In this document: positions 1 through 64,000 of the stretch, piece by piece
How the letters are laid out: each line of letters starts with the position of its first letter
Numbering within the stretch: position 1 is the first letter of the stretch
Assembly (NCBI GenBank): GCA_017449065.1
Contig: JAFSKF010000019.1
Location: forward strand, 56,952-120,951
Length of the DNA stretch: 64,000 nt
Direction of reading: 5' to 3'
Source of the DNA: Bacteroidales bacterium
GTDB taxonomy: Bacteria > Bacteroidota > Bacteroidia > Bacteroidales > UBA3663
The notes under the pieces: generated by a model
The model's input: only the letters and a program-made list of their open reading frames with translations
The model's database searches: none
What the model was told of the DNA's origin: nothing
Translations under genes and position numbers: made by a program

Positions 1-78
1 ATATTTTATTTTTAGTAAAAAATAGGTCTATCGCGCTGTTTTTGTTACTCAAAATAGCCTCTTTTGAATAAAAAGGTG

Positions 79-86
79 TACCTTTG
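79..86 (+). promoter_or_regulatory. candidate Bacteroidetes -7 promoter box TACCTTTG
   Basis: Matches the TAnnTTTG -7 consensus of Bacteroidetes primary-sigma promoters. It lies about 100 nt upstream of the ATG at 185. Confidence 0.35.
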
Positions 87-184
87 TGGCATTAAAACTA
101 AGAAAACAGAGGGACGGTGTATGGACAAGGATTTTTTTTCTGTGTTATCCGTGTTTCTGTGTGACATTAAATCTATTTTTTTTT

Positions 185-1132
185 ATGGAATATCACGAAA
201 TTGGCAAAACAGGAATGAAAGTTTCCGCTCTTTCTTTCGGTGCATCGTCGTTGGGAGGCGTGTTTCATGAGGTGAAGGAATCGTTGGCGATCGATGCCGT
301 CTTTGCTGCTGTGGAAGGAGGCATGAATTTTATCGATGTGTCGCCTTATTACGGTCATTACAAGGCAGAAACGGTGTTGGGTAAGGCACTCAAGCAGATT
401 CCGAGAGACAAGTACTATCTCAGCACGAAGGTCGGACGCTATGGAAAGGATGGTGTCAATACTTGGGATTATTCTGCCAAACGCGCTACTGAAAGTGTCT
501 ATGAAAGTATGGATCGCCTGCATGTCGATTATATCGATCTGATCAATGTGCACGATGTCGAGTTCCAGAAAGATCTGCCCGGCGGTTTGCAGAAAGTGGC
601 AGAAGAGACATTACCTGCTTTGATGGAACTGAAGCGGAAAGGTTTGGTGCGTCATATAGGCATCACCGATTTGCAACCCGAGAACATCCAGTGGGTTATT
701 GAGCATGTGGAACCAGGTACCGTGGAGGCTGCGCTCTGTTTCTGCCACTATTCGCTGAACGACGAACTGCTCAACGATTATTTCGATTTCTTTGAGACTC
801 ATCGGGTGGGAATCATCAATGCTTCACCGCTTTCCATGGGTTTGCTTTCCACTCGGGGAGTGCCAGAGTGGCATCCTGCCCCAAAATCTTTGGTTGAAGC
901 CTGCCGAAAGGCGGTAAATTATTGCAACGGTAAGGGTTATCCGATCGAAAAGTTAGCCATTCAGTACGCCATCAGCAATCCGCGTATCGCCACCACTTTG
1001 TTCAGTTCTGCCAATCCTGACAATGTCAGGAAGAATATCGCTTATGCAGAAGCCCTCATCGATTGGGAGCTTGTGAAAGAAGTGCAGCAGATTATCGGTA
1101 ACCAGATGCGTGTGCGATGGAAAAATTCCTAA
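185..1132 (+). CDS. aldo/keto reductase family oxidoreductase
   Basis: ORF 86..1132. The internal ATG at 185 gives MEYHEIGKTGMKVSALSFG, a typical AKR N-terminus. The upstream part of the ORF overlaps the promoter box. Family-level call only. Confidence 0.85.
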   Translation: MEYHEIGKTGMKVSALSFGASSLGGVFHEVKESLAIDAVFAAVEGGMNFIDVSPYYGHYKAETVLGKALKQIPRDKYYLSTKVGRYGKDGVNTWDYSAKRATESVYESMDRLHVDYIDLINVHDVEFQKDLPGGLQKVAEETLPALMELKRKGLVRHIGITDLQPENIQWVIEHVEPGTVEAALCFCHYSLNDELLNDYFDFFETHRVGIINASPLSMGLLSTRGVPEWHPAPKSLVEACRKAVNYCNGKGYPIEKLAIQYAISNPRIATTLFSSANPDNVRKNIAYAEALIDWELVKEVQQIIGNQMRVRWKNS

Positions 1133-1234
1133 GGGAGGGATAATCCTACTAATCAGAGTTGTCGGAATCATAGGAAAAATTGTAGAAAAAAAAGAAAAAA
1201 CTAAGAAAATTTTGGTTATTTGTCGGAAATGTTG

Positions 1235-1242
1235 TAACTTTG
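1235..1242 (+). promoter_or_regulatory. candidate -7 promoter box TAACTTTG for ileS
   Basis: Matches TAnnTTTG, 57 nt upstream of the ileS ATG. Confidence 0.5.
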
Positions 1243-1298
1243 CGCGCATTAAATCACATTGACCGTGTTTTTAGGTCGCTCAAAGAGGTAAAAAGAAA

Positions 1299-4200
1299 AT
1301 GAAATTTGCAGAATATAACCAGTTCAATCTTTCGGACATCAATAAGGAGGTCCTGAAGAAGTGGGATGAGAATCAGGTATTCGATAAGTCGATGACAACG
1401 AGAGAGGGTCATCCGTCGTTTGTGTTTTATGAGGGTCCTCCGTCAGCCAATGGTATGCCGGGCATTCACCATGTGATGGCACGTTCGATTAAGGATATTT
1501 TCTGCCGTTTCAAAACTATGCAGGGATTCCAGGTGAAGCGCAAGGCCGGCTGGGATACCCATGGCTTGCCGGTGGAACTTGGCGTCGAGAAGATGCTGGG
1601 TATTACCAAAGAAGACATCGGTAAGAAAATTTCTGTAGATGATTACAATGCAGCCTGCCGCAAGGAGGTGATGAAATATACTAAAGAATGGACAGACCTG
1701 ACTCACAAGATGGGTTATTGGGTGGATCTGGAGAATCCTTACATTACTTACGACAACCGATATATCGAAACCCTCTGGTGGTTGCTGAAACAGCTTTACA
1801 ATAAGGGACTGCTTTATAAGGGTTATACCATTCAGCCTTATTCACCGGCTGCAGGTACGGGCCTTTCGAGTCATGAACTGAACCAGCCGGGTTGCTACCG
1901 CGATGTAAAGGATACGACAGTGACAGGCATCTTCAAGATGCTGGATCCGAAACCGGAAATGACCGAATGGGGTCAGCCGGTATTTGTGGCATGGACCACC
2001 ACCCCTTGGACTTTACCTTCGAATACGGCACTTTGCGTCGGTCCTAACATCGACTATGTGGCTGTCCAGACTTTTAATCCTTATAACGGCGACAAACTGA
2101 CCATCGTGATGGCTGAGGCCCGATTGAAGGCTTATTTGGCCGGCGAGGAATTGCAGACGTTGTCTGATATGGAGGCGCTCGATATCAATCAGGTGGATGG
2201 CAAGAAACTGCCTTACCGTATCGTGGGCCACTACAAGGGAACCGATCTGGTGGGTATGAAGTATGAACAGCTGATGAAGTGGGTAAAACCTTGTGAAAAG
2301 GTGGACGACCTGTCAGCTCCATATATAAATAAGTACGCGCAAGAGCACCCAGAGAAGGTGTTCGCATACGGACAGGATAAGTTTGTGGAAATTGCCGATC
2401 AGGCTTTCCGCGTCATTCCTGGCGATTACGTCACGACCGAAGACGGTACCGGTATCGTGCATATTGCACCGACGTTCGGTGCCGACGATGCTAAGGTGGC
2501 TAAGGCTGCTGAAGTGCCGGGGCTCTATATGATCAACCAATTGGGTGAAACTCGCCCAATGGTAGATATGACGGGTAAATACTACAAGCGTGAGGAACTG
2601 GCTCCTGCTTTTTTGGAGAAGTGCGTGGATCTGGATGCCTATAGTGTGCACGAGGGTAACTTTGTGAAGAATGCTTACGCACCGGAGTTCAATCAGAATG
2701 GCAAGTATGATGCTGAAGCTGCGTCGAAAGCCGATGACTTGAACGTAATTATGAGCTTGGAGATGAAGAAGGCTCATGAGGCGTTCAAGATCGAGAAGCA
2801 TGTGCACAACTATCCGCACTGTTGGCGTACTGACAAGCCTGTGCTATACTATCCTTTGGATAGCTGGTTCATCCGTTCAACGGCATGCCGCGAGCGCATG
2901 ATCGAACTCAACAAGACCATCAACTGGAAACCGAAATCGACGGGAACAGGACGTTTCGGTATGTGGTTGGAGAATCTGAACGACTGGAATCTTTCTCGTA
3001 GCCGTTACTGGGGCACTCCGCTTCCTATCTGGCGCAATCGCGACACACGCGAAGAAATCTGCATCGGTAGTGTGGAGGAACTCTACAATGAGATCGAAAA
3101 GTCTGTAGCTGCCGGTTTCATGACCAGTAATCCTTATAAGGATAAGGGATTTGTGCCTGGCAAGATGGAGAAGGAGAACTACGAGAAGATCGACCTTCAC
3201 CGTCCTTATGTGGATGACATCATTCTGGTTTCGCCAACGGGCAAACCAATGAAGCGAGAACTCGATTTGATTGACGTATGGTTTGATTCGGGTGCTATGC
3301 CCTATGCGCAGATTCACTATCCGTTCGAAAACAAGGATGCTTTCGATCAGCGGACCATTTATCCGGCTGACTTCATTGCTGAGGGCGTTGACCAGACGCG
3401 TGGCTGGTTCTTCACCTTGCATGCCTTGGGTACTATGATTTTCGACAGCGTGGCCTATAAGGCGGTTGTTTCGAACGGTCTGGTACTTGATAAGAACGGT
3501 CAGAAGATGTCGAAACGGTTGGGTAATGCCGTTGATCCGTTTGGCGCTATTGAGAAGTATGGTTCCGATCCGCTGCGCTGGTACATGGTAACGAATTCGT
3601 CGCCTTGGGATAACCTGAAGTTTGACCCGGAGGGTGTGGCTGAGGTTTCTCGCAAGTTCTTCGGTACATTGTTCAATACTTACAAGTTGTTTGCCTTGTA
3701 TGCCAATATTGATGGCTTTACAGGACAGGAAGCAGAGGTTGCGGTGGAGAAACGTCCGGAAATCGACCGTTGGATTCTCTCTTCTTTGAGCACCTTGGTG
3801 CAGGAGGTTGAGAAGAACTACGAAAACTACGAGCCGACTATTGCAGGCCGACTGATTGAGACCTTTGTATGCGACAATCTCTCGAATTGGTACGTGCGCC
3901 TGAACCGCAAGCGTTTCTGGGCTGGCACGCTGAACGAGGACAAACTGGCCGCTTATCAGACTTTATATACCTGCTTGGAGACTGTCGCCAAACTGATGGC
4001 TCCGATTGCTCCTTTCTATGCAGATAAACTCTTTACCGATCTGAATGCCGTTAGCGGACGTGATAAGAACGTAAGTGTGCACTTGTCAAACTTCCCGAAG
4101 GTGGGAGCTACCGATGCTGCCCTGGAACGCAAAATGCAGTTGGCACAGACCGTCACTTCGTTGGTGCTCTCCATCCGTAAGACCTCGAAGATCAACGTTC

Positions 4201-4862
4201 GTCAACCATTGCAGACTATCTTATTCCCGGCAGTTGATGCCGAGCAGGAAGCCGATATTCAGGCAGTGAAGGAACTTGTGCTGAGTGAGGTGAACGTGAA
4301 GGAGCTGAAGATTGCCGGCGGCGACCAGCATGTATTGGTGAAGCGAGTGAAACCGAACTTCCGCGAATTGGGCAAGCGCTACGGCAAACTGATGAAGAGC
4401 CTGGCAGCTGCTTTGAATAATCTGGAGCAATCAAGCATTGCCCAGTTGGAGCAGACTGGCGTCTTGGCTCTTGAGGTAGAAGGCACTCCTGTGGAGGTAA
4501 CCGCTACTGATGTGGAAATTATTTCTGAAGATATGCCGGGCTGGAACGTAGCCAGTGAGGGGCGTGTTACTGTGGCATTGGATATTACCATCACCGAGGC
4601 CTTGAAGCGAGAAGGTATCGCCCGAGAGTTGATTAAGCGTATTCAGAACTATCGTAAGACCGCAGGCTTCGAGGTTACCGATCGTATTCAGATAGCGATT
4701 GAAAGCAATGGACAGACCGACGATGTTGTGCGTGAGTACGGCGATTATATTGGCGGACAAGTGCTGGCTACCCGTATTGAAGTGGTGCCGGCTGGCAGCC
4801 TTGCCAATGCAACTGAACTCGATATGGATGACTATATCGTGAAGGCTTCGATCTGGAAATAA
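1299..4862 (+). CDS. ileS: isoleucine--tRNA ligase
   Basis: 1187 aa. It has a class I HIGH-type motif (PGIHHVMAR), a KMSKS motif (KMSKRLGN), and the length and editing-domain layout of IleRS. Confidence 0.97.
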   Translation: MKFAEYNQFNLSDINKEVLKKWDENQVFDKSMTTREGHPSFVFYEGPPSANGMPGIHHVMARSIKDIFCRFKTMQGFQVKRKAGWDTHGLPVELGVEKMLGITKEDIGKKISVDDYNAACRKEVMKYTKEWTDLTHKMGYWVDLENPYITYDNRYIETLWWLLKQLYNKGLLYKGYTIQPYSPAAGTGLSSHELNQPGCYRDVKDTTVTGIFKMLDPKPEMTEWGQPVFVAWTTTPWTLPSNTALCVGPNIDYVAVQTFNPYNGDKLTIVMAEARLKAYLAGEELQTLSDMEALDINQVDGKKLPYRIVGHYKGTDLVGMKYEQLMKWVKPCEKVDDLSAPYINKYAQEHPEKVFAYGQDKFVEIADQAFRVIPGDYVTTEDGTGIVHIAPTFGADDAKVAKAAEVPGLYMINQLGETRPMVDMTGKYYKREELAPAFLEKCVDLDAYSVHEGNFVKNAYAPEFNQNGKYDAEAASKADDLNVIMSLEMKKAHEAFKIEKHVHNYPHCWRTDKPVLYYPLDSWFIRSTACRERMIELNKTINWKPKSTGTGRFGMWLENLNDWNLSRSRYWGTPLPIWRNRDTREEICIGSVEELYNEIEKSVAAGFMTSNPYKDKGFVPGKMEKENYEKIDLHRPYVDDIILVSPTGKPMKRELDLIDVWFDSGAMPYAQIHYPFENKDAFDQRTIYPADFIAEGVDQTRGWFFTLHALGTMIFDSVAYKAVVSNGLVLDKNGQKMSKRLGNAVDPFGAIEKYGSDPLRWYMVTNSSPWDNLKFDPEGVAEVSRKFFGTLFNTYKLFALYANIDGFTGQEAEVAVEKRPEIDRWILSSLSTLVQEVEKNYENYEPTIAGRLIETFVCDNLSNWYVRLNRKRFWAGTLNEDKLAAYQTLYTCLETVAKLMAPIAPFYADKLFTDLNAVSGRDKNVSVHLSNFPKVGATDAALERKMQLAQTVTSLVLSIRKTSKINVRQPLQTILFPAVDAEQEADIQAVKELVLSEVNVKELKIAGGDQHVLVKRVKPNFRELGKRYGKLMKSLAAALNNLEQSSIAQLEQTGVLALEVEGTPVEVTATDVEIISEDMPGWNVASEGRVTVALDITITEALKREGIARELIKRIQNYRKTAGFEVTDRIQIAIESNGQTDDVVREYGDYIGGQVLATRIEVVPAGSLANATELDMDDYIVKASIWK

Positions 4863-4905
4863 GCAGATAAACTATATTTATTCACAATTTAATACTTTAA
4901 GTACC

Positions 4906-5283
4906 ATGGCAGACGATAAAGAAAGATACTCTGACGAGGAGTTGGCCGAGTTCAAAGTTCTCATCGAAGAGAAGTTGGCAAAAGCGCAGAGGGAATATGC
5001 AACTTTGCGTTCTACGATGCGTAACTCCGCCGATAATAGTGACAGGGATACTGCACCTATCTTCAAACTTGAAGAAGGAAACGACACTCTTACTCGTGAA
5101 GAGTTGGGTTTGCAGGCATCCCGTTTGGAGAAGTTTATCAAGGGCTTACAAGGCGCCTTAGTACGCATAGAGAATAAGACCTACGGAGTGGATCGTATCA
5201 CCGGAAAACTGATTCCAAAAGAGCGTCTTCGTGCCGTTCCTCATGCTACTTTGAGCGTTGAGTCGAAAGAGAAACGTCGTTAA
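4906..5283 (+). CDS. DksA/TraR-family regulator-like protein (no Cys4 zinc finger)
   Basis: 125 aa with a coiled-coil N-terminal half and the C-terminal motif LVRIENKTYGVDRITGKLIPKERLRAVPHATL, typical of DksA/TraR. The four zinc-finger cysteines are absent. It sits in the conserved position between ileS and lspA. Confidence 0.75.
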   Translation: MADDKERYSDEELAEFKVLIEEKLAKAQREYATLRSTMRNSADNSDRDTAPIFKLEEGNDTLTREELGLQASRLEKFIKGLQGALVRIENKTYGVDRITGKLIPKERLRAVPHATLSVESKEKRR

Positions 5284-5286
5284 CAC

Positions 5287-5991
5287 TTGATGAGTAAGGC
5301 TAAGAAACAGGCTTGGGTGGCCATCCTCATTATGATGGCACTTATTCTGATTGATCAGTGGATCAAAATATATATCAAGACGCACTTTGTGCTCCATGAG
5401 AGCTACAAGGTGACGTCTTGGTTCTATTTGTCGTTTGTCGAAAATAAAGGCATGGCGTATGGCATGCAGCTGGGTAGCAAGGCATTGTTGACGGGCTTCC
5501 GTATTGCAGCGGTCTTCCTTTTCGGGTGGTACCTGTTCAAGCAGATTGTGCAAAATCAGAGTCCTTGGCTATTCGTGGTGCTAATGTCGATGCTGATCAG
5601 CGGTGCCTTGGGCAATATCATCGATTGTGTCTTTTATGGACAATGGTTCACGTCGAGTGTAGGTAGGGTGGCGCAGTGGGCCGACCCTTCTGTGGGACTC
5701 ATGCCGAACACATCTTGGTTCTTGGGTCCCGTGGTCGATATGTTCTATTTCCCACTCATCCGATTCGACTGGCCGGAGTGGGTGCCTGCAACCGGTGAAA
5801 CGGTGCATTTTATTACCGACTTTGACTGGCCGGACTGGTTGCCTTGTAGCGATGAGCCTTTCCTTTTTTTTAAGCCAGTGTTTAATTTTGCCGATGCCTG
5901 CATTACGGTAAGCACGGTCTCTCTGCTGCTTTATTTCTGTATTAACACTTATCGGACTACAAAAAGCAAAAAACAGCATGCGGATCTTTAA
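5287..5991 (+). CDS. lspA: lipoprotein signal peptidase (signal peptidase II)
   Basis: Multi-TM protein with the LspA boxes GNIIDCVFYG, VVDMFYFP and FNFADACITV. It lies immediately downstream of ileS, as in many bacteria. Confidence 0.9.
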   Translation: MMSKAKKQAWVAILIMMALILIDQWIKIYIKTHFVLHESYKVTSWFYLSFVENKGMAYGMQLGSKALLTGFRIAAVFLFGWYLFKQIVQNQSPWLFVVLMSMLISGALGNIIDCVFYGQWFTSSVGRVAQWADPSVGLMPNTSWFLGPVVDMFYFPLIRFDWPEWVPATGETVHFITDFDWPDWLPCSDEPFLFFKPVFNFADACITVSTVSLLLYFCINTYRTTKSKKQHADL

Positions 5992-6757
5992 GGTTTGTTT
6001 GTTTTCGGTTGCCATTCTTTTGCTGGCAGCGTGCAATTCCCGACCGGATTATGTAGTCGATGAAGACACGATGGCGGGGCTGCTTACTGACATACATATG
6101 GCAGAAGGGCTGATCGAGTTGCAGCAGAAGCAGGCCAAAGAAGATCCGGAATATGGGCAGGAAGTTATGGCGGCGGTACTTTCGAAATACAACCTGACGA
6201 AAGAACAGTATGACACGTCACTGGTGTGGTATTCTCAGAATCTGACGAGCCTGATTCGTGTCTATAAGAAAGTCGATAAGAATCTGGAGAAGAATGTCGG
6301 GTATTGGTCGGAAATGGCAGATGCTTCAGATCTGTTCAAGGGATTTGAGGAAGGTGACAGTGTGAACCTTTGGCGATTACCGCCTCATCTGATGCTCGAC
6401 AACAGGCGTTTGACACATTACAGGTACTGGCCGATTCCTGCCGATAGCACGTTCAGAGTGGGAGATACGATCAAGTGGACGCTGAGGGTGCCGTTCCGTC
6501 ATGAAGGACAAGGCGTGGTGGCATCTTTGTCGTTGATCCGTAATGCAGAGAAAAACAAGCCTTCGGAATGGGTGGACGGCGCATCGACCCCTTTGCTGAA
6601 ACAGGACACTACCGTTACGCTTGTTTGCGTGGGTGATTCTGCTTTATTCGACCAGATTATGGCGACTCTGCATCTGTTGAAAGTTTCGGGAAGTGACAGT
6701 TCGCTGATTCCGACGCCAGTGGATGAGATTCGGATGGTAAGAATTCATAAAAAGTGA
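5978..6757 (+). CDS. lipoprotein, DUF4296-like
   Basis: Lipobox LLLAAC, followed by DEDTMAGLLTDIHMAEGL, which resembles the DUF4296 N-terminal signature. Function unknown. Confidence 0.65.
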   Translation: MRIFKVCLFSVAILLLAACNSRPDYVVDEDTMAGLLTDIHMAEGLIELQQKQAKEDPEYGQEVMAAVLSKYNLTKEQYDTSLVWYSQNLTSLIRVYKKVDKNLEKNVGYWSEMADASDLFKGFEEGDSVNLWRLPPHLMLDNRRLTHYRYWPIPADSTFRVGDTIKWTLRVPFRHEGQGVVASLSLIRNAEKNKPSEWVDGASTPLLKQDTTVTLVCVGDSALFDQIMATLHLLKVSGSDSSLIPTPVDEIRMVRIHKK

Positions 6758-6758
6758 T

Positions 6759-7661
6759 ATGAACTATAGGAAATGGATGATTTGTGCATTGTTCGCGGTT
6801 TTAACAACTATCGGCAATGCACAAATGCGTAGAATGCCACAGGCTTTCGAGCATTGGCTTGAAACGCCCGGAATGCGCCATGCTACAGTGGCACTCGAAA
6901 TTGTTGACTTGGATACCGACGAACTGTGTTATGCCTATGATGAGCAGCGTCTGGTGCAGCCGGCATCGCTGATGAAACTGGTTACTACAGGCGCCGCGGT
7001 GCGTTTGCTGGGAGGTGATTATGTGATTGAAGACACAATTGACTGCGCGGCTGATACGACACTGGTGCCCATGCGCGAACTGCTGGGGTATAATGGCGAT
7101 TGGATGATCGAAGACGTTGGCAGTTCGTACGTAGAACCTCTTACGTGCGTCCCGGATGCCGGTATGACGCTTCGGGAATACATAAAAAAAACCAACGAGA
7201 ACAGCTTGAACTCTAATGCTGAGGCACTCGTGTATTTCCTGACTCAGGAACACACATTACAGGCGGGCTTGGAATCTATTCGTAACTATTGGCAGCAATG
7301 CGGGCTGGATACCGATGGGCTGGTGATGTACGACGGGTGCGGATTGGCTCCCAATGACAGGTTGACCGCCCATTTCCTGTCGCAGCTGTTGCGTGAGATG
7401 AAGGACGATGAGGACTTTCGTTCTTCTCTGGCTGTCGCAGGTATGTCGGGAACCGTTTCCTATTTTCTGAAATCATCATATTTGTCGGGCAGAGCTTTCC
7501 TGAAAACAGGTACAACTAAAAGCGTGACTGCCTACGCCGGATATGTGCGTGGAAGCAATGATCACACTTATAGTGTGGTGTTTATTGTTAATAATTCTTC
7601 TTCGAAATTAACACTTCAGCGGAAAGAGATTGAAAAAATGTTTATTTTGCTCATTCTGTAA
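6759..7661 (+). CDS. serine-type D-Ala-D-Ala carboxypeptidase/endopeptidase (PBP4/S13-like)
   Basis: Signal peptide, SxxK motif (PASLMKLVTTGAA) and KTG motif (FLKTGTTKSV). At 300 aa it is shorter than canonical PBP4. Confidence 0.7.
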   Translation: MNYRKWMICALFAVLTTIGNAQMRRMPQAFEHWLETPGMRHATVALEIVDLDTDELCYAYDEQRLVQPASLMKLVTTGAAVRLLGGDYVIEDTIDCAADTTLVPMRELLGYNGDWMIEDVGSSYVEPLTCVPDAGMTLREYIKKTNENSLNSNAEALVYFLTQEHTLQAGLESIRNYWQQCGLDTDGLVMYDGCGLAPNDRLTAHFLSQLLREMKDDEDFRSSLAVAGMSGTVSYFLKSSYLSGRAFLKTGTTKSVTAYAGYVRGSNDHTYSVVFIVNNSSSKLTLQRKEIEKMFILLIL

Positions 7662-7693
7662 TTCCGTTTTGTCGAAGTTTGGAAAAAAATAAT

Positions 7694-7701
7694 TATCTTT
7701 G
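7694..7701 (+). promoter_or_regulatory. candidate -7 promoter box TATCTTTG for rsmI
   Basis: Matches TAnnTTTG, 23 nt upstream of the ATG at 7724. It lies inside the longer ORF 7679..8443, which supports the downstream start. Confidence 0.5.
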
Positions 7702-7723
7702 CGCACGTTTATCGAAGGCGATT

Positions 7724-8443
7724 ATGAAACTGTATGTTGTTCCGACTCCAGTCGGCAATCTGGAAGATATGACTTTTCGGGCCATCAGGGTGTTGAAGGA
7801 AGTGGATCTGATTTTGGCGGAAGACACACGGACAAGCAGTGTGTTGATGCACCATTATGACATCCATACTCCTATGCAAAGTCACCACAAGTGGAATGAA
7901 CACCAGACCTGCGAGGCAATGGCAGAGAAGATTGCTGGAGGGACAACGGTCGCTTTGGTGAGCGATGCTGGTACGCCTTGCATCAGCGATCCGGGTTTTA
8001 TGCTGGTGCGCGAATGCGTGCGTCGCGGCATTGAGGTGGAGTGTCTTCCGGGTGCAACAGCTTTTGTTCCTGCCTTGGTACAGAGTGGTCTGCCGAACGA
8101 GAAGTTCTGCTTCGAAGGTTTCCTGCCCCAGAAAAAGGGACGTGAGACGCGCTTGAAGGAATTGGCAGAGGATTCTCGTACTACCATCTTCTATGAGTCT
8201 CCATACCGTTTGGTGAAAACTTTGGAACAGATGTCAAAGTTCTTCGGAGGAGATCGTCCGGCGGCTGTTGCCCGCGAGGTGTCGAAGAAGTTTTCGGAGA
8301 CCCAGTATGGAACTCTTGACGAACTGATTGCACATTTTTCGGAAACCGAGCCAAAGGGTGAAATCGTTCTGCTGGTAGGCGGCAAACCGGAGGTTCCAAA
8401 GCCGGAAAAGCAGAACAAGTACAAAAACAACGAGAGCAAATAA
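7724..8443 (+). CDS. rsmI: 16S rRNA (cytidine1402-2'-O)-methyltransferase
   Basis: N-terminus MKLYVVPTPVGNLEDMTFRAIRVLKEVDLILAEDTR is the RsmI/tetrapyrrole-methylase-fold signature. Confidence 0.9.
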   Translation: MKLYVVPTPVGNLEDMTFRAIRVLKEVDLILAEDTRTSSVLMHHYDIHTPMQSHHKWNEHQTCEAMAEKIAGGTTVALVSDAGTPCISDPGFMLVRECVRRGIEVECLPGATAFVPALVQSGLPNEKFCFEGFLPQKKGRETRLKELAEDSRTTIFYESPYRLVKTLEQMSKFFGGDRPAAVAREVSKKFSETQYGTLDELIAHFSETEPKGEIVLLVGGKPEVPKPEKQNKYKNNESK

Positions 8444-8446
8444 ACT

Positions 8447-9364
8447 ATGCCTGTCAAAATTCCCAGTAATCTGCCCGCTATTGAGGCGCTCAAAAGAGAA
8501 AATATCTTCGTAATGGACACGGATCGTGCCAATGCGCAGGAGATTCGTCCGTTGCATATCGGTATTCTGAATCTGATGCCTCTGAAAGAGCGGACGGAAA
8601 CCGATCTGATCCGACTGTTGTCGAACAGTCCCTTGCAGCTTGATATCACCTTCATTAAGATTCCTGATCATGAGACCAAGAATACTTCTTCTTTGCACAT
8701 GGAGCAGTTCTATACCTCGTTTGAGGAGTTGCAGGATCAGAAGTTTGATGGTGTGATTATTACTGGGGCACCCTTGGAGCATCTGGAATTTGAGGACGTG
8801 GACTATTGGCCTTGGATTGAGAAGATTCTCGATTGGACCAAAACGCATGTGCAGTCAACTATGTATATCTGCTGGGCGGCTCAGGCGGCTCTTTATCATT
8901 TCTACAACGTGCCGAAATACCCGTTACCGCAGAAGATGTTCGGAGTCTTCAAGCACCACAGTCTTGTGCCGAGTGCGCCCATTTTCCGCGGGTTCGACGA
9001 TGTTTTCTATATGCCTCAGAGCAGACATAGTGAAGTGAAGGCAGAAGATATTCTGAAACATTCCGAACTGAAGATCATGGCAGAGAGTTGGGAGAGTGGC
9101 GTTTATATGGTGATGGCTCGCGAGGGACGTGAAATATTCCTGACCGGACATTCGGAATACGCTCCAGATACGCTCGATGTAGAGTTTAAGCGCGACTTGG
9201 CAAAGGGGTTGCCTATCCAGCCACCTGCTAACTATTACGAAGATAACGACCCTTCGAAAGATATCATTGTCCGCTGGAGATCGACCGCCAATCTTTTGTT
9301 CCTGAACTGGCTGAACTACTACGTTTACCAACCGACACCTTACAATATCAACGAAATTCATTAA
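8447..9364 (+). CDS. metA: homoserine O-acyltransferase (MetA family)
   Basis: 305 aa. It has MPVKIPSNLPAIEALKRENIFVM, the ILNLMP motif and the catalytic-Cys context YICWAAQ of MetA. Confidence 0.9.
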   Translation: MPVKIPSNLPAIEALKRENIFVMDTDRANAQEIRPLHIGILNLMPLKERTETDLIRLLSNSPLQLDITFIKIPDHETKNTSSLHMEQFYTSFEELQDQKFDGVIITGAPLEHLEFEDVDYWPWIEKILDWTKTHVQSTMYICWAAQAALYHFYNVPKYPLPQKMFGVFKHHSLVPSAPIFRGFDDVFYMPQSRHSEVKAEDILKHSELKIMAESWESGVYMVMAREGREIFLTGHSEYAPDTLDVEFKRDLAKGLPIQPPANYYEDNDPSKDIIVRWRSTANLLFLNWLNYYVYQPTPYNINEIH

Positions 9365-9391
9365 ACGACAAATATTTTAACAACTATAGCA

Positions 9392-10384
9392 ATGGAAAAA
9401 GTAAATATTCGAGAACTCAATGATCTCATCGAAAGCAAGAGCGCATTCGTGAATACCCTGACAATGGGTATGGATCAGGTGATTGTGGGTCAGAAGCATC
9501 TGGTCGAGACGCTTCTGATCGGTTTGCTCGCTGATGGTCACATTCTGTTGGAAGGTGTGCCGGGTTTGGCAAAGACGCTTGCCATCAAGACGCTTGCACT
9601 GTTGATCGATGCCAAGTACAGCCGTATTCAGTTTACGCCCGATTTGTTGCCTGCCGATGTGATCGGTACTATGGTTTACAGTCAGAAGAACGAACAGTTT
9701 ACGGTAAAGAAAGGTCCTGTTTTCGCTAATTTCGTGCTGGCGGACGAAATCAACCGTGCTCCTGCCAAGGTGCAATCGGCACTTCTCGAAGCCATGCAGG
9801 AACGTCAGGTTACCATCGGCAGCGAGACTTTCCAGTTAGACAAGCCGTTTCTGGTAATGGCAACCCAGAACCCGATCGAGCAAGAAGGTACCTATCCGCT
9901 GCCTGAAGCCCAATGTGACCGTTTTATGCTCAAAGTGAAGATCGACTATCCGAAGCAGGAAGAGGAAAAGCAGATTGTTGCCAACCATTTGGCAGGCTTC
10001 AAGACCGACATCAAGCCTTTGATGAAAGTGAATGAAGTGCTGGATGCCCGCGAAGTAGTCAAGCAAGTTTATATCGACGAGAAGATTCAGAAGTATATCG
10101 TCGATATCGTATTTGCCACCCGCTATCCGGAAATGTACAATCTGGAGCATCTGAATGGCATGATCAGTTGCGGCGCTTCTCCTCGTGCATCTATCAACAT
10201 GGCTTTGGCAGCACGTGCATACGCTTTCCTGAAGCATCGTGGATATGTGATTCCAGAGGACGTTCGCGCCATTTGTCCGGATGTGCTCCGTCACCGTATC
10301 GGTCTGAGCTATGAAGCTGAAGCAAACAATCTGACTTCTGAAGAGGTGATTGCCGATATTCTGAACAAGGTCGAGGTACCGTAA
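9392..10384 (+). CDS. MoxR-family AAA+ ATPase
   Basis: Walker A-like LLEGVPGLAKT and Walker B LADEINRA, with MoxR length. It is the first gene of the Bat-type operon. Confidence 0.92.
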   Translation: MEKVNIRELNDLIESKSAFVNTLTMGMDQVIVGQKHLVETLLIGLLADGHILLEGVPGLAKTLAIKTLALLIDAKYSRIQFTPDLLPADVIGTMVYSQKNEQFTVKKGPVFANFVLADEINRAPAKVQSALLEAMQERQVTIGSETFQLDKPFLVMATQNPIEQEGTYPLPEAQCDRFMLKVKIDYPKQEEEKQIVANHLAGFKTDIKPLMKVNEVLDAREVVKQVYIDEKIQKYIVDIVFATRYPEMYNLEHLNGMISCGASPRASINMALAARAYAFLKHRGYVIPEDVRAICPDVLRHRIGLSYEAEANNLTSEEVIADILNKVEVP

Positions 10385-10392
10385 TTTGACCA

Positions 10393-11262
10393 ATGGAAAC
10401 ATCTGATATTATCAAAAAAGTCAGGCAGATTGAGATCAAGTCTCGCGGATTGAGCGCCAATATCTTTGCAGGAAGCTACAAGACGGCGTTCAAGGGACAT
10501 GGTATGTCGTTCGCCGAAGTGCGTGAATACCAGTATGGCGATGATGTCCGCGATATTGATTGGAATGTAACTGCCCGTCAGAATAAGCCTCATATCAAGA
10601 TTTTTGAGGAGGAGCGCGAACTGACGGTAATGCTGCTGATTGACGTGAGCGGAAGCCGGGAATTCGGCACTTCGACACGCACCAAGCAAGAGCAGATTAC
10701 GGAAATTGCCGCGACTTTGGCATTCAGTACTATCCAGAATAACGACAAAATCGGTGTGGTCTTCTTTAGCGACCGTATCGAGAAATATATTCCGCCCCAG
10801 AAAGGAAAGAAACATGTTTTGGCGATCATCAGCGAGATGCTGAAATTCGAGCCGGTGCAGCGAGGCACCAACTTGAACAAAGCAATCCAATATGTGAGCA
10901 ATGCCCAGAAAAAGCGCTGTACGACTTTTCTGATTAGCGATTTTTGCGATGAGAACGACTATCAGCAGGCTTTGACCATTGCCAGCAGTAAGCACGATCT
11001 GGTAGCGATTCAAGTCTATGATCCGCGAGAGAAGGCGCTTCCGAACATTGGCTTGATGCGTGTGGAGGATGCCGAAACCAGGGAAGAACGCTGGATTGAT
11101 ACCAGTTCGCGCCGGGTTCGCCATATGTATTCCGAGTGGTGGAATAGGATGGAACTGAAAATGAGGGATTCTTTCCTTCACAGTCGCGTCGATAATGTCT
11201 CCATCTCTACCGATGAAGATTTTGTACCTGCGCTCTTGTCTTTATTTAAGAAACGTATGTGA
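10393..11262 (+). CDS. DUF58 domain protein (MoxR partner)
   Basis: REYQYGDDVRDIDWNVTAR motif, typical of DUF58, with a VWA-like middle (LLIDVSGS). It is in the canonical position after MoxR. Confidence 0.85.
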   Translation: METSDIIKKVRQIEIKSRGLSANIFAGSYKTAFKGHGMSFAEVREYQYGDDVRDIDWNVTARQNKPHIKIFEEERELTVMLLIDVSGSREFGTSTRTKQEQITEIAATLAFSTIQNNDKIGVVFFSDRIEKYIPPQKGKKHVLAIISEMLKFEPVQRGTNLNKAIQYVSNAQKKRCTTFLISDFCDENDYQQALTIASSKHDLVAIQVYDPREKALPNIGLMRVEDAETREERWIDTSSRRVRHMYSEWWNRMELKMRDSFLHSRVDNVSISTDEDFVPALLSLFKKRM

Positions 11263-12287
11263 TGAAAAAGAAAATAATTCTGTTTCTTGCTCTGTTGGCA
11301 TGTGTGCTCTTGGTACCGGTCAGAACTCAGGCTGATACGGCGGTTGCCTCTATCGATACAGCTTGGGCGATTATCGGTATGCCACGTGTGCTCCATTTGG
11401 AAGTTACGGTGGCTGAGGGTGCCGATGTACAATGGCCAAAAGAGATACAGCGGAATGGTTTTTCAGCCCGCGACTACGATGATCCTTCGATTCGCTATAC
11501 GCTGGAATTCGGTCCGGATGTCGATTTCTCCGTCGATACTGTCCGTCAGGGAAACATGATGACTTTGCAACAGGATCTGCGCTTTTTTGCCTTCGATAGT
11601 GCCGTGATGGTAATCGAGCCGTTCAAGTTCGTAGTGAATGGACGCGATACATTATCAACGCCGATGCTGGGACTTAAATGCAATCATCCTTTTGTGGAAG
11701 TGCCTGACGATCCGCAAGCTATGCAGGGACTGAAGGCTATCATGGAACCGGATTTTGTTATTTGGGACTATGTCTGGTGGATGGTTTGGGTACTTTTGGT
11801 ATTGGCAGTCGGTTGTATCGGCTACTTCCTTTATCGCTTCTACCAGAAGCATTGGAATCATGAAGTTGTGGTGCAGTTTCCGAAAGAAAAGCTGGCGCCG
11901 CCACATGTGGTTGCTCTCGAAGCTTTGCAGCAGCTGGGAGACAAGAAACTGTGGCAGAACGGCCAATACAAGGCTTTCTATACAGAACTGACCGACATCC
12001 TGCGCCGTTATATCGAACGTCGATATCAGGTGTCGGCAATGGAGAGTACCACCGACGAGATTATGGCAGAACTGGTGGAACTGACGGTCAGCCAGCGTTC
12101 GTCGTATAACAATCTTCATGAAGTCTTGCAGTTGGCGGATTTCGTAAAGTTTGCCAAGTACGAACCTTTGCCCGATGAGAATCAGATGGCTTTCATGAAT
12201 TCGCGCCTCTTTGTCGAACAGACTAAGGAGACGGTTGTCGAAAGCGCTGAAAACAATTCAAACCAATCAGAAACAAAAGAAGCATGA
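11259..12287 (+). CDS. Bat-operon membrane protein of unknown function (DUF4381-like C-terminal half)
   Basis: Signal peptide and a central TM segment (WWMVWVLLVLAVGCIGYFLY). It overlaps both neighbours by 4 nt. Confidence 0.6.
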   Translation: MMKKKIILFLALLACVLLVPVRTQADTAVASIDTAWAIIGMPRVLHLEVTVAEGADVQWPKEIQRNGFSARDYDDPSIRYTLEFGPDVDFSVDTVRQGNMMTLQQDLRFFAFDSAVMVIEPFKFVVNGRDTLSTPMLGLKCNHPFVEVPDDPQAMQGLKAIMEPDFVIWDYVWWMVWVLLVLAVGCIGYFLYRFYQKHWNHEVVVQFPKEKLAPPHVVALEALQQLGDKKLWQNGQYKAFYTELTDILRRYIERRYQVSAMESTTDEIMAELVELTVSQRSSYNNLHEVLQLADFVKFAKYEPLPDENQMAFMNSRLFVEQTKETVVESAENNSNQSETKEA

Positions 12288-13279
12288 CATTCGCTAATCC
12301 GGAATATTTGATATTGTTGGTTCTGCTGGTGCCGGCTATATTTTTCTATGTCTGGCGTCAGAAAAAGGCCAATGCTACCCTTCAGGTACCGTCAACCCGT
12401 CCTTTCTGTCAGTTGCCTCGGTCATGGAAAGAATACTTGCGCCATGTAAATTTTGGCTTGCTGCTTGCAGCTTTTGCATCGTGCATTGTAGTGATGGCTC
12501 GTCCGCAAAGCAGTGACAGTTGGAGCCAGAGCAGCACGGAAGGTATTGACATTGTTCTTACGCTCGATGTGAGTTATTCCATGCAGGTGCAGGATTTCAA
12601 ACCCAACCGTTTGGAAGCTGCCAAAGATGTTGCTGCAAACTTTATTTCGGGTCGTCCCAACGATAATATAGGTATGGTGGTTTTCGGTAAGGAAAGTTAC
12701 ACGCTTTGTCCGATGACCAGCGACCACACCGTGCTGGCAAATATGGAGCAGGGCATCGATTTCAATCTGATTGACGGATCGCTGACGGCAATCGGCAACG
12801 GATTGGTGACAGCTTTAAACCGAATCCGGCACGGAGAAGCAAAATCGAAAGTGGTTATTTTGCTGACCGACGGTTCAAACAATGCCGGTGATGTTTCACC
12901 GAATGATGCTGCTTCGGTAGCCCAATCGTTGGGCATCCGTGTCTATACTATCGGTATCGGTAGTGATAAGGAGTTTGAAATGACGACCGGCTATGATATT
13001 TTCGGACGCCCCGTGAAGCAGACGGTCAAACCGGATCTGGATGAGGATCTGCTGAAGAGTATGGCTAAGACAACCGGCGGTAGGTATTTCCGTGCAACCA
13101 GCAAGACCAAGTTGACGGAAATTTTCGAAGAGATCGACCGGATGGAGAAAACCAAACTGAGCGTTCGGGAGTTCAGTCGGAAAGATGAGGAATTTTTGCC
13201 TTTCGCCCTTTTTGCAATCCTTTCGCTTTTGTTGCATGTTCTACTACGCCAGACCGTCTTGAAGAACCTGCCTTGTTGA
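12284..13279 (+). CDS. batA: VWA-domain membrane protein BatA
   Basis: N-terminal TM segments and a VWA MIDAS motif (LTLDVSYSM). The operon position matches the Bacteroides aerotolerance operon. Confidence 0.85.
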   Translation: MTFANPEYLILLVLLVPAIFFYVWRQKKANATLQVPSTRPFCQLPRSWKEYLRHVNFGLLLAAFASCIVVMARPQSSDSWSQSSTEGIDIVLTLDVSYSMQVQDFKPNRLEAAKDVAANFISGRPNDNIGMVVFGKESYTLCPMTSDHTVLANMEQGIDFNLIDGSLTAIGNGLVTALNRIRHGEAKSKVVILLTDGSNNAGDVSPNDAASVAQSLGIRVYTIGIGSDKEFEMTTGYDIFGRPVKQTVKPDLDEDLLKSMAKTTGGRYFRATSKTKLTEIFEEIDRMEKTKLSVREFSRKDEEFLPFALFAILSLLLHVLLRQTVLKNLPC

Positions 13280-13316
13280 TAAGATAATAGAAACTTGATT
13301 TCTGAAACATATAATT

Positions 13317-14348
13317 ATGGAGAATTTCCGATTTGCTAATCCGAATCTGCTTTGGCTGCTTTTAGTGGTCTTTGTGCTGATTGGTTTGTTCTTATGGGCC
13401 AACCATCATTCGGAAATATTGCTTGCCCGCTTTGGTAAAAAAGCCATGCTTCGTCCCTTGATGCATGGAGTGAGCCACAAGAAGCGGAATCTGAAATTTA
13501 CTTTACAGATCATAGCCTTGGTATGCCTGATTGTGGCAGCAGCCCGTCCTCAGTTCGGTTCGAAAATCGAAACTGTCAAGAAGGAGGGCATTGAGGTGGA
13601 GATTTGCCTGGATATATCGAACAGTATGCTGGCGCAGGATATTTCTCCGAGCCGCTTGGGCAAAGCGAAACGTATGCTGACGCGTCTGCTCGACAAAATG
13701 CAGAACGATCAGGTCGGCCTGATAGTTTTTGCCGGCGATGCCGTGGTTCAGTTGCCGATCACCAACGATTATGTATCGGCGAAAATGTTCCTCGAATCGA
13801 TAACGCCCGACAATATTTCCGCACAGGGTACTGCTATCGGCGCAGCTATCAATCTGGCTGTACGCAGTTTTTCTCCTCGTGAGGACAGCAGCAAAGCGAT
13901 TGTCCTGATTACGGATGCCGAAAATCACGAGGATGATGCAGCTGGTGCCGCTGCCTCGGCTTTCGAGAAAGGTATTCCGACGCATGTGATTGGCGTAGGC
14001 TCTACACAGGGTTCCATCATTCCAGACGGAACCGGTCGGGCTAACAGTCCACGCAAAGATGCGCAAGGTAATCCTATCACGACCCGTTTGGACGAGACTA
14101 TCGCACGACAGGTGGCAGAAGCGGGACACGGTGTATATGCTCATGCCGATAACAGTAATTCGGCCATCAATTCCGTGATTGAATCGCTGCATCAGATGCA
14201 GAGTATCGAGTTAGAGAGCCATGTTTATGCCGAATACGACGATCAGTTCTTCTGGTTTGTGTTGGTGGCTATGCTTTGTGTGCTGGCCGATCTGTTTGTG
14301 GTGGATCGTGCTAATGCTTACCTTTCTAAAATCCAATTGTTCCAATGA
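13317..14348 (+). CDS. batB: VWA-domain membrane protein BatB
   Basis: Second VWA protein (CLDISNSM MIDAS motif) with N- and C-terminal TM segments. Confidence 0.85.
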   Translation: MENFRFANPNLLWLLLVVFVLIGLFLWANHHSEILLARFGKKAMLRPLMHGVSHKKRNLKFTLQIIALVCLIVAAARPQFGSKIETVKKEGIEVEICLDISNSMLAQDISPSRLGKAKRMLTRLLDKMQNDQVGLIVFAGDAVVQLPITNDYVSAKMFLESITPDNISAQGTAIGAAINLAVRSFSPREDSSKAIVLITDAENHEDDAAGAAASAFEKGIPTHVIGVGSTQGSIIPDGTGRANSPRKDAQGNPITTRLDETIARQVAEAGHGVYAHADNSNSAINSVIESLHQMQSIELESHVYAEYDDQFFWFVLVAMLCVLADLFVVDRANAYLSKIQLFQ

Positions 14349-15127
14349 AAAGATTTTTGGTAATCCTATCTATATTGATGCTTTTTTCGGTTTTGCCTCT
14401 GTCGGCTCAGGGACAGCGCAAAGTGCGTAGCCTGGACCGTAGTGGTAATGCCCACTATAATGACAGTCTTTATCACGATGCGGAAATGGATTATCGTCGT
14501 GCCTTGGCTATCAATCCCTCCGACAGTGTGGCTCGTTTTAATCTGGCAACTACGCTAATACAACAGCAGGATCAGGCCAAGTTGGCGGAAGCCGACAGTT
14601 TGCTGACTAACCTGATTACGGAAGCCGAGCAGACGGGAAACAGGCAACTGAGTGCACGCAGTTTGTATCAGAAAGGCGAGATTGCCATGATGGCACAGCA
14701 GTATCAGCAGGCAGCGGAGGCTTTCAAGGAGTCGTTGAAGCGTAACCCGACGGACGATGATGCCCGATTCAATTATCTGTTGGCAAAACGTCAGATGGAG
14801 AATCAACAGAATCAGGACCAGCAGAATCAAAACAATCAGGATCAGCAACAGCAGGACCAACAGGAACAGCAGCAGGATCAGAAGGAACAGCAACAACAGC
14901 AAGATCAGCAGCAACAGAATCAGGATCAGCAACAGCAGAACCAACAGGAACAGCAGCAGGAACAGCAACAGATGTCGGAAGACCAGCGTCAGTCGATTCT
15001 CGAACAGAATGAGCGGGAAGAGAAAGAGACGCAGAATAAGGTGATGCGACGTCAGCAGGAGTTGGATAAAGACAAGATGCGGGAGCGCGAAATACAAATC
15101 CAGAATGGTACTTTGAAGGATTGGTAA
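14345..15127 (+). CDS. batC: TPR protein BatC with a Gln-rich tail
   Basis: Signal peptide, TPR-like repeats, then a long Q/N/D/E low-complexity region. It is in the Bat operon position. Confidence 0.8.
   Translation: MKRFLVILSILMLFSVLPLSAQGQRKVRSLDRSGNAHYNDSLYHDAEMDYRRALAINPSDSVARFNLATTLIQQQDQAKLAEADSLLTNLITEAEQTGNRQLSARSLYQKGEIAMMAQQYQQAAEAFKESLKRNPTDDDARFNYLLAKRQMENQQNQDQQNQNNQDQQQQDQQEQQQDQKEQQQQQDQQQQNQDQQQQNQQEQQQEQQQMSEDQRQSILEQNEREEKETQNKVMRRQQELDKDKMREREIQIQNGTLKDW
14800..14990 (+). repeat. CAG/CAA-rich low-complexity coding repeat containing a 44-nt in-frame duplication
   Basis: 14834-14877 and 14918-14961 are identical at 43 of 44 positions and offset by 84 nt. The region encodes a QQNQDQQQQ-type tract. 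Confidence 0.9.
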
Positions 15128-15178
15128 GCAAAGACTCAGGTATCTTCAGTAGTAAGAAATTCAAATGAATATACTTCC

Positions 15179-17020
15179 ATGATGAAGCAGATATTTTCAG
15201 TGATAGTCACCCTTCTTTTTACCACAGGAGCAATTCTTGCTCAAGTGACCTTTAAGGCAAGCGTGCAAGGAGGCGGCAATACGGTGGAGGCCGGAACACG
15301 ATTCCAGTTGGAATATGAACTCAGTGCAACGTGCGACAATTTCGAATGCGATCTGTCGAATTGCGGAGTCCGTGCTATCAGTGGTCCGTTTTCGTCCACT
15401 TATATGTCTCGTTCTATATCGGGTGGCAAATCGGTTGTGTCGAACACCACCACTTATACGTATGTGATGGTGGCAGACAAGGAAGGTACCTACACCATTC
15501 CGGCAGCAAAAGCGGTGTCGGGCGGAAAAACCTATACCAGTAATACTATCGAGTTGAAGGTGTTGGCAGCCGATCCTTCGAAAAAGCAGGCACAAAGCGG
15601 AAACCGCCAGAATCGGAATTCCGCTTCTTCGGCTGGAACGATAGGTAAGGATGATATTGTCCTGTCGATGGATTTGTCGAAGACTACGGTTTACGAGGGA
15701 GAGGCCTTGGTGGCTACCATGAAGTTGTATTTCAGAAATCAGAACATCTCGACGTTGAGCGATGTTAAGTTCCCGGATTTGGAAGGTTTCACAGCGCAGG
15801 AGATGGATCTGGGAGACGTTCAGGCTACTACTGAAGAGTTCCGTGGAAGTGTTTATCGTGCCTATCCGGTGCGTCAGTGGCTTCTGTTTCCACAACATGC
15901 TGGCGACATCTCCATTAAACCGGGTTCTGTGACGGCAATCGTGCAGGTTTATACTGGACGTCACAGTTTCTGGGATGATCCTTTCTCTACCTATCAGAAC
16001 GTACAAGTGCCTGTCACGGGCAAGGAAAGAACCGTTCGTGTCAAGCCGATGCCTGCCGGTAAACCAGCTTCGTATATGAATGCCATCGGCGATTTCTCTA
16101 TCAAAAGCGAACTGACTTCCGATCATGTCAAAGCAAACGATGCTGTTATTTACAGAATAACCGTTGAAGGTACGGGCAACCTGAAATATGTGCGCGAGCC
16201 GCAACCTGAATTTCCTGCAGATTTCGAGGTGTACGATCCGAAAACCGATCTGAAATCTCGTACCGGCAGGAATGGCATTTCCGGTAAAAAGATTATAGAA
16301 TATACCATCATTCCGCGATTTGCAGGAACCTTTACGATTCCTCCAGTTGAATTCGGATACTTCGATACCAAAGCCGGAGCATACAAGACCGCACAGACGC
16401 AAGCCTTTACTCTTGAGGTGGAGAAAGGTGCCGGCGATGCATCCGGAAACGGATCCGGGAGTATCGATTTCTCGGGTTCGAACCAGGAACGTATCAAAGT
16501 CTTGGGCAGCGATATCCGTTATCTGCACAATATCGATACCGACCAGTTGCAGCCTGAAAAAGCACCTATGTTCGGCACCGATTCCTACTGGCTTTGGTTC
16601 CTCGTGCCGACCACTTTGCTCGGTTTTGCCCTTTATTACTATCGCCGCAACCTGAAATTACGGGCAGATATTGTGGGACAGCGTACCCGAAAAGCCAATA
16701 AGGTAGCAACGAAACGTCTTAAGTCGGCTGCCGCTGCCCTGAAACAGCAGGATAAAGCCGCATTCTACGAGTCGGTACACAAGGCAATGTTAGGATATGT
16801 TGCCGACAAACTGAATATTCAGTTGAGTGATCTGACGGGCGATTCCATTCAGGAGGAACTGCTCAAACGAAAGGTGGATCAGGAGATTGTCGATCAGTGT
16901 AAACAGGTGATCGAGACTTGCGAGTTTGCTCGTTATGCACCTTCTACAGATGCTCAGGCTATGGATAAATTGTATGATGAGGCAGCGCGGACGATTGATC
17001 GTCTTGAAAAAGCATTATAA
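15179..17020 (+). CDS. batD: BatD-like oxygen-tolerance protein
   Basis: 613 aa with a signal peptide, a large extracytoplasmic domain and a C-terminal TM segment plus helical tail. It is in the Bat operon position. Confidence 0.8.
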   Translation: MMKQIFSVIVTLLFTTGAILAQVTFKASVQGGGNTVEAGTRFQLEYELSATCDNFECDLSNCGVRAISGPFSSTYMSRSISGGKSVVSNTTTYTYVMVADKEGTYTIPAAKAVSGGKTYTSNTIELKVLAADPSKKQAQSGNRQNRNSASSAGTIGKDDIVLSMDLSKTTVYEGEALVATMKLYFRNQNISTLSDVKFPDLEGFTAQEMDLGDVQATTEEFRGSVYRAYPVRQWLLFPQHAGDISIKPGSVTAIVQVYTGRHSFWDDPFSTYQNVQVPVTGKERTVRVKPMPAGKPASYMNAIGDFSIKSELTSDHVKANDAVIYRITVEGTGNLKYVREPQPEFPADFEVYDPKTDLKSRTGRNGISGKKIIEYTIIPRFAGTFTIPPVEFGYFDTKAGAYKTAQTQAFTLEVEKGAGDASGNGSGSIDFSGSNQERIKVLGSDIRYLHNIDTDQLQPEKAPMFGTDSYWLWFLVPTTLLGFALYYYRRNLKLRADIVGQRTRKANKVATKRLKSAAAALKQQDKAAFYESVHKAMLGYVADKLNIQLSDLTGDSIQEELLKRKVDQEIVDQCKQVIETCEFARYAPSTDAQAMDKLYDEAARTIDRLEKAL

Positions 17021-17033
17021 ATTTCACAAGAAT

Positions 17034-17795
17034 ATGAAAAGATTTGCAATACTGATATGGGCATTAGTAAGCGTATTCGGCTTGCGTGCTGAGATTGTTA
17101 ACCCTTCTGAACTGATTGCTGAGGCAGCTTTTGCCTACGATCAGGGGAACTATGCCGAAGCATCGGTGAAATATGAGGCATTGGTTACGGCCTTTAAGGG
17201 GGCTCCTGATTTGTATTATGCTTTAGGAAACTCCTATTATAAGCAGCAGATGTATGCTAAGGCTATTCTGAATTACGAGCGATGCCTGCAACGTGATCCT
17301 GCAAACAATGATGCTCGTGCCAATTTGGAATTGGCGCAGATGAATTGTGTCGATAAGATTGAAACGATTCAGCCGATTATTTTCGTAACGTGGAGCAATG
17401 CTTTGCGCGATTTGTTCTCGGCCGACCGATGGGGACAGTTCTCCATTTTGTTCTTCCTGCTTTTTCTGGCAGGTGTGGCATGTTATTTCTTTGTCCGGAA
17501 TATTTCTATTCGGAAGACGGGCTTCTATGGAGCCATTGTGATGGTGATCTTGACGGCTATCTGCATGATTTATGCCCACCAGCAGACCGATATTCGTATG
17601 GCTCACGACAAAGCGATCGTGATGGCACCTACTGTGACTGTCCGTTCAACACCTTCCGAAAGTGGCACACAGTTGATGATTATCCACGAGGGTTTGAAGG
17701 TGCGCATTCGTCAGGAACTCTCAGGTTGGTCTGAAATCGAATTATCGGACGGCAATGTCGGTTGGATGCCGACGAATATGCTTGAAGTGATCTGA
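17034..17795 (+). CDS. batE: BatE-like TPR/SH3 protein
   Basis: The ATG at 17034 gives the signal peptide MKRFAILIWALVSVFG. TPR repeats, TM segments and a C-terminal SH3-like end (GWSEIELSDGNVGWMP) follow. Confidence 0.8.
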   Translation: MKRFAILIWALVSVFGLRAEIVNPSELIAEAAFAYDQGNYAEASVKYEALVTAFKGAPDLYYALGNSYYKQQMYAKAILNYERCLQRDPANNDARANLELAQMNCVDKIETIQPIIFVTWSNALRDLFSADRWGQFSILFFLLFLAGVACYFFVRNISIRKTGFYGAIVMVILTAICMIYAHQQTDIRMAHDKAIVMAPTVTVRSTPSESGTQLMIIHEGLKVRIRQELSGWSEIELSDGNVGWMPTNMLEVI

Positions 17796-19162
17796 CTCTC
17801 CTTGCGTTTCCGTTTCCGTTGGGTCCGACGTTTGATGTTCCGGCGGTGATTACGATCCTGTTTGATCTGTTCCGGCGTGCGAGTGTCCGCAGGAGAAGCC
17901 ATCTCTGACTCTTCCTCAAACACTTCACCCGGATCTTTGGTTCCTGTTTTTGGGGCAGAAAAGTTGTGTCTTTTGCGGTTCCGGCGTTCTTCAGGTTTGA
18001 AATCTTTGTCGTAAAAAACCTGATATGGCAGTTGGTAGGGGGGCAGCAGCAAGTGGTTCTCTGCCCGAACCATACGTCGGAACTCGTCCTTATGCACAGA
18101 AATGGCAGTAATGAAACGAGGAAGAGAACGCGGTTTGCCGATGTATTCCCGGTTATCGTAAAAGGAACGGAACCGCTGATACATCTTTATATTATTTATA
18201 ATAGAGGTAACTCTCTCTTTGCCCACCATCGATTTTACCAGAATCTCAGCAACTTTTTCGGTGCCAGCCAAATCCGCTGCATCGAGCAGAAGTACAGTCA
18301 GCTTCATCAATCCGTCGGTGTGCGGATGTTCCCGGCACATTACCGACAGCGCCGTTCGGGTGTGCCTCCAGATAGAAATGCCTTCTTCACAATATGGGTG
18401 CTGTAGTTCGGGATTCATGAATTCTTCGAAGCCAGGCATAACGTAAGGCAGCAAACCGGAATCATATAGGTCGTTGATGCCTTCGCCGAAAGTACGCGAC
18501 TTCAGCATTTTGTTCAACTCATCCCGCAGACGCTTAGGAGTCGAAACACGCATTTCGTCGTGCTGCTGGAGAATAGCCTGCCAGGCTTCATCATCTAAAC
18601 GGAAACCTTTCTGGTGCTTGAAACGGATGCCTCGCAGCATACGAACCGGATCCTGACGAAAAATCAGATTGGGTTCTGCGGGCGTTCTGAGCAGCTTGTT
18701 TTTCAAGTCGTTGATACCCTTTCCGGTAGGATCCAGAATCTCACCGGTCGATAAATTCTTATATAGGGCATTACAGGTATAATCACGGCGCATCGCGTCC
18801 TCTTCTAAAGTGCAGAAACGGGTCTCAAGGAGCGTGACGCCATCTTCGGCATACTCTTCGACGTGAGGCTCTACACATTCCACCAGGGTAGTCGTATTGT
18901 CAATGAACAGATCCATGGCTGTAGTGCCATACCGCTGATAGTAAAAAGGACCTTTGCAGTTTTGGGAATAGTTGGCACACATCCATTCCACAAACTCCTT
19001 TTGTCCGTTAGGTAAGTTAATCAGCAAATCCAGATCCGAATACCTTTCGCCAAGCAACTCATCGCGCACGCACCCGCCGACCAGGAAAATCTTTCCATAG
19101 AACGGCGAACCAGGCAGGATCTTCTCGCTTATGAAGCGTAAGGATTTTTCAAATTTATTCAT
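17711..19162 (-). CDS. tRNA nucleotidyltransferase (CCA-adding)/poly(A) polymerase family protein
   Basis: The start at 19162 (MNKFEKSL) lies downstream of the -7 box. It has the class II nucleotidyltransferase motif GGCVRDELLG...DLDLLI and a very basic C-terminal tail. Confidence 0.8.
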   Translation of the reverse strand: MNKFEKSLRFISEKILPGSPFYGKIFLVGGCVRDELLGERYSDLDLLINLPNGQKEFVEWMCANYSQNCKGPFYYQRYGTTAMDLFIDNTTTLVECVEPHVEEYAEDGVTLLETRFCTLEEDAMRRDYTCNALYKNLSTGEILDPTGKGINDLKNKLLRTPAEPNLIFRQDPVRMLRGIRFKHQKGFRLDDEAWQAILQQHDEMRVSTPKRLRDELNKMLKSRTFGEGINDLYDSGLLPYVMPGFEEFMNPELQHPYCEEGISIWRHTRTALSVMCREHPHTDGLMKLTVLLLDAADLAGTEKVAEILVKSMVGKERVTSIINNIKMYQRFRSFYDNREYIGKPRSLPRFITAISVHKDEFRRMVRAENHLLLPPYQLPYQVFYDKDFKPEERRNRKRHNFSAPKTGTKDPGEVFEEESEMASPADTRTPEQIKQDRNHRRNIKRRTQRKRKRKESQITSSIFVGIQPTLPSDNSISDQPESS

Positions 19163-19182
19163 TGGTTTCGAAATACTGGGCG

Positions 19183-19190
19183 CAAAGGTA
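19183..19190 (-). promoter_or_regulatory. candidate -7 promoter box (TACCTTTG on minus strand)
   Basis: The reverse complement of caaaggta matches TAnnTTTG, 21 nt upstream of the ATG at 19162. Confidence 0.5.
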
Positions 19191-19243
19191 CATTTTTTTT
19201 TACAAAAATACAAGAAAAAATTGCAAATTCTCTTTTTTGTAGT

Positions 19244-19251
19244 TATCTTTG
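19244..19251 (+). promoter_or_regulatory. candidate -7 promoter box TATCTTTG
   Basis: Matches TAnnTTTG, 57 nt upstream of the ATG at 19308. Confidence 0.5.
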
Positions 19252-19307
19252 CAGCCAAACTCAATCTAATTGAACCCAGTTGTCGCAATCTGTAAAGCCT
19301 CATTCCG

Positions 19308-22166
19308 ATGAAAAGACTGTTTCTGATTCTGTGCATATTGCTGCCATTATTGGCAGAAGCCCGCGGTCGGCGTGTTTATACGCTCGATTCGGGGTGGCAG
19401 GCAGTTTGTTTTCCAGAAGAAAAAGCCCGTTACGGCGACAGTATTGTGCAGCATAACGTACAGCTTCCGCATAATTTCGACGATTATTTCGGTGCCCGCC
19501 AATTGCTGCATGGCAATCTGCATGGGGATGCCCGATACGATATAGAGTTTTCCCTGCCGTTGCCTTCCATGGAATATCTGGATCAGATGGGACTCCCGGC
19601 ATTGCACCACCGGCTGCGCATCAACGGAGCCGGTTCCTATCTCACGGTGGTGCTGAATGGCGATACGTTGTGTAGCCATCAACCGGCAGGAAGAGTAGTG
19701 ACCACCTTGCCGATTCGAAAACTCCGCTTTGGAAATAACAAGCTGACTATCATCTGTCACCACCCATCGCGTATCACCGATTTGCCTTGGGTTTGCGGAG
19801 GATGCAGCACGGAATGGGGATTTAGCGAAGGCAGCCAGCCTTTGGGGCTGTTCCGAAGTGTGGAGCTTGAAGAGTTTTCAGACCTCTGTTTCGATCCGTT
19901 TGGTGTCCATGTATGGAGTAATGCCGCGCACGATACATTGTTCGTCGAATCGGAATTGTCGAACGTGGGCGATAAGAATTACCGAAATGTTCAGCTGCTC
20001 GTCAAACTTCAGATGATTTCGCAGCCCGACAGCGTTCTGTCAGGACAGATGATAGAATTCAAATGCAAGCGCGGAACACAGAAGATCATTCGACAGGAGA
20101 TTCCATTACCGTTTAAACCCGAATCTTGGAGTCCCGGGCATCCGGCTCTTTATCAGGTTATCACTGAACTGTGGTGCTTTGATCCTATTAACAACAGACG
20201 CAGCATTTCTGACCGCGAAGTTACCGAGTTCGGTTTCCGCAACATTCAGTGGGGACGGCAGTTGCTGGTGAACGGCGAGTCTGTATTTGTGAACGGAGTC
20301 TGCGAGTACGAGCATGCTTTCGGCCATAGTCATGCGCTGACCGACAAGGAGATCGATGCCCGAATGCTACTCCTCTCTCGATTGGGGTATAATGCACTGC
20401 GCGAGGCGCATCAGCCTCATAACCTCCGGTACGTGCGCGATTGCAATCGCTTGGGTGTTTTGAACTGGACCCAGTTCTCAGCCCATATCTGGTACGATAC
20501 GCCCACATTTCGGGAGAATTTCAAGACCTTACTGCGACAGTGGGTCAAGGAACGCCGCAACAATCCTTCTATTGTTTTGTGGGGCTTGCAGAACGAAAGT
20601 ACGCTTCCTGTCGATTTCGCTCGCGAGTGTGCCGACATTATCCGCGAAATGGATCCCGAATCCGGACGCTTGGTTACGACCTGCAATGGCGGCTCGGGCA
20701 CCGATTGGAATGTGATTCAGAACTGGAGCGGCACCTATGGCGGCGATCTTTATAACTATGCTAACGAACTCAAACAGGATCATCAGCTACTGAATGGCGA
20801 ATACGGAGCATGGCGGACCTTGGGGCTGCATGATACACTGACCGTCTTCAACAGTAAGGCTCCGCATTCCGAAGAAAAATTTGCCCTCCTGTTGGGCAGC
20901 AAGATGCAGCAGGCAGAGTCTGTGAAAGACAGCGTATGCGGACATTTCCAGTGGTTGATGTATTCGCACGATAATCCTGGACGATGGCAACCGGACGAGG
21001 CATTGCGCCTTATCGACAAAGTCGGGCCTTTTAATTATAAGGGACTGTTTTCCCCATGGGGTCAGCCCACCGATTTTGCCAGAAGTCTTTTGCACGATAC
21101 ACTCGAACATTATGAGGTGGGCGAGAAAGCCGGTTGGTTGCTGCGTGGTACACCGGGTATGGTCTATCTGTACCGTTTGAATTGCGGCGGAGATTCGCTG
21201 ACCGACAGCCAAGGGCAGTTCTGGATGGGCGATGATACCCGCATCTCATCATCATGGGCGCAGCGAAAGGAGTTTGCTGCCGACAGCTTGTGTCCGGTGC
21301 TGGCTTCACAAGGTGTTACCGAAGGCCCTGTCGCTGTGGCTTATCCGGGCGAAATGCCATATCGGCTTCCGGATGCCGATCAACCCTTGGTTCGCACCTT
21401 CCGTTGGGGCAGGGGAGATCTGAAGTTTACGTTCCCTATCGATAAGACGGTGCCTTATAATGTCGAAATCTTCAGCGTGGAGCCTTGGTCGAATAGTGTC
21501 GGCCAGCGTTCCTACAACATTACTATCAATGATGTCGATTATGCCCCAGAACTGGATATTTATAGGGTTTGTAAAGGGCGAAACCTGCTGATCAGAAGTA
21601 CTATCAGACTCTCCAATCTCAACCAAGACTCTCTGATCATCAGTTTCCCACATGTGCAAGTGGGACAGGCGGTTGTTTCCGCTATCGCCATTTCCACCAT
21701 GGAAGAACTGGCGGAGCACGTTAATTTGCCCGCTTTGCCCGAAGAACCGGGTTATCCTTACTCGGCAGGACTGACATGGGCGGCTCTTGATACGATGGTG
21801 CTTGCTGTCACTCCGAAAGATTATTTTCCGAACCACGATACAGATCAGAACCAGGCGGTCATTCTGCTTCCCGAAGCGTTGTCCGACGGAAATCAGAAGT
21901 TTGTATTCTCCACCGGACTGGCACACGAATATGTGATGCGCTTCCGTTTCAAGAACGAAACCGGTGCCGATGTTCCTGCCTCTTGGGAACTGCGTAGCAA
22001 TACGGATAATCGTCTTATTGCCGACGGAAAAATCAGTTTCCCCGTTACACCGCCGAAGTTTAAGACCGTCAGCACCACAACGGGCAGTATGATCAATGCC
22101 GGCGACTACACGCTGATTGTAAAACCGGAACAGAAAATAGCATTTGAAAACCTCACGATAGAATAA
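19308..22166 (+). CDS. glycoside hydrolase family 2-like enzyme with a malectin-like domain
   Basis: Signal peptide, GH2 TIM-barrel motifs (WGLQNES, NGEYGAWR) and a later YRLNCGG motif typical of malectin domains. Confidence 0.75.
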   Translation: MKRLFLILCILLPLLAEARGRRVYTLDSGWQAVCFPEEKARYGDSIVQHNVQLPHNFDDYFGARQLLHGNLHGDARYDIEFSLPLPSMEYLDQMGLPALHHRLRINGAGSYLTVVLNGDTLCSHQPAGRVVTTLPIRKLRFGNNKLTIICHHPSRITDLPWVCGGCSTEWGFSEGSQPLGLFRSVELEEFSDLCFDPFGVHVWSNAAHDTLFVESELSNVGDKNYRNVQLLVKLQMISQPDSVLSGQMIEFKCKRGTQKIIRQEIPLPFKPESWSPGHPALYQVITELWCFDPINNRRSISDREVTEFGFRNIQWGRQLLVNGESVFVNGVCEYEHAFGHSHALTDKEIDARMLLLSRLGYNALREAHQPHNLRYVRDCNRLGVLNWTQFSAHIWYDTPTFRENFKTLLRQWVKERRNNPSIVLWGLQNESTLPVDFARECADIIREMDPESGRLVTTCNGGSGTDWNVIQNWSGTYGGDLYNYANELKQDHQLLNGEYGAWRTLGLHDTLTVFNSKAPHSEEKFALLLGSKMQQAESVKDSVCGHFQWLMYSHDNPGRWQPDEALRLIDKVGPFNYKGLFSPWGQPTDFARSLLHDTLEHYEVGEKAGWLLRGTPGMVYLYRLNCGGDSLTDSQGQFWMGDDTRISSSWAQRKEFAADSLCPVLASQGVTEGPVAVAYPGEMPYRLPDADQPLVRTFRWGRGDLKFTFPIDKTVPYNVEIFSVEPWSNSVGQRSYNITINDVDYAPELDIYRVCKGRNLLIRSTIRLSNLNQDSLIISFPHVQVGQAVVSAIAISTMEELAEHVNLPALPEEPGYPYSAGLTWAALDTMVLAVTPKDYFPNHDTDQNQAVILLPEALSDGNQKFVFSTGLAHEYVMRFRFKNETGADVPASWELRSNTDNRLIADGKISFPVTPPKFKTVSTTTGSMINAGDYTLIVKPEQKIAFENLTIE

Positions 22167-25100
22167 TGGAACCATTCGCACATTTACATGTACACACCGA
22201 ATATTCGCTGTTAGACGGACAATGTAAGATTGCCCGACTTTTTTCGAAGGCTGCTGCCGACGGCATGCCCGGCTTCGCCATCACCGATCACGGGAATATG
22301 TTTGGCATCAAGGAGTTTTTCGACATTGCCGCCAAAGAGAACGGTAAGCGCGAGAAAGAGGGACTTCCCCGTGTCAAGCCGATTTTCGGGTGCGAAGTCT
22401 ATGTGGCACGCAGAACCCTCCAACAGAAGGAGGGCAAAACAGATATGTCGGGCTGGCATCTCATCCTTCTGGCCAAAAACAAACACGGTTACCAGAACCT
22501 CATCAAGGCAGTTTCCATCGGTTGGGTGGATGGTTACTACATGCGTCCGCGTATCGACCATGATGTGCTTGAGAAGTATCATGAAGATCTGATTTGCTGT
22601 TCAGCTTGCCTGGGTGGCGAAATTGCAAAGAAGTTTGATTCGGGAGATCTTGAAGCTGCAGAGCAGGCCATCCTGTGGCACAAGGGACTGTTTGGCGACG
22701 ACTACTATCTGGAATTGCAGCGCCACAAGACCACCGATCCGCTTTACAATCCGGAATGCTACGAGAAGCAGGTGCCCTATAACAAGTTCCTGCAGGAAAT
22801 GTCGGCTAAGCACGGAGTGAAACTGATCTGTTCAAATGATGTGCATTTCGTCGATGAAGAGAATGCCGAAGCTCACGACCATTTGATCTGTATGAATACA
22901 GGTAAGGATTTGGACGATCCGACCCGTATGCGTTACACCAAGCAGGAGTGGTTCAAGACCACCGAAGAGATGAACAAACTCTTTGAAGATGTGCCGGAAG
23001 CATTACGCAACACCATCGAAATCGTCGATAAGTGTGAGGAGTATAACATCGAGAATCCGCCCATCATGCCGAACTTCGAGATTCCGGCAGCATTCGGAAA
23101 CGAAGAAGAGTATAGGCAGCGTTTATCCGAGCAGGATCTTTTCGACGAGTTCACCCGCGATGAGAATGGTAATGTAACGATGAGCGAGGAGGAAGCCCAA
23201 AAGAAAATCAAGAAACTGGGCGGTTACGAGAAACTCTATCGCATCAAGTTCGAGGCCGACTACCTGAAGCATCTCACCATGCGGGGTGCCGTGCCTTTGT
23301 ACGGCTCCGAGGAAATGCAGGCACGCTTCAAGGCCGATCCGGAGTCGGTGACAGATTTGGAGATACAGGAAGATCTGAAGCCCGAGGTATGGGAACGTCT
23401 GAAGTTCGAGTTGCACATCATGAAGACGATGGGTTTCCCGGGTTACTTCCTCATTGTGTCAGATTTCATCCGCGCTTGTCGTGAGGAAATCGGTGTTTCG
23501 GTGGGCCCTGGACGTGGATCTGCGGCAGGTTCTGCTGTTGCCTATTGTTTGGGTATTACCAAGATCGACCCCATTAAGTACGACCTCCTTTTCGAACGTT
23601 TCCTGAATCCGGATCGTATTTCTTTGCCGGATATTGATACCGACTTCGATGATGACGGGCGTGCCCGAGTCATCGAGTGGGTGCAGAACAAATACGGCGC
23701 CGATCGTGTGTCGCACATCATTACTTACGGCACAATGGCCACCAAGATGGTGATTAAGGATATGGCACGTGTGGAGAAAGTACCGATTCCTGTGGCTAAC
23801 CATCTGGCAGGACTGGTGCCTGACCGAATGCCCGAAGAGAACGGAAAACCGCTGAAATGTAATCTGAAGAATTGCATCAAGGTGGTCAAGGAGCTGGCCG
23901 ATGCCTGTGAAAGCGACGATCCGGCCGTTCGCAATGTGATGCGTCTTGGACAGATGCTGGAGGGCAATGTACGAGGAACCGGTGTGCATGCCTGTGGTAT
24001 GATTATCGGCCGGGATCCGATTGATACCGTTGTGCCGGTTTCGGTGGTCGATGATCACGGTACTAAGCTGTTGGTAACGCAATACGACGGACACGTCATC
24101 GAATCTACAGGTCTGATCAAGATGGACTTTCTCGGACTGAAAACCCTTGGTATCATCAACGAGGCTTTGGACAACATTAAGGAGACTACAGGCGAAGTTA
24201 TCGACATCGAAAAGATTCCGATTGACGATAAGGCTACTTACGAACTCTTCTCGTCAGGACACACCGTAGGTACTTTCCAGTTCGAGTCGCCGGGTATGCA
24301 GAAATACCTCAAGGAACTGCATCCCGACTGTATCGGCGATATTGTAGCCATGAATGCCCTATACCGACCGGGCCCGATGGATTATATTCCGTCGTTCATT
24401 GCCCGCAAAACCGGACGTGAACCGATCACATACGATATTCCTGTGATGGAAAAATATCTGAAGGATACTTATGGCATTACGGTTTATCAGGAGCAAGTCA
24501 TGCTGTTGTCGCGTCTGTTGGCCGACTTTACCCGAGGTGAATCCGACGCCTTGCGTAAGGCGATGGGTAAGAAGAAGAAGGACATCGTCGATGCCATGAA
24601 GCCGAAGTTCATTGAGGGTGGTGTCAGGAACGGGCATGATCCGAAGATTCTCGAAAAGATTTGGGGCGATTGGGAGAAGTTCGCTTCCTATGCCTTCAAT
24701 AAGAGTCATGCGGTTTGCTATGCTTGGGTTGCCTACCAGACGGCCTATCTGAAGGCACACTATCCGGCGCAGTATATGGCTGCCGTGCTTTCGCGGTCAT
24801 TGAACGACATTACGGAACTGGCGAAGCAGATGGACGAATGTCGGGCGATGGGACTGTCGGTGAAGGGTCCGGATGTGAACCTTTCTCGCGAACGCTACAG
24901 CGTGGATGCTGAGGGTGCTGTCCGATACGGTCTGGCAGGTATCAAGTCGGTAGGAGAGGGTGCTGCCGAAGCGATTGTAAACGAGCGCAAAGCAAATGGT
25001 CCCTATAAGAGTATATTCGACTTTATCGAACGTGTCAATCTCGGAGCCGTCAATCGCAAATGCGTCGAAGCTTTGGTGTATAGCGGCGCTTTCGATGGCT

Positions 25101-26131
25101 TGGGCAATTACCGGCGTGAGCAGTATCTGGCCAAGACCAAAACAGGCGAGTTGTTCCTCGATCAACTGGTGCGCTACGGACAGAAGTTCCGGGCCGAGAA
25201 GCAGAGCAACGAAGTAAGTCTGTTCGATGATCTGGAGGACGTGGTCATCGACATTATGCATCCTGCGGTGCCGGAGGCGGAGCCAATCAGCAGTCTGGAA
25301 CGTCTGAACAACGAAAAGGAGTATGTCGGCCTGTACCTGAGCGGACATCCGCTTGACGACTATAAATTCCAATTACAGTATGCTTGCAACACCACGATGG
25401 CAGAACTCGACAGCATACCGAATCCGCGTCGAGAAGAGATTGCCCAGGTTTTGGCTGCTACTTCCCCGCAGGAGCATGAACGCATCATGCGCCTGATGAG
25501 TAAAGAGATTGTTTGTGGCGGACTGGTCACCAATTGGCGTGAGGGCATGAGTAAGGCTGGCAATCCATACGGTGTCATTACGCTGGAAGACTATTCCGGT
25601 AAACACGAAATAGCCTTGTTTGGGCAGAGTTTCCCGCAATGGAGCGGCTACGGCAGGATCGGTATGTATTTGCTGATTCATGCCAAATATCAGCCGAAGC
25701 GTTTTGTGCGTAATCCGCAGAACTTCCTTGACTATGAATTCGTAATCGGCAAAATAGAGCAGTTGAGTGAGGTCGCAGATCGTCTGATTGAGAACTTTAC
25801 GGTGCTGATAGATCATCGCCATCTGACCGACCAGACGGTAAGAATGCTGAGTGATGAAATTATGCAGCAACAGGATAAACAGGATCAACGCGCGCCTTCC
25901 ACCTTGCTTTATTTCGAAATGTACGATGCCATCAAGAACTATCATGTTCCCCTGTTCTGTCGCGGCAAGAGAGTGCGTGTCAGCAGCGAACTGGTTGATT
26001 ACGTCCGGTCGTTAGACGGCGTGCAAGTCAAAATCAACAATCATTTGGTAGTTGATGAAGTGAAGGAAGAGCAGAATGAAGCCGATGAGACTTCGATGGA
26101 TGCCGATAACATGCCGTTGCCGGATGATTGA
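22166..26131 (+). CDS. dnaE: DNA polymerase III alpha subunit
   Basis: 1321 aa with a PHP-domain N-terminus (FAHLHVHTEYSLLDG), the palm motif PDIDTDF and an OB-fold C-terminal region. Confidence 0.97.
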   Translation: MEPFAHLHVHTEYSLLDGQCKIARLFSKAAADGMPGFAITDHGNMFGIKEFFDIAAKENGKREKEGLPRVKPIFGCEVYVARRTLQQKEGKTDMSGWHLILLAKNKHGYQNLIKAVSIGWVDGYYMRPRIDHDVLEKYHEDLICCSACLGGEIAKKFDSGDLEAAEQAILWHKGLFGDDYYLELQRHKTTDPLYNPECYEKQVPYNKFLQEMSAKHGVKLICSNDVHFVDEENAEAHDHLICMNTGKDLDDPTRMRYTKQEWFKTTEEMNKLFEDVPEALRNTIEIVDKCEEYNIENPPIMPNFEIPAAFGNEEEYRQRLSEQDLFDEFTRDENGNVTMSEEEAQKKIKKLGGYEKLYRIKFEADYLKHLTMRGAVPLYGSEEMQARFKADPESVTDLEIQEDLKPEVWERLKFELHIMKTMGFPGYFLIVSDFIRACREEIGVSVGPGRGSAAGSAVAYCLGITKIDPIKYDLLFERFLNPDRISLPDIDTDFDDDGRARVIEWVQNKYGADRVSHIITYGTMATKMVIKDMARVEKVPIPVANHLAGLVPDRMPEENGKPLKCNLKNCIKVVKELADACESDDPAVRNVMRLGQMLEGNVRGTGVHACGMIIGRDPIDTVVPVSVVDDHGTKLLVTQYDGHVIESTGLIKMDFLGLKTLGIINEALDNIKETTGEVIDIEKIPIDDKATYELFSSGHTVGTFQFESPGMQKYLKELHPDCIGDIVAMNALYRPGPMDYIPSFIARKTGREPITYDIPVMEKYLKDTYGITVYQEQVMLLSRLLADFTRGESDALRKAMGKKKKDIVDAMKPKFIEGGVRNGHDPKILEKIWGDWEKFASYAFNKSHAVCYAWVAYQTAYLKAHYPAQYMAAVLSRSLNDITELAKQMDECRAMGLSVKGPDVNLSRERYSVDAEGAVRYGLAGIKSVGEGAAEAIVNERKANGPYKSIFDFIERVNLGAVNRKCVEALVYSGAFDGLGNYRREQYLAKTKTGELFLDQLVRYGQKFRAEKQSNEVSLFDDLEDVVIDIMHPAVPEAEPISSLERLNNEKEYVGLYLSGHPLDDYKFQLQYACNTTMAELDSIPNPRREEIAQVLAATSPQEHERIMRLMSKEIVCGGLVTNWREGMSKAGNPYGVITLEDYSGKHEIALFGQSFPQWSGYGRIGMYLLIHAKYQPKRFVRNPQNFLDYEFVIGKIEQLSEVADRLIENFTVLIDHRHLTDQTVRMLSDEIMQQQDKQDQRAPSTLLYFEMYDAIKNYHVPLFCRGKRVRVSSELVDYVRSLDGVQVKINNHLVVDEVKEEQNEADETSMDADNMPLPDD

Positions 26132-26142
26132 TGTGAAGATGT

Positions 26143-26817
26143 ATGATGAAAGATAGTTATCTGTTTTGGCATCCTGCCGACTTGGAGCAGAAAGTCTTGG
26201 AGCTGGGTATGCTGCCTTTCTTCGAGAATGGTATTCCCGGCTTCAGTGTGGCCGAACATACGCCCAGCGAATTGTGGTTCAGCGATGAGGCGGACGGTCC
26301 TTGGGAATGGAAGGGACCGCTTATCCAGCTGGGACATTGTGCCTATGGCAAGTTCTTCAATCGGAAAGCCGGCTGGGTGTCGTTGGAGTGGTTGCCCGAC
26401 TTGCTGAATGTGCGTCGCGCTGCCTATCCTTTGCCTTCCGAAGATTCACAGCAGCCGGAGCGTCTGATTTACGAAGTGCTGACGATGGACCACGACGCCC
26501 TTTCGCGTGATTTGAAGCGGGAAGTGGGATTGGGCGGCATGAAACTCAAATCGACGTTCGAGAAATACATGGCAACTTTGCAGATGGGATTGTTTGCCTG
26601 CATTTCCGATTTCGAATATAACATTGACAAGCATGGTAACCGCTATGGTTGGGGCTTGGCACGTTATTCCACACCGGAAATGCTCTATGGAGCCGATTTC
26701 GTCCTCTCTGCCCAACGGGAACGCACGCCTGAAGAATCCTTCCAGCGTATCCTTACTCACATGCATCGGATCTTGCCCAATGCCTCAGAGAAGCAGTTGC
26801 TCAAACTGCTAAAATGA
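26143..26817 (+). CDS. conserved hypothetical protein, possibly AlkZ-related/YcaQ-like winged-helix
   Basis: 224 aa. The assignment rests on recollection of similar Bacteroidales proteins and no diagnostic motif was verified. Confidence 0.45.
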   Translation: MMKDSYLFWHPADLEQKVLELGMLPFFENGIPGFSVAEHTPSELWFSDEADGPWEWKGPLIQLGHCAYGKFFNRKAGWVSLEWLPDLLNVRRAAYPLPSEDSQQPERLIYEVLTMDHDALSRDLKREVGLGGMKLKSTFEKYMATLQMGLFACISDFEYNIDKHGNRYGWGLARYSTPEMLYGADFVLSAQRERTPEESFQRILTHMHRILPNASEKQLLKLLK

Positions 26818-26874
26818 AGGCAATGTGTTTACTCCCATAATGTGCTGTTTTTCGTAGCAAATATTGGCATTTTT

Positions 26875-26948
26875 CCAAAATCCCCAAATTTGCTGACTGA
26901 AGATTCATCTTTTAAGTAGTTTTTCTAATCAAGGGTCGCCGAGTGACT
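26875..26948 (+). repeat. imperfect direct repeat, copy A (upstream flank of the hip module)
   Basis: CCAAAATCCCCAAATTTGCTGACTGAAGATTCA... aligns with 28577-28641 (CCAGAATCACCATATTTGTTGATTGAAGATTCA...). Roughly three quarters of positions are identical by eye over the first 50 nt. Confidence 0.7.
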
Positions 26949-26963
26949 TTTCCTAGTCTTAGG

Positions 26964-27098
26964 CGAAAATGTAATGTTTAAAATTGCAAATTGCATTAGA
27001 AAGCATACAATATAATTAAACTTTTGCAATTTTATATTCGAAACAATGTAATTTGAGAATAATTTTGTATTTTTGCATCCGAAATAATATAATTTAGC
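26964..27098. promoter_or_regulatory. three operator-like direct repeats CGAAA(n)AAT(G/A)TAAT(G/T)TT upstream of the HTH gene
   Basis: Copies are at 26964-26980, 27039-27056 and 27080-27098. The last lies between the -7 box and the ATG. Confidence 0.45.
27068..27075 (+). promoter_or_regulatory. candidate -7 promoter box TATTTTTG for the hip-like operon
   Basis: Matches TAnnTTTG, 24 nt upstream of the ATG at 27099. Confidence 0.45.
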
Positions 27099-27302
27099 AT
27101 GGAAAAAACAAAATTATCGTCAGTTGTTAAAGCTTTGCGCAAGGAATATGGGCTTACCCAAGAAGACCTTGCCATGAAATCGGGAGTCGGGTTGTGCTTT
27201 GTGCGCAATTTGGAACAAGGGAAAGTATCGCTCAGAATGGATAAAGTGAACCAACTCCTCGACTTGTTTAATTACGAACTGACCGCAACGAAAAAGGTAT
27301 GA
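27099..27302 (+). CDS. XRE-family HTH protein (HipB-like)
   Basis: 67 aa with the HTH pattern LRKEYGLTQEDLAMKSGVGLCFVRNLEQGK. Its stop overlaps the next start (ATGA). Confidence 0.85.
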   Translation: MEKTKLSSVVKALRKEYGLTQEDLAMKSGVGLCFVRNLEQGKVSLRMDKVNQLLDLFNYELTATKKV

Positions 27303-27634
27303 GACAAGCCAAGATATACCGCAAAGGCATTTTTGCCGGCATCCTAACAGAAGATGGTGGTGAATATCGCTTCCGTTATGACAGTATGTATCTTGCACAA
27401 GAAGAAGCATTGCCAGTAAGCCTGACTTTTCCGTTGCAAGAAGAAGAGTTCGTGAGTCCTATTCTTTTCCCGTTCTTCGACGGGTTGATACCTGAAGGCT
27501 GGTTGCTTGATGTTGTCTTACGTAATACAGACATCAGTATTCTTGATCGTATGTCTCTTTTACTATTGTGTTGCAAAGAGTGTATCGGCTCCGTCAGTGT
27601 CGTTCCAATAGCTAATATAGAAGGTGAAGCGTAA
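27299..27634 (+). CDS. HipA N-terminal-subdomain protein (HipS-like)
   Basis: 111 aa. AKIYRKGIFAGILTEDGGEYRFRYDSMY...FPFFDGLIPEGW matches the HipA N-terminal 'couple_hipA' pattern, here encoded as a separate gene. Confidence 0.8.
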   Translation: MRQAKIYRKGIFAGILTEDGGEYRFRYDSMYLAQEEALPVSLTFPLQEEEFVSPILFPFFDGLIPEGWLLDVVLRNTDISILDRMSLLLLCCKECIGSVSVVPIANIEGEA

Positions 27635-28572
27635 TGTGTAAGTGTTTGTACTGCTATCAGGAATTGGAAGAAGGTCAAAAGGACTTTCATCCTCAATGTG
27701 TCAAAAAGTTCTTTGGAACAAAAGAACTACCGCTATTGGAATACCGGCAAAAAGAACTCGACCGACTGGCTGAGCAAGTAATCCGCGCTCAGACTTCACT
27801 AACTGGTGTTCAGCCCAAATTATCATTGAATCTCTCCAAACATGAAGGTTGCAGCCGGTTGACGGTCGTAGGTCTATGGGGCGATTTTATCTTCAAACCA
27901 CAGACAGATGACTATCCACAGCTGCCAGAAAATGAAGATTTGACTATGCATTTGGCCGAAGCTGCCAAGATAAATGTCGTGCCTCATAGCCTTATCCGAT
28001 TGGCAGATGGGCAACTTGGTTACATCACCAAGCGAATCGATCGTACGCAAACCGGAGAAAAAATCGATATGGAAGACATGTGCCAACTGACACTACATCC
28101 CACAGAATACAAATATAAAGGTTCATACGAACAGATTGCTAAAACCATCGTTCAGTATTGCAGCACACCGAAACTCAACCTCACAAACTACATGCAGTTG
28201 CTGCTCTTCTGTTTTGTCTCTGGAAATAACGATATGCATCTGAAGAACTTCTCACTCTATCGGCCTTATAAAGATTATCTGCTGACTCCAGCATACAATC
28301 TTCTCAATGTAGCTATTGCCAATCCCAAGGACAAGGAGGAATTAGCTCTTCCGCTTTCAGGGCGGAAGACAAAGCTACGTTTAGAAGATTTCCTAAATGC
28401 AGCCAAAATAATGGGATTGGATGAAAATGTGGTTCTTCATCTCATCGCCGGTCTTCAAAAAGCTCTTCCTAAGTGGCAGGAGCTCATACATGCATCATTC
28501 TTGAGTGAGGATATGAAAAACAGGTATGAAGAGCTCGTCATATCCCGACTGTCGCGCTTGCAAACTCTGTAA
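27634..28572 (+). CDS. HipA-family Ser/Thr kinase-like protein lacking the N-terminal subdomain (HipT-like)
   Basis: 312 aa with the P-loop-like SLTGVQPKLSL and the catalytic loop GNNDMHLKNFSL. The next conserved motif reads LTPAYNLL rather than PxYD. The N-terminus has the Cys/His cluster CKCLYCYQ...HPQC. TAATG start coupling. Confidence 0.8.
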   Translation: MCKCLYCYQELEEGQKDFHPQCVKKFFGTKELPLLEYRQKELDRLAEQVIRAQTSLTGVQPKLSLNLSKHEGCSRLTVVGLWGDFIFKPQTDDYPQLPENEDLTMHLAEAAKINVVPHSLIRLADGQLGYITKRIDRTQTGEKIDMEDMCQLTLHPTEYKYKGSYEQIAKTIVQYCSTPKLNLTNYMQLLLFCFVSGNNDMHLKNFSLYRPYKDYLLTPAYNLLNVAIANPKDKEELALPLSGRKTKLRLEDFLNAAKIMGLDENVVLHLIAGLQKALPKWQELIHASFLSEDMKNRYEELVISRLSRLQTL

Positions 28573-28576
28573 AATT

Positions 28577-28641
28577 CCAGAATCACCATATTTGTTGATT
28601 GAAGATTCAAATTTGAAATAGTTATTTCCTATCGAGTGAGG
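28577..28641 (+). repeat. imperfect direct repeat, copy B (downstream flank of the hip module)
   Basis: See copy A. It starts 5 nt after the hipT-like stop codon. Confidence 0.7.
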
Positions 28642-28697
28642 GTGATAATTTTGTTTGAACAATAGTACTAATTCATTTCTTTTACATAACTGTAATT

Positions 28698-29654
28698 TTA
28701 TCTATATTGAACTTCGTAGTGCCCTCCGTTACCACCACAGATAGTACATTTGCCGTTACCACCACATCTTGGACAGAGTCTGTCGTTATATCCCCATCCT
28801 GAACCATGACAATAGGTACATCTTCCTGGCTCAAACTGGCAACCGCCGCATGCTACCCACACTTGTACTGGGCCATGCTGCTCTACGACGACGGTTGTGG
28901 TTCCTCCGCTCTGTTGCTGTTGTTGTCCTGCATCAAGATTGTTCTGTGCTCCTTGACTCCGCCCTTCTGCCTCTGCCTGTGTCTCATGCCTATTGCCCTC
29001 CAGGGGGTTGTTAGTTGTGGTGAGGCGGCTCATGGCAAGGTCAAAAGCTGTACCGAAATCTTTTTGTTCCGCAGGCACAATGATTCTGCCATTGGCATCG
29101 GCAATACCACGATAGTGTTCTCCATTCTTTTTAACCATGAATGAGATAAAATAATGAACCTTCTCATTGATAATCATGGAACGGATAGAAATAGATAATA
29201 GGCTGTCAGCCTTTACAGAGACGACCTCCTTGCCGGTCCTGTCGCAGATGCCGCCGCCATCGGGTTTCTCAAAGGTGTAATACGTCCCAAACTCGTTATC
29301 ATCCCTTTTCTCAGTCCATGTATATCCCCTGCTATAGGGAATGACACACTTCCCACTTTTGCTGTACCACGCCCTAAATCCACCCTTCAAAGGTCCAAAT
29401 CCCTCCTCCAGCGGGTTTTCAGCAGAGCGATACCATATAAGATCATATTCCGTAGGGACTATCATGTTCCCATTGCGGTCTTCGGCTCCATACTTCTTCT
29501 GTCCATTGACGGTTCGCGTCACTTTATACCATTCAAAGCCGTCGTTCTCGACTATGTATTCTTTCTCTTGGGCAAAGGCCGCAGTGCCACTCATTCCTAA
29601 TGCCAGCACCAATAATAGTAATACTCTCTGTTTCATATTATTATCGGACTGCAA
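28698..29654 (-). CDS. exported WG-type-repeat protein with a C-terminal CxxCxGxG zinc-knuckle tail
   Basis: Signal peptide MKQRVLLLLVLALGMSGTAAFAQ. Three repeats follow (YGAEDRNGNMIVP, GICDRTGKEVVSV, GIADANGRIIVP), then a Q-rich linker and a tail with four CxxC pairs. Confidence 0.75.
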   Translation of the reverse strand: MQSDNNMKQRVLLLLVLALGMSGTAAFAQEKEYIVENDGFEWYKVTRTVNGQKKYGAEDRNGNMIVPTEYDLIWYRSAENPLEEGFGPLKGGFRAWYSKSGKCVIPYSRGYTWTEKRDDNEFGTYYTFEKPDGGGICDRTGKEVVSVKADSLLSISIRSMIINEKVHYFISFMVKKNGEHYRGIADANGRIIVPAEQKDFGTAFDLAMSRLTTTNNPLEGNRHETQAEAEGRSQGAQNNLDAGQQQQQSGGTTTVVVEQHGPVQVWVACGGCQFEPGRCTYCHGSGWGYNDRLCPRCGGNGKCTICGGNGGHYEVQYR

Positions 29655-29704
29655 TAATCATAAATACAAGTTTTGAGCTAAATCCATTTTAAAGATCTAA
29701 CACA

Positions 29705-30070
29705 TTACTTCTTAATGATATTACCACCGCCAAAAATTATGTTGATATTAATAATTGTTTCGGGGCTATGGTGGTTAGGGTCATATGGATTGTCGGAGTC
29801 TTCCGCATCATTTTTATTCTCTTTTTTAGTCTTGAATTTCCAAATTTCTTCTATAACGGCGGATATGATGGTTAGTATTTGTGGTAAATACTCCTTAAGA
29901 TTATCTATAGGAACATTTATACTGCCTTTTTCGACAGAAATTACACCATTGGCGTCTTGTGACGTGGTAATTAATACCTTAGAATCTCTTTCGGAGATTT
30001 CTATAGGCAAATATTTCTTTCCTCTCTTCATCTGTTTGATAACTTTGTTATCCTTTGCTTTTTGTTGCAT
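29705..30070 (-). CDS. hypothetical protein (121 aa, Lys-rich, no signal peptide)
   Basis: Co-oriented with its neighbours in the AT-rich operon. An antisense ORF (29715..30113) is also open, so coding-strand confidence is limited. Confidence 0.5.
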   Translation of the reverse strand: MQQKAKDNKVIKQMKRGKKYLPIEISERDSKVLITTSQDANGVISVEKGSINVPIDNLKEYLPQILTIISAVIEEIWKFKTKKENKNDAEDSDNPYDPNHHSPETIININIIFGGGNIIKK

Positions 30071-30133
30071 AATATTGAGTTTTAAGTTAGTTGAATTATA
30101 TTATACTGTTTGATAACGCAGGAGATGCAACAT

Positions 30134-30898
30134 TTAGTATTCTTGATACCCTCTTCCGTGACAGACGCTGCAAGTTACATGGCGGTGGAATGTTGTACTC
30201 CAGTATTCTGCGCCACATGTAGAGCATCTTTTCATGTAGCCACTGTTACCATAACTAGAGATTGAACCGTCATTTCTGACAATGCTGCCAGTACCGTGAC
30301 AGGCAGAGCAAGTGTGACGGGTTTTCTGTAGTTTGTCTCTTTCTGGACGATATGTGCTGCTGCCTGTGTTTCCACTTTGCCCACCATTATAAGTACCTCC
30401 ACCTGCATATCCACCTTGCGGATAAGTAGGAGGAACTGTATAGGACGGTGTATAACCACTTCCTCCACCACTTCCACCGCTTGATGGCTCTGGCTTGCGT
30501 ATAAGAGAACAAGTGGTTACGCCAGCGGGAGCCGTAGTACGCTTATAGACGTATATCTTCCCTGCATTCGTCTCAATGTTCATCACAGACTTGTCAGCAT
30601 TAAACTTCATATATGCATTCTTGCTCCAGTAGCACGAGCCCCAATAGGTTTTGAGTTGCTTACTGTTCTCCGCATCATACGACATCACTCCATTGCCAAC
30701 ATTATTCCCATACTTATCTGATTCAAAGCACTTATTTCCATCAAAGGTAATGAACTGTCCTCCACTCACATTAGTGTCATGCTTACCTTTGATAATGGAT
30801 TTTGTATACTGATAATAATAGGTTTGGGCATTGATGGTTTGCTCAAATACTATTAACAAAAGTAATGCAATACTAGATTTACTCATACATTGTTCCAC
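30134..30898 (-). CDS. exported protein with a Gly/Ser/Tyr-rich linker and a C-terminal CxxCxGxG zinc-knuckle tail
   Basis: Signal peptide (SSIALLLLIVFEQTINAQ). The N-terminal domain is homologous to the upstream 171-aa product. The tail is CSACHGTGS...CSTCG...CSVCHGRGY. The start may be the ATG at 30886. Confidence 0.75.
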   Translation of the reverse strand: MEQCMSKSSIALLLLIVFEQTINAQTYYYQYTKSIIKGKHDTNVSGGQFITFDGNKCFESDKYGNNVGNGVMSYDAENSKQLKTYWGSCYWSKNAYMKFNADKSVMNIETNAGKIYVYKRTTAPAGVTTCSLIRKPEPSSGGSGGGSGYTPSYTVPPTYPQGGYAGGGTYNGGQSGNTGSSTYRPERDKLQKTRHTCSACHGTGSIVRNDGSISSYGNSGYMKRCSTCGAEYWSTTFHRHVTCSVCHGRGYQEY

Positions 30899-31394
30899 TT
30901 GGGTTTCTTGAACGACCTAATTTGAAAAAACTCTTATCCACTCTTTTATATTTAATTACACCTGTCAAATTCGAAAAATCAAAAGATAAATAATGATACT
31001 CTGTCAGCATATTCCTATCTTTAGAAAATTTCCATATCATATGATTCTTTGAACCAGGAGCCCACTCGTAAGTAACTTCAGTTGAAGTAGATGAAATATA
31101 TTTAACAAGACTATAATCACGGGTTTCTGCATCTTCTACATAAAAATTGGAATTTTGACCGAGTTTCTTTTTTACATCAGTTATATAGTTTTCATACCAC
31201 CATACTCCATTGATTCCATCAAAATTAAGAATAAGGACTTCCGATCCATGATTATGCCCATGAGATTTATAATATCCGTTATCGTTTTCAAGAATATAGA
31301 AGCAGATGTCATCTGCACTGTCATAGAACTGAGCTTTCACTCCACTTGCAAGGCATATCGCCATGACAAGGAACAATAATCTTTTTGCTTTCAT
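30879..31394 (-). CDS. exported protein, paralogous to the N-terminal domain of the next gene
   Basis: Signal peptide MKAKRLLFLVMAICLASGVKAQ. It shares the motifs F(D)G, KF(S/N)xD(R/K) and YKR with the 254-aa product. Confidence 0.7.
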   Translation of the reverse strand: MKAKRLLFLVMAICLASGVKAQFYDSADDICFYILENDNGYYKSHGHNHGSEVLILNFDGINGVWWYENYITDVKKKLGQNSNFYVEDAETRDYSLVKYISSTSTEVTYEWAPGSKNHMIWKFSKDRNMLTEYHYLSFDFSNLTGVIKYKRVDKSFFKLGRSRNPSGTMYE

Positions 31395-31427
31395 AATCGT
31401 AATGTTTTTAAATTGTTAATAATGAGT

Positions 31428-31850
31428 TTATTCTTCCATATTATTATAAAGTTCTTCAAGCTTCTCCAATATAGGAGTGAACTTGTTTTCTATAATTCGA
31501 TTCACCTCGTTGCTCACTGTTTCGGTAAAGAACTTCATAAATTCTGGATCACCCTTTAGTTGTTTAAGAAATTCTTGGTAATCTATTCTTTGCGGTTTAG
31601 GATTATTCCACGTGTACCATGTTACAATAATGGATAACGCTGTCAATATCATCCCCATATTTTCCAGAGTTGCAACAAAATGTTGGTGCATACCTCCAGC
31701 ACCTATGTCTGGTATCACGGGAGGAAGTCCTTCTGAAATTCGGATTTCCATATTCTCCCTTTGCCTATGCGTAGTGGTCTCATACTCGTCAGGGAAAACA
31801 GACTCTGCTATTGTTTCTACTATTTCCCAGTTAATCTCTGATGTTTTCAT
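31428..31850 (-). CDS. hypothetical single-pass membrane protein (140 aa)
   Basis: Central hydrophobic segment MGMILTALSIIVTWYTW. Its start overlaps the stop of the protease gene by 4 nt. Confidence 0.6.
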   Translation of the reverse strand: MKTSEINWEIVETIAESVFPDEYETTTHRQRENMEIRISEGLPPVIPDIGAGGMHQHFVATLENMGMILTALSIIVTWYTWNNPKPQRIDYQEFLKQLKGDPEFMKFFTETVSNEVNRIIENKFTPILEKLEELYNNMEE

Positions 31851-33097
31851 ACCTCAACAAATTTTTTGTTAATGACGTTCTTTATATAGTCTGATTTAGC
31901 GATAACTGTACGTGCAGTTGTCCTCTTTATTATTACAACGAACAGCATCGGTATAATGCAAAGGAAAATGCACCACCATGGGAATTCAACGGCTTGGATT
32001 ACTTTGTCTGTTGCAAACCAAGCTACAAACATAAGTAACGGAAACACCAAATAGTACCAACCTGAGTTCCAAGTTGTAATCTTATCCTTAAAAGACTCTA
32101 TCCTTGGTGAATTCAATACTTGTTTTCTTACAATTTCAATTCTTTTTATTAATACTTTATTATCGGGATTATATTTCCTTTCAGAAACGAGACGCTCATT
32201 AAGTTTCGCAACGTATTTGTTCTTGTCATCTTCGCTCATAAAACGAGAAATGCTATATATCTCGTTCAACAAATAGCTATATTTACCATAATTCCTTAAT
32301 TGCTGGCTATCTAATATTTCAGCGATATACTTTTTGGCAAAAATCCTCGCCATTTTCCTCATTTTCTCTTTTCCGTAAAGGTGTTCAAATATCATGCAAG
32401 CCATTGCATCTGCCCCCATCTCAACTCTGGACTTTACATAGGCAGAGCTACAGATAATCATCAAAGCCATATATAATAGTAAACCCATAAATAGCAACCA
32501 CCATGAGTGGGACAGAACGGAAAAGATGACAATGATTAAGGAGAGAAGAGACGAATGTAATCTTGTAACAATTTGTCTCTGGCCAATTAAACTGTGTCCA
32601 ATGCAATGCGACATTTCGTGGAGCATTGTAAAGCGGTCGTTGTCTTCCTCTCCGTCAAAATCTTTATGAAGTAGAACAACTGATTCGTCATTGAAAAATG
32701 AATAAGATGTTGGCTCTCCACTTATAGCCTTACTAACATATACAGAAATATCTTTTGTTCCACACCTATTTCCCTCGTTATAAACCTTGAATTTTTGCAT
32801 TTCCTGCATATATAATTCTTTCAAGTTAGCATCTACGTCATCCAATTCAGAAAACAACAAGAAGTCGTGCCGCATTTCTGAGAATGTTTGTTTATATTTT
32901 AGCCATGCTGCATATACTAATATTGCGCCATCAAGACCAATACATAGCGGAAGTAGAAATGCGATAGAGTGGTTACTTACGGTCAATACTGCAATTATAA
33001 TAGATATGCAGAAAACGGACAAGACATTGTCCCACAAGGACGATAATTCATATAACATCCATTGAATCCAATTGTGAATAGTCTGTTGCATAATCAT
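31847..33097 (-). CDS. polytopic membrane zinc metalloprotease, M48/HtpX-like
   Basis: 416 aa. HEMSH (HExxH) is followed by two TM segments and then SRVEMGADAMA (an ExxAD third-ligand motif). There are two further hydrophobic segments at each end. Confidence 0.7.
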   Translation of the reverse strand: MIMQQTIHNWIQWMLYELSSLWDNVLSVFCISIIIAVLTVSNHSIAFLLPLCIGLDGAILVYAAWLKYKQTFSEMRHDFLLFSELDDVDANLKELYMQEMQKFKVYNEGNRCGTKDISVYVSKAISGEPTSYSFFNDESVVLLHKDFDGEEDNDRFTMLHEMSHCIGHSLIGQRQIVTRLHSSLLSLIIVIFSVLSHSWWLLFMGLLLYMALMIICSSAYVKSRVEMGADAMACMIFEHLYGKEKMRKMARIFAKKYIAEILDSQQLRNYGKYSYLLNEIYSISRFMSEDDKNKYVAKLNERLVSERKYNPDNKVLIKRIEIVRKQVLNSPRIESFKDKITTWNSGWYYLVFPLLMFVAWFATDKVIQAVEFPWWCIFLCIIPMLFVVIIKRTTARTVIAKSDYIKNVINKKFVEV

Positions 33098-33402
33098 TAG
33101 TTTGTTAAATTATGATATGAATGCAAGTGTAGGGGTACAAAGAATGGCGTGGCCACTCTTATGCACTTACCTAAGGGCATGTATGATATTTGGAATTCCT
33201 ACTACTGTAATAATATTGAAGAATTATGTTTAAGAATAATACCAGCAGACCGTCAACCACGACGAAAGCGCCTTTGCCGCTATTTGCAGCAAAAGAAAAT
33301 GTGAATCCAGTAAACTTTGAGAAGAAAGAGAGAAAAGGAACTACAAAATTTCTTGGAACTATGAAAGTGTCGCTGATTATCTCGCGCGAAGACCACAATT
33401 TA

Positions 33403-33411
33403 CCCCCCCCC
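33403..33411. repeat. homopolymer C9 (G9 on minus strand)
   Basis: Nine consecutive C residues read directly from the sequence. The tract lies between two out-of-frame minus-strand ORFs. Confidence 0.95.
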
Positions 33412-33536
33412 GTTCAGGTTTCGCAACCGAGGTTGCTAAGGGATTCGAAATTCTGAAGTCTGCGTTAATCATTTGTTGACTTGATTTAGGGATTTCACAT
33501 AATGCCGAATGGGATGCATCCTATTCAACATCGGTG

Positions 33537-33544
33537 CAAAAGTA
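33537..33544 (-). promoter_or_regulatory. candidate -7 promoter box (TACTTTTG on minus strand)
   Basis: The reverse complement of caaaagta matches TAnnTTTG. It lies upstream of the short ORFs and the six-gene operon. Confidence 0.35.
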
Positions 33545-33590
33545 TGCCATTATTTTGAATTGACCAAATTTTTAGCCGACTTTTTGCGTG

Positions 33591-33598
33591 CAAATATA
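33591..33598 (-). promoter_or_regulatory. candidate -7 promoter box (TATATTTG on minus strand)
   Basis: The reverse complement of caaatata matches TAnnTTTG. Confidence 0.35.
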
Positions 33599-33622
33599 TG
33601 AAATAATTTCGTTCTTTGCAAG

Positions 33623-33704
33623 AAATCGGGAATTTTTCCCTGTTTTTGACCTCTAAAATCGGGAATTTTTCCGGAATTTTCATGGTAGAAATCGGGAATT
33701 ATTC
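33623..33704. repeat. 3 phased direct repeats AAATCGGGAATT(T/A)TTC with a 33-bp period
   Basis: Copies start at 33623, 33656 and 33689. A conserved core of about 16-17 nt alternates with about 16 nt of variable sequence. Confidence 0.9.
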
Positions 33705-33770
33705 TTAAAAACGAGTTCCGCAAGTTTTTCCTGCTGACGTTCGGAAAAGCATCCCCGGGGCAAGAAAGAT

Positions 33771-33851
33771 TTGCGCGATGCCTATGAAAAGTTTGCGCGA
33801 TGCCTATCAAACAATTGCGCGATGCCTATCAAACAATTGCGCGATGCCTAT
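33771..33851. repeat. 4 phased direct repeats TTGCGCGATGCCTAT with a 22-bp period
   Basis: Copies start at 33771, 33793, 33815 and 33837, each an exact 15-mer. Copies 2-3 are full 22-bp units, TTGCGCGATGCCTATCAAACAA. Confidence 0.95.
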
Positions 33852-33900
33852 GCCGCAAATTTTCCTCTTCTTCGTCCTGTCTTTTCCAGAATAAGACACA

Positions 33901-35115
33901 CTATTTCAGGCGTTGGAAATAGAGGAGGGAGTCGGAGCTGTTTTCGCGAATACATTGCATCTCTTGCAGCATCACATCGGGACGGAAAGGAGTGGTTTCG
34001 AAGTAGTCGCTGATGGCCGTGTTGCAGCCGAAAACATTGCCTCGCTGTGCAGCCCGGAACTGCGCGAAAAGAGGATTCTGACCGATAAATTCCGAGAGTG
34101 TCCAATTCCGGTCGGGAGAGAAATATTTGATGATCCAGACATCGGCGGCTTGTGCCTTTTCGAAAACAGCTTCAGGCGAGAGCGCCAAAGAACCGCTATG
34201 CGTATCATCCGACCAGGGATAGCTGAATCCGGCGTCCTGATATAACCAGCTCATAGTGCTGCGTCCGCCAGGCACATACCAGGTGGCGCCGTAGGGCGAA
34301 TCGGCAAGCAAGGTGGGATGCGCCACCGAATCGGATGCTTCAGACAAACGCAGGTATTGCGTTTCCACCAGTTTGAAAATAGAATCTGCTATCGCTGCCT
34401 TATCCACTAAGCGTCCGTAAAAACGAACCCATTCCGCGCGTCCGAGGGGCGTGTTTTCCATGTAGTCGGCACAATAGATGACAGGCAGGTCGGGCAAAAC
34501 CGCTTGCATGACGGCTTGCGAGCTGCCTTCATACGGAGAAATCCAGATGGCTTGCGTTTGTGCCGCCAGCATCACCTCGACGTTAGGGGCAGTGGCTAAT
34601 CCGCCGTCCAGAATGGCGCCATTATCCAATGCATCCCGTAGCGTGCGCGAACTGATATAATCCGCATCGCACAGAACGCCGATGGTCTCCATGGCATCGA
34701 ACTCCTCCAGCAGGCGGGCGTGACAACAGGCCGTGACGGTTTGCCGCTGCAAAGGTGTGACAAGCACCTGCATTGGGCCGTATTCTTCTACCAGTTCATC
34801 GAGGAAGGCATCGGAAACGGTAGCCGAATCGGCCGCAGGAACCAAAATGTATTGGATAGCCAGCTTTCTGCCTTGCCAGGGATTCTGAATGCGACACAGG
34901 GTAAGGTGGTGGGGCAGATTCTGCATCTGAAGGAGAGAGGCATAGCGGGTGGAGGCTTCTGTGACGGCTAACGGTTCTTCCGGCTGGCGTTTGTGGCAGG
35001 AGACCGTCAGGAAAGCTGACAAAATAAAAGCAACTACGGCATAGAATGGGGTTCTGTGGCGAAAGTTTGCTTTCTTTTTTCTATTATGATTCGAAAAAAA
35101 CATTTTTCTATACAT
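33901..35115 (-). CDS. periplasmic-binding-protein-type ABC substrate-binding lipoprotein (BtuF/iron-siderophore-like)
   Basis: Lipobox FLTVSC. The overall pattern resembles the PBP type 2 (PF01497-like) family. No adjacent permease or ATPase. Confidence 0.6.
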   Translation of the reverse strand: MYRKMFFSNHNRKKKANFRHRTPFYAVVAFILSAFLTVSCHKRQPEEPLAVTEASTRYASLLQMQNLPHHLTLCRIQNPWQGRKLAIQYILVPAADSATVSDAFLDELVEEYGPMQVLVTPLQRQTVTACCHARLLEEFDAMETIGVLCDADYISSRTLRDALDNGAILDGGLATAPNVEVMLAAQTQAIWISPYEGSSQAVMQAVLPDLPVIYCADYMENTPLGRAEWVRFYGRLVDKAAIADSIFKLVETQYLRLSEASDSVAHPTLLADSPYGATWYVPGGRSTMSWLYQDAGFSYPWSDDTHSGSLALSPEAVFEKAQAADVWIIKYFSPDRNWTLSEFIGQNPLFAQFRAAQRGNVFGCNTAISDYFETTPFRPDVMLQEMQCIRENSSDSLLYFQRLK

Positions 35116-35155
35116 TTTGTCCGGATTTTGGGGTAAAATAAAGAAGAATATGCTG

Positions 35156-35163
35156 CAAAGATA
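35156..35163 (-). promoter_or_regulatory. candidate -7 promoter box (TATCTTTG on minus strand)
   Basis: Matches TAnnTTTG, 41 nt upstream of the ATG at 35115. Confidence 0.5.
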
Positions 35164-35267
35164 CTCATTTTTACTGAATTTTGCTTGCTATGAGTCAAAA
35201 TATTGTTATTTTTGACGAAAAATGTAATTTTTTTTGTCTTTTTTCTTGCACGTTCCAAAAATATACG

Positions 35268-35275
35268 TAACTTTG
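35268..35275 (+). promoter_or_regulatory. candidate -7 promoter box TAACTTTG for the trp leader/operon
   Basis: Matches TAnnTTTG, 29 nt upstream of the leader ATG at 35304. Confidence 0.55.
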
Positions 35276-35303
35276 CGCCGTCAAACTTAAAAAGACACAA
35301 AAG

Positions 35304-35345
35304 ATGAATAACAGTCGTGCATATTGGTGGTGGCGGTGCTCATAA
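35304..35345 (+). CDS. trp operon leader peptide MNNSRAYWWWRCS
   Basis: A 13-codon ORF with three consecutive TGG codons (35325-35333). It sits between the promoter box and a terminator hairpin, directly upstream of trpB. Confidence 0.75.
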   Translation: MNNSRAYWWWRCS

Positions 35346-35392
35346 CTTAAACGTTGTGGGTTGCAACCCTATATGCATATAAAAGAGATAAG

Positions 35393-35427
35393 GGCTTGCG
35401 GGACACGACGTCTTGCGAGCCTTTTTT
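35393..35427 (+). terminator. rho-independent attenuator terminator
   Basis: GGCTTGCGGG / CTTGCGAGCC forms a stem of about 10 bp including G-U pairs, with a 9-nt loop, followed by TTTTTT (35422-35427). It lies 34 nt before the trpB ATG. Confidence 0.7.
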
Positions 35428-35460
35428 GAGCGGATTCGAATCAACAAAAACAAAACAGAT

Positions 35461-36660
35461 ATGAAATCGTACAATGTAGATGAAAACGGCTTCTACGGTA
35501 AATTCGGAGGTGCATACATCCCTGAAATCCTGTATAAGACGGTCGAGGACCTGAAGAAGGCCTATCTTCTCATCATTGAAAGCCAGGAATTTCAGGAGGA
35601 ATACCGGGCCTTGCTGAAAGATTATGTCGGACGTCCGTCTCCGCTGTACTTTGCCAAGCGCATGAGTGAGCAATACGGCTGCCAGTTATATCTGAAGCGT
35701 GAAGACCTGAATCATACCGGTGCCCACAAGATCAACAATGCCATCGGCCAGATCCTGATTGCGAAAAAGATGGGCAAGACGCGCATTGTGGCCGAAACCG
35801 GAGCCGGCCAGCACGGAGTCGCCACCGCTACGGTATGCGCCCTGATGAACATGCCTTGCCGCGTGTATATGGGCGCCTTGGATGTGCAGCGCCAGCACGT
35901 GAACGTGGAACGCATGAAGATGCTGGGTGCAGAGGTCTTTCCCGTGGAGAGCGGCAACAAGACGTTGAAGGATGCCACCAACGAAGCCATTCGCGACTGG
36001 TGCTGCCATCCGGCCGATACCTTCTATATCATCGGTTCGACGGTGGGGCCGCACCCTTATCCTGATATGGTGGCTCGTCTGCAGAGCGTTATCAGCGAGG
36101 AAATCAAATGGCAGTTGCAAGAAAAGATCGGACGGGACTATCCCGATTTTCTGATGGCCTGTCTGGGAGGCGGTTCCAATGCTGCCGGTACGATTTACCA
36201 TTATTTGGACGATGAACGCGTGCATATTGTGTTGGGAGAAGCCGGCGGTCTGGGCATTGATACCGATAAAACGGCGGCTTCGATCGAGATCGGCACTACC
36301 GGAATTCTGCATGGCGAACGCATCAAGGTGATGCAGACCGAAGACGGACAGATTATCGAGCCCTATTCCATCAGCGCAGGTTTGGATTATCCGGGCACGG
36401 GTCCGATGCATTGCAACCTGTATGATACGGGTCGTGCCCAGGTGTTGGCGGTGAACGATGATGAGGCATTGCGTGCCGCTTTCGAACTGACGCGTCTGGA
36501 AGGAATCATTCCTGCCCTTGAGAGTGCTCATGCTTTGGCCTTGCTGCCGAGAATCGCCAAGCAGTTCAAGCCCACCGATGTGGTGGTGCTGACGGTCTCG
36601 GGTCGTGGCGATAAGGATTTGGATACATATTTGAAGCACAAAGATGAAATACAGTTATAA
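35461..36660 (+). CDS. trpB: tryptophan synthase beta chain
   Basis: FGGAYIPE, HTGAHKINN and GGGSNA motifs. The start is at the internal ATG 35461, downstream of the attenuator. Confidence 0.95.
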   Translation: MKSYNVDENGFYGKFGGAYIPEILYKTVEDLKKAYLLIIESQEFQEEYRALLKDYVGRPSPLYFAKRMSEQYGCQLYLKREDLNHTGAHKINNAIGQILIAKKMGKTRIVAETGAGQHGVATATVCALMNMPCRVYMGALDVQRQHVNVERMKMLGAEVFPVESGNKTLKDATNEAIRDWCCHPADTFYIIGSTVGPHPYPDMVARLQSVISEEIKWQLQEKIGRDYPDFLMACLGGGSNAAGTIYHYLDDERVHIVLGEAGGLGIDTDKTAASIEIGTTGILHGERIKVMQTEDGQIIEPYSISAGLDYPGTGPMHCNLYDTGRAQVLAVNDDEALRAAFELTRLEGIIPALESAHALALLPRIAKQFKPTDVVVLTVSGRGDKDLDTYLKHKDEIQL

Positions 36661-38059
36661 GGTGAATGCCAAGTCGATGCTGGCCGATATGGTGACTCCG
36701 GTGGGTGCCTATCTGCGTCTGCGCGACCTCTCGACCCAATCCATTCTGATGGAGGGTTCCGACTATCATTCGGGAAAGAACGCCCGTTCGTTCATCGCTC
36801 TGCAGCCCGTGGCGCAAGTCTCCATTTCGCACGGCATCGGCAAGTGCCAGTTTCCCGATGGAAGCACTTACGAGCACGAAATCAGCCAGTCGTACAAGAG
36901 CGATGCCATCATCAATCACTTTATGCAGAGTTTCGACATCGATGCACAGTATGCCGACAAGATGGCATTGTGGGGCTTTACTTCGTTCAACGCGGTGCGA
37001 TATTTTGAACAGATTGCCGTGAAGGATGAGACGCAGGAGAAGAACGATGCTCCCGATATGCTCTATATATTATTTAAATATGTATTGGAGTTCGACCATT
37101 TCAACAATCGGCTGAGTTTGTACGAACTGGTTACGGAAGCAGAAACCGGAAGCGGCATCAATCGGATAGAGCGGGCACTGAACCGGCCCTCGGTCAGCAC
37201 CTATCCGTTCCATCCGGTAGGAGAGGTGAGCAGTCCGCTGACCGATGAAGAGCATAAGGCAAACATCCGTAAGGGCATTGCTCATTGCAAGCGTGGCGAC
37301 GTGTTCCAGATTGTGCTTTCGCGCCGTTTTGTGCAGCACTACGAGGGTGACGATTTCAAACTCTACCGGGCTTTGCGTAGCATCAATCCTTCGCCCTATC
37401 TTTTCTACATGGACTTCGGAGGCTTCCGCATTTTCGGATCGAGCCCAGAGACGCATTGCCGCATTGACCGTCAGGCCGACGGATCGCTCAAGGCTTTTAT
37501 CGACCCGATTGCCGGCACCACGAAGCGAACGGGCGATGCCGTGCAGGATAAGAAGAATGCCAATTATCTGCGCAACGATCCGAAGGAGAATGCCGAGCAC
37601 GTCATGCTGGTCGATTTGGCTCGCAATGACCTCAGTCGCAATTGTCATGGGGTGAAAGTCGATTTCTACAAAGAACTGCAATACTACAGCCATGTGATTC
37701 ATCTGGTGAGCCGGGTGAGCGGCACGCTCAATCCGAAGGCCGATCCTGTCAAGACTTTCATCGATACCTTCCCGGCAGGAACCTTGAGTGGTGCTCCCAA
37801 GGTGAGAGCCATGCAGCTCATCAGCGAGTATGAACCGCACAACCGGGGCGCCTATGGCGGCTGTGTGGGTAACATCGCTTTCAACGGTTCGCTCAATCAG
37901 GCCATCACCATCCGTACATTCGTTTCGCGTAACCAGGAACTCTGGTTTCAGGCCGGTGGCGGTATCGTAGCCAAGAGCGATGAGGAATACGAACTTCAGG
38001 AAGTGAACAATAAACTGGGAGCTTTGCGTAAGGCCATCCTTTTGGCCGAAGACATGTAA
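36644..38059 (+). CDS. trpE: anthranilate synthase component I
   Basis: 471 aa with a chorismate-binding C-terminal domain (GAPKVRAMQLI, GAYGG) and the SPYLFY motif. Confidence 0.93.
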   Translation: MKYSYKVNAKSMLADMVTPVGAYLRLRDLSTQSILMEGSDYHSGKNARSFIALQPVAQVSISHGIGKCQFPDGSTYEHEISQSYKSDAIINHFMQSFDIDAQYADKMALWGFTSFNAVRYFEQIAVKDETQEKNDAPDMLYILFKYVLEFDHFNNRLSLYELVTEAETGSGINRIERALNRPSVSTYPFHPVGEVSSPLTDEEHKANIRKGIAHCKRGDVFQIVLSRRFVQHYEGDDFKLYRALRSINPSPYLFYMDFGGFRIFGSSPETHCRIDRQADGSLKAFIDPIAGTTKRTGDAVQDKKNANYLRNDPKENAEHVMLVDLARNDLSRNCHGVKVDFYKELQYYSHVIHLVSRVSGTLNPKADPVKTFIDTFPAGTLSGAPKVRAMQLISEYEPHNRGAYGGCVGNIAFNGSLNQAITIRTFVSRNQELWFQAGGGIVAKSDEEYELQEVNNKLGALRKAILLAEDM

Positions 38060-38092
38060 CCACTGTAGGTAAAACCTGTAAATGAAGAAACG

Positions 38093-38692
38093 ATGAAAAT
38101 TGTAATGATCGATAATTACGACTCTTTTACCTACAACCTGGTACATCTGGTAAAAGAATTGGGTGCCGACATCACCGTCTATCGCAACGATCAGTTCGAA
38201 CTTTCCGACCTCGAACCTTTCGACAAGATTATGCTCAGTCCGGGGCCCGGTATTCCGTCGGAAGCGGGTAAATTGCTTGACGTGATTCGTGCCTATGCCG
38301 GACAGAAACCTATTCTGGGTATCTGTTTGGGCGAGCAGGCTATCGGCGAAGTGTTTGGCGGAACCTTGATCAACCTGAGCGATGTGTTTCATGGTGTGCA
38401 GACCCCGGCCCATGTGGTGGCATTGCCTGTTCCCGGAAGCGATGCTCACGAGGTGGATTACCTTTTCAAAGGCTTGCATCAGGATTTGCTGGTGGGGCGC
38501 TACCATTCTTGGGTGGTGGATGCCGAGAGTCTGCCGGAATGTCTGGAGATAACGGCGCTTAGCAACGAAGGTCAGGTGATGGCCTTGCGTCATCGGGAGT
38601 ACGATGTGAGAGGCATCCAGTTCCATCCGGAAAGCGTGCTGACGCCCGATGGCCGTAAGATGATCCAGAACTGGCTGCTGCATACCTATTAA
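38093..38692 (+). CDS. trpG: anthranilate synthase component II (glutamine amidotransferase)
   Basis: IDNYDSFTYNL, the catalytic Cys in GICLGEQ, and the FHPES motif. Confidence 0.93.
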   Translation: MKIVMIDNYDSFTYNLVHLVKELGADITVYRNDQFELSDLEPFDKIMLSPGPGIPSEAGKLLDVIRAYAGQKPILGICLGEQAIGEVFGGTLINLSDVFHGVQTPAHVVALPVPGSDAHEVDYLFKGLHQDLLVGRYHSWVVDAESLPECLEITALSNEGQVMALRHREYDVRGIQFHPESVLTPDGRKMIQNWLLHTY

Positions 38693-38711
38693 ATACCCTT
38701 ATAAACCCGAT

Positions 38712-39710
38712 ATGAAAAAGTATTTGACAAAACTGATTGAGGGTGAAGAGCTCACCCGTCAGGACACCCACAATATTATGTTGGGAATTGTGGCCGAGAA
38801 GTATAACGAATGCCAGATTGCTGCTTTACTGATGGCACTACAGACTCGTGGCGTTACGGTTGATGAACTGTTGGGCTTCCGCGACGGCCTGCTCGAAACC
38901 GGTAAGCCTGTCGATCTGAGCGATTACAACACCCTCGATATTGTAGGTACCGGTGGTGACGGAAAGAACACTTTCAACATTTCCACCTGTTCGGCTTTTG
39001 TGATTGCCGGAGCCGGCTATAAGGTCAGCAAGCATGGCAACAGAGCCTCCACGTCGGTGTCGGGAGCCTCGAATGTGCTGCAAGGTCATGGCGTGAAGTT
39101 CACCGACAATACAGACATCATCAAAAAGGCGCTCGACGAGGCAGGCGTATGCTATCTGCATGCTCCGCTGTTTGCCTATGGCATGAAGTTCGTCGGCCCT
39201 ACGCGGAAAGCATTGGGTGTGCCGACTTGCTTCAACCTGTTAGGTCCTTTGGTCAATCCTTGCAAACCGAAGAACAGTCTGCATGGCACCGCTAACCAGC
39301 AGCAGCAGCGCCTCTACGTCAGTGCCCACCAGAAGATAGGCGACAACTATGGTGTCATCACTTCCTACGACGGTTACGACGAAGTATCGCTCACTTCCGG
39401 CTTCAAGTTTGTGACCAACAGCTTCGAGAAAGTCTATACGCCTAAAGATCTTGGCTTCAACTATATCGACCCGCACGAGATTTATGGCGGCACCAGTGCT
39501 GCCGATGCCATGAAGATTTTCGACAGCGTGCTGCAAGGCACTTGCACCCGTGCACAGAAAGAGGTGGTGTTGGCCAACGCAGCCTGCGGTATTGCCGTTA
39601 TGGATCGCAACAAGAGCGTGGAAGAGAGTATCGAAATGTGTCGCGAATCGCTCGAAAGCGGTAAGGCTTTGCAGGCATTCAAGAAGTTTATAGAGATTTA
39701 CAGCAATTAA
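38712..39710 (+). CDS. trpD: anthranilate phosphoribosyltransferase
   Basis: DIVGTGGDGKNTFNIST and KHGNRA motifs. Confidence 0.93.
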   Translation: MKKYLTKLIEGEELTRQDTHNIMLGIVAEKYNECQIAALLMALQTRGVTVDELLGFRDGLLETGKPVDLSDYNTLDIVGTGGDGKNTFNISTCSAFVIAGAGYKVSKHGNRASTSVSGASNVLQGHGVKFTDNTDIIKKALDEAGVCYLHAPLFAYGMKFVGPTRKALGVPTCFNLLGPLVNPCKPKNSLHGTANQQQQRLYVSAHQKIGDNYGVITSYDGYDEVSLTSGFKFVTNSFEKVYTPKDLGFNYIDPHEIYGGTSAADAMKIFDSVLQGTCTRAQKEVVLANAACGIAVMDRNKSVEESIEMCRESLESGKALQAFKKFIEIYSN

Positions 39711-39738
39711 CCTCACACAGCATTATCATCCTATTGCA

Positions 39739-40581
39739 ATGAAAGATATTCTTGAGGAAATCGTTGCCAACAAGCGGGTGGAACTGGCCATTGCCGCCAA
39801 CGAGATGCCTTTGGACGTATTGAAGAGCCTCACCCAGCAGAAGATCCGGCAGGATGGTGCTCTGAAACTGCGTTCCATGAAGCAGAGCTTGGCAAATAGC
39901 AAAAGCGGAATCATTGCCGAGTTTAAGAGGAAGAGTCCTTCGAAGGGTTGGATTCATGCCGATGTCACTCCCGAACAGGTAGTTCCTGTTTATGCCGAAG
40001 GCGGCGCATCGGCATGCAGTATTCTCACCGATGATACCTATTTCGGCGGACGTCTGGAGTTTATTCAGCGAGTTCGTCCTATGGTACAGATTCCATTGTT
40101 GCGTAAGGAGTTCATCATCGACGAATATCAGTTGTGTGAGGCACGTCTGGCGGGAGCCGATGCCGTGCTGCTCATTGCCGCCGATCTCTTTCCGGATCTG
40201 TACGGACAGTTGCTGCAAACGGCACACAGTTTGGGCCTGGAGGTATTGCTCGAAGTGCACGATGCATCGGAGCTTGTTTTCCTGCAATCGGGCATTCCCG
40301 ATATGTTGGGCGTGAACAACCGTTCTTTAGGCACTTTCCATACCGATGTGCAGCATTCGTTCGAGATTGCCGGACAGTTGCAGCGTTCGCTCCGGAGTCT
40401 CACCGTCAGCAGTTCCTCCGAGCTTCCGGTGCTAGTTTCGGAATCAGGCATCAGTTCGCCCGATAAGGTGAAGGAACTGCGTGAGGCAGGTTTCCGAGGC
40501 TTCCTGATTGGCGAATGCTTCATGAAAGAAGCCGATCCCGGCAAGGCTCTCAAGGATTTTATTCAGGCAGTGGAAAACTAA
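39739..40581 (+). CDS. trpC: indole-3-glycerol phosphate synthase
   Basis: IIAEFKRKSPSKG and LLIAA motifs, in the expected operon position. Confidence 0.92.
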   Translation: MKDILEEIVANKRVELAIAANEMPLDVLKSLTQQKIRQDGALKLRSMKQSLANSKSGIIAEFKRKSPSKGWIHADVTPEQVVPVYAEGGASACSILTDDTYFGGRLEFIQRVRPMVQIPLLRKEFIIDEYQLCEARLAGADAVLLIAADLFPDLYGQLLQTAHSLGLEVLLEVHDASELVFLQSGIPDMLGVNNRSLGTFHTDVQHSFEIAGQLQRSLRSLTVSSSSELPVLVSESGISSPDKVKELREAGFRGFLIGECFMKEADPGKALKDFIQAVEN

Positions 40582-40593
40582 ATAAAGAGAGAA

Positions 40594-41214
40594 ATGATAG
40601 TTAAGGTTTGTGGCATGCGCGATGCTGCCAACATTCGAGAAGTGGAGGCATTGGGTATCGATTGGATGGGCTTTATTTTCTATCCGAAATCGGCGCGCTA
40701 TTGTGCGGAGGTTCCGTCCTATCTGCCCACCCGTTGCAAGAGGGTAGGAGTGTTTGTCAATGCCGGAATCGAAGACGTTGTGAAGCATGTCGGGGACTAT
40801 GGCTTGCAGGTAGTTCAGTTGCATGGCGATGAGGATCGTCTCTATGTGATGAATTTGCGTCAGGCATTGGGTGCCGTCGATCACGTCTGCACCATTGTCA
40901 AGGCATTCAGCCTCTCGAAGCCCGAAGACTTGCAGGCATGTGAGCCGTTGGTCGGTTTTGTTGATTACTTCCTTTTCGATACACCAACCGCCGGCTACGG
41001 AGGCAGTGGCAAGCAGTTCGATTGGTCGATGCTCAGCCAGTACCATTGTATGACGCCTTTCCTGTTGAGCGGCGGTATCGGGCCGGACAGTCGTGCTGAC
41101 TTGAGTCGCTTTGAGCATCCTTGCTGCGAAGGCATTGATTTGAATTCCAAGTTCGAAAAGGCTCCAGGTCTGAAGGATGTAGCAGCGCTCCGGAAGTTCT
41201 TGAAAGAAGGATGA
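40594..41214 (+). CDS. trpF: phosphoribosylanthranilate isomerase
   Basis: MIVKVCGM N-terminus, QLHG, and the GGSGKQFDW motif. Confidence 0.92.
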   Translation: MIVKVCGMRDAANIREVEALGIDWMGFIFYPKSARYCAEVPSYLPTRCKRVGVFVNAGIEDVVKHVGDYGLQVVQLHGDEDRLYVMNLRQALGAVDHVCTIVKAFSLSKPEDLQACEPLVGFVDYFLFDTPTAGYGGSGKQFDWSMLSQYHCMTPFLLSGGIGPDSRADLSRFEHPCCEGIDLNSKFEKAPGLKDVAALRKFLKEG

Positions 41215-41260
41215 TCCGATTACTCTGAATACTCCGATTACTCTGATAAAAAATACTATT

Positions 41261-42037
41261 ATGAATAGAATAAACCAACTTTTCCAGCAGAATCCGCAAG
41301 GCTTGCTGAGTTTATATTTCTGTGCCGGAGCACCCACACTCGAAGGAACAGCCGATGTGATCCGTACACTTGAGAAAAACGGAATTTCGATGATTGAGAT
41401 CGGCGTGCCTTTTTCCGATCCGATGGCCGACGGCCCCGTGATTCAGGATGCGGCAACCAAGGCGCTGCGCAACGGAATGACATTACGTAAGCTGTTCGAA
41501 CAGCTGAAAGATATCCGGAAGGATGTGCAGATTCCGCTGATTCTGATGGGTTATCTGAATCCGGTCATCCAGTTCGGATTCGAGAACTTCTGTCAGAAGT
41601 GCGTCGAGGTAGGCATCGATGGCATGATTCTGCCCGACCTGCCTTTCCAGGATTATATGGACGATTTCAAGCCCATCGCCGATAAGTACGACCTGCGTAT
41701 CATCATGCTCATTACGCCCGAGACCAGCGAGGAGCGTATCCGCTTCATCGATGAAAACACCGACGGCTTCATCTATATGGTTTCGTCGGCTGCCATCACA
41801 GGCGCCCAGAAAGAATTTAATGAAGCCAAGCAAGCCTATTTCAACAAAGTGCATGATATGCATCTGAAACATCCGACCATGATCGGTTTCGGCATCAGCA
41901 ACAAGCAGACACTCAGTTCTGCTCAGGCGAATGCCAACGGAGCCATTATCGGTTCGAAGTTTGTACAACTGCTCGATGGCGCCAAGGGTAATGCACAAGT
42001 TGCCATCGACCAATTATTTGCAGCGCTTAACGAATGA
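41261..42037 (+). CDS. trpA: tryptophan synthase alpha chain
   Basis: IEIGVPFSDPMADGPVIQ motif. Confidence 0.93.
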   Translation: MNRINQLFQQNPQGLLSLYFCAGAPTLEGTADVIRTLEKNGISMIEIGVPFSDPMADGPVIQDAATKALRNGMTLRKLFEQLKDIRKDVQIPLILMGYLNPVIQFGFENFCQKCVEVGIDGMILPDLPFQDYMDDFKPIADKYDLRIIMLITPETSEERIRFIDENTDGFIYMVSSAAITGAQKEFNEAKQAYFNKVHDMHLKHPTMIGFGISNKQTLSSAQANANGAIIGSKFVQLLDGAKGNAQVAIDQLFAALNE

Positions 42038-43449
42038 TAGAATATACCGACGAACGCAGTAGGATCCTTGCCACCAAGCCGGTGGGGAGGCTCCTGCTGC
42101 AATTCGCTACTCCCAGTATTATTGCGATGGCTGCCAGCAGTATCTATAATCTCTGCGACAGTATCTTTATTGGCCAGGGTGTGAACTCGATGGCCATAGC
42201 CGGTTTGGCAATCACTTTCCCCGTCATGAACATCAGTCATGCTTTCGGTGCGATGATTGGCGTGGGAGGTGGCGCTCAGACGGCAGTCGCTATGGGAGAA
42301 GCGAACCAGCGCCGTGCATTGGTCATTTTCGGAAATGTCATCCGTCTCGACATCACCATCGGCCTGCTGCTCTGCATCTTCGGCCTCTGGTTTCTCGAGC
42401 CGATCTTGCGTCTGTTCGGCGCCAGCGATGTGACGTTGCCCTATGCCTACGATTATATGCAGATCATCCTTATCGGATGTATCATTTCGCATGCGATGCT
42501 GGGCATGAACGATCAGATGCGATCTACGGGGCATCCCAAAATGGCGATGACGTGCCAGCTGATTGCCGTGGTTGCTAATATCCTGCTCGATGCTCTGTTC
42601 ATTTTCGGGTTCGGGTGGGGCATGCGAGGCGCTGCGTTAGCAACGGTCTTGGGGCAGCTGATTGCGTTTGTTGTCGAAATCCGCTTCTTCCTCAATAAAG
42701 GAAATTTCGTGCATTTTTCCCGTGAGGGACTGATTCTTCGTCTGGACATCATTCGCGACATCATTTCCATCGGCTTGAGTCCGTTCTTCATGAACGTCTG
42801 CGGCTGCATTGTGGTAATGCTTATCAATCGCGACCTGTTGCAACAGGGCGGCGTGAATGGCGATGCCTATGTGGGCGTCTATGGCATTGTGAACCGTGTA
42901 GCCACCGTTGTGTTTATGATGGTGATGGGCATCGGACAGGGTATGGGACCTATTGTCGGCTTCAACTTAGGTGCCCGATTGTTCCATCGCGTGACGGGTG
43001 TGCTGAAGGTGGCATACGCCTGTGCCACGCTGATTATGACATTCGGCTATCTGGTTATGGCAGTATTTGCCGAGACGGTGGCGGGATTCTTTACACGCGA
43101 TCCGCTGATGATCCAGCTCTGTGTGCCTGCCATCCGCATCATGATGTGCATGTTCCCGCTGGTGGGCGGACAAATGATTACCAGCACCTTCTTCCAATCC
43201 ATTCGTCAGGCGAAGAAGTCGATTTTCCTTTCCACCACGCGACAGATGCTTTTCCTGGTGCCTTTCCTGTTGTTCTTGCCCGATTTCTTCGTTGCACAAG
43301 GATGGGAAGGCGTCAATGGCGTATGGGCTTCCCTTCCGTTCTCCGATTTCATCGCCTCGCTTATCGCCGGCATCTTGCTCTATGCGCAGGTCCGCCGCTT
43401 CAATCATTTGACAGAGGTTTCGAAAGGCGTGAAAATTGATACAAAATAA
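42034..43449 (+). CDS. MATE-family efflux transporter
   Basis: 471 aa with about 12 hydrophobic segments and MATE-like N-terminal motifs (PSIIAMAASSIYNLCDSIFIGQGV). Its start overlaps the trpA stop (ATGA). Confidence 0.85.
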   Translation: MIEYTDERSRILATKPVGRLLLQFATPSIIAMAASSIYNLCDSIFIGQGVNSMAIAGLAITFPVMNISHAFGAMIGVGGGAQTAVAMGEANQRRALVIFGNVIRLDITIGLLLCIFGLWFLEPILRLFGASDVTLPYAYDYMQIILIGCIISHAMLGMNDQMRSTGHPKMAMTCQLIAVVANILLDALFIFGFGWGMRGAALATVLGQLIAFVVEIRFFLNKGNFVHFSREGLILRLDIIRDIISIGLSPFFMNVCGCIVVMLINRDLLQQGGVNGDAYVGVYGIVNRVATVVFMMVMGIGQGMGPIVGFNLGARLFHRVTGVLKVAYACATLIMTFGYLVMAVFAETVAGFFTRDPLMIQLCVPAIRIMMCMFPLVGGQMITSTFFQSIRQAKKSIFLSTTRQMLFLVPFLLFLPDFFVAQGWEGVNGVWASLPFSDFIASLIAGILLYAQVRRFNHLTEVSKGVKIDTK

Positions 43450-43532
43450 CATAATTTCTGAAACATTTCTTTTTTGTTTCAAATCTGATAGTTTATAAGA
43501 CATTTTTTATAATTAAAGGGGGAGAAAGTCCT

Positions 43533-43540
43533 TATCTTTG
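43533..43540 (+). promoter_or_regulatory. candidate -7 promoter box TATCTTTG
   Basis: Matches TAnnTTTG, 35 nt upstream of the ATG at 43575. Confidence 0.5.
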
Positions 43541-43574
43541 CGTCGTTTTTCAATCCTAAATTTTCTAAAACGAC

Positions 43575-43742
43575 ATGAAAAAGTATTATCAAAAACCAAA
43601 TTCGCAGGTGGTCACTATCCAGACGAATGGACTGTTGGCTGCCAGTTATGGACCCGGATTGAGCAATACGACTGCTGATCCGAACAGTTCTGTAGATGTT
43701 TCACGCAGTAGAAATACCGATTGGGCTGATTATGAAAATTGA
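43575..43742 (+). CDS. 55-aa peptide (MKKYYQKPNSQVVTIQTNGLLAAS...SRSRNTDWADYEN), paralogue of 50112..50279
   Basis: This ORF is below the track cutoff and I translated it by hand. It follows a promoter box, precedes the large exported protein by 29 nt, and is homologous to a second 55-aa ORF next to the paralogous large protein. Confidence 0.6.
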   Translation: MKKYYQKPNSQVVTIQTNGLLAASYGPGLSNTTADPNSSVDVSRSRNTDWADYEN

Positions 43743-43771
43743 TTTCAAGTAATCCTTTTAATTTTAAAAAT

Positions 43772-45841
43772 ATGAAAAAAATCATACTTTCATTGGTTGT
43801 AGCGCTTTTGGGTATCGGTAGTGCCAGCGCTACGAAGTTGTATGCAACTTACGGCACGCCGGCAAGCGAAGGCAGTTGGAACGCAGAAACTAATACTTAC
43901 ACCTGGACAGCAAGTTATAGCAATTTGATGACCATTTTCTCGTTCGGTAGCGGAGAACTGGCCAATTACACAAGTTTGCATTTGACTACTTCAGATTATA
44001 CAGGTACGTATCGTGTCTGTTTCATGAATGGATCAACGGCAGTGGCTACCATAGCGTTCTATTCTGCAGGACAGAAAGATTTGGTATTTGCAGAACGGAA
44101 TGAAACCAAAGACTTAGATCTGTCTGCAATCACTCATATCAGTTTTGGCGGTGCAAGCGGAAGCGGCTCAATTACACTTTCCGCAACACCATATATGGTA
44201 AAACCCACAACGGTTGACTTCGACGAGACAGGAGTTGCCATTATTGGTTTGACAGATATCACTGCAGACAGCAATTTGACTTATGATGACCAGACAGGCG
44301 AAATGACCAGCAATGGACAAGGCACGTTCTCTGTTTCCCTCAATAACGAAGATTTCAGTAGCGTAACAAAGGTAGAACTGCTTCGTTCCGGCGATGACAT
44401 CGTGCAGACTTTGCAGATAAAGGATGCCGACAATGGTGTATTGAATACTTGGTATGGCAGTAAATATAGCTGCGATTTCACCAGTTACCAGGCCAAGGCC
44501 GGTAAGATTACCCAATTGTCTTGGAACTGCAATACGGCAGGTACGATGACAATTACCGGAATCCGCCTTACAGCCAGCGTCATCTATGCCACCAATCCAC
44601 ATTATACTACGTTTACCAAGGGTATGTTCCACAAATGGACTGGAGTGGATGGCTCTGCAGAGCAGACTTCAGAAACGGTATATCCCTCCTTCGAACTGAA
44701 CACAGCCTTGGCGGCAGGAAGTACTGTTGTGGGTGACGGTAATGTGAGCAATCTGTTCTATGCAGATCTTTCCGATTACGACAAACTTGTCGTCGAGGGT
44801 ACAGCAGGCACCTCTTTGCGCGTGCTCCTCAATCGCCAGGCGGATAATAGCCTTACGGAGCTGAATCCTACTTTCGATAGTAACGGCAAATTTGAGATTG
44901 ACCTCAGTGCTTACAAAACCACGCCAGGCTATGTTCATTTGAATGCTATCAAGCGCCCTTGGGACGGCGGCACCGCTACAATCACCAGCATATTGCTTTA
45001 CAAGGAAACGGTTTCTTCTCCATACGATTATGTCTTCGCAGGAAGTGGAGTGCTGACGGCAAGTGCAACGGCTGCTCTTGCAGATGTTTCTGCTACGAGC
45101 TTTGACGCTACGGGAATCACTAAGGCTACTGCTTTAGATGCTGCTAACCCCAACAGCCTATTTGCAGCTAACACAGGTATGCTGACCAATGCAAGCAACG
45201 TTATCGTGAGCGGAGCTTGTGCAAACTTCTCGCTTACTGACGGCTATGCCTTGAATGTTCCAGCCGCCTTTACGGCAACATCAGCAAGCTATGCACGTAC
45301 ATTGCCTGCATGGAGCACATCGGTATTGCCATACGATTGCGATGTGCCGGAAGGCGTTACGGCTTATAGCGTATCGGCCTCCGCTGGCGACGAATATGTA
45401 ACCTGTACGAAACTTAGCCAGATTACTGCAAACGAGCCGTTCCTGATCAAGGCCGATGCCAACACGGATGCTACCTTTACGGCTTCAGAGGTGTCGGTTC
45501 CTGCCACTCCAAATGATTTGGGCAACGAGGGCCTGACAGGTGTCTTCAAGTCACAGTTGGCTCCAGTGGGCAGCTACGTATTGCAGAGTGGAGAGTTTAA
45601 GAAGGTGGCCGAAGGTAGCCAGCCGACCATTCATCCTTTCCGTGCTTATCTGACGCTTTCTTCGTCGGCTCCTGTATTGCGCGTCGTATTCAGCGAGGAT
45701 AGTGAAACCGCTATCGGCAGATTGGCTGTTGAAGGTGAGATGAAGGAAGGCAAGATCTTCAACCTCCAGGGTCAGGAGGTAGCCGCTCCACAGCGTGGAC
45801 AGGTTTATGTTCAGAACGGACGCAGATTCATTCTGAAGTAA
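43772..45841 (+). CDS. large exported protein, paralogue 1 (shared N- and C-terminal modules with 50315..52411)
   Basis: The ATG at 43772 gives the signal peptide MKKIILSLVVALLGIGSASA. The C-terminus is ...PFRAYLTLS...IFNLQGQEVAAPQRGQVYVQNGRRFILK. Confidence 0.8.
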   Translation: MKKIILSLVVALLGIGSASATKLYATYGTPASEGSWNAETNTYTWTASYSNLMTIFSFGSGELANYTSLHLTTSDYTGTYRVCFMNGSTAVATIAFYSAGQKDLVFAERNETKDLDLSAITHISFGGASGSGSITLSATPYMVKPTTVDFDETGVAIIGLTDITADSNLTYDDQTGEMTSNGQGTFSVSLNNEDFSSVTKVELLRSGDDIVQTLQIKDADNGVLNTWYGSKYSCDFTSYQAKAGKITQLSWNCNTAGTMTITGIRLTASVIYATNPHYTTFTKGMFHKWTGVDGSAEQTSETVYPSFELNTALAAGSTVVGDGNVSNLFYADLSDYDKLVVEGTAGTSLRVLLNRQADNSLTELNPTFDSNGKFEIDLSAYKTTPGYVHLNAIKRPWDGGTATITSILLYKETVSSPYDYVFAGSGVLTASATAALADVSATSFDATGITKATALDAANPNSLFAANTGMLTNASNVIVSGACANFSLTDGYALNVPAAFTATSASYARTLPAWSTSVLPYDCDVPEGVTAYSVSASAGDEYVTCTKLSQITANEPFLIKADANTDATFTASEVSVPATPNDLGNEGLTGVFKSQLAPVGSYVLQSGEFKKVAEGSQPTIHPFRAYLTLSSSAPVLRVVFSEDSETAIGRLAVEGEMKEGKIFNLQGQEVAAPQRGQVYVQNGRRFILK

Positions 45842-45869
45842 TCTTTAACGGATTTAGAGATAAGGGTCG

Positions 45870-45910
45870 TACCCTGAGAAACGTTGGAAGAAACGACGTT
45901 TTTCAGGGTA
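45870..45910. terminator. bidirectional terminator hairpin between convergent genes
   Basis: TACCCTGA...TCAGGGTA outer stem with an inner AAACGT/ACGTTT extension, between the stops at 45841 (+) and 45920 (-). Confidence 0.6.
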
Positions 45911-45919
45911 TGGCATATT

Positions 45920-48900
45920 TCAATGATGGTTACCGGTATGCTTGGCCATATATTCGGACGGAGTGACACCGAAATGTTTCTTGAATACCGAAGTGAAATG
46001 TGCCGGAGAAGAAAAGCCCGTAGCGTAGGTAACCTGCGAAATGGTGATGTCGCCGCTCTCCAAAAGTTTGGCTGCCTGCTGCATGCGAAGATTGCGGATA
46101 AACTCACCCGCCGAAATGCCGGTCAGTTCTTTCATCCTTCGGTGCAACTGGGCGCGGCTCAGGCCTACATCTTCTGCCAATGCCTCTACGTTGTAGTTAC
46201 TGTCGTCGAGCCGGCTGTTAATGGCCTTCATAATCTTTTCCAGTAAGACTTCATCGTTCCCCCTCACTTCAATCTGCCGGACGGTACTTGCCTGTTCCTG
46301 CAATCCGGAGAATTTGCCGCGAATCAGGTTGCGATTGGCAATCAGGCCGGTTATGCGAACCTCCAGTTCTTCCAGGTTGAAAGGTTTGTCCATATAGGCA
46401 TCCGCTTTTTTCTCAAGACCTTTGATTCGCGACTGGTGGTCGGTTTGTGTGGTGAGAAGAATGACGGGAATATGACTGGTTTTCGTATTGCTCTTAACGA
46501 GACGTAGCAGTTCGAAGCCGTCCAAGTTCGGCATTACCACATCGCTGATGACCAGATCGGGTAAGGAATCGGTGATGCACTCCAACGCTTTCTGGCTGTC
46601 GGTGAATGTTTGCACGAAATAGGATTCTCCCAATTCCGTTTGCAGGAAATCGCAGATGTCTTCATCATCGTCCACCACAATAATGCGGTAGGACGTCTTT
46701 TTGCGATTGCTGCGTATTCCCTGATCTTTGTTGTTGGCACCAGACGCTTCGTCGATGAAAGGCTGCACCTGGCGACTGTCTGTCGCAACGAGTTGTTCTT
46801 GCGGCAGATGTTTATTGCCCGTCTTCAGATATACGATGAATTCTGACCCTTTCGCATCGGAGCGGTTCCGGGCAATGATGCTTCCGCCATGCAAGTCGAT
46901 AATCTTGCGGGTCAGATTGAGCCCGATACCGTAGCTCATCTGTCCTGTGGCAGGTCGTGCAGACGCTTGGTAAAAGCGTTCGAAAATCTTTCGTAATTGC
47001 GCTTCATCGATGCCCGGCCCGTTATCGCGCACGCAGAACTCTGCTTGCCCGTCGGACGTCTGACGGAGAGAAATTTCGATTTCTCCGCCATCTTTTGCGT
47101 ATTTGATGGCATTTCCGATAAGGTTATACACCACTTTGTCGAACTGGTCGGGGTCAATCCATACTGTCAGATCCGGAGCCTGATTGCTGAAGTTCAGGTG
47201 CAGTTGTCTCTCTTCCGCCTGATAGTCGAAATCGTGACAGATGTCAGCAATAAAGTCTCCCAGGCGGGTTTCTGCATAGTGCAGCGTCATCTGGCCTTTT
47301 TCGATTTTGCGGATGCTAAGAATCTGGTGCGTCAGCGTGAGCAGTCGGTTTGTGTTTCGCTCCATGTTGCGTAATGCCCGCGTTGTTGCCGCATCGTGGC
47401 TATTGCCCAGTAACTGTTCAAGAGGAGTCTTGATGAGGGTCAGCGGTGAACGCAGTTCGTGGCTGATATCTACAAAGAAGCGGATTTTCTCTTCGTTGGT
47501 TTCAGCTTGGCGCCGGTTCCAGTAGTTGCGCCACCAAAGTGCAATGATGCCGGCAAGCAGCAACAGGTAGAGGGTGTAGGCCATCCACGAACGATACCAG
47601 GGAGGACTGACCAGAATGTAGAGCGTTTTGACGGCGGAGCGGGCTCCATTGTCGTATGCACGAACTTGCAACTGGTGACTTCCTATAGAAAGTCTCGACA
47701 GGAAAATCTCGCTGACACCGTTTGACGTTCTGTGCCACTGGCTTCCGGGTTCTCCGTTGAAGCGATATTCGTAGCAGATATTCTGTGCATCGCGGAAATC
47801 CATCGGAGAGAAAGTCAGGCTGAAGGTGTTGTCCAGATACGATACCTTTATGCTTTCCGTTTCTTCGATAGGAGAGGTGATGACTGCTTTCCCGTTGGAA
47901 AGCGTAGTGGTGTTAACGTCGATGTCTCCTAACCGCATGCCGGTCAGCGTAATGTTTCTGTCGAAATTGCCTATTTCGATGTTTTGAGGAGTGAACCAGG
48001 TGATTCCGTTCTGATGTCCGAAGATGGCTTCACCGTGTGAGGAATTGGCATAGATTCCACGGGAGTACGACCATTCCTGCAAGCCGTTCCCATGGTAGAA
48101 ACTGGTAAAATTTCCTCCGGCCTCCAGTTTCCCCAATCCGCGAAACGTGCTTACCCAAAGAGTGCTGTCGGCGGCAACCACCAGCCCGCAGATGATGTTG
48201 TTAGGCAGGCCGTCGGCGGTTGTGTAGCGCTTCCATTGTCCGTCGTATCGGAAAAGTCCCTTGTTGCTGCCTATCCATACGGCATGATCCGGCGTTTGTG
48301 CAATGGCATAGACAATGGCAGGTCGCAGCGCCGGATGAACTTTCAGATCCATCATGCTGTCTGTGTTCGGATCGTAAACGTCAATGCCGTAGTAGTGCCC
48401 GATCCAAATCCACCCGTTGCTGTCCGTAAAGAGTTTGTTCAGATAAATGTTTTTCAGCTGAGGTTGTCCGTTGCATAACGGCCTTTCGGTTTTGCCGTCG
48501 GGGGTGTAGCTGTGTATTCCATTGCCGAAAACGGCAGTATAGATATTGCCTTGTTTGTCCTGAGCGATGCTACCGATGCGTTGGGTGCCTGTCTGCGCGA
48601 ACCATTCTGGCTCAGGGGTGCGGGTGCCGGATTCTTTGGGATGGCTGATGCGGAATAAGCCGTTCCGATAAGTGCCTACCCAGAGTGAGCCTTCGTTATC
48701 TTCGTGAATCGACATAACCGTATAGTCTTTCATCCACTGGTGCCGGCAGTTTCCTTCCCGGTCGATATCCGCTATGCCGCCTTTCTCCTGACAAATATAC
48801 ACATGTCCCTTCTGGTCGGCAAATACGCTTCGCAGCGGATTTCCGTTGTTGGTTTCAATTTGTCGCAATGGGACATAGTGAAACGGAGTTTCTTTGTCCG

Positions 48901-49879
48901 AAACCATCAGTAATCCCTTTTGGTAGCAGCCGATCCAAAGATTGCCGTCCTGATCTTTCAGGAAGGCACGAACCTTTTCAAGCACCAGATTGGGGAAATC
49001 CGGATTCCTGACCTTTTGGGCGGTGCCTGCGGTAAGGTCCACATTCCATAATCCGTTGCCCGAAGTACCGAACATCAGATTTCCGGAAGAGTCAAAACAC
49101 ATACGATAAACGGTGTTCTGGGTAAAATCTGCCTTTTTTTCGAAGCATAGCTTTCTTTCGTCAAACTGCAAGATGGCATTTGTAGATAGGACAGTCAACA
49201 CTTGATTCCTGTCTTCTGCAATGTCGATGGCCGAAAAGATGCTGTCGGTAAGGGCCTCGAAATACGTGGTTTGTTCCGTCTTTGTGTCAATCATGAGCAG
49301 GCCCCGGCCTTGACTGGCAATCCACAACCGGCGTTTGCTGTCCAGATAGAAGTTGTTGCAGGTGTTATGAATGTATGGGTTGACGAATGCCAGGGGGTGA
49401 GCCTGCAAGTTGTCGTCCACCTCGTACACACCGGATTTTGCACTAAGCAGCCAGATGTTCCCTTCGGGTGTTTGCAGGATGTCGTTGATGTTTGCCGAAG
49501 TGCCTTTTTCGAACTTGATGCTTTCGAACCCGTTGGTCAGCCGGTTGTAGCGTTGCGCACCCCGGTTGGTCAGCACCCAGACTTTTCCGTCCCGGTCGGT
49601 CATCAGTAAGCGTACAATGTCGTCGGAAAGCGACTCCGCTACAGAATCGTCGCTGTAAAACTGCGTCACATGTTCACCGTCGAATCTGTTCAGGCCGTAT
49701 TCTGTGCCAATCCAGAGGTAGCCCTGCCGGTCTTGGCACAGCGCAGTAATGAGGTTCGACGAAAGCAGATGTTCGTCAATCATTCGGGATGCTGCACGTG
49801 CCGGGGTTGCCGTCAGCAGCAAAAGGCATAAACTCCACAGCTTCAGTTTTATTGTCGAGAGGTTCGTATTATTGTTCAT
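45920..49879 (-). CDS. hybrid two-component system sensor kinase/response regulator with AraC-type HTH
   Basis: The start at 49879 gives a signal/TM segment. The protein has a periplasmic beta-propeller-type repeat region, H-box ISHELRSPLT, an ATPase domain (DNGPGI, GIGLNL), a receiver (VVDDDEDI...SDVVMPNLDG) and a C-terminal AraC HTH. Confidence 0.92.
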   Translation of the reverse strand: MNNNTNLSTIKLKLWSLCLLLLTATPARAASRMIDEHLLSSNLITALCQDRQGYLWIGTEYGLNRFDGEHVTQFYSDDSVAESLSDDIVRLLMTDRDGKVWVLTNRGAQRYNRLTNGFESIKFEKGTSANINDILQTPEGNIWLLSAKSGVYEVDDNLQAHPLAFVNPYIHNTCNNFYLDSKRRLWIASQGRGLLMIDTKTEQTTYFEALTDSIFSAIDIAEDRNQVLTVLSTNAILQFDERKLCFEKKADFTQNTVYRMCFDSSGNLMFGTSGNGLWNVDLTAGTAQKVRNPDFPNLVLEKVRAFLKDQDGNLWIGCYQKGLLMVSDKETPFHYVPLRQIETNNGNPLRSVFADQKGHVYICQEKGGIADIDREGNCRHQWMKDYTVMSIHEDNEGSLWVGTYRNGLFRISHPKESGTRTPEPEWFAQTGTQRIGSIAQDKQGNIYTAVFGNGIHSYTPDGKTERPLCNGQPQLKNIYLNKLFTDSNGWIWIGHYYGIDVYDPNTDSMMDLKVHPALRPAIVYAIAQTPDHAVWIGSNKGLFRYDGQWKRYTTADGLPNNIICGLVVAADSTLWVSTFRGLGKLEAGGNFTSFYHGNGLQEWSYSRGIYANSSHGEAIFGHQNGITWFTPQNIEIGNFDRNITLTGMRLGDIDVNTTTLSNGKAVITSPIEETESIKVSYLDNTFSLTFSPMDFRDAQNICYEYRFNGEPGSQWHRTSNGVSEIFLSRLSIGSHQLQVRAYDNGARSAVKTLYILVSPPWYRSWMAYTLYLLLLAGIIALWWRNYWNRRQAETNEEKIRFFVDISHELRSPLTLIKTPLEQLLGNSHDAATTRALRNMERNTNRLLTLTHQILSIRKIEKGQMTLHYAETRLGDFIADICHDFDYQAEERQLHLNFSNQAPDLTVWIDPDQFDKVVYNLIGNAIKYAKDGGEIEISLRQTSDGQAEFCVRDNGPGIDEAQLRKIFERFYQASARPATGQMSYGIGLNLTRKIIDLHGGSIIARNRSDAKGSEFIVYLKTGNKHLPQEQLVATDSRQVQPFIDEASGANNKDQGIRSNRKKTSYRIIVVDDDEDICDFLQTELGESYFVQTFTDSQKALECITDSLPDLVISDVVMPNLDGFELLRLVKSNTKTSHIPVILLTTQTDHQSRIKGLEKKADAYMDKPFNLEELEVRITGLIANRNLIRGKFSGLQEQASTVRQIEVRGNDEVLLEKIMKAINSRLDDSNYNVEALAEDVGLSRAQLHRRMKELTGISAGEFIRNLRMQQAAKLLESGDITISQVTYATGFSSPAHFTSVFKKHFGVTPSEYMAKHTGNHH

Positions 49880-49909
49880 ATTATGAGCCAAAATATGGAA
49901 ATGATGGCG

Positions 49910-49917
49910 CAAATATA
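49910..49917 (-). promoter_or_regulatory. candidate -7 promoter box (TATATTTG on minus strand) for the HTCS
   Basis: Matches TAnnTTTG, 31 nt upstream of the ATG at 49879. Confidence 0.45.
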
Positions 49918-49963
49918 CAACAAAAAATTCAAAAATGCACCAATTCAGGCTCATTTTTTTAAG

Positions 49964-50000
49964 AAAAAAACGAGACAAATGCCTCACGGCGTCTGTCTCG
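49964..50000 (-). terminator. rho-independent terminator after the large-protein/peptide pair
   Basis: On the minus strand, a CGAGACA...TGTCTCG hairpin is followed by TTTTTTT. Confidence 0.6.
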
Positions 50001-50111
50001 CATTTTTGTTACATTTTTTGAAATAATAGTTAACCAATTTTTACTAACAATTGATTGAAGCTACCTTCTTTTCTAACGCATCTTAGTTTTTATTCATCAA
50101 ATCACATTCCT

Positions 50112-50279
50112 TCATTCGTCATCGCCCCAAAGCTTGCTTCTTGAAGAAAGGGTTTCGTATTCGGTTGAAGCCGGACTTTCATTTACAGATGCACCCAGGG
50201 GGCTTGCTGCGATGATTTGGGCACAGCCGATCTTAACCACCTGAAACACTGGTTTTGTATAGTTTTTTAAGCTCTTCAT
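50112..50279 (-). CDS. 55-aa peptide (MKSLKNYTKPVFQVVKIGCAQIIAAS...SRSKLWGDDE), paralogue of 43575..43742
   Basis: The track ORF is 50112..50315. The start at 50279 was chosen by alignment with the other peptide. Both are then exactly 55 aa. Confidence 0.6.
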   Translation of the reverse strand: MKSLKNYTKPVFQVVKIGCAQIIAASPLGASVNESPASTEYETLSSRSKLWGDDE

Positions 50280-50314
50280 ATCATTGCTATTTTTCATAAT
50301 ACTGTTTCCTTTCA

Positions 50315-52411
50315 TTATTTGACAATGTACTTTTTACCATTTTTTACCACCAAGCCCTTGTAGTTCTTGCCTACGCGCTGTCCTGCCAGGTTGTAGCTTT
50401 CGCTGTTTCCGGCCTCAGTTTCGCAAGTTGCCTCCTGAATGCCTGTCTCTTCGTCGGTAAAGGCTATCGAGAGAGAAGGAGCACCTCCGGGTTCCGCTGT
50501 CAGGTAAGCACGGAAGGAAGTAATGCGGATGGTGTTGTCAGTAGCCACCTTATAGAAGCCAAGGCCATCTGCTCCGTTTTGCAGAACGTAGCTGTCGGCG
50601 GGGACATAATAAACAGGATTATAAGCACTTTGGCTCCCTGCCTGCACATAGACACCAGTTAATGCACCGTTTGAGGCAATAGTACCAGGCCAAGTGGGAG
50701 CGGTTGTGGATGGTCCTGTATAGTCAGTTGCCTTAAAGTCATAGCCTCCTGCTTCGGTAACGTTGATAAGCACAGGTGTATTAGCAGAGATTGTACCTGA
50801 GGTAATCTTTGTTGCGGCAACTTGGTCACCACTTATATAATTTAGGGTATAGGCCGTTACATTCTCTGGAATAGTTGCGTCGAAAGGAAGAACCAATGTT
50901 GATGCCAATGCAGAACCAACGGTAAGCTGATACCAATTGGAAATACCGTATAATGTAGCAGTATTATAATCGGAAGGAATAGTCTTTAATGGCGTTCTTG
51001 AAGCAACGGTAGGGTTTGTTGACAACGCAGTATAGCCATAACGTACAGGGTTGGGCAGTGCACCGCCGCGATTGCCGTAAGGCTTATTGCTTACATTCAT
51101 CTGAATTTCATACACCTTTTTACTTTCATCATTCGTCAACGAAGGCATTTTGTCAGCCGTTGACTTATTCAGATTTCCCTGTCCCCAGAAATAAGTGGTG
51201 GCGGGAACAGCAGAACCGTTCAGTTTATATGTCAACTGACCTGAGGCGATTTCGGCATCGCTGACCTGTGTGCCTTGGGTGCTGCTGCCGAATTTGGTTG
51301 TGTAATAACAATTGGTAGGAGTTACGATTGCGGAAGATCCTGTAGTACCAATATTCTGAGTACCATTCGTTACACTTGTTGCAGCAACTAAGCAATTGTT
51401 AGTCGTAGCAGTAACACCAGAACCTCTTACCCAACTGATTAATCCACAGCAATGATTAGCTTGGTCAGAGCTAATACTACCATTGAAGAGACAATCATTG
51501 AATGTAATTGAAGTTCCGTTAAGTACCCCACCAGCATTGTCTGCACATCGCCCTACTAAACCACCGACACGTCCATTATTACTATCGCTACCACTATTTG
51601 CTGTTAACCTCATACTGCTCGAGCAATAGTTCAGTGTGCTGGCACCGCCTGCTGTACCAACGATGCCGCCAAAGATATTTCTGGCGGTTATAGAACCTGC
51701 CGTGGCAAGGTTATTGATTGTCGCATCTTTAATATACTGGAAAGGAGCGACTCCGTCAGATGAGGTATTACTATAGTTGAATGTCAGCGTGTGTCCTGCA
51801 CCATCAAACGTGCCTTGATAAGGATTCGTCGTTGTTCCCACCATCGTGCTACCAGCATCTACATCGGCAGTCATAGACACATTAACCTTAAGCAGACCTG
51901 CACTGACAACGGAACTCAGGGTTTGCCAGTCTTCTGTCGTGCCAACACCATGATTAGCCTCAAGATAGATGCCATCAAGATCAACAACTGTAGAGCCGGT
52001 ACCAGAAGAACTGCCTGAGAATTTAATACTTGTTATGGTAGCAGCCTGCTCTTCCGTGAGATATTCGGAAATGTTCAGATTCTTAGTTCCATCCGAATAT
52101 GGAGAAATGGCTTTGATATTCGTGCTGCCTGCATAGAAAATTACACGATATTTTTCACCAGATGCCAATGTACTACCGGATGATACCCAGTTAATTGTAG
52201 AGAACTTGGACAGTGTGCCAGCCGTAAATGAGAAGATGGTGAGCTGATTGGAAGAAGTTGTCGTCCATGTCCATGTTTTAGATTCCGTGTCGTAGGAAAT
52301 GTTGTCATTCGAACTAGAGATGCCCGTACTGTACGCTCTCATGTTCTCCGCCATCAGGCTGCCGGTTCCTATCAGCAGCGCGGCAATAAATAAGGTAAAT
52401 TTTTTAAGCAT
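50315..52411 (-). CDS. large exported protein, paralogue 2, with GLUG-type repeats
   Basis: The ATG at 52411 lies downstream of the -7 box and gives the signal peptide MLKKFTLFIAALLIGTGSLMA. The middle carries GTFDGAGHTL plus FGGIVG, VGGLVG and CCGLIS repeats. The C-terminus is ...SFRAYLTAE...YNLAGQRVGKNYKGLVVKNGKKYIVK. Confidence 0.8.
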   Translation of the reverse strand: MLKKFTLFIAALLIGTGSLMAENMRAYSTGISSSNDNISYDTESKTWTWTTTSSNQLTIFSFTAGTLSKFSTINWVSSGSTLASGEKYRVIFYAGSTNIKAISPYSDGTKNLNISEYLTEEQAATITSIKFSGSSSGTGSTVVDLDGIYLEANHGVGTTEDWQTLSSVVSAGLLKVNVSMTADVDAGSTMVGTTTNPYQGTFDGAGHTLTFNYSNTSSDGVAPFQYIKDATINNLATAGSITARNIFGGIVGTAGGASTLNYCSSSMRLTANSGSDSNNGRVGGLVGRCADNAGGVLNGTSITFNDCLFNGSISSDQANHCCGLISWVRGSGVTATTNNCLVAATSVTNGTQNIGTTGSSAIVTPTNCYYTTKFGSSTQGTQVSDAEIASGQLTYKLNGSAVPATTYFWGQGNLNKSTADKMPSLTNDESKKVYEIQMNVSNKPYGNRGGALPNPVRYGYTALSTNPTVASRTPLKTIPSDYNTATLYGISNWYQLTVGSALASTLVLPFDATIPENVTAYTLNYISGDQVAATKITSGTISANTPVLINVTEAGGYDFKATDYTGPSTTAPTWPGTIASNGALTGVYVQAGSQSAYNPVYYVPADSYVLQNGADGLGFYKVATDNTIRITSFRAYLTAEPGGAPSLSIAFTDEETGIQEATCETEAGNSESYNLAGQRVGKNYKGLVVKNGKKYIVK

Positions 52412-52450
52412 AATAAAATTTTTTTGATAATAGGTTAAAAATTGATGGTG

Positions 52451-52458
52451 CAAAGGTA
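52451..52458 (-). promoter_or_regulatory. candidate -7 promoter box (TACCTTTG on minus strand)
   Basis: Matches TAnnTTTG, 40 nt upstream of the ATG at 52411. Confidence 0.5.
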
Positions 52459-52489
52459 GGAAGTTTTAGCGGAATAAGTAAAAAAATAT

Positions 52490-52522
52490 GATACACGTAT
52501 CTTCGAAATTGACACGTGTATC
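52490..52522. promoter_or_regulatory. perfect 9-bp inverted repeat GATACACGT-N15-ACGTGTATC
   Basis: Arms at 52490-52498 and 52514-52522, located about 30-70 nt upstream of the -7 box of paralogue 2. Confidence 0.5.
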
Positions 52523-52731
52523 TATAAAAAATATTTCGTTGTTTTGCGAATTTGTATCGCAAATGTTGCTTTGAGGCGGCTGAAATGGATATTGTCGGTT
52601 TTGTTCTGTCCGGGTTTCTCGCTTTCACACTTCAATTTCGTGCCATCTCCCAACTTCACAGCATAGCAAATCGGTCGATGCCAGTGATTTTGGAACTACG
52701 ACTATGGCACTAAAAGTGGAAGCTAAAGAAC

Positions 52732-54897
52732 TTACAATCCGAACTTTTCGTAGAAGTCGCGTTCGGCCATGATTTCGACCCCTAACTGGCGGGCTTTGTC
52801 GATTTTGTTCTGTCCGGGAGCATCGCCGGTAACCACATAGTTCACCTTGCCCGAAACCGAGCCGACGTATTTGGCTCCGTGTCCGATGAAAAACTCTTTG
52901 ATCTCGTCGCGCTTGAAGCGATAGCTCGTTCCCGTAAAGATTATCGTCAATCCGGACAGTGCATCGCCTAACTTTTCGGCCGCCTGGAAGGTCGTATGGA
53001 AGGGGAGGGGAGCGCCGATCCGGTTGGCGCGTTCGTCTCCGCCCCACAGGCAGGCATAATCCGAAAGATCCGCATCCAGGATATTGCGAGCCATGATCTC
53101 GCCGATGCCTTCAATCAGCATCAGTTCCTCTAAGTTCGTGTGGCGGAATGCCTCCAGCGACCCGAAGTGCTGCGCCAGCAGTTTGCCCGTAATCTTGCCG
53201 ACGCCGTCGATGCCCAAACCGCCCAGCATCCGGTCGAGCGTCAGTGTCTGCACGCTTTGCCGAATGCCGTCCAGCATCAGCCGGATGCTTTTCTCGGCAT
53301 AGCCTTCGCCCAACTTGTCTTGCAGATAAGCCGTATAGTCGGTGTGGAAGATGTCGGCTTCATAATGCTCCGCTTCGACCACGAACACGCGATACAGATC
53401 GTTTACGGAAGCAATATCCAAGAGGTCGTACAGATCGGCCAGCACGTTCGGGCCCAATCCCTTGATGTTGGCGCAATCCTTGCCGCACCAGTATTCCAGG
53501 TGCTGGATGGCCTGTTCCTTGCAATGGCGGTTCGGACAAATCCAATACTCACCCTTCTTCTCCAGGTTCGTGCCGCAGCAAGGACAAGCCGTCGGGAAAA
53601 CAATCGGGGACGTGACCACCGCTTCGGCAGCGTTGCGGACATCATCGAGGCCCGTCACCTGCGGAATCACTTCGCCGGCTTTCTGCACAAACACGTAACT
53701 GCCGATGGTGAGGTTCAGCTGTCGGATATAGCTCTCATTATTCAATGTGGCGCGCGCGACGATACTGCCGGAAATGGCAGTCGGATCCAATTCGGCAACG
53801 GGTGTGATGTGTCCGGTCATTCCCACCTGGAAACTGACGCCTCGCACCAGCGTGCTCTGTGCTTCTTGCGGGAACTTGCGTGCCTTGCACCAGTTGGGGA
53901 AGGTGGTGTTCAGGCCCAGAAACTCCTGATGCCGGCGGCTGTTGACTTTCACAACCACTCCGTCGCAGTCGTAGGGCAACTGGTGGCTGGTGCGCACCTC
54001 GTTGAAGCGGTTGATGGCTGCCGACAGCTGATCTGCGTCGTCGAAAGCGCGGCTGTCCGGATAATGACTGAATCCGAGACGGTCGAGCAACGCCAAAGTG
54101 GCTTCCTGCGAAGGCATGTTTTCCTGCTGCCACTTCAGGTCGGTCGAATAGGCAGCATAGGCATTCACAATCAGGCCGCGCCTGGCTGTCACCTTCGGAT
54201 CGAGCTGTTTCAGGCTTCCCGATGCCGCATTGCGCTTGTTGGCAAACGGCTTTTCCCCTTGTGCCGCCTTTTCGGCATTCAGACGGTCGAAGGAGCCTTG
54301 CGGCATCAGCACTTCTCCGCGCACATCGAGCACATGGGGCAGCGAGAGCGAAGGTTCGGCAAACAGGTCTTCAACGGGTGCAGCAGGCACCTGCAGACGA
54401 TGCGGCACATTGATGATGGTCTTCACATTCGCCAGCACCGATTCCCCTTCCAGCTGGTTGCCGCGCGTTACGGCATCGGTCAGCACTCCGTCGGTATAGA
54501 TCAGCGAAATGGAGAGCCCGTCGTATTTCGGCTCGTAGGTGTAGGAAATCGTTTCGTGGGGGAACGCTGCCTTCAGTTGTCTGGTGGTCGATGCCAGCCA
54601 TTCTTGCAGTTCCTCGTCGCTATATACATTCTCGATACTCTGCATCGGAATGATGTGGCGATGTTTCTCGAAGCCGCCCTGAATGTCCGATCCTACGCGT
54701 TGCGTCGGGCTTCCTTCCAAGACGGTTCCGCTTTCGGATTCTAACTTTTGCAGTTGCTTGAACTCCATATCGAACTCGAAGTCCGACATCGGCGGATCGT
54801 TTTCGATATAATATTTCATCGATGCCCACGACAAAGCTGCCGTCAGGCTTGCCTGATTGCTGGTGTCTCTTCGGTTGAAATCCTCAAGGGTGTACAT
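52732..54897 (-). CDS. ligA: NAD-dependent DNA ligase
   Basis: 721 aa with the adenylation motif EPKYDGLSISL, a four-Cys zinc finger (CPCCG...CPNRHC), an HhH region and a C-terminal BRCT domain. Confidence 0.95.
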   Translation of the reverse strand: MYTLEDFNRRDTSNQASLTAALSWASMKYYIENDPPMSDFEFDMEFKQLQKLESESGTVLEGSPTQRVGSDIQGGFEKHRHIIPMQSIENVYSDEELQEWLASTTRQLKAAFPHETISYTYEPKYDGLSISLIYTDGVLTDAVTRGNQLEGESVLANVKTIINVPHRLQVPAAPVEDLFAEPSLSLPHVLDVRGEVLMPQGSFDRLNAEKAAQGEKPFANKRNAASGSLKQLDPKVTARRGLIVNAYAAYSTDLKWQQENMPSQEATLALLDRLGFSHYPDSRAFDDADQLSAAINRFNEVRTSHQLPYDCDGVVVKVNSRRHQEFLGLNTTFPNWCKARKFPQEAQSTLVRGVSFQVGMTGHITPVAELDPTAISGSIVARATLNNESYIRQLNLTIGSYVFVQKAGEVIPQVTGLDDVRNAAEAVVTSPIVFPTACPCCGTNLEKKGEYWICPNRHCKEQAIQHLEYWCGKDCANIKGLGPNVLADLYDLLDIASVNDLYRVFVVEAEHYEADIFHTDYTAYLQDKLGEGYAEKSIRLMLDGIRQSVQTLTLDRMLGGLGIDGVGKITGKLLAQHFGSLEAFRHTNLEELMLIEGIGEIMARNILDADLSDYACLWGGDERANRIGAPLPFHTTFQAAEKLGDALSGLTIIFTGTSYRFKRDEIKEFFIGHGAKYVGSVSGKVNYVVTGDAPGQNKIDKARQLGVEIMAERDFYEKFGL

Positions 54898-54922
54898 GGC
54901 TGTTCTCTACAAAAATGACGTT

Positions 54923-55621
54923 TTATTCTTCTGCAAGCAGGTCGGGACGAAGTCTTTGGGTGCGTTCGACCGCCTGATCGTGCTCCCATTCGCGAATTTT
55001 GCGTTCGTGTCCGGAAAGCAGAATCTCGGGAACCGTCCACTCTTCGCCCGAAACAGAGGTATAGGTGGAAGGACGGGTATAGACAGGAGGAGCCAGCAGA
55101 TCGTCCTGAAACGAGTCGGAAAGGGCGCTCTGTTCGTCGCCGATGGCACCCGGAATGACGCGCACCACGGCATCGGTGATGATGGCAGCCGGGAGTTCGC
55201 CGCCCGTCAGCACATAGTCGCCGATGGTGATTTCTTTCGTAATAAGGTGCTCGCGGATGCGTTGGTCGATGCCCTTGTAGTGTCCGCAAAGGATGATCAG
55301 GTTCTCGCACATCGAGAGATCGTTGGCCATGTGCTGGTTGAAGGTTTCTCCGTCGGGGGTTACGAAAATCACTTCGTCGTAGGTGCGCTGCGACTTGAGT
55401 TCGGAGATGCAGCGGTCGATGGGTTCGCATTGCATCACCATACCGGCCGATCCGCCAAAGGCGTAGTCATCGACGCTGCGGCGCTTCTCGTCGGTGCTCC
55501 AGTCGCGCAGGTTGTGCACATGAATCTCCACCAGTCCTTTGTTCTGTGCACGCTTCAATATACTTTGGTTCAACGGACTTTCCAGCAGTTCCGGTAAGAC
55601 CGTAATAATATCGATTCGCAT
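54923..55621 (-). CDS. trmD: tRNA (guanine37-N1)-methyltransferase
   Basis: [18 protein letters not shown]-terminus and the SPOUT-knot motif GGELPA. Confidence 0.93.
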
Positions 55622-55733
55622 TTTTATTCAGTTCTGGAAAATTATACTACATAACTATGGAAAAAATTTTCTCAGTTGGGGAATTTTTACTCCCCAGTTA
55701 GGAAAAAATATTTTCCCTGTAGGGTCGCAAAAA

Positions 55734-57563
55734 TTACAATGTTTGCATATCGTTCAGCCGCTTGTAATAGCCGCCCTTGGCAATCAGTTCCTCGTGGGTG
55801 CCGCGTTCCACGATTTCGCCCTCAAACAGTACGCATATCTCGTCGGCGTGACGGATGGTTGACAGACGGTGGGCGATGGCGATCGTGGTGCGCGACTTCA
55901 TCAGGCGCTCCAAGGCTTCTTGCACCAGACGCTCCGATTCGGTGTCGAGGGCAGATGTGGCTTCGTCGAGAATCAGAATCGGCGGGTTCTTCAGGATGGC
56001 GCGGGCAATGGAGATGCGCTGGCGCTGACCGCCCGAAAGACGTCCGCCGCGATCGCCGATCATCGTGTCGTAGCCGTGCTCGCTTTCCATAATAAACTCG
56101 TGCGCGTTGGCAATCTTGGCTGCCGCAATCACCTCTTCCATCGTGGCATTCTCTACGCCGAAAGTAATATTATTATAAAAGGTGTCGTTAAACAGGATGG
56201 CTTCCTGGTTCACATTGCCAATCAGGCTGCGCAGGTCGGCGATGCGTACGTCTTTGATGTTCTTGCCATCAATCAGGATTTCGCCTTCGTGCACATCATG
56301 GTAGCGAGGCAAGAGATCGACCAGCGTCGATTTGCCGGAGCCCGACTGTCCGACCAAAGCAATGGTCTTGCCTTTCTCGACCGTCAGGTTCACGTTCTTC
56401 AGGACTTTGCGTCCGTCGCTGCCGGCATAGGCGAAACTTACGTTGCGCACCTCCAAGCTCTTCTCGAAGTTGTCGAGCGGTTGTGGGTTGGCCGGATCGG
56501 CAATCGGGTTCTCGGCTTTCAGGATCATGTCGATGCGATCCATCGAAGCCAGACCTTGCGGCACGTTATAGAACGCCTTGCTGAACTCCTTGATCGGGTT
56601 GATGACCGTATAGAGAATCACCAGATAGTAGATAAACATAGCGGCATCCATGTTGTAGTCGTGCAGGATGAAGAAACCGCCCACCCAAAGCACAAAGACG
56701 ATGATGCAGGTGCCCATGAACTCGCTCATCGGGTGAGCAGATGCCTGACGGGTGGAAACGCTGCTCGAAGCATCGCGATACACATTGTTTGTCTTCACGA
56801 AACGGGCCAGCATCTTGTTTTCGGCGATGAAGGCCTTGATGACACGAAGTCCACCCAAGGTTTCGTCCAGTTCGGTCATAATCTGTCCCCACTGCTCCTG
56901 CACGAACTTCGACTTGCGCTTCAGTTTGCGGGTGACAGTTCCCATTGCCCAAACCATCACGGGTGCGGTGAGCAGCACAACCACCGTCAGCTGCCAGCTG
57001 ATGAAGAACAGCGTGCAGAAGCAAACCAGAATGGCAATAGGGTTCTTGATGAGCATATCGACCGAAGAGGTCAGGCTGTGCTCCACCATCTGCACGTCCG
57101 AACTCATGCGCGCCACGATGTCGCCCTTGCGTTCCTCGCTGAAGAAAGCCATCGGCAGTCGCAACACTTTCTCATACATCTGAATGCGGATGTCGCGAAC
57201 TACGCCCGTACGGAAAGGAATCATAATCGCCGACGAAGCGAAATACGAACCGGTTCGCAGTAGCGTCATTACAATCAGCAGGGCACCCATCATGAGCAGC
57301 ACATAAAACTGACCGTGCTCCACAATCAGCTGCTGGGTGTACCAATAGGCATCGTTGATGATCACATCCTTATCGAGCGCCAGTTCCTGATATTCATAGA
57401 CATTATTATCGACCTTAAACAGAATCTGCAGGATCGGCACAATGGCCGCAAACGAGAATACGCTCAGCCACTGGCTGACGAAGTTCAGAAGAATGGAACC
57501 TGCCAGATATTTTTTATAGGGCTTCACATATCGGCCCATGATGGAGAAAAACTGTTTCAGCAT
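55734..57563 (-). CDS. ABC transporter permease/ATP-binding protein (MsbA-like exporter)
   Basis: An N-terminal six-TM domain, then Walker A GQSGSGKST, signature LSGGQRQR and Walker B ILILDEATSALD. Confidence 0.9.
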   Translation of the reverse strand: MLKQFFSIMGRYVKPYKKYLAGSILLNFVSQWLSVFSFAAIVPILQILFKVDNNVYEYQELALDKDVIINDAYWYTQQLIVEHGQFYVLLMMGALLIVMTLLRTGSYFASSAIMIPFRTGVVRDIRIQMYEKVLRLPMAFFSEERKGDIVARMSSDVQMVEHSLTSSVDMLIKNPIAILVCFCTLFFISWQLTVVVLLTAPVMVWAMGTVTRKLKRKSKFVQEQWGQIMTELDETLGGLRVIKAFIAENKMLARFVKTNNVYRDASSSVSTRQASAHPMSEFMGTCIIVFVLWVGGFFILHDYNMDAAMFIYYLVILYTVINPIKEFSKAFYNVPQGLASMDRIDMILKAENPIADPANPQPLDNFEKSLEVRNVSFAYAGSDGRKVLKNVNLTVEKGKTIALVGQSGSGKSTLVDLLPRYHDVHEGEILIDGKNIKDVRIADLRSLIGNVNQEAILFNDTFYNNITFGVENATMEEVIAAAKIANAHEFIMESEHGYDTMIGDRGGRLSGGQRQRISIARAILKNPPILILDEATSALDTESERLVQEALERLMKSRTTIAIAHRLSTIRHADEICVLFEGEIVERGTHEELIAKGGYYKRLNDMQTL

Positions 57564-57594
57564 AAACGTGATTTATGTTCGAAGAATTTTGTTG

Positions 57595-58527
57595 TCAGAT
57601 TTTGACCCGGTCGAAGTTGGCGATACGGGCCACCAGCAATTCGCGCGGAATGATGCGCTTCACGGCGCCGGTCACGATATTTAGCATACGTTCGCGCATA
57701 TAGTCCTTGCGGATGGCGAGCGTCACCGTGCGGAAGAACTTGCCGGTATTGATGCGTGCGATGCCTGCCTGATATTCCTGCGGCAGACAAAGGGCGAATG
57801 TTTCGGGAATCAGCGTGTAGCCGGCGCTGACCTCCACCGTCTGCAAGAGCGTTTGCAGGCTGCCGCAGTCGAGCGAGTTGTGATAGAGGGAAGGCTGGTG
57901 GGTCACTTCGGTCAGCTGCGGATAGCGGTCGTGAAAAGAGCGGAGCGTCCACATCTGTCCGTCGCGCAAATCTTCGATACGGATGTTTTCTTGCCCGAAA
58001 AGCCGGTTGTTCCGGGAGGCATATACCACAAAGCGTTCCTGCCAAAGGTCAATGGTCAGGAGGTTGGTGTCCGTAACGTCGTTGTTCGAGATGATGGCCA
58101 TATCAATGGCTGAACGTTGCAGCTCCTCAATCAGGTCGAGCGGCATTTTTTCGTACAAGTGGGCTTCCATCGAAGGATTCTCCTGCTGCACGAACTGGCT
58201 GAGTTTCGGGAAAAGGAGGGGGGCGACCGAAGGAATCATGCCGATCAGCAGTTTGCCGCGCTCTTCATCGCGTTCGCTTTCCACCATTTCGCGCAGTTGG
58301 GCAGAGTTGTGCAGAATCACTTCCGCCTGCTGGATGATTTTTTTGCCCATCGGAGTCGGCTCGATCGGATGCTTCGAGCGGTCGAAGATAATCACGTCGA
58401 TTTCCTGTTCCAGTTTGGCAATCGTCGTGCTGAGGGTCGATTGGGTGACTCCGCATTGGGTTGCGGCATTCACAAAATGTCGGGACTTGTCAACGGCTAC
58501 GATATATTCCAACTGCTGGAAGGTCAT
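57595..58527 (-). CDS. LysR-family transcriptional regulator
   Basis: 310 aa starting from the ATG at 58527. The N-terminal HTH is MTFQQLEYIVAVDKSRHFVNAATQCGVTQSTLSTTIAKLE. The rest of track ORF 57595..59751 is antisense to nrdD. Confidence 0.88.
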   Translation of the reverse strand: MTFQQLEYIVAVDKSRHFVNAATQCGVTQSTLSTTIAKLEQEIDVIIFDRSKHPIEPTPMGKKIIQQAEVILHNSAQLREMVESERDEERGKLLIGMIPSVAPLLFPKLSQFVQQENPSMEAHLYEKMPLDLIEELQRSAIDMAIISNNDVTDTNLLTIDLWQERFVVYASRNNRLFGQENIRIEDLRDGQMWTLRSFHDRYPQLTEVTHQPSLYHNSLDCGSLQTLLQTVEVSAGYTLIPETFALCLPQEYQAGIARINTGKFFRTVTLAIRKDYMRERMLNIVTGAVKRIIPRELLVARIANFDRVKI

Positions 58528-58607
58528 AATGGGCTTGAAAAACTTTTTTGGAGCACCGAAAAGAGGGATGGATGCCGCCAAAATGGCATTATTGATTTTT
58601 ATCGATG

Positions 58608-58615
58608 CAAAGATA
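58608..58615 (-). promoter_or_regulatory. candidate -7 promoter box (TATCTTTG on minus strand) for the LysR gene
   Basis: Matches TAnnTTTG, 81 nt upstream of the ATG at 58527. Confidence 0.4.
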
Positions 58616-58650
58616 GATAAAATCTGTTTGAATAGCTCAACAAAAGTCTG

Positions 58651-58658
58651 TAAATTTG
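58651..58658 (+). promoter_or_regulatory. candidate -7 promoter box TAAATTTG for nrdD
   Basis: Matches TAnnTTTG, 65 nt upstream of the ATG at 58723. Confidence 0.45.
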
Positions 58659-58722
58659 CACCCGATTTCCGAAAAATTTGAAAATATTTTAATTTTGTAA
58701 TTCGTAAATATAAAAAACAACC

Positions 58723-60930
58723 ATGATTCAAAAAGTAATCAAACGCGATGGCCGTACCGTTGACTTTAACTTCAATAAAATTGAAGATGCGGTTCGCAAA
58801 GCCATGGAAGCAACAGAGAAAGGGATTGACGCCATTCTGGCAGCCACCATTGCCGATCAGGTAGCCAAGCAGGGCGATGCCTTCATGCACGTCGAGAAGA
58901 TTCAGGACAAGGTCGAGGAGGCGCTGATGAATTCCGATCGCAAGGAAGTTGCCCGTGTCTATATTTCTTATCGTAATGCGCGTAACGTTGCACGTAAGGC
59001 CAAAACCAAGGAAATTTTCGAGTCGATTATCGGTGTGAAGAACAACGATATCACCCGCGAAAATGCCAACATGAACGCAGATACTCCGGCCGGCATGATG
59101 ATGAAGTTCGCGTCCGAATCGACCAAGCCTTTCGTCGATGATTATCTGTTGAGCGAGGATGTGCGCGAAGCCGTCAAGAAATGTTACATCCACATTCACG
59201 ACAAAGACTATTATCCGACCAAGTCGCTGACCTGCGTGCAGCATCCATTGAACACCATTCTGCAGCACGGATTGAAGGCTGCTCATGCCGAAAGCCGTCC
59301 GGCAAAACGTATTGAGACCGCTTCTGTTCAGGCTTGTATTAGCCTCGAAACCGCACAGAACGAGATGCACGGCGGACAGGCTATTCCGGCCCTCGACTTT
59401 TATTTCGCTCCTTATGTGCGTCTTACCTATAAAGAGGAAATTAAGGTGCTGGAGGACTTCGAAGGACAGGATTACACCCGCTTGCTCGATGTCCCCATCA
59501 AAGATTACATCAAGAAACCGCTGACCGATTTGAAGGGCGACGACCGCATTGTGCAGCAAGCCATCAATCGCACCGTAGCCCGTGTGCATCAGGCCATGGA
59601 GGCATTCATCCACAACATGAATACCATTCATAGCCGTGGAGGTAACCAGGTAGTGTTCTCGAGCGTGAACTACGGTACCGATACCAGCGCTGAAGGACGT
59701 TGCGTGATGCGCGAATTGTTGCATTCTACTTACGAAGGCGTCGGCAATCACTCTACCGCCATCTTCCCGATTCAGATCTGGAAAAAGAAGCGCGGTGTGA
59801 ACTACCTGCCAGGCGATCCGAACTACGATCTCTACGAGTTGGCTTGTAAGGTTTCTGCCCGTCGTTTCTTCCCGAACTTCCTAAACCTCGATGCTACCTA
59901 TAACTATCATGAGGATTGGAAAGCCGACGATCCGGAGCGCTATAAGTATGAGGTAGCTACCATGGGTTGCCGCACACGTGTGTTCGAGAACCGTTTCGGT
60001 CCAAAGACTTCCATTGGACGTGGTAATATCTCGTTCACTACCATCAATATCGTGGCATTGGCTATCGAGAGCATGAGCGAGCCAACCGTCGAGAAGCGCG
60101 TCGAAGTCTTCATGCTCCGTCTGAACGAGATGTGCGAACTCGTGGCAAAGCAGCTCGACCAGCGCTTCCAGTTCCAGAAAACCGCATTGGCCAAGCAGTT
60201 CCCATTGGTGATGTCGTGCCTTTGGACGGGAGCCGACAAGTTGGGCCCGAACGACACCATCGAACCGGTCATCAATCAGGGTACCCTGGGCATCGGTTTC
60301 ATCGGTTTGGCAGAAGCCTTGATTGCCCTGACAGGCAAGCATCACGGAGAAAGCGAAGAGAGCCAGAAGTTAGGTTTGAAGATCGTCAGCTTCATGAAGA
60401 AGAAAGTGGGTGAGTTCTGCGACCGCTATCAGCACAACTATTCCGTATTGGCTACTCCTGCAGAGGGTCTTTCGGGCCGATTTACCCGCATCGACAAGAA
60501 GCGTTACGGCATTATTCCGGGTGTCACCGATAAGGATTACTACACCAATTCAAATCACGTTCCGGTATATTACAAGTGCAGCATCAAGCATAAGGCAGAA
60601 GTGGAGGCTCCTTATCACGATCTGACGGGTGGTGGACACATCTTCTATGTGGAGATTGACGGCGATGCCACACACAATCCGGAAACCATCATGAAGGTGG
60701 TCGATCTGATGGATCAGCTCAATATGGGTTACGGATCGGTGAACCACAATCGCAACCGTTGTATGGAATGCGGACATGAGGATGCCATCGAAGGAGAGGA
60801 GTGCTGTCCGGAGTGCGGTTCTACCCATATCGACAAGCTGCAGCGAATCACCGGTTATCTGGTTGGCACCACCGATCGCTGGAACTCCGGCAAACTGGCT
60901 GAGCTGAAGGACCGTGTGCGTCACACCTGA
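58723..60930 (+). CDS. nrdD: anaerobic ribonucleoside-triphosphate reductase
   Basis: ATP-cone N-terminus (VIKRDGRTVDFNFNKIEDAV), a C-terminal Cys cluster (CMECGH...CPECGS) and the glycyl-radical motif RITGYLVG. Confidence 0.95.
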   Translation: MIQKVIKRDGRTVDFNFNKIEDAVRKAMEATEKGIDAILAATIADQVAKQGDAFMHVEKIQDKVEEALMNSDRKEVARVYISYRNARNVARKAKTKEIFESIIGVKNNDITRENANMNADTPAGMMMKFASESTKPFVDDYLLSEDVREAVKKCYIHIHDKDYYPTKSLTCVQHPLNTILQHGLKAAHAESRPAKRIETASVQACISLETAQNEMHGGQAIPALDFYFAPYVRLTYKEEIKVLEDFEGQDYTRLLDVPIKDYIKKPLTDLKGDDRIVQQAINRTVARVHQAMEAFIHNMNTIHSRGGNQVVFSSVNYGTDTSAEGRCVMRELLHSTYEGVGNHSTAIFPIQIWKKKRGVNYLPGDPNYDLYELACKVSARRFFPNFLNLDATYNYHEDWKADDPERYKYEVATMGCRTRVFENRFGPKTSIGRGNISFTTINIVALAIESMSEPTVEKRVEVFMLRLNEMCELVAKQLDQRFQFQKTALAKQFPLVMSCLWTGADKLGPNDTIEPVINQGTLGIGFIGLAEALIALTGKHHGESEESQKLGLKIVSFMKKKVGEFCDRYQHNYSVLATPAEGLSGRFTRIDKKRYGIIPGVTDKDYYTNSNHVPVYYKCSIKHKAEVEAPYHDLTGGGHIFYVEIDGDATHNPETIMKVVDLMDQLNMGYGSVNHNRNRCMECGHEDAIEGEECCPECGSTHIDKLQRITGYLVGTTDRWNSGKLAELKDRVRHT

Positions 60931-60982
60931 TTCTTTTGCGACTGAAAAAATTGCTTATATAAGAGCCCTGTTCTATGAACAG

Positions 60983-61020
60983 AATAAGACGGAGTCCCAT
61001 TTGGTTGACTCCGTCTTATT
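60983..61020. terminator. bidirectional terminator hairpin
   Basis: A perfect 14-bp inverted repeat, AATAAGACGGAGTC-N10-GACTCCGTCTTATT, between convergent nrdD and the kinase gene. Confidence 0.8.
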
Positions 61021-61969
61021 ATTTATGACAAATCCTAAACTCAGGATCTACGTAATTGTAAATGCTTTGACAGACATTAGCCGAGAACTTCTGCCCGATG
61101 GCAACCAGGGTTCGCCAAGTTTCGGAAGATGCCTTGTGCAGTTGTGCTTTGGTTAATTCCCGTTCGACAATACCATAGAGGAATCCGGCATTGAAGTTGT
61201 CGCCGGCTCCGATGGTGCTGACGGTTTGGATGGGAGCAACGGGAATCTGCAAGGTCTGGTCGGGTGTAAATACCCAGGCGGGACGTCCTCCGTCGGTGCA
61301 AATGAAATTCGGACAAAGCGGGCGGATGTACTTTTCATAAACTTCCTGCGGGTCGGTGCTGCCATAAAGGTAGCCGAAATCTTCGGCGGAACCGCGTACC
61401 ACATCGCTTAACCGACAGTTCTCAATAATATTATCGATGGTATCTGGAATGTCGGCAATGTGGCTGGCGCGGAAGTTGATGTCGTAATACAAGATGGCAC
61501 CTGCCCGATGTGCGGCTTGAAGAAGTTGGCGAGTATAATCGCGCAAAACCGGATTGATGGCAAAGAAAGAGCCGAATAGAACTACGTCGTTTGCTGTGAA
61601 ACCGCCTAAACTTTCAATTTTGTCGGCCTGCAAAGAGGCGTGCTTGTGATCTTTGTAGAACTCGTATTGCGCATCGTTACTATCGTTGAGGAAGGCCATC
61701 GAAATGTGGCTTTGTGTGCCCGGATTGCGTGTCACTCCCTGCGTCGAAACATGATTCTCTTGCATGAAGTTCACGATGATGTCGCCAATATGATCATCTC
61801 CTGTTTCGGTTATCATCAGAATCTGTTTTTCCGGATGCTTCACACCGATGGTGCGGCCTAATGAAATCATGGCGTTGAAAGTCGAACCGCCGGGAACTGC
61901 GGCTGTGGGTTGGTCGTTTTTGAAAATAACGTCGAGAACCGTTTCTCCGATACCGATAAGTCTGCGCAT
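61019..61969 (-). CDS. PfkB-family carbohydrate/nucleoside kinase
   Basis: GIGETVLDVIF and PGGSTFN N-terminal motifs and a C-terminal GAGDNFNAG anion hole. The start at 61969 (MRRLIGIG) abuts the pnuC stop. The track ORF extends to 62011. Confidence 0.8.
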   Translation of the reverse strand: MRRLIGIGETVLDVIFKNDQPTAAVPGGSTFNAMISLGRTIGVKHPEKQILMITETGDDHIGDIIVNFMQENHVSTQGVTRNPGTQSHISMAFLNDSNDAQYEFYKDHKHASLQADKIESLGGFTANDVVLFGSFFAINPVLRDYTRQLLQAAHRAGAILYYDINFRASHIADIPDTIDNIIENCRLSDVVRGSAEDFGYLYGSTDPQEVYEKYIRPLCPNFICTDGGRPAWVFTPDQTLQIPVAPIQTVSTIGAGDNFNAGFLYGIVERELTKAQLHKASSETWRTLVAIGQKFSANVCQSIYNYVDPEFRICHK

Positions 61970-61971
61970 TT

Positions 61972-62586
61972 TTAAGGGGTATTTATCTGTTCCTTCATCA
62001 GTTTCAGCCATTTGCGGTAGCCAAACCAGGCGATAATGGTATAGAAACTATAGAGTACGGCATAGAAGGGGATGCCTTTGTAGGTGTAAAGGAAACAGCA
62101 AACCAGATCGACAACCAGCCACACTAACCATTGTTCGGCATGTTTGCGTGCCAGCATCCAATAGGCGATGATGCTGAGGGCTGTGGTGAAAGCATCGGCA
62201 ATCGGAACATTGCTGGGCGTAAAGGTGACCAACAGCCACCAGATGCCTACCCATAGTAACAAAGATGCACACACCAGCGGAAGGATGAGCTTCCGAGGTG
62301 TGTGTATGATAGGGAGTTCTTTTTTTGTCTGTTTCTCTTTTTCGATTCTGTCGTGATTGCCGTATTTCCAGACAATCCAGCCGTAGATGGCAATGGCCAC
62401 GTAGTAGATGTTCATCGCACAGTCGGCATACAGCCCTTTGTTGAAATACAGGCAAAGGCTGATGCTGGGCATGATGATGCTGGCAATCCAAAGGTAGATG
62501 CTGGCCTTCCACTCTAAGTAGAGATAGATAAGCCCGACAATAAATCCGAAGATTTCAAGTCCGTGTCCGATGAAGAATTCCTGCAT
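61972..62586 (-). CDS. pnuC: PnuC-family nicotinamide riboside-type transporter
   Basis: 204 aa with about 7 TM segments, W-rich motifs and a C-terminal WLVWLVVDLV...YSFYTIIAWFGYRKW typical of PnuC. Confidence 0.8.
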   Translation of the reverse strand: MQEFFIGHGLEIFGFIVGLIYLYLEWKASIYLWIASIIMPSISLCLYFNKGLYADCAMNIYYVAIAIYGWIVWKYGNHDRIEKEKQTKKELPIIHTPRKLILPLVCASLLLWVGIWWLLVTFTPSNVPIADAFTTALSIIAYWMLARKHAEQWLVWLVVDLVCCFLYTYKGIPFYAVLYSFYTIIAWFGYRKWLKLMKEQINTP

Positions 62587-62607
62587 GGTCGATGCTTTTA
62601 GTGTGGC

Positions 62608-64000
62608 TTAGAATCGGACTGTGATGCTTCCCAAAGCGGTGGTGCCGGCTTGAGGAATGAATCCGATTTCGGTATAGCGGTTGCTGTTGGGATGTCCGCC
62701 GCTGGGAAAGACGGCCGAATAAACCCAAGCGGAAGCCGCATAGTGCAAATCGAAAATGTTGTTCACCTGGGCGGCAAAGACAATCTCCTTCACGGCCTTG
62801 CGGACAGGCAGCGTGTAGCTGAGGTTGATGTTGCTGGTGCTGTAGCTTGGCAACTTGCGGTCGTTGCTTTCCGTATTGTCAATATACTGCTTCGATACGA
62901 AATTGGTGTGCCACGTGGCTTCAAACCCTTTCTGGTGGAAAGAGATGAAACCGTTCAGGATGGCCGATGGAGAGAAGGCAAGCGTTGAGTTCTTATAGTG
63001 ATATACATCGTATCCGTCGCCGTCGTATGGATTGCCGTTCGCATCGGTATTGCCTGTCCAATCGTCCCAGTTCTCAACGTATTCGTCGAAGTCCTTGATT
63101 ACATTCTTGCTGAGGGCAGCATTTGCCTCGATGGTCAGCCAGCTCAGCGGATTCCAGGCGGCAGCAATCTCGATGCCGGTGCGATAGGATTTGTCGATGT
63201 TGGTGGTGAGCGGTTCGCCGATATCGCTTGCGGCGCCTGTCTGTACGAACTGGTCTTTGTAGTTCATGAAATAGGCAGTAACATCGACGGCCCAAAGCTG
63301 ATGGTCGCCCAAGCTGATGCCGGCTTCATAATCCAGCAGCTGCTCGGCCTTAGGAGCAGGGTAGGAGCCGTTGTCGGTGAAGTTGTTGCGTTCGGGTTCG
63401 CGATGACTCCAGGCAACCGAAGCGAATACGCTCACCTGGTCGGTGTGCCAGGTCAAGCCGCCTTTCGGATTGAAGAAATTGTATTGCTGGTCGATGTCAA
63501 GTTTCTGGTTCTGCCCGTTCACGAACTTGTCGTTGATGCCGTTGGTGGTATATTCTACGTTTCGGATCTGGAAATCGGCAAACGCGCTCCACTGGCGGTT
63601 TATCGTGTAGGTACCCTTCACGAAGGTGTTATGATCAATCTTCCGTGCGTCGCTGTCGTAATACTGATAGTCTTTCCCGTTGCGTACGGCAGCATCGATG
63701 GTGGCATCGGCGATGTAGGTGAGGTATCCGAAGTGATTGGCAGAGAAAGACTGTATGGAACGTCCTGCCACAATGTCCCACTGATCGTCTTTGTAGTTGA
63801 TGTTCCAGATGGCACCTGTGCAGTCTTGCGTCAAGCCTTTCTTGCGGACGAAATCGGTTCTGGAAGCAATGCCGGAGTAGGCATCAAGGCCGTATTTGCT
63901 AAGCTTGTTGTTATAGCGGAACTCTTTGTAGTAACCGTATCCGTGCGTATAGTGCAATGAACCGGAAGTGGTCCAGTGGTCGTTGATCTTCCAGGCCAAA
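62608..64000 (-). CDS. TonB-dependent outer-membrane receptor (C-terminal part; the gene continues beyond the window)
   Basis: Beta-barrel-type alternating pattern with a terminal ...GSITVRF aromatic end. No start codon lies within the window. Confidence 0.85.
   Translation of the reverse strand, partial: LAWKINDHWTTSGSLHYTHGYGYYKEFRYNNKLSKYGLDAYSGIASRTDFVRKKGLTQDCTGAIWNINYKDDQWDIVAGRSIQSFSANHFGYLTYIADATIDAAVRNGKDYQYYDSDARKIDHNTFVKGTYTINRQWSAFADFQIRNVEYTTNGINDKFVNGQNQKLDIDQQYNFFNPKGGLTWHTDQVSVFASVAWSHREPERNNFTDNGSYPAPKAEQLLDYEAGISLGDHQLWAVDVTAYFMNYKDQFVQTGAASDIGEPLTTNIDKSYRTGIEIAAAWNPLSWLTIEANAALSKNVIKDFDEYVENWDDWTGNTDANGNPYDGDGYDVYHYKNSTLAFSPSAILNGFISFHQKGFEATWHTNFVSKQYIDNTESNDRKLPSYSTSNINLSYTLPVRKAVKEIVFAAQVNNIFDLHYAASAWVYSAVFPSGGHPNSNRYTEIGFIPQAGTTALGSITVRF

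Follow-up and report, generated by a model that had tools for sequence, protein, structure and literature searches.

A family of small acidic peptides is encoded beside one C-terminal module of predicted type IX secretion cargo in Prevotella-like gut bacteria

The encoding of a secreted cargo beside its own accessory gene is a known logic. In Flavobacterium johnsoniae, type IX secretion system (T9SS) cargo with a type B CTD is linked to cognate genes for PorP/SprF-like shuttle proteins, as exemplified by sprB-sprF (PMC12618676; PMC9143113). By analogy, this is the closest precedent in logic for the locus that we describe here, as in both cases a class of C-terminal secretion modules is accompanied by a dedicated accessory gene beside each cargo, and a genome can hold many such paralogous pairs. 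However, PorP/SprF are outer-membrane proteins with signal peptides, whereas the accessory gene of this locus encodes a 55-aa acidic peptide that is predicted to be disordered and has no signal peptide; no homology between the two was detected. Likewise, the cargo ends in an unannotated beta-sandwich and a truncated type A tail, not in a type B CTD. In terms of function, the closest analogy would rather be with small acidic chaperones encoded beside exported substrates. The class I chaperones of type III secretion systems (T3SS), the Tat REMPs (TorD, NapD) and SecB are substrate-specific cytoplasmic export chaperones of this kind; each is expressed along with one exported protein, whose competence for export it is believed to preserve. 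The peptides are similarly small (median 55 aa), acidic and encoded next to a putative substrate (87–89% adjacency), but these chaperones are folded proteins of 90–170 aa, whereas AlphaFold2 predicts no folded domain in the ~55-aa peptides, which also lack sequence matches in Pfam, NCBIfam and the PDB. To our knowledge, no cytoplasmic chaperone has been reported for T9SS cargo, and a disordered peptide of 55 aa does not resemble known secretion chaperones. A full-text literature search retrieved no description of either the peptide family or the tail sequence of the cargo; the logic is known, while the peptide family and the module are undescribed.

The locus comprises two peptide–cargo modules within a 64,000-nt stretch of a Bacteroidales metagenome-assembled genome (MAG), hereafter the window. 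The first is encoded on the forward strand, where a putative promoter of a pep1-large1 transcript (TATCTTTG, 43533..43540) matches the Bacteroides-type −7 box, of consensus TAnnTTTG, and is followed, as read from the sequence, by 35 nt and the start codon of pep1 (43575..43742). Translation and family membership place the 55-aa product of this gene (MKKYYQKPNSQVVTIQTNGLLAAS...SRSRNTDWADYEN) among the small acidic peptides. Separated from pep1 by 29 nt, its partner large1 (43772..45841, forward strand) encodes a 689-aa secreted protein with a signal peptide (MKKIILSLVVALLGIGSASA) and no match to any Pfam or NCBIfam family. The C-terminal module of large1, consisting of a beta-sandwich, a linker and a short basic tail (...IFNLQGQEVAAPQRGQVYVQNGRRFILK), maps to 45281..45841 on the same strand; it scored 178 bits against a C-terminal-module HMM built in this work and is paralogous to the C-terminus of large2. 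The latter gene (50315..52411, reverse strand) encodes a 698-aa secreted protein with a signal peptide (MLKKFTLFIAALLIGTGSLMA), whose 205-aa C-terminal module (50318..50932, reverse strand; tail ...SYNLAGQRVGKNYKGLVVKNGKKYIVK) was modelled with AlphaFold2 and scored 174 bits against the same HMM. The two large proteins have in common ~100-aa N-terminal and ~200-aa C-terminal regions. The partner of large2, pep2 (50112..50279, reverse strand), was assigned to the 55-aa family by translation, alignment and the family profile. An intrinsic-terminator-like hairpin (CGAGACA...TGTCTCG) with a T7 run (49964..50000, reverse strand) lies 112 nt past the pep2 stop codon and, judging from its sequence, is likely the end of a large2-pep2 transcript. 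Between the two modules lies the gene of a 1344-aa hybrid two-component system regulator (45920..49954, reverse strand; Pfam Reg_prop, HisKA, HATPase_c, Response_reg and HTH_18), whose start at ATG 49954 was taken from public gene calls and the sequence. Both module genes of the window have a peptide gene and no other gene does; interrogation of 1,411 six-frame segments with a two-peptide profile revealed no third copy in the window.

An earlier note, made from this DNA alone, had translated the two small frames and read both as exactly 55 aa. The translations at 43575–43742 (forward) and 50112–50279 (reverse) are exact as written there, and the length holds for pep1, a protein identical to which is a gene call on 9–10 public contigs. 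The length of pep2 is uncertain because public gene calls use an alternative ATG at 50315, which would give a 67-aa product and shares bases with the stop codon of large2 (TAATG), whereas the family register favours ATG 50279. The same note placed one of the copies under ORF-calling thresholds, but public assemblies of the same organism, a Bacteroidales MAG, include gene calls for both. Alignment of pep1 with pep2 resulted in 20 identical columns and bore out the residues noted as shared, i.e., Y-x-K-P, QVV-x-I, AAS, SR and W-x-D-x-E.

Taken by itself, the pairwise score of this alignment is modest (BLASTP E=4e-5), which counts in favour of the two sequences being chance open frames with chance similarity rather than real genes. 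A word-indexed protein search with pep1 and pep2 returned only these two peptides. However, the search for homologues with an HMM of the two peptides, as the earlier note had advised, was productive: when 1.84 billion representative proteins were scanned exhaustively with HMMER, the two-sequence profile recovered 68 proteins at E<=1e-3, nearly all of 42–71 aa and aligned over their full length, and a 67-sequence profile then retrieved 301 clusters, all of them unnamed or "hypothetical". Every one of these 67 sequences, when aligned, has the M, Y and P, and at least 90% of them have the S. Furthermore, dN/dS was below 1 in 16 of 16 informative gene pairs (median 0.29), which shows, at the level of codon comparison, that the peptides are under purifying selection and indicates that the ORFs are translated and selected as peptides. 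It is this evidence from outside the window, namely the homologues and their selection, that decisively supports the homology of pep1 and pep2. Together with the fixed position of the peptide genes relative to one protein module, conservation across hundreds of full-length homologues in practice refutes, on sequence grounds, the idea of chance frames. These data confirm that pep1 and pep2 are genuine and belong to a large family of small acidic peptides that is found, unannotated, in Prevotella-like gut bacteria.

In a set of 348 distinct members, the peptides have a median length of 55 aa and a conserved, basic N-terminal stretch of 24 residues (MKKxYxxPxxxVVxIxxxxMLAAS), in which the constancy of Y and P follows from the motif on which the logo was anchored. 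The sequence of their middle varies, with Gly, Ser, Asp, Thr and Glu abundant, yet the segment after the conserved Ser is held tightly at 28–34 aa despite this variation in sequence. The C-terminus is acidic and aromatic, with an aromatic residue among the last 15 positions in 97% of the members and Trp in 77%; this Trp stands anywhere between 0 and 16 residues from the C-terminus, and 22% of the members are devoid of Trp. The net charge is −4 to −5, and cysteine occurs in only 20%. The leader-core layout proposed in the earlier note is apt as a description: the conserved N-terminal 24 residues and the variable middle are as described there. The C-terminus is conserved too. Its statement that neither peptide has a convincing signal peptide stands for the family at large, as the maximum hydropathy over 10 aa has a median of 1.22 in the peptides versus 2.84 in the signal peptides of their partners, and only 1.7% of the peptides fall within the range of the latter. 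By this measure, the peptides are confirmed to lack a signal peptide and do not qualify as predicted Sec substrates. Neither Pfam nor NCBIfam yielded a significant match to any family member, and a PDB sequence search returned no relative; its sole matches were the KKYYFNPNTAI repeats of clostridial toxins, which we judged to be due to chance. AlphaFold2, run with a 121-sequence alignment, predicted no secondary structure (pTM 0.19), with the first 20 residues extended (pLDDT 75–83) and the remainder disordered.

The complete partner proteins carry Sec signal peptides and have a median length of ~700 aa. Their passenger domains include GH43 with LamG, Big_2, Flg_new / Listeria-Bacteroides repeats, CHB_HEX_C, DUF6359 and CBM. 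The last ~190 aa form the unannotated beta-sandwich, the linker and the short basic tail, a C-terminal module that Pfam and NCBIfam do not recognise. The AlphaFold2 model of the large2 module (mean pLDDT 83.4, pTM 0.71) consists of a ~160-aa all-beta domain, a disordered linker and a C-terminal hairpin, and Foldseek found no PDB entry similar to it at E<0.1. Although large1 and large2 match neither TIGR04183 nor PF18962, related tails with longer loops reach the TIGR04183 cutoff (23.6 bits) over model positions 12–56 of 72, which identifies the partner tail as a probable truncated relative of the T9SS type A domain. The short tails align solely to positions ~12–56 or 21–56 of this model and lack the strands that come first in it (the YPNP...L.I segment); in 2 of 57 homologues, a canonical Por_Secre_tail replaces the short tail. 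On this basis, we regard the partners as exported cargo of T9SS type, secretion by the T9SS itself being a prediction. The charges of the two products are opposite, with a median of +5 in the last 28 aa of the partner versus −4 in the last 15 aa of the peptide.

We assessed the linkage between peptide and module both ways, using loci chosen independently of the feature to be scored. On the peptide side, 185,579 species genomes were scanned with a degenerate DNA pattern for MKKxYxxPxxxVVxI, which delivered at least 118 loci. Among the matches listed, 107 loci belong to Prevotella, Prevotellaceae, Bacteroidaceae or other Bacteroidales. Ruminant-gut MAGs account for most of them, with one cultured isolate (Prevotellaceae bacterium MN60, which carries two modules) and one Hadza human-gut MAG, and about six of the matches listed are chance hits, the same number as expected from the information content of the pattern. 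Where the matches listed had enough upstream sequence, 102 of 115 peptides (89%) were found on the same strand downstream of a module-bearing ORF, with a median gap of 36 nt among these matches, whereas only 2.1% of 6,450 control small ORF segments were placed in this manner. This is the arrangement of pep2, which adjoins large2 on its downstream side; pep1, upstream of large1, exemplifies the minority arrangement, and several of the exceptions to the rule likewise have the peptide gene ahead of one for a large secreted protein. In distant members of the family, the peptide gene lies 18–180 nt past a large secreted protein without Pfam domains that ends in ...GFYKV...FRAYL...TGI...YDLQGRRV..PTKGLYIVNGKKVIK. 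Tandem arrays that alternate large and peptide genes (large-peptide-large-peptide) are common, and single MAGs hold at least 5–6 copies.

On the tail side, a DNA pattern for GLYIVNGKKV retrieved 120 loci from metagenome contigs. At these tail-selected loci, 55 of 71 full-module ORFs were followed by a peptide detected by the HMM, and 7 more by a small ORF of divergent K-Y-x-x-P ... acidic/Trp type that the HMM had missed, bringing the figure to 62 of 71 full-module genes (87%). On the contrary, a peptide gene came next in only 1 of 23 ORFs that possess just the 30-aa tail. The peptide thus tracks the beta-sandwich and not the tail. In the single homologue with a canonical CTD that was inspected, no peptide gene followed. 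The N-terminal domain common to large1 and large2 was also considered as the determinant of linkage and discarded, as just 14 of 174 module proteins have it. The pairing of the peptides with large exported paralogues, which the earlier note had read from the two copies of the window, is therefore a property of the family, and the linkage check that it recommended gave concordant answers from both sides (102/115 among the matches listed, and 62/71). As judged from these genomes, the peptide family is a near-obligate genomic companion of one C-terminal module of secreted T9SS-type proteins.

All-against-all clustering of the neighbours of 238 loci among the matches listed uncovered no other recurrent gene family; the commonest other neighbour, a hybrid two-component regulator, was present at 16 of these 238 loci (about 7%). 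Identity between peptides correlated with identity between their partners (r=0.18, above all 500 permutations), indicating that peptide and partner are passed on and duplicated together, although such co-divergence is expected to arise in any adjacent gene pair. Inter-protein mutual information across 168 pairs, an underpowered comparison, did not rise above the permutation null: its maximum was 0.161, whereas the null averaged 0.137 and reached 0.173. Stop-codon readthrough into a cargo-peptide fusion was rejected, since the gaps show no preference for multiples of three and the pair in the window occupies different frames. What emerges is a conserved two-gene module, made up of a Sec-exported surface protein and a 55-aa, acidic, disordered and signal-less peptide, in which the peptide gene lies on the same strand at 0–100 nt from its partner and co-diverges with it.

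Being encoded beside a secreted protein with one particular module, the peptide looks like a dedicated helper. The chaperone or adaptor alternative raised in the earlier note is the best-fitting reading, its function being an inference, and we tentatively propose that the peptide may be a cargo-dedicated cytoplasmic holdase/chaperone or a targeting adaptor that keeps the module export-competent. The peptide would be co-transcribed with its cargo and probably translationally coupled to it, and would hence be made in the cytoplasm in step with the cargo; strict coupling is not universal, because pep1 and a few other members lie upstream of their partners. The extended N-terminal segment (YxxPxxxVVxI...AAS) could then bind the still-unfolded C-terminal module by strand addition, while the acidic aromatic tail of the peptide might pair either with the basic sorting tail or with some part of the export apparatus. 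In this way, the peptide would hold the module export-competent until its entry into Sec and be freed at the membrane. It cannot be generally required by short tails, given that tail-only cargo do without it.

Other explanations fit parts of these data. The earlier note had likened the peptides to RiPP or signalling peptides, which would entail a conserved 24-residue leader, a variable core, maturation by a remote enzyme and export as a signal or antimicrobial. RRE-dependent RiPP leaders, among them those of lasso peptides with their YxxPxL...T motif, do show some resemblance: in the peptides, a YxxP motif with hydrophobic residues is located ~20 residues before a small conserved residue, and a variable segment follows. 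The hypervariable middle, the 11 weak model matches, which include three lasso families and one rSAM RiPP family, and the many copies per genome (e.g., at least 6 in MAG RUG14466) also speak for this reading, and prochlorosins provide a known case of scattered precursors served by one distant enzyme. However, every match to a RiPP model is far under cutoff, the best being lasso_PadeA (E=0.021) and lasso_cyano (E=0.049) in 1–3 of 67 members. Around the 238 loci among the matches listed, no maturation enzyme, RRE protein or peptidase-ABC exporter recurs, so that the linkage to modifying enzymes contemplated in the earlier note did not materialize and a RiPP or pheromone finds no support in the neighbourhood; the ABC protein of the window (55734–57563) has no peptidase domain. 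At position −2 before the conserved Ser, Ala accounts for 37% and Gly for just 19%, which argues against a double-glycine leader. Moreover, Cys is rare, conservation extends to the C-terminus, and the peptides are paired one to one with structural cargo genes, an adjacency of 87–89% to one structural module that a RiPP would leave unexplained. Altogether, a RiPP or signal precursor is unlikely. We hold a similarly low opinion of the idea that the peptide is a regulatory small protein reporting cargo production or secretion load to a regulator, for instance the neighbouring hybrid two-component system, or to a cytoplasmic factor. Two short motifs joined by a length-constrained spacer would suit an adaptor or anti-factor, and a hybrid two-component regulator both sits between the two modules of the window and is the top other neighbour elsewhere, but only at those about 7% of the loci among the matches listed. 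In addition, one-to-one pairing and co-divergence with each cargo copy would not be predicted for the ligand of a shared regulator, and the peptide has no DNA-binding or known anti-sigma feature. Slightly less probable still is a cis-acting ORF whose translation matters rather than the free peptide, whether as an arrest peptide, for coupling or to protect the 3' end of the mRNA. Short or overlapping gaps between the genes, the terminator 3' of pep2 and the position of the ORF ahead of a cargo gene, both in tandem arrays and for pep1, are compatible with such a role, and the conserved C-terminal Trp and acidic residues recall the arrest peptides TnaC, SecM and MifM. Nonetheless, the family does not show the fixed residue spacing and upstream position of arrest peptides: Trp is found at 0–16 residues from the C-terminus and is absent from 22% of members, and 89% of the peptides (among the matches listed) lie downstream of their partner, most of them followed by unrelated genes. 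The strongest conservation is N-terminal, in a region that would be outside the ribosome tunnel.

A further explanation relies on what the cargo tail has lost. The peptide could act in trans as a piece of the sorting signal that supplies or mimics the first strands (YPNP...L.I), completing the fold or competing for it in a donor-strand-like manner. Donor-strand complementation in chaperone-usher pili and strand exchange in the type V pili of Bacteroidia take place between exported proteins, in the periplasm or at the surface. Like a pilus donor strand, the peptide has a short extended segment with alternating hydrophobic residues that could complete or cap a beta-sandwich; unlike the partners in pilus strand exchange, it is known here as a signal-less, predicted cytoplasmic product. 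The partner's short tails align just to TIGR04183 positions ~12–56 or 21–56, and the peptide consensus and pep1 display a register, Y-x-(N)-P-x-x-x-V-(V/L)-x-(I/V), reminiscent of the type A segment YPNP...L.I (TIGR04183/PF18962). Placing the N-terminus of the consensus peptide or of pep1 before a reporter tail raised its TIGR04183 score from 22.7 to 30.0 or 30.3 bits, respectively, with alignments that start at the peptide Tyr, i.e., model position 2; a genuine sorting-domain N-terminus in the same place resulted in 33.2 bits, and seven reversed or shuffled controls in 23.0–25.1 bits. The best hhalign alignment of the peptide family with five canonical sorting domains adopts the same register. 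However, pep2 and three other natural peptides rendered 23.5–25.5 bits, like the controls, so the gain amounts to 7.3–7.6 bits in 2 of 6 peptides and to 0.8–2.8 bits in the other 4, as compared with 0.3–2.4 bits in the controls. A rank test on the chimera scores returned p about 0.04, the hhalign register match has P=0.05 and a probability of 1%, and chimeras with the cognate short tails were recognised by neither Pfam nor NCBIfam. The likeness to type A strands is hence marginal (p about 0.05) and absent from most of the individual peptides tested, and, unlike those strands, the peptide is a separate signal-less polypeptide encoded past the stop codon of the cargo. This last feature poses a topology problem for a trans-acting piece, as the peptide has no export signal whereas the cargo passes the inner membrane unfolded via Sec. 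Finally, tail-only cargo miss the same strands, yet they have no peptide. For these reasons, we deem a trans-acting piece of the sorting signal doubtful and keep it as a lead rather than a conclusion, and it would be equally speculative to define a third T9SS sorting arrangement in which cargo with a beta-sandwich and truncated type A tail requires in trans, to be recognised, secreted or targeted to the surface, a strand-like peptide that complements or caps it by strand addition. If true, type IX secretion would have its first peptide cofactor, and peptide and cargo would have to meet by a route or in a compartment as yet unknown.

Whatever the peptide does to its cargo, the genomic association points to a rule missed by annotation pipelines: proteins that end in this module are almost always accompanied by a private 55-aa acidic peptide. 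It also defines two new families, the peptide and the module, with hundreds of members each. In the rumen and in many human guts, Prevotella and related bacteria predominate, and the glycan-degrading and adhesin-like proteins that they secrete or display on their surface have a central part in the digestion of fibre. The pair provides a testable handle on T9SS-type cargo with truncated sorting domains and makes a clean genetic experiment possible, in which one small gene is removed and one cargo is tracked. Should export or surface display turn out to depend on the peptide, type IX secretion would have a new class of accessory factor.

The small acidic peptides of this family, represented in the window by two ~55-aa members (pep1, 43575-43742, + strand; pep2, 50112-50279, - strand), are nearly unalignable from the conserved Ser to the C-terminus (mean identity of 13% family-wide), while the length of this region is tightly constrained (interquartile range 28-34 residues). 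The post-Ser region thus behaves as if it were a spacer of set length. In one subfamily (L040, L057, L031, L091, L123, and L130, loci recovered by DNA-pattern scans), C-terminal RGxWGNLW replaces the usual SRxxxWDDEE, and two of its members (L040 and L057) have no recognizable upstream gene for the module, that is, the C-terminal beta-sandwich, linker, and short basic tail of the secreted partner proteins. A separate subgroup, MKKxYxxPxISVMAM...QFSKEHxFxxWE(D/E), is found on metagenome contigs (L188, L192, L196, L143, and L240), and the tails partnering these peptides end in ...PGLYIVNGKKVVRK.

At L057, the peptide gene and a tail-bearing 1241-aa protein flank a 279-aa protein (5814-6650, +) with two copies of a dockerin-like repeat (GDANGDGVVDVADAVRVIN), an uncommon finding in Bacteroidales. 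The profile built from pep1 and pep2, run against 1.84 billion representative proteins, also matched 15 separate stretches of a 1019-aa protein (P0003) at profile positions 18-39 ('QIIAAS'-like); this looks like a repetitive protein with no relation to the peptides and was left out of the family.

Within the window, the surroundings of the peptide modules are those of an ordinary chromosome rather than of an island. The stretch directly 5' of pep1 (35413-43449, +) carries a full tryptophan operon (PALP/TrpB, chorismate-binding, GATase, TrpD, IGPS, PRAI, and TrpA) and, after it, a MatE transporter; LigA, an ABC transporter, and NrdD occupy the other flank. The mechanical ORF of the hybrid two-component regulator (45920-49987, -) begins at GTG 49987, which falls within a terminator-like hairpin (49964-50000) located after pep2; its true start is almost certainly ATG 49954, yielding a 1344-aa product that matches public gene calls. 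The LysR domains (HTH_1 and LysR_substrate) of a 718-aa ORF (57595-59751, -) are confined to residues 411-683; the actual gene product is probably a LysR-type protein roughly 310 aa long, the extended ORF being an artefact of a far-off GTG start.

Module genes paired with peptides in the usual Prevotella manner are also present on genome contigs (L049, L051, and L075) from 'cleanbin' MAGs binned as Lactococcus garvieae, 'bacterium', and Lachnospiraceae, most likely reflecting mis-binning rather than genuine occurrence in Firmicutes. The L192 contig is labelled human gut metagenome, and the module-peptide system is therefore not limited to ruminants. Finally, many secreted proteins in the metagenomes of L134-L251 terminate in the 30-aa tail of the module proteins, a truncated relative of the T9SS type A sorting domain, with the beta-sandwich absent. 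Because standard T9SS sorting-domain models do not recognize these tail-only proteins, the T9SS cargo of rumen Prevotella is probably under-counted.
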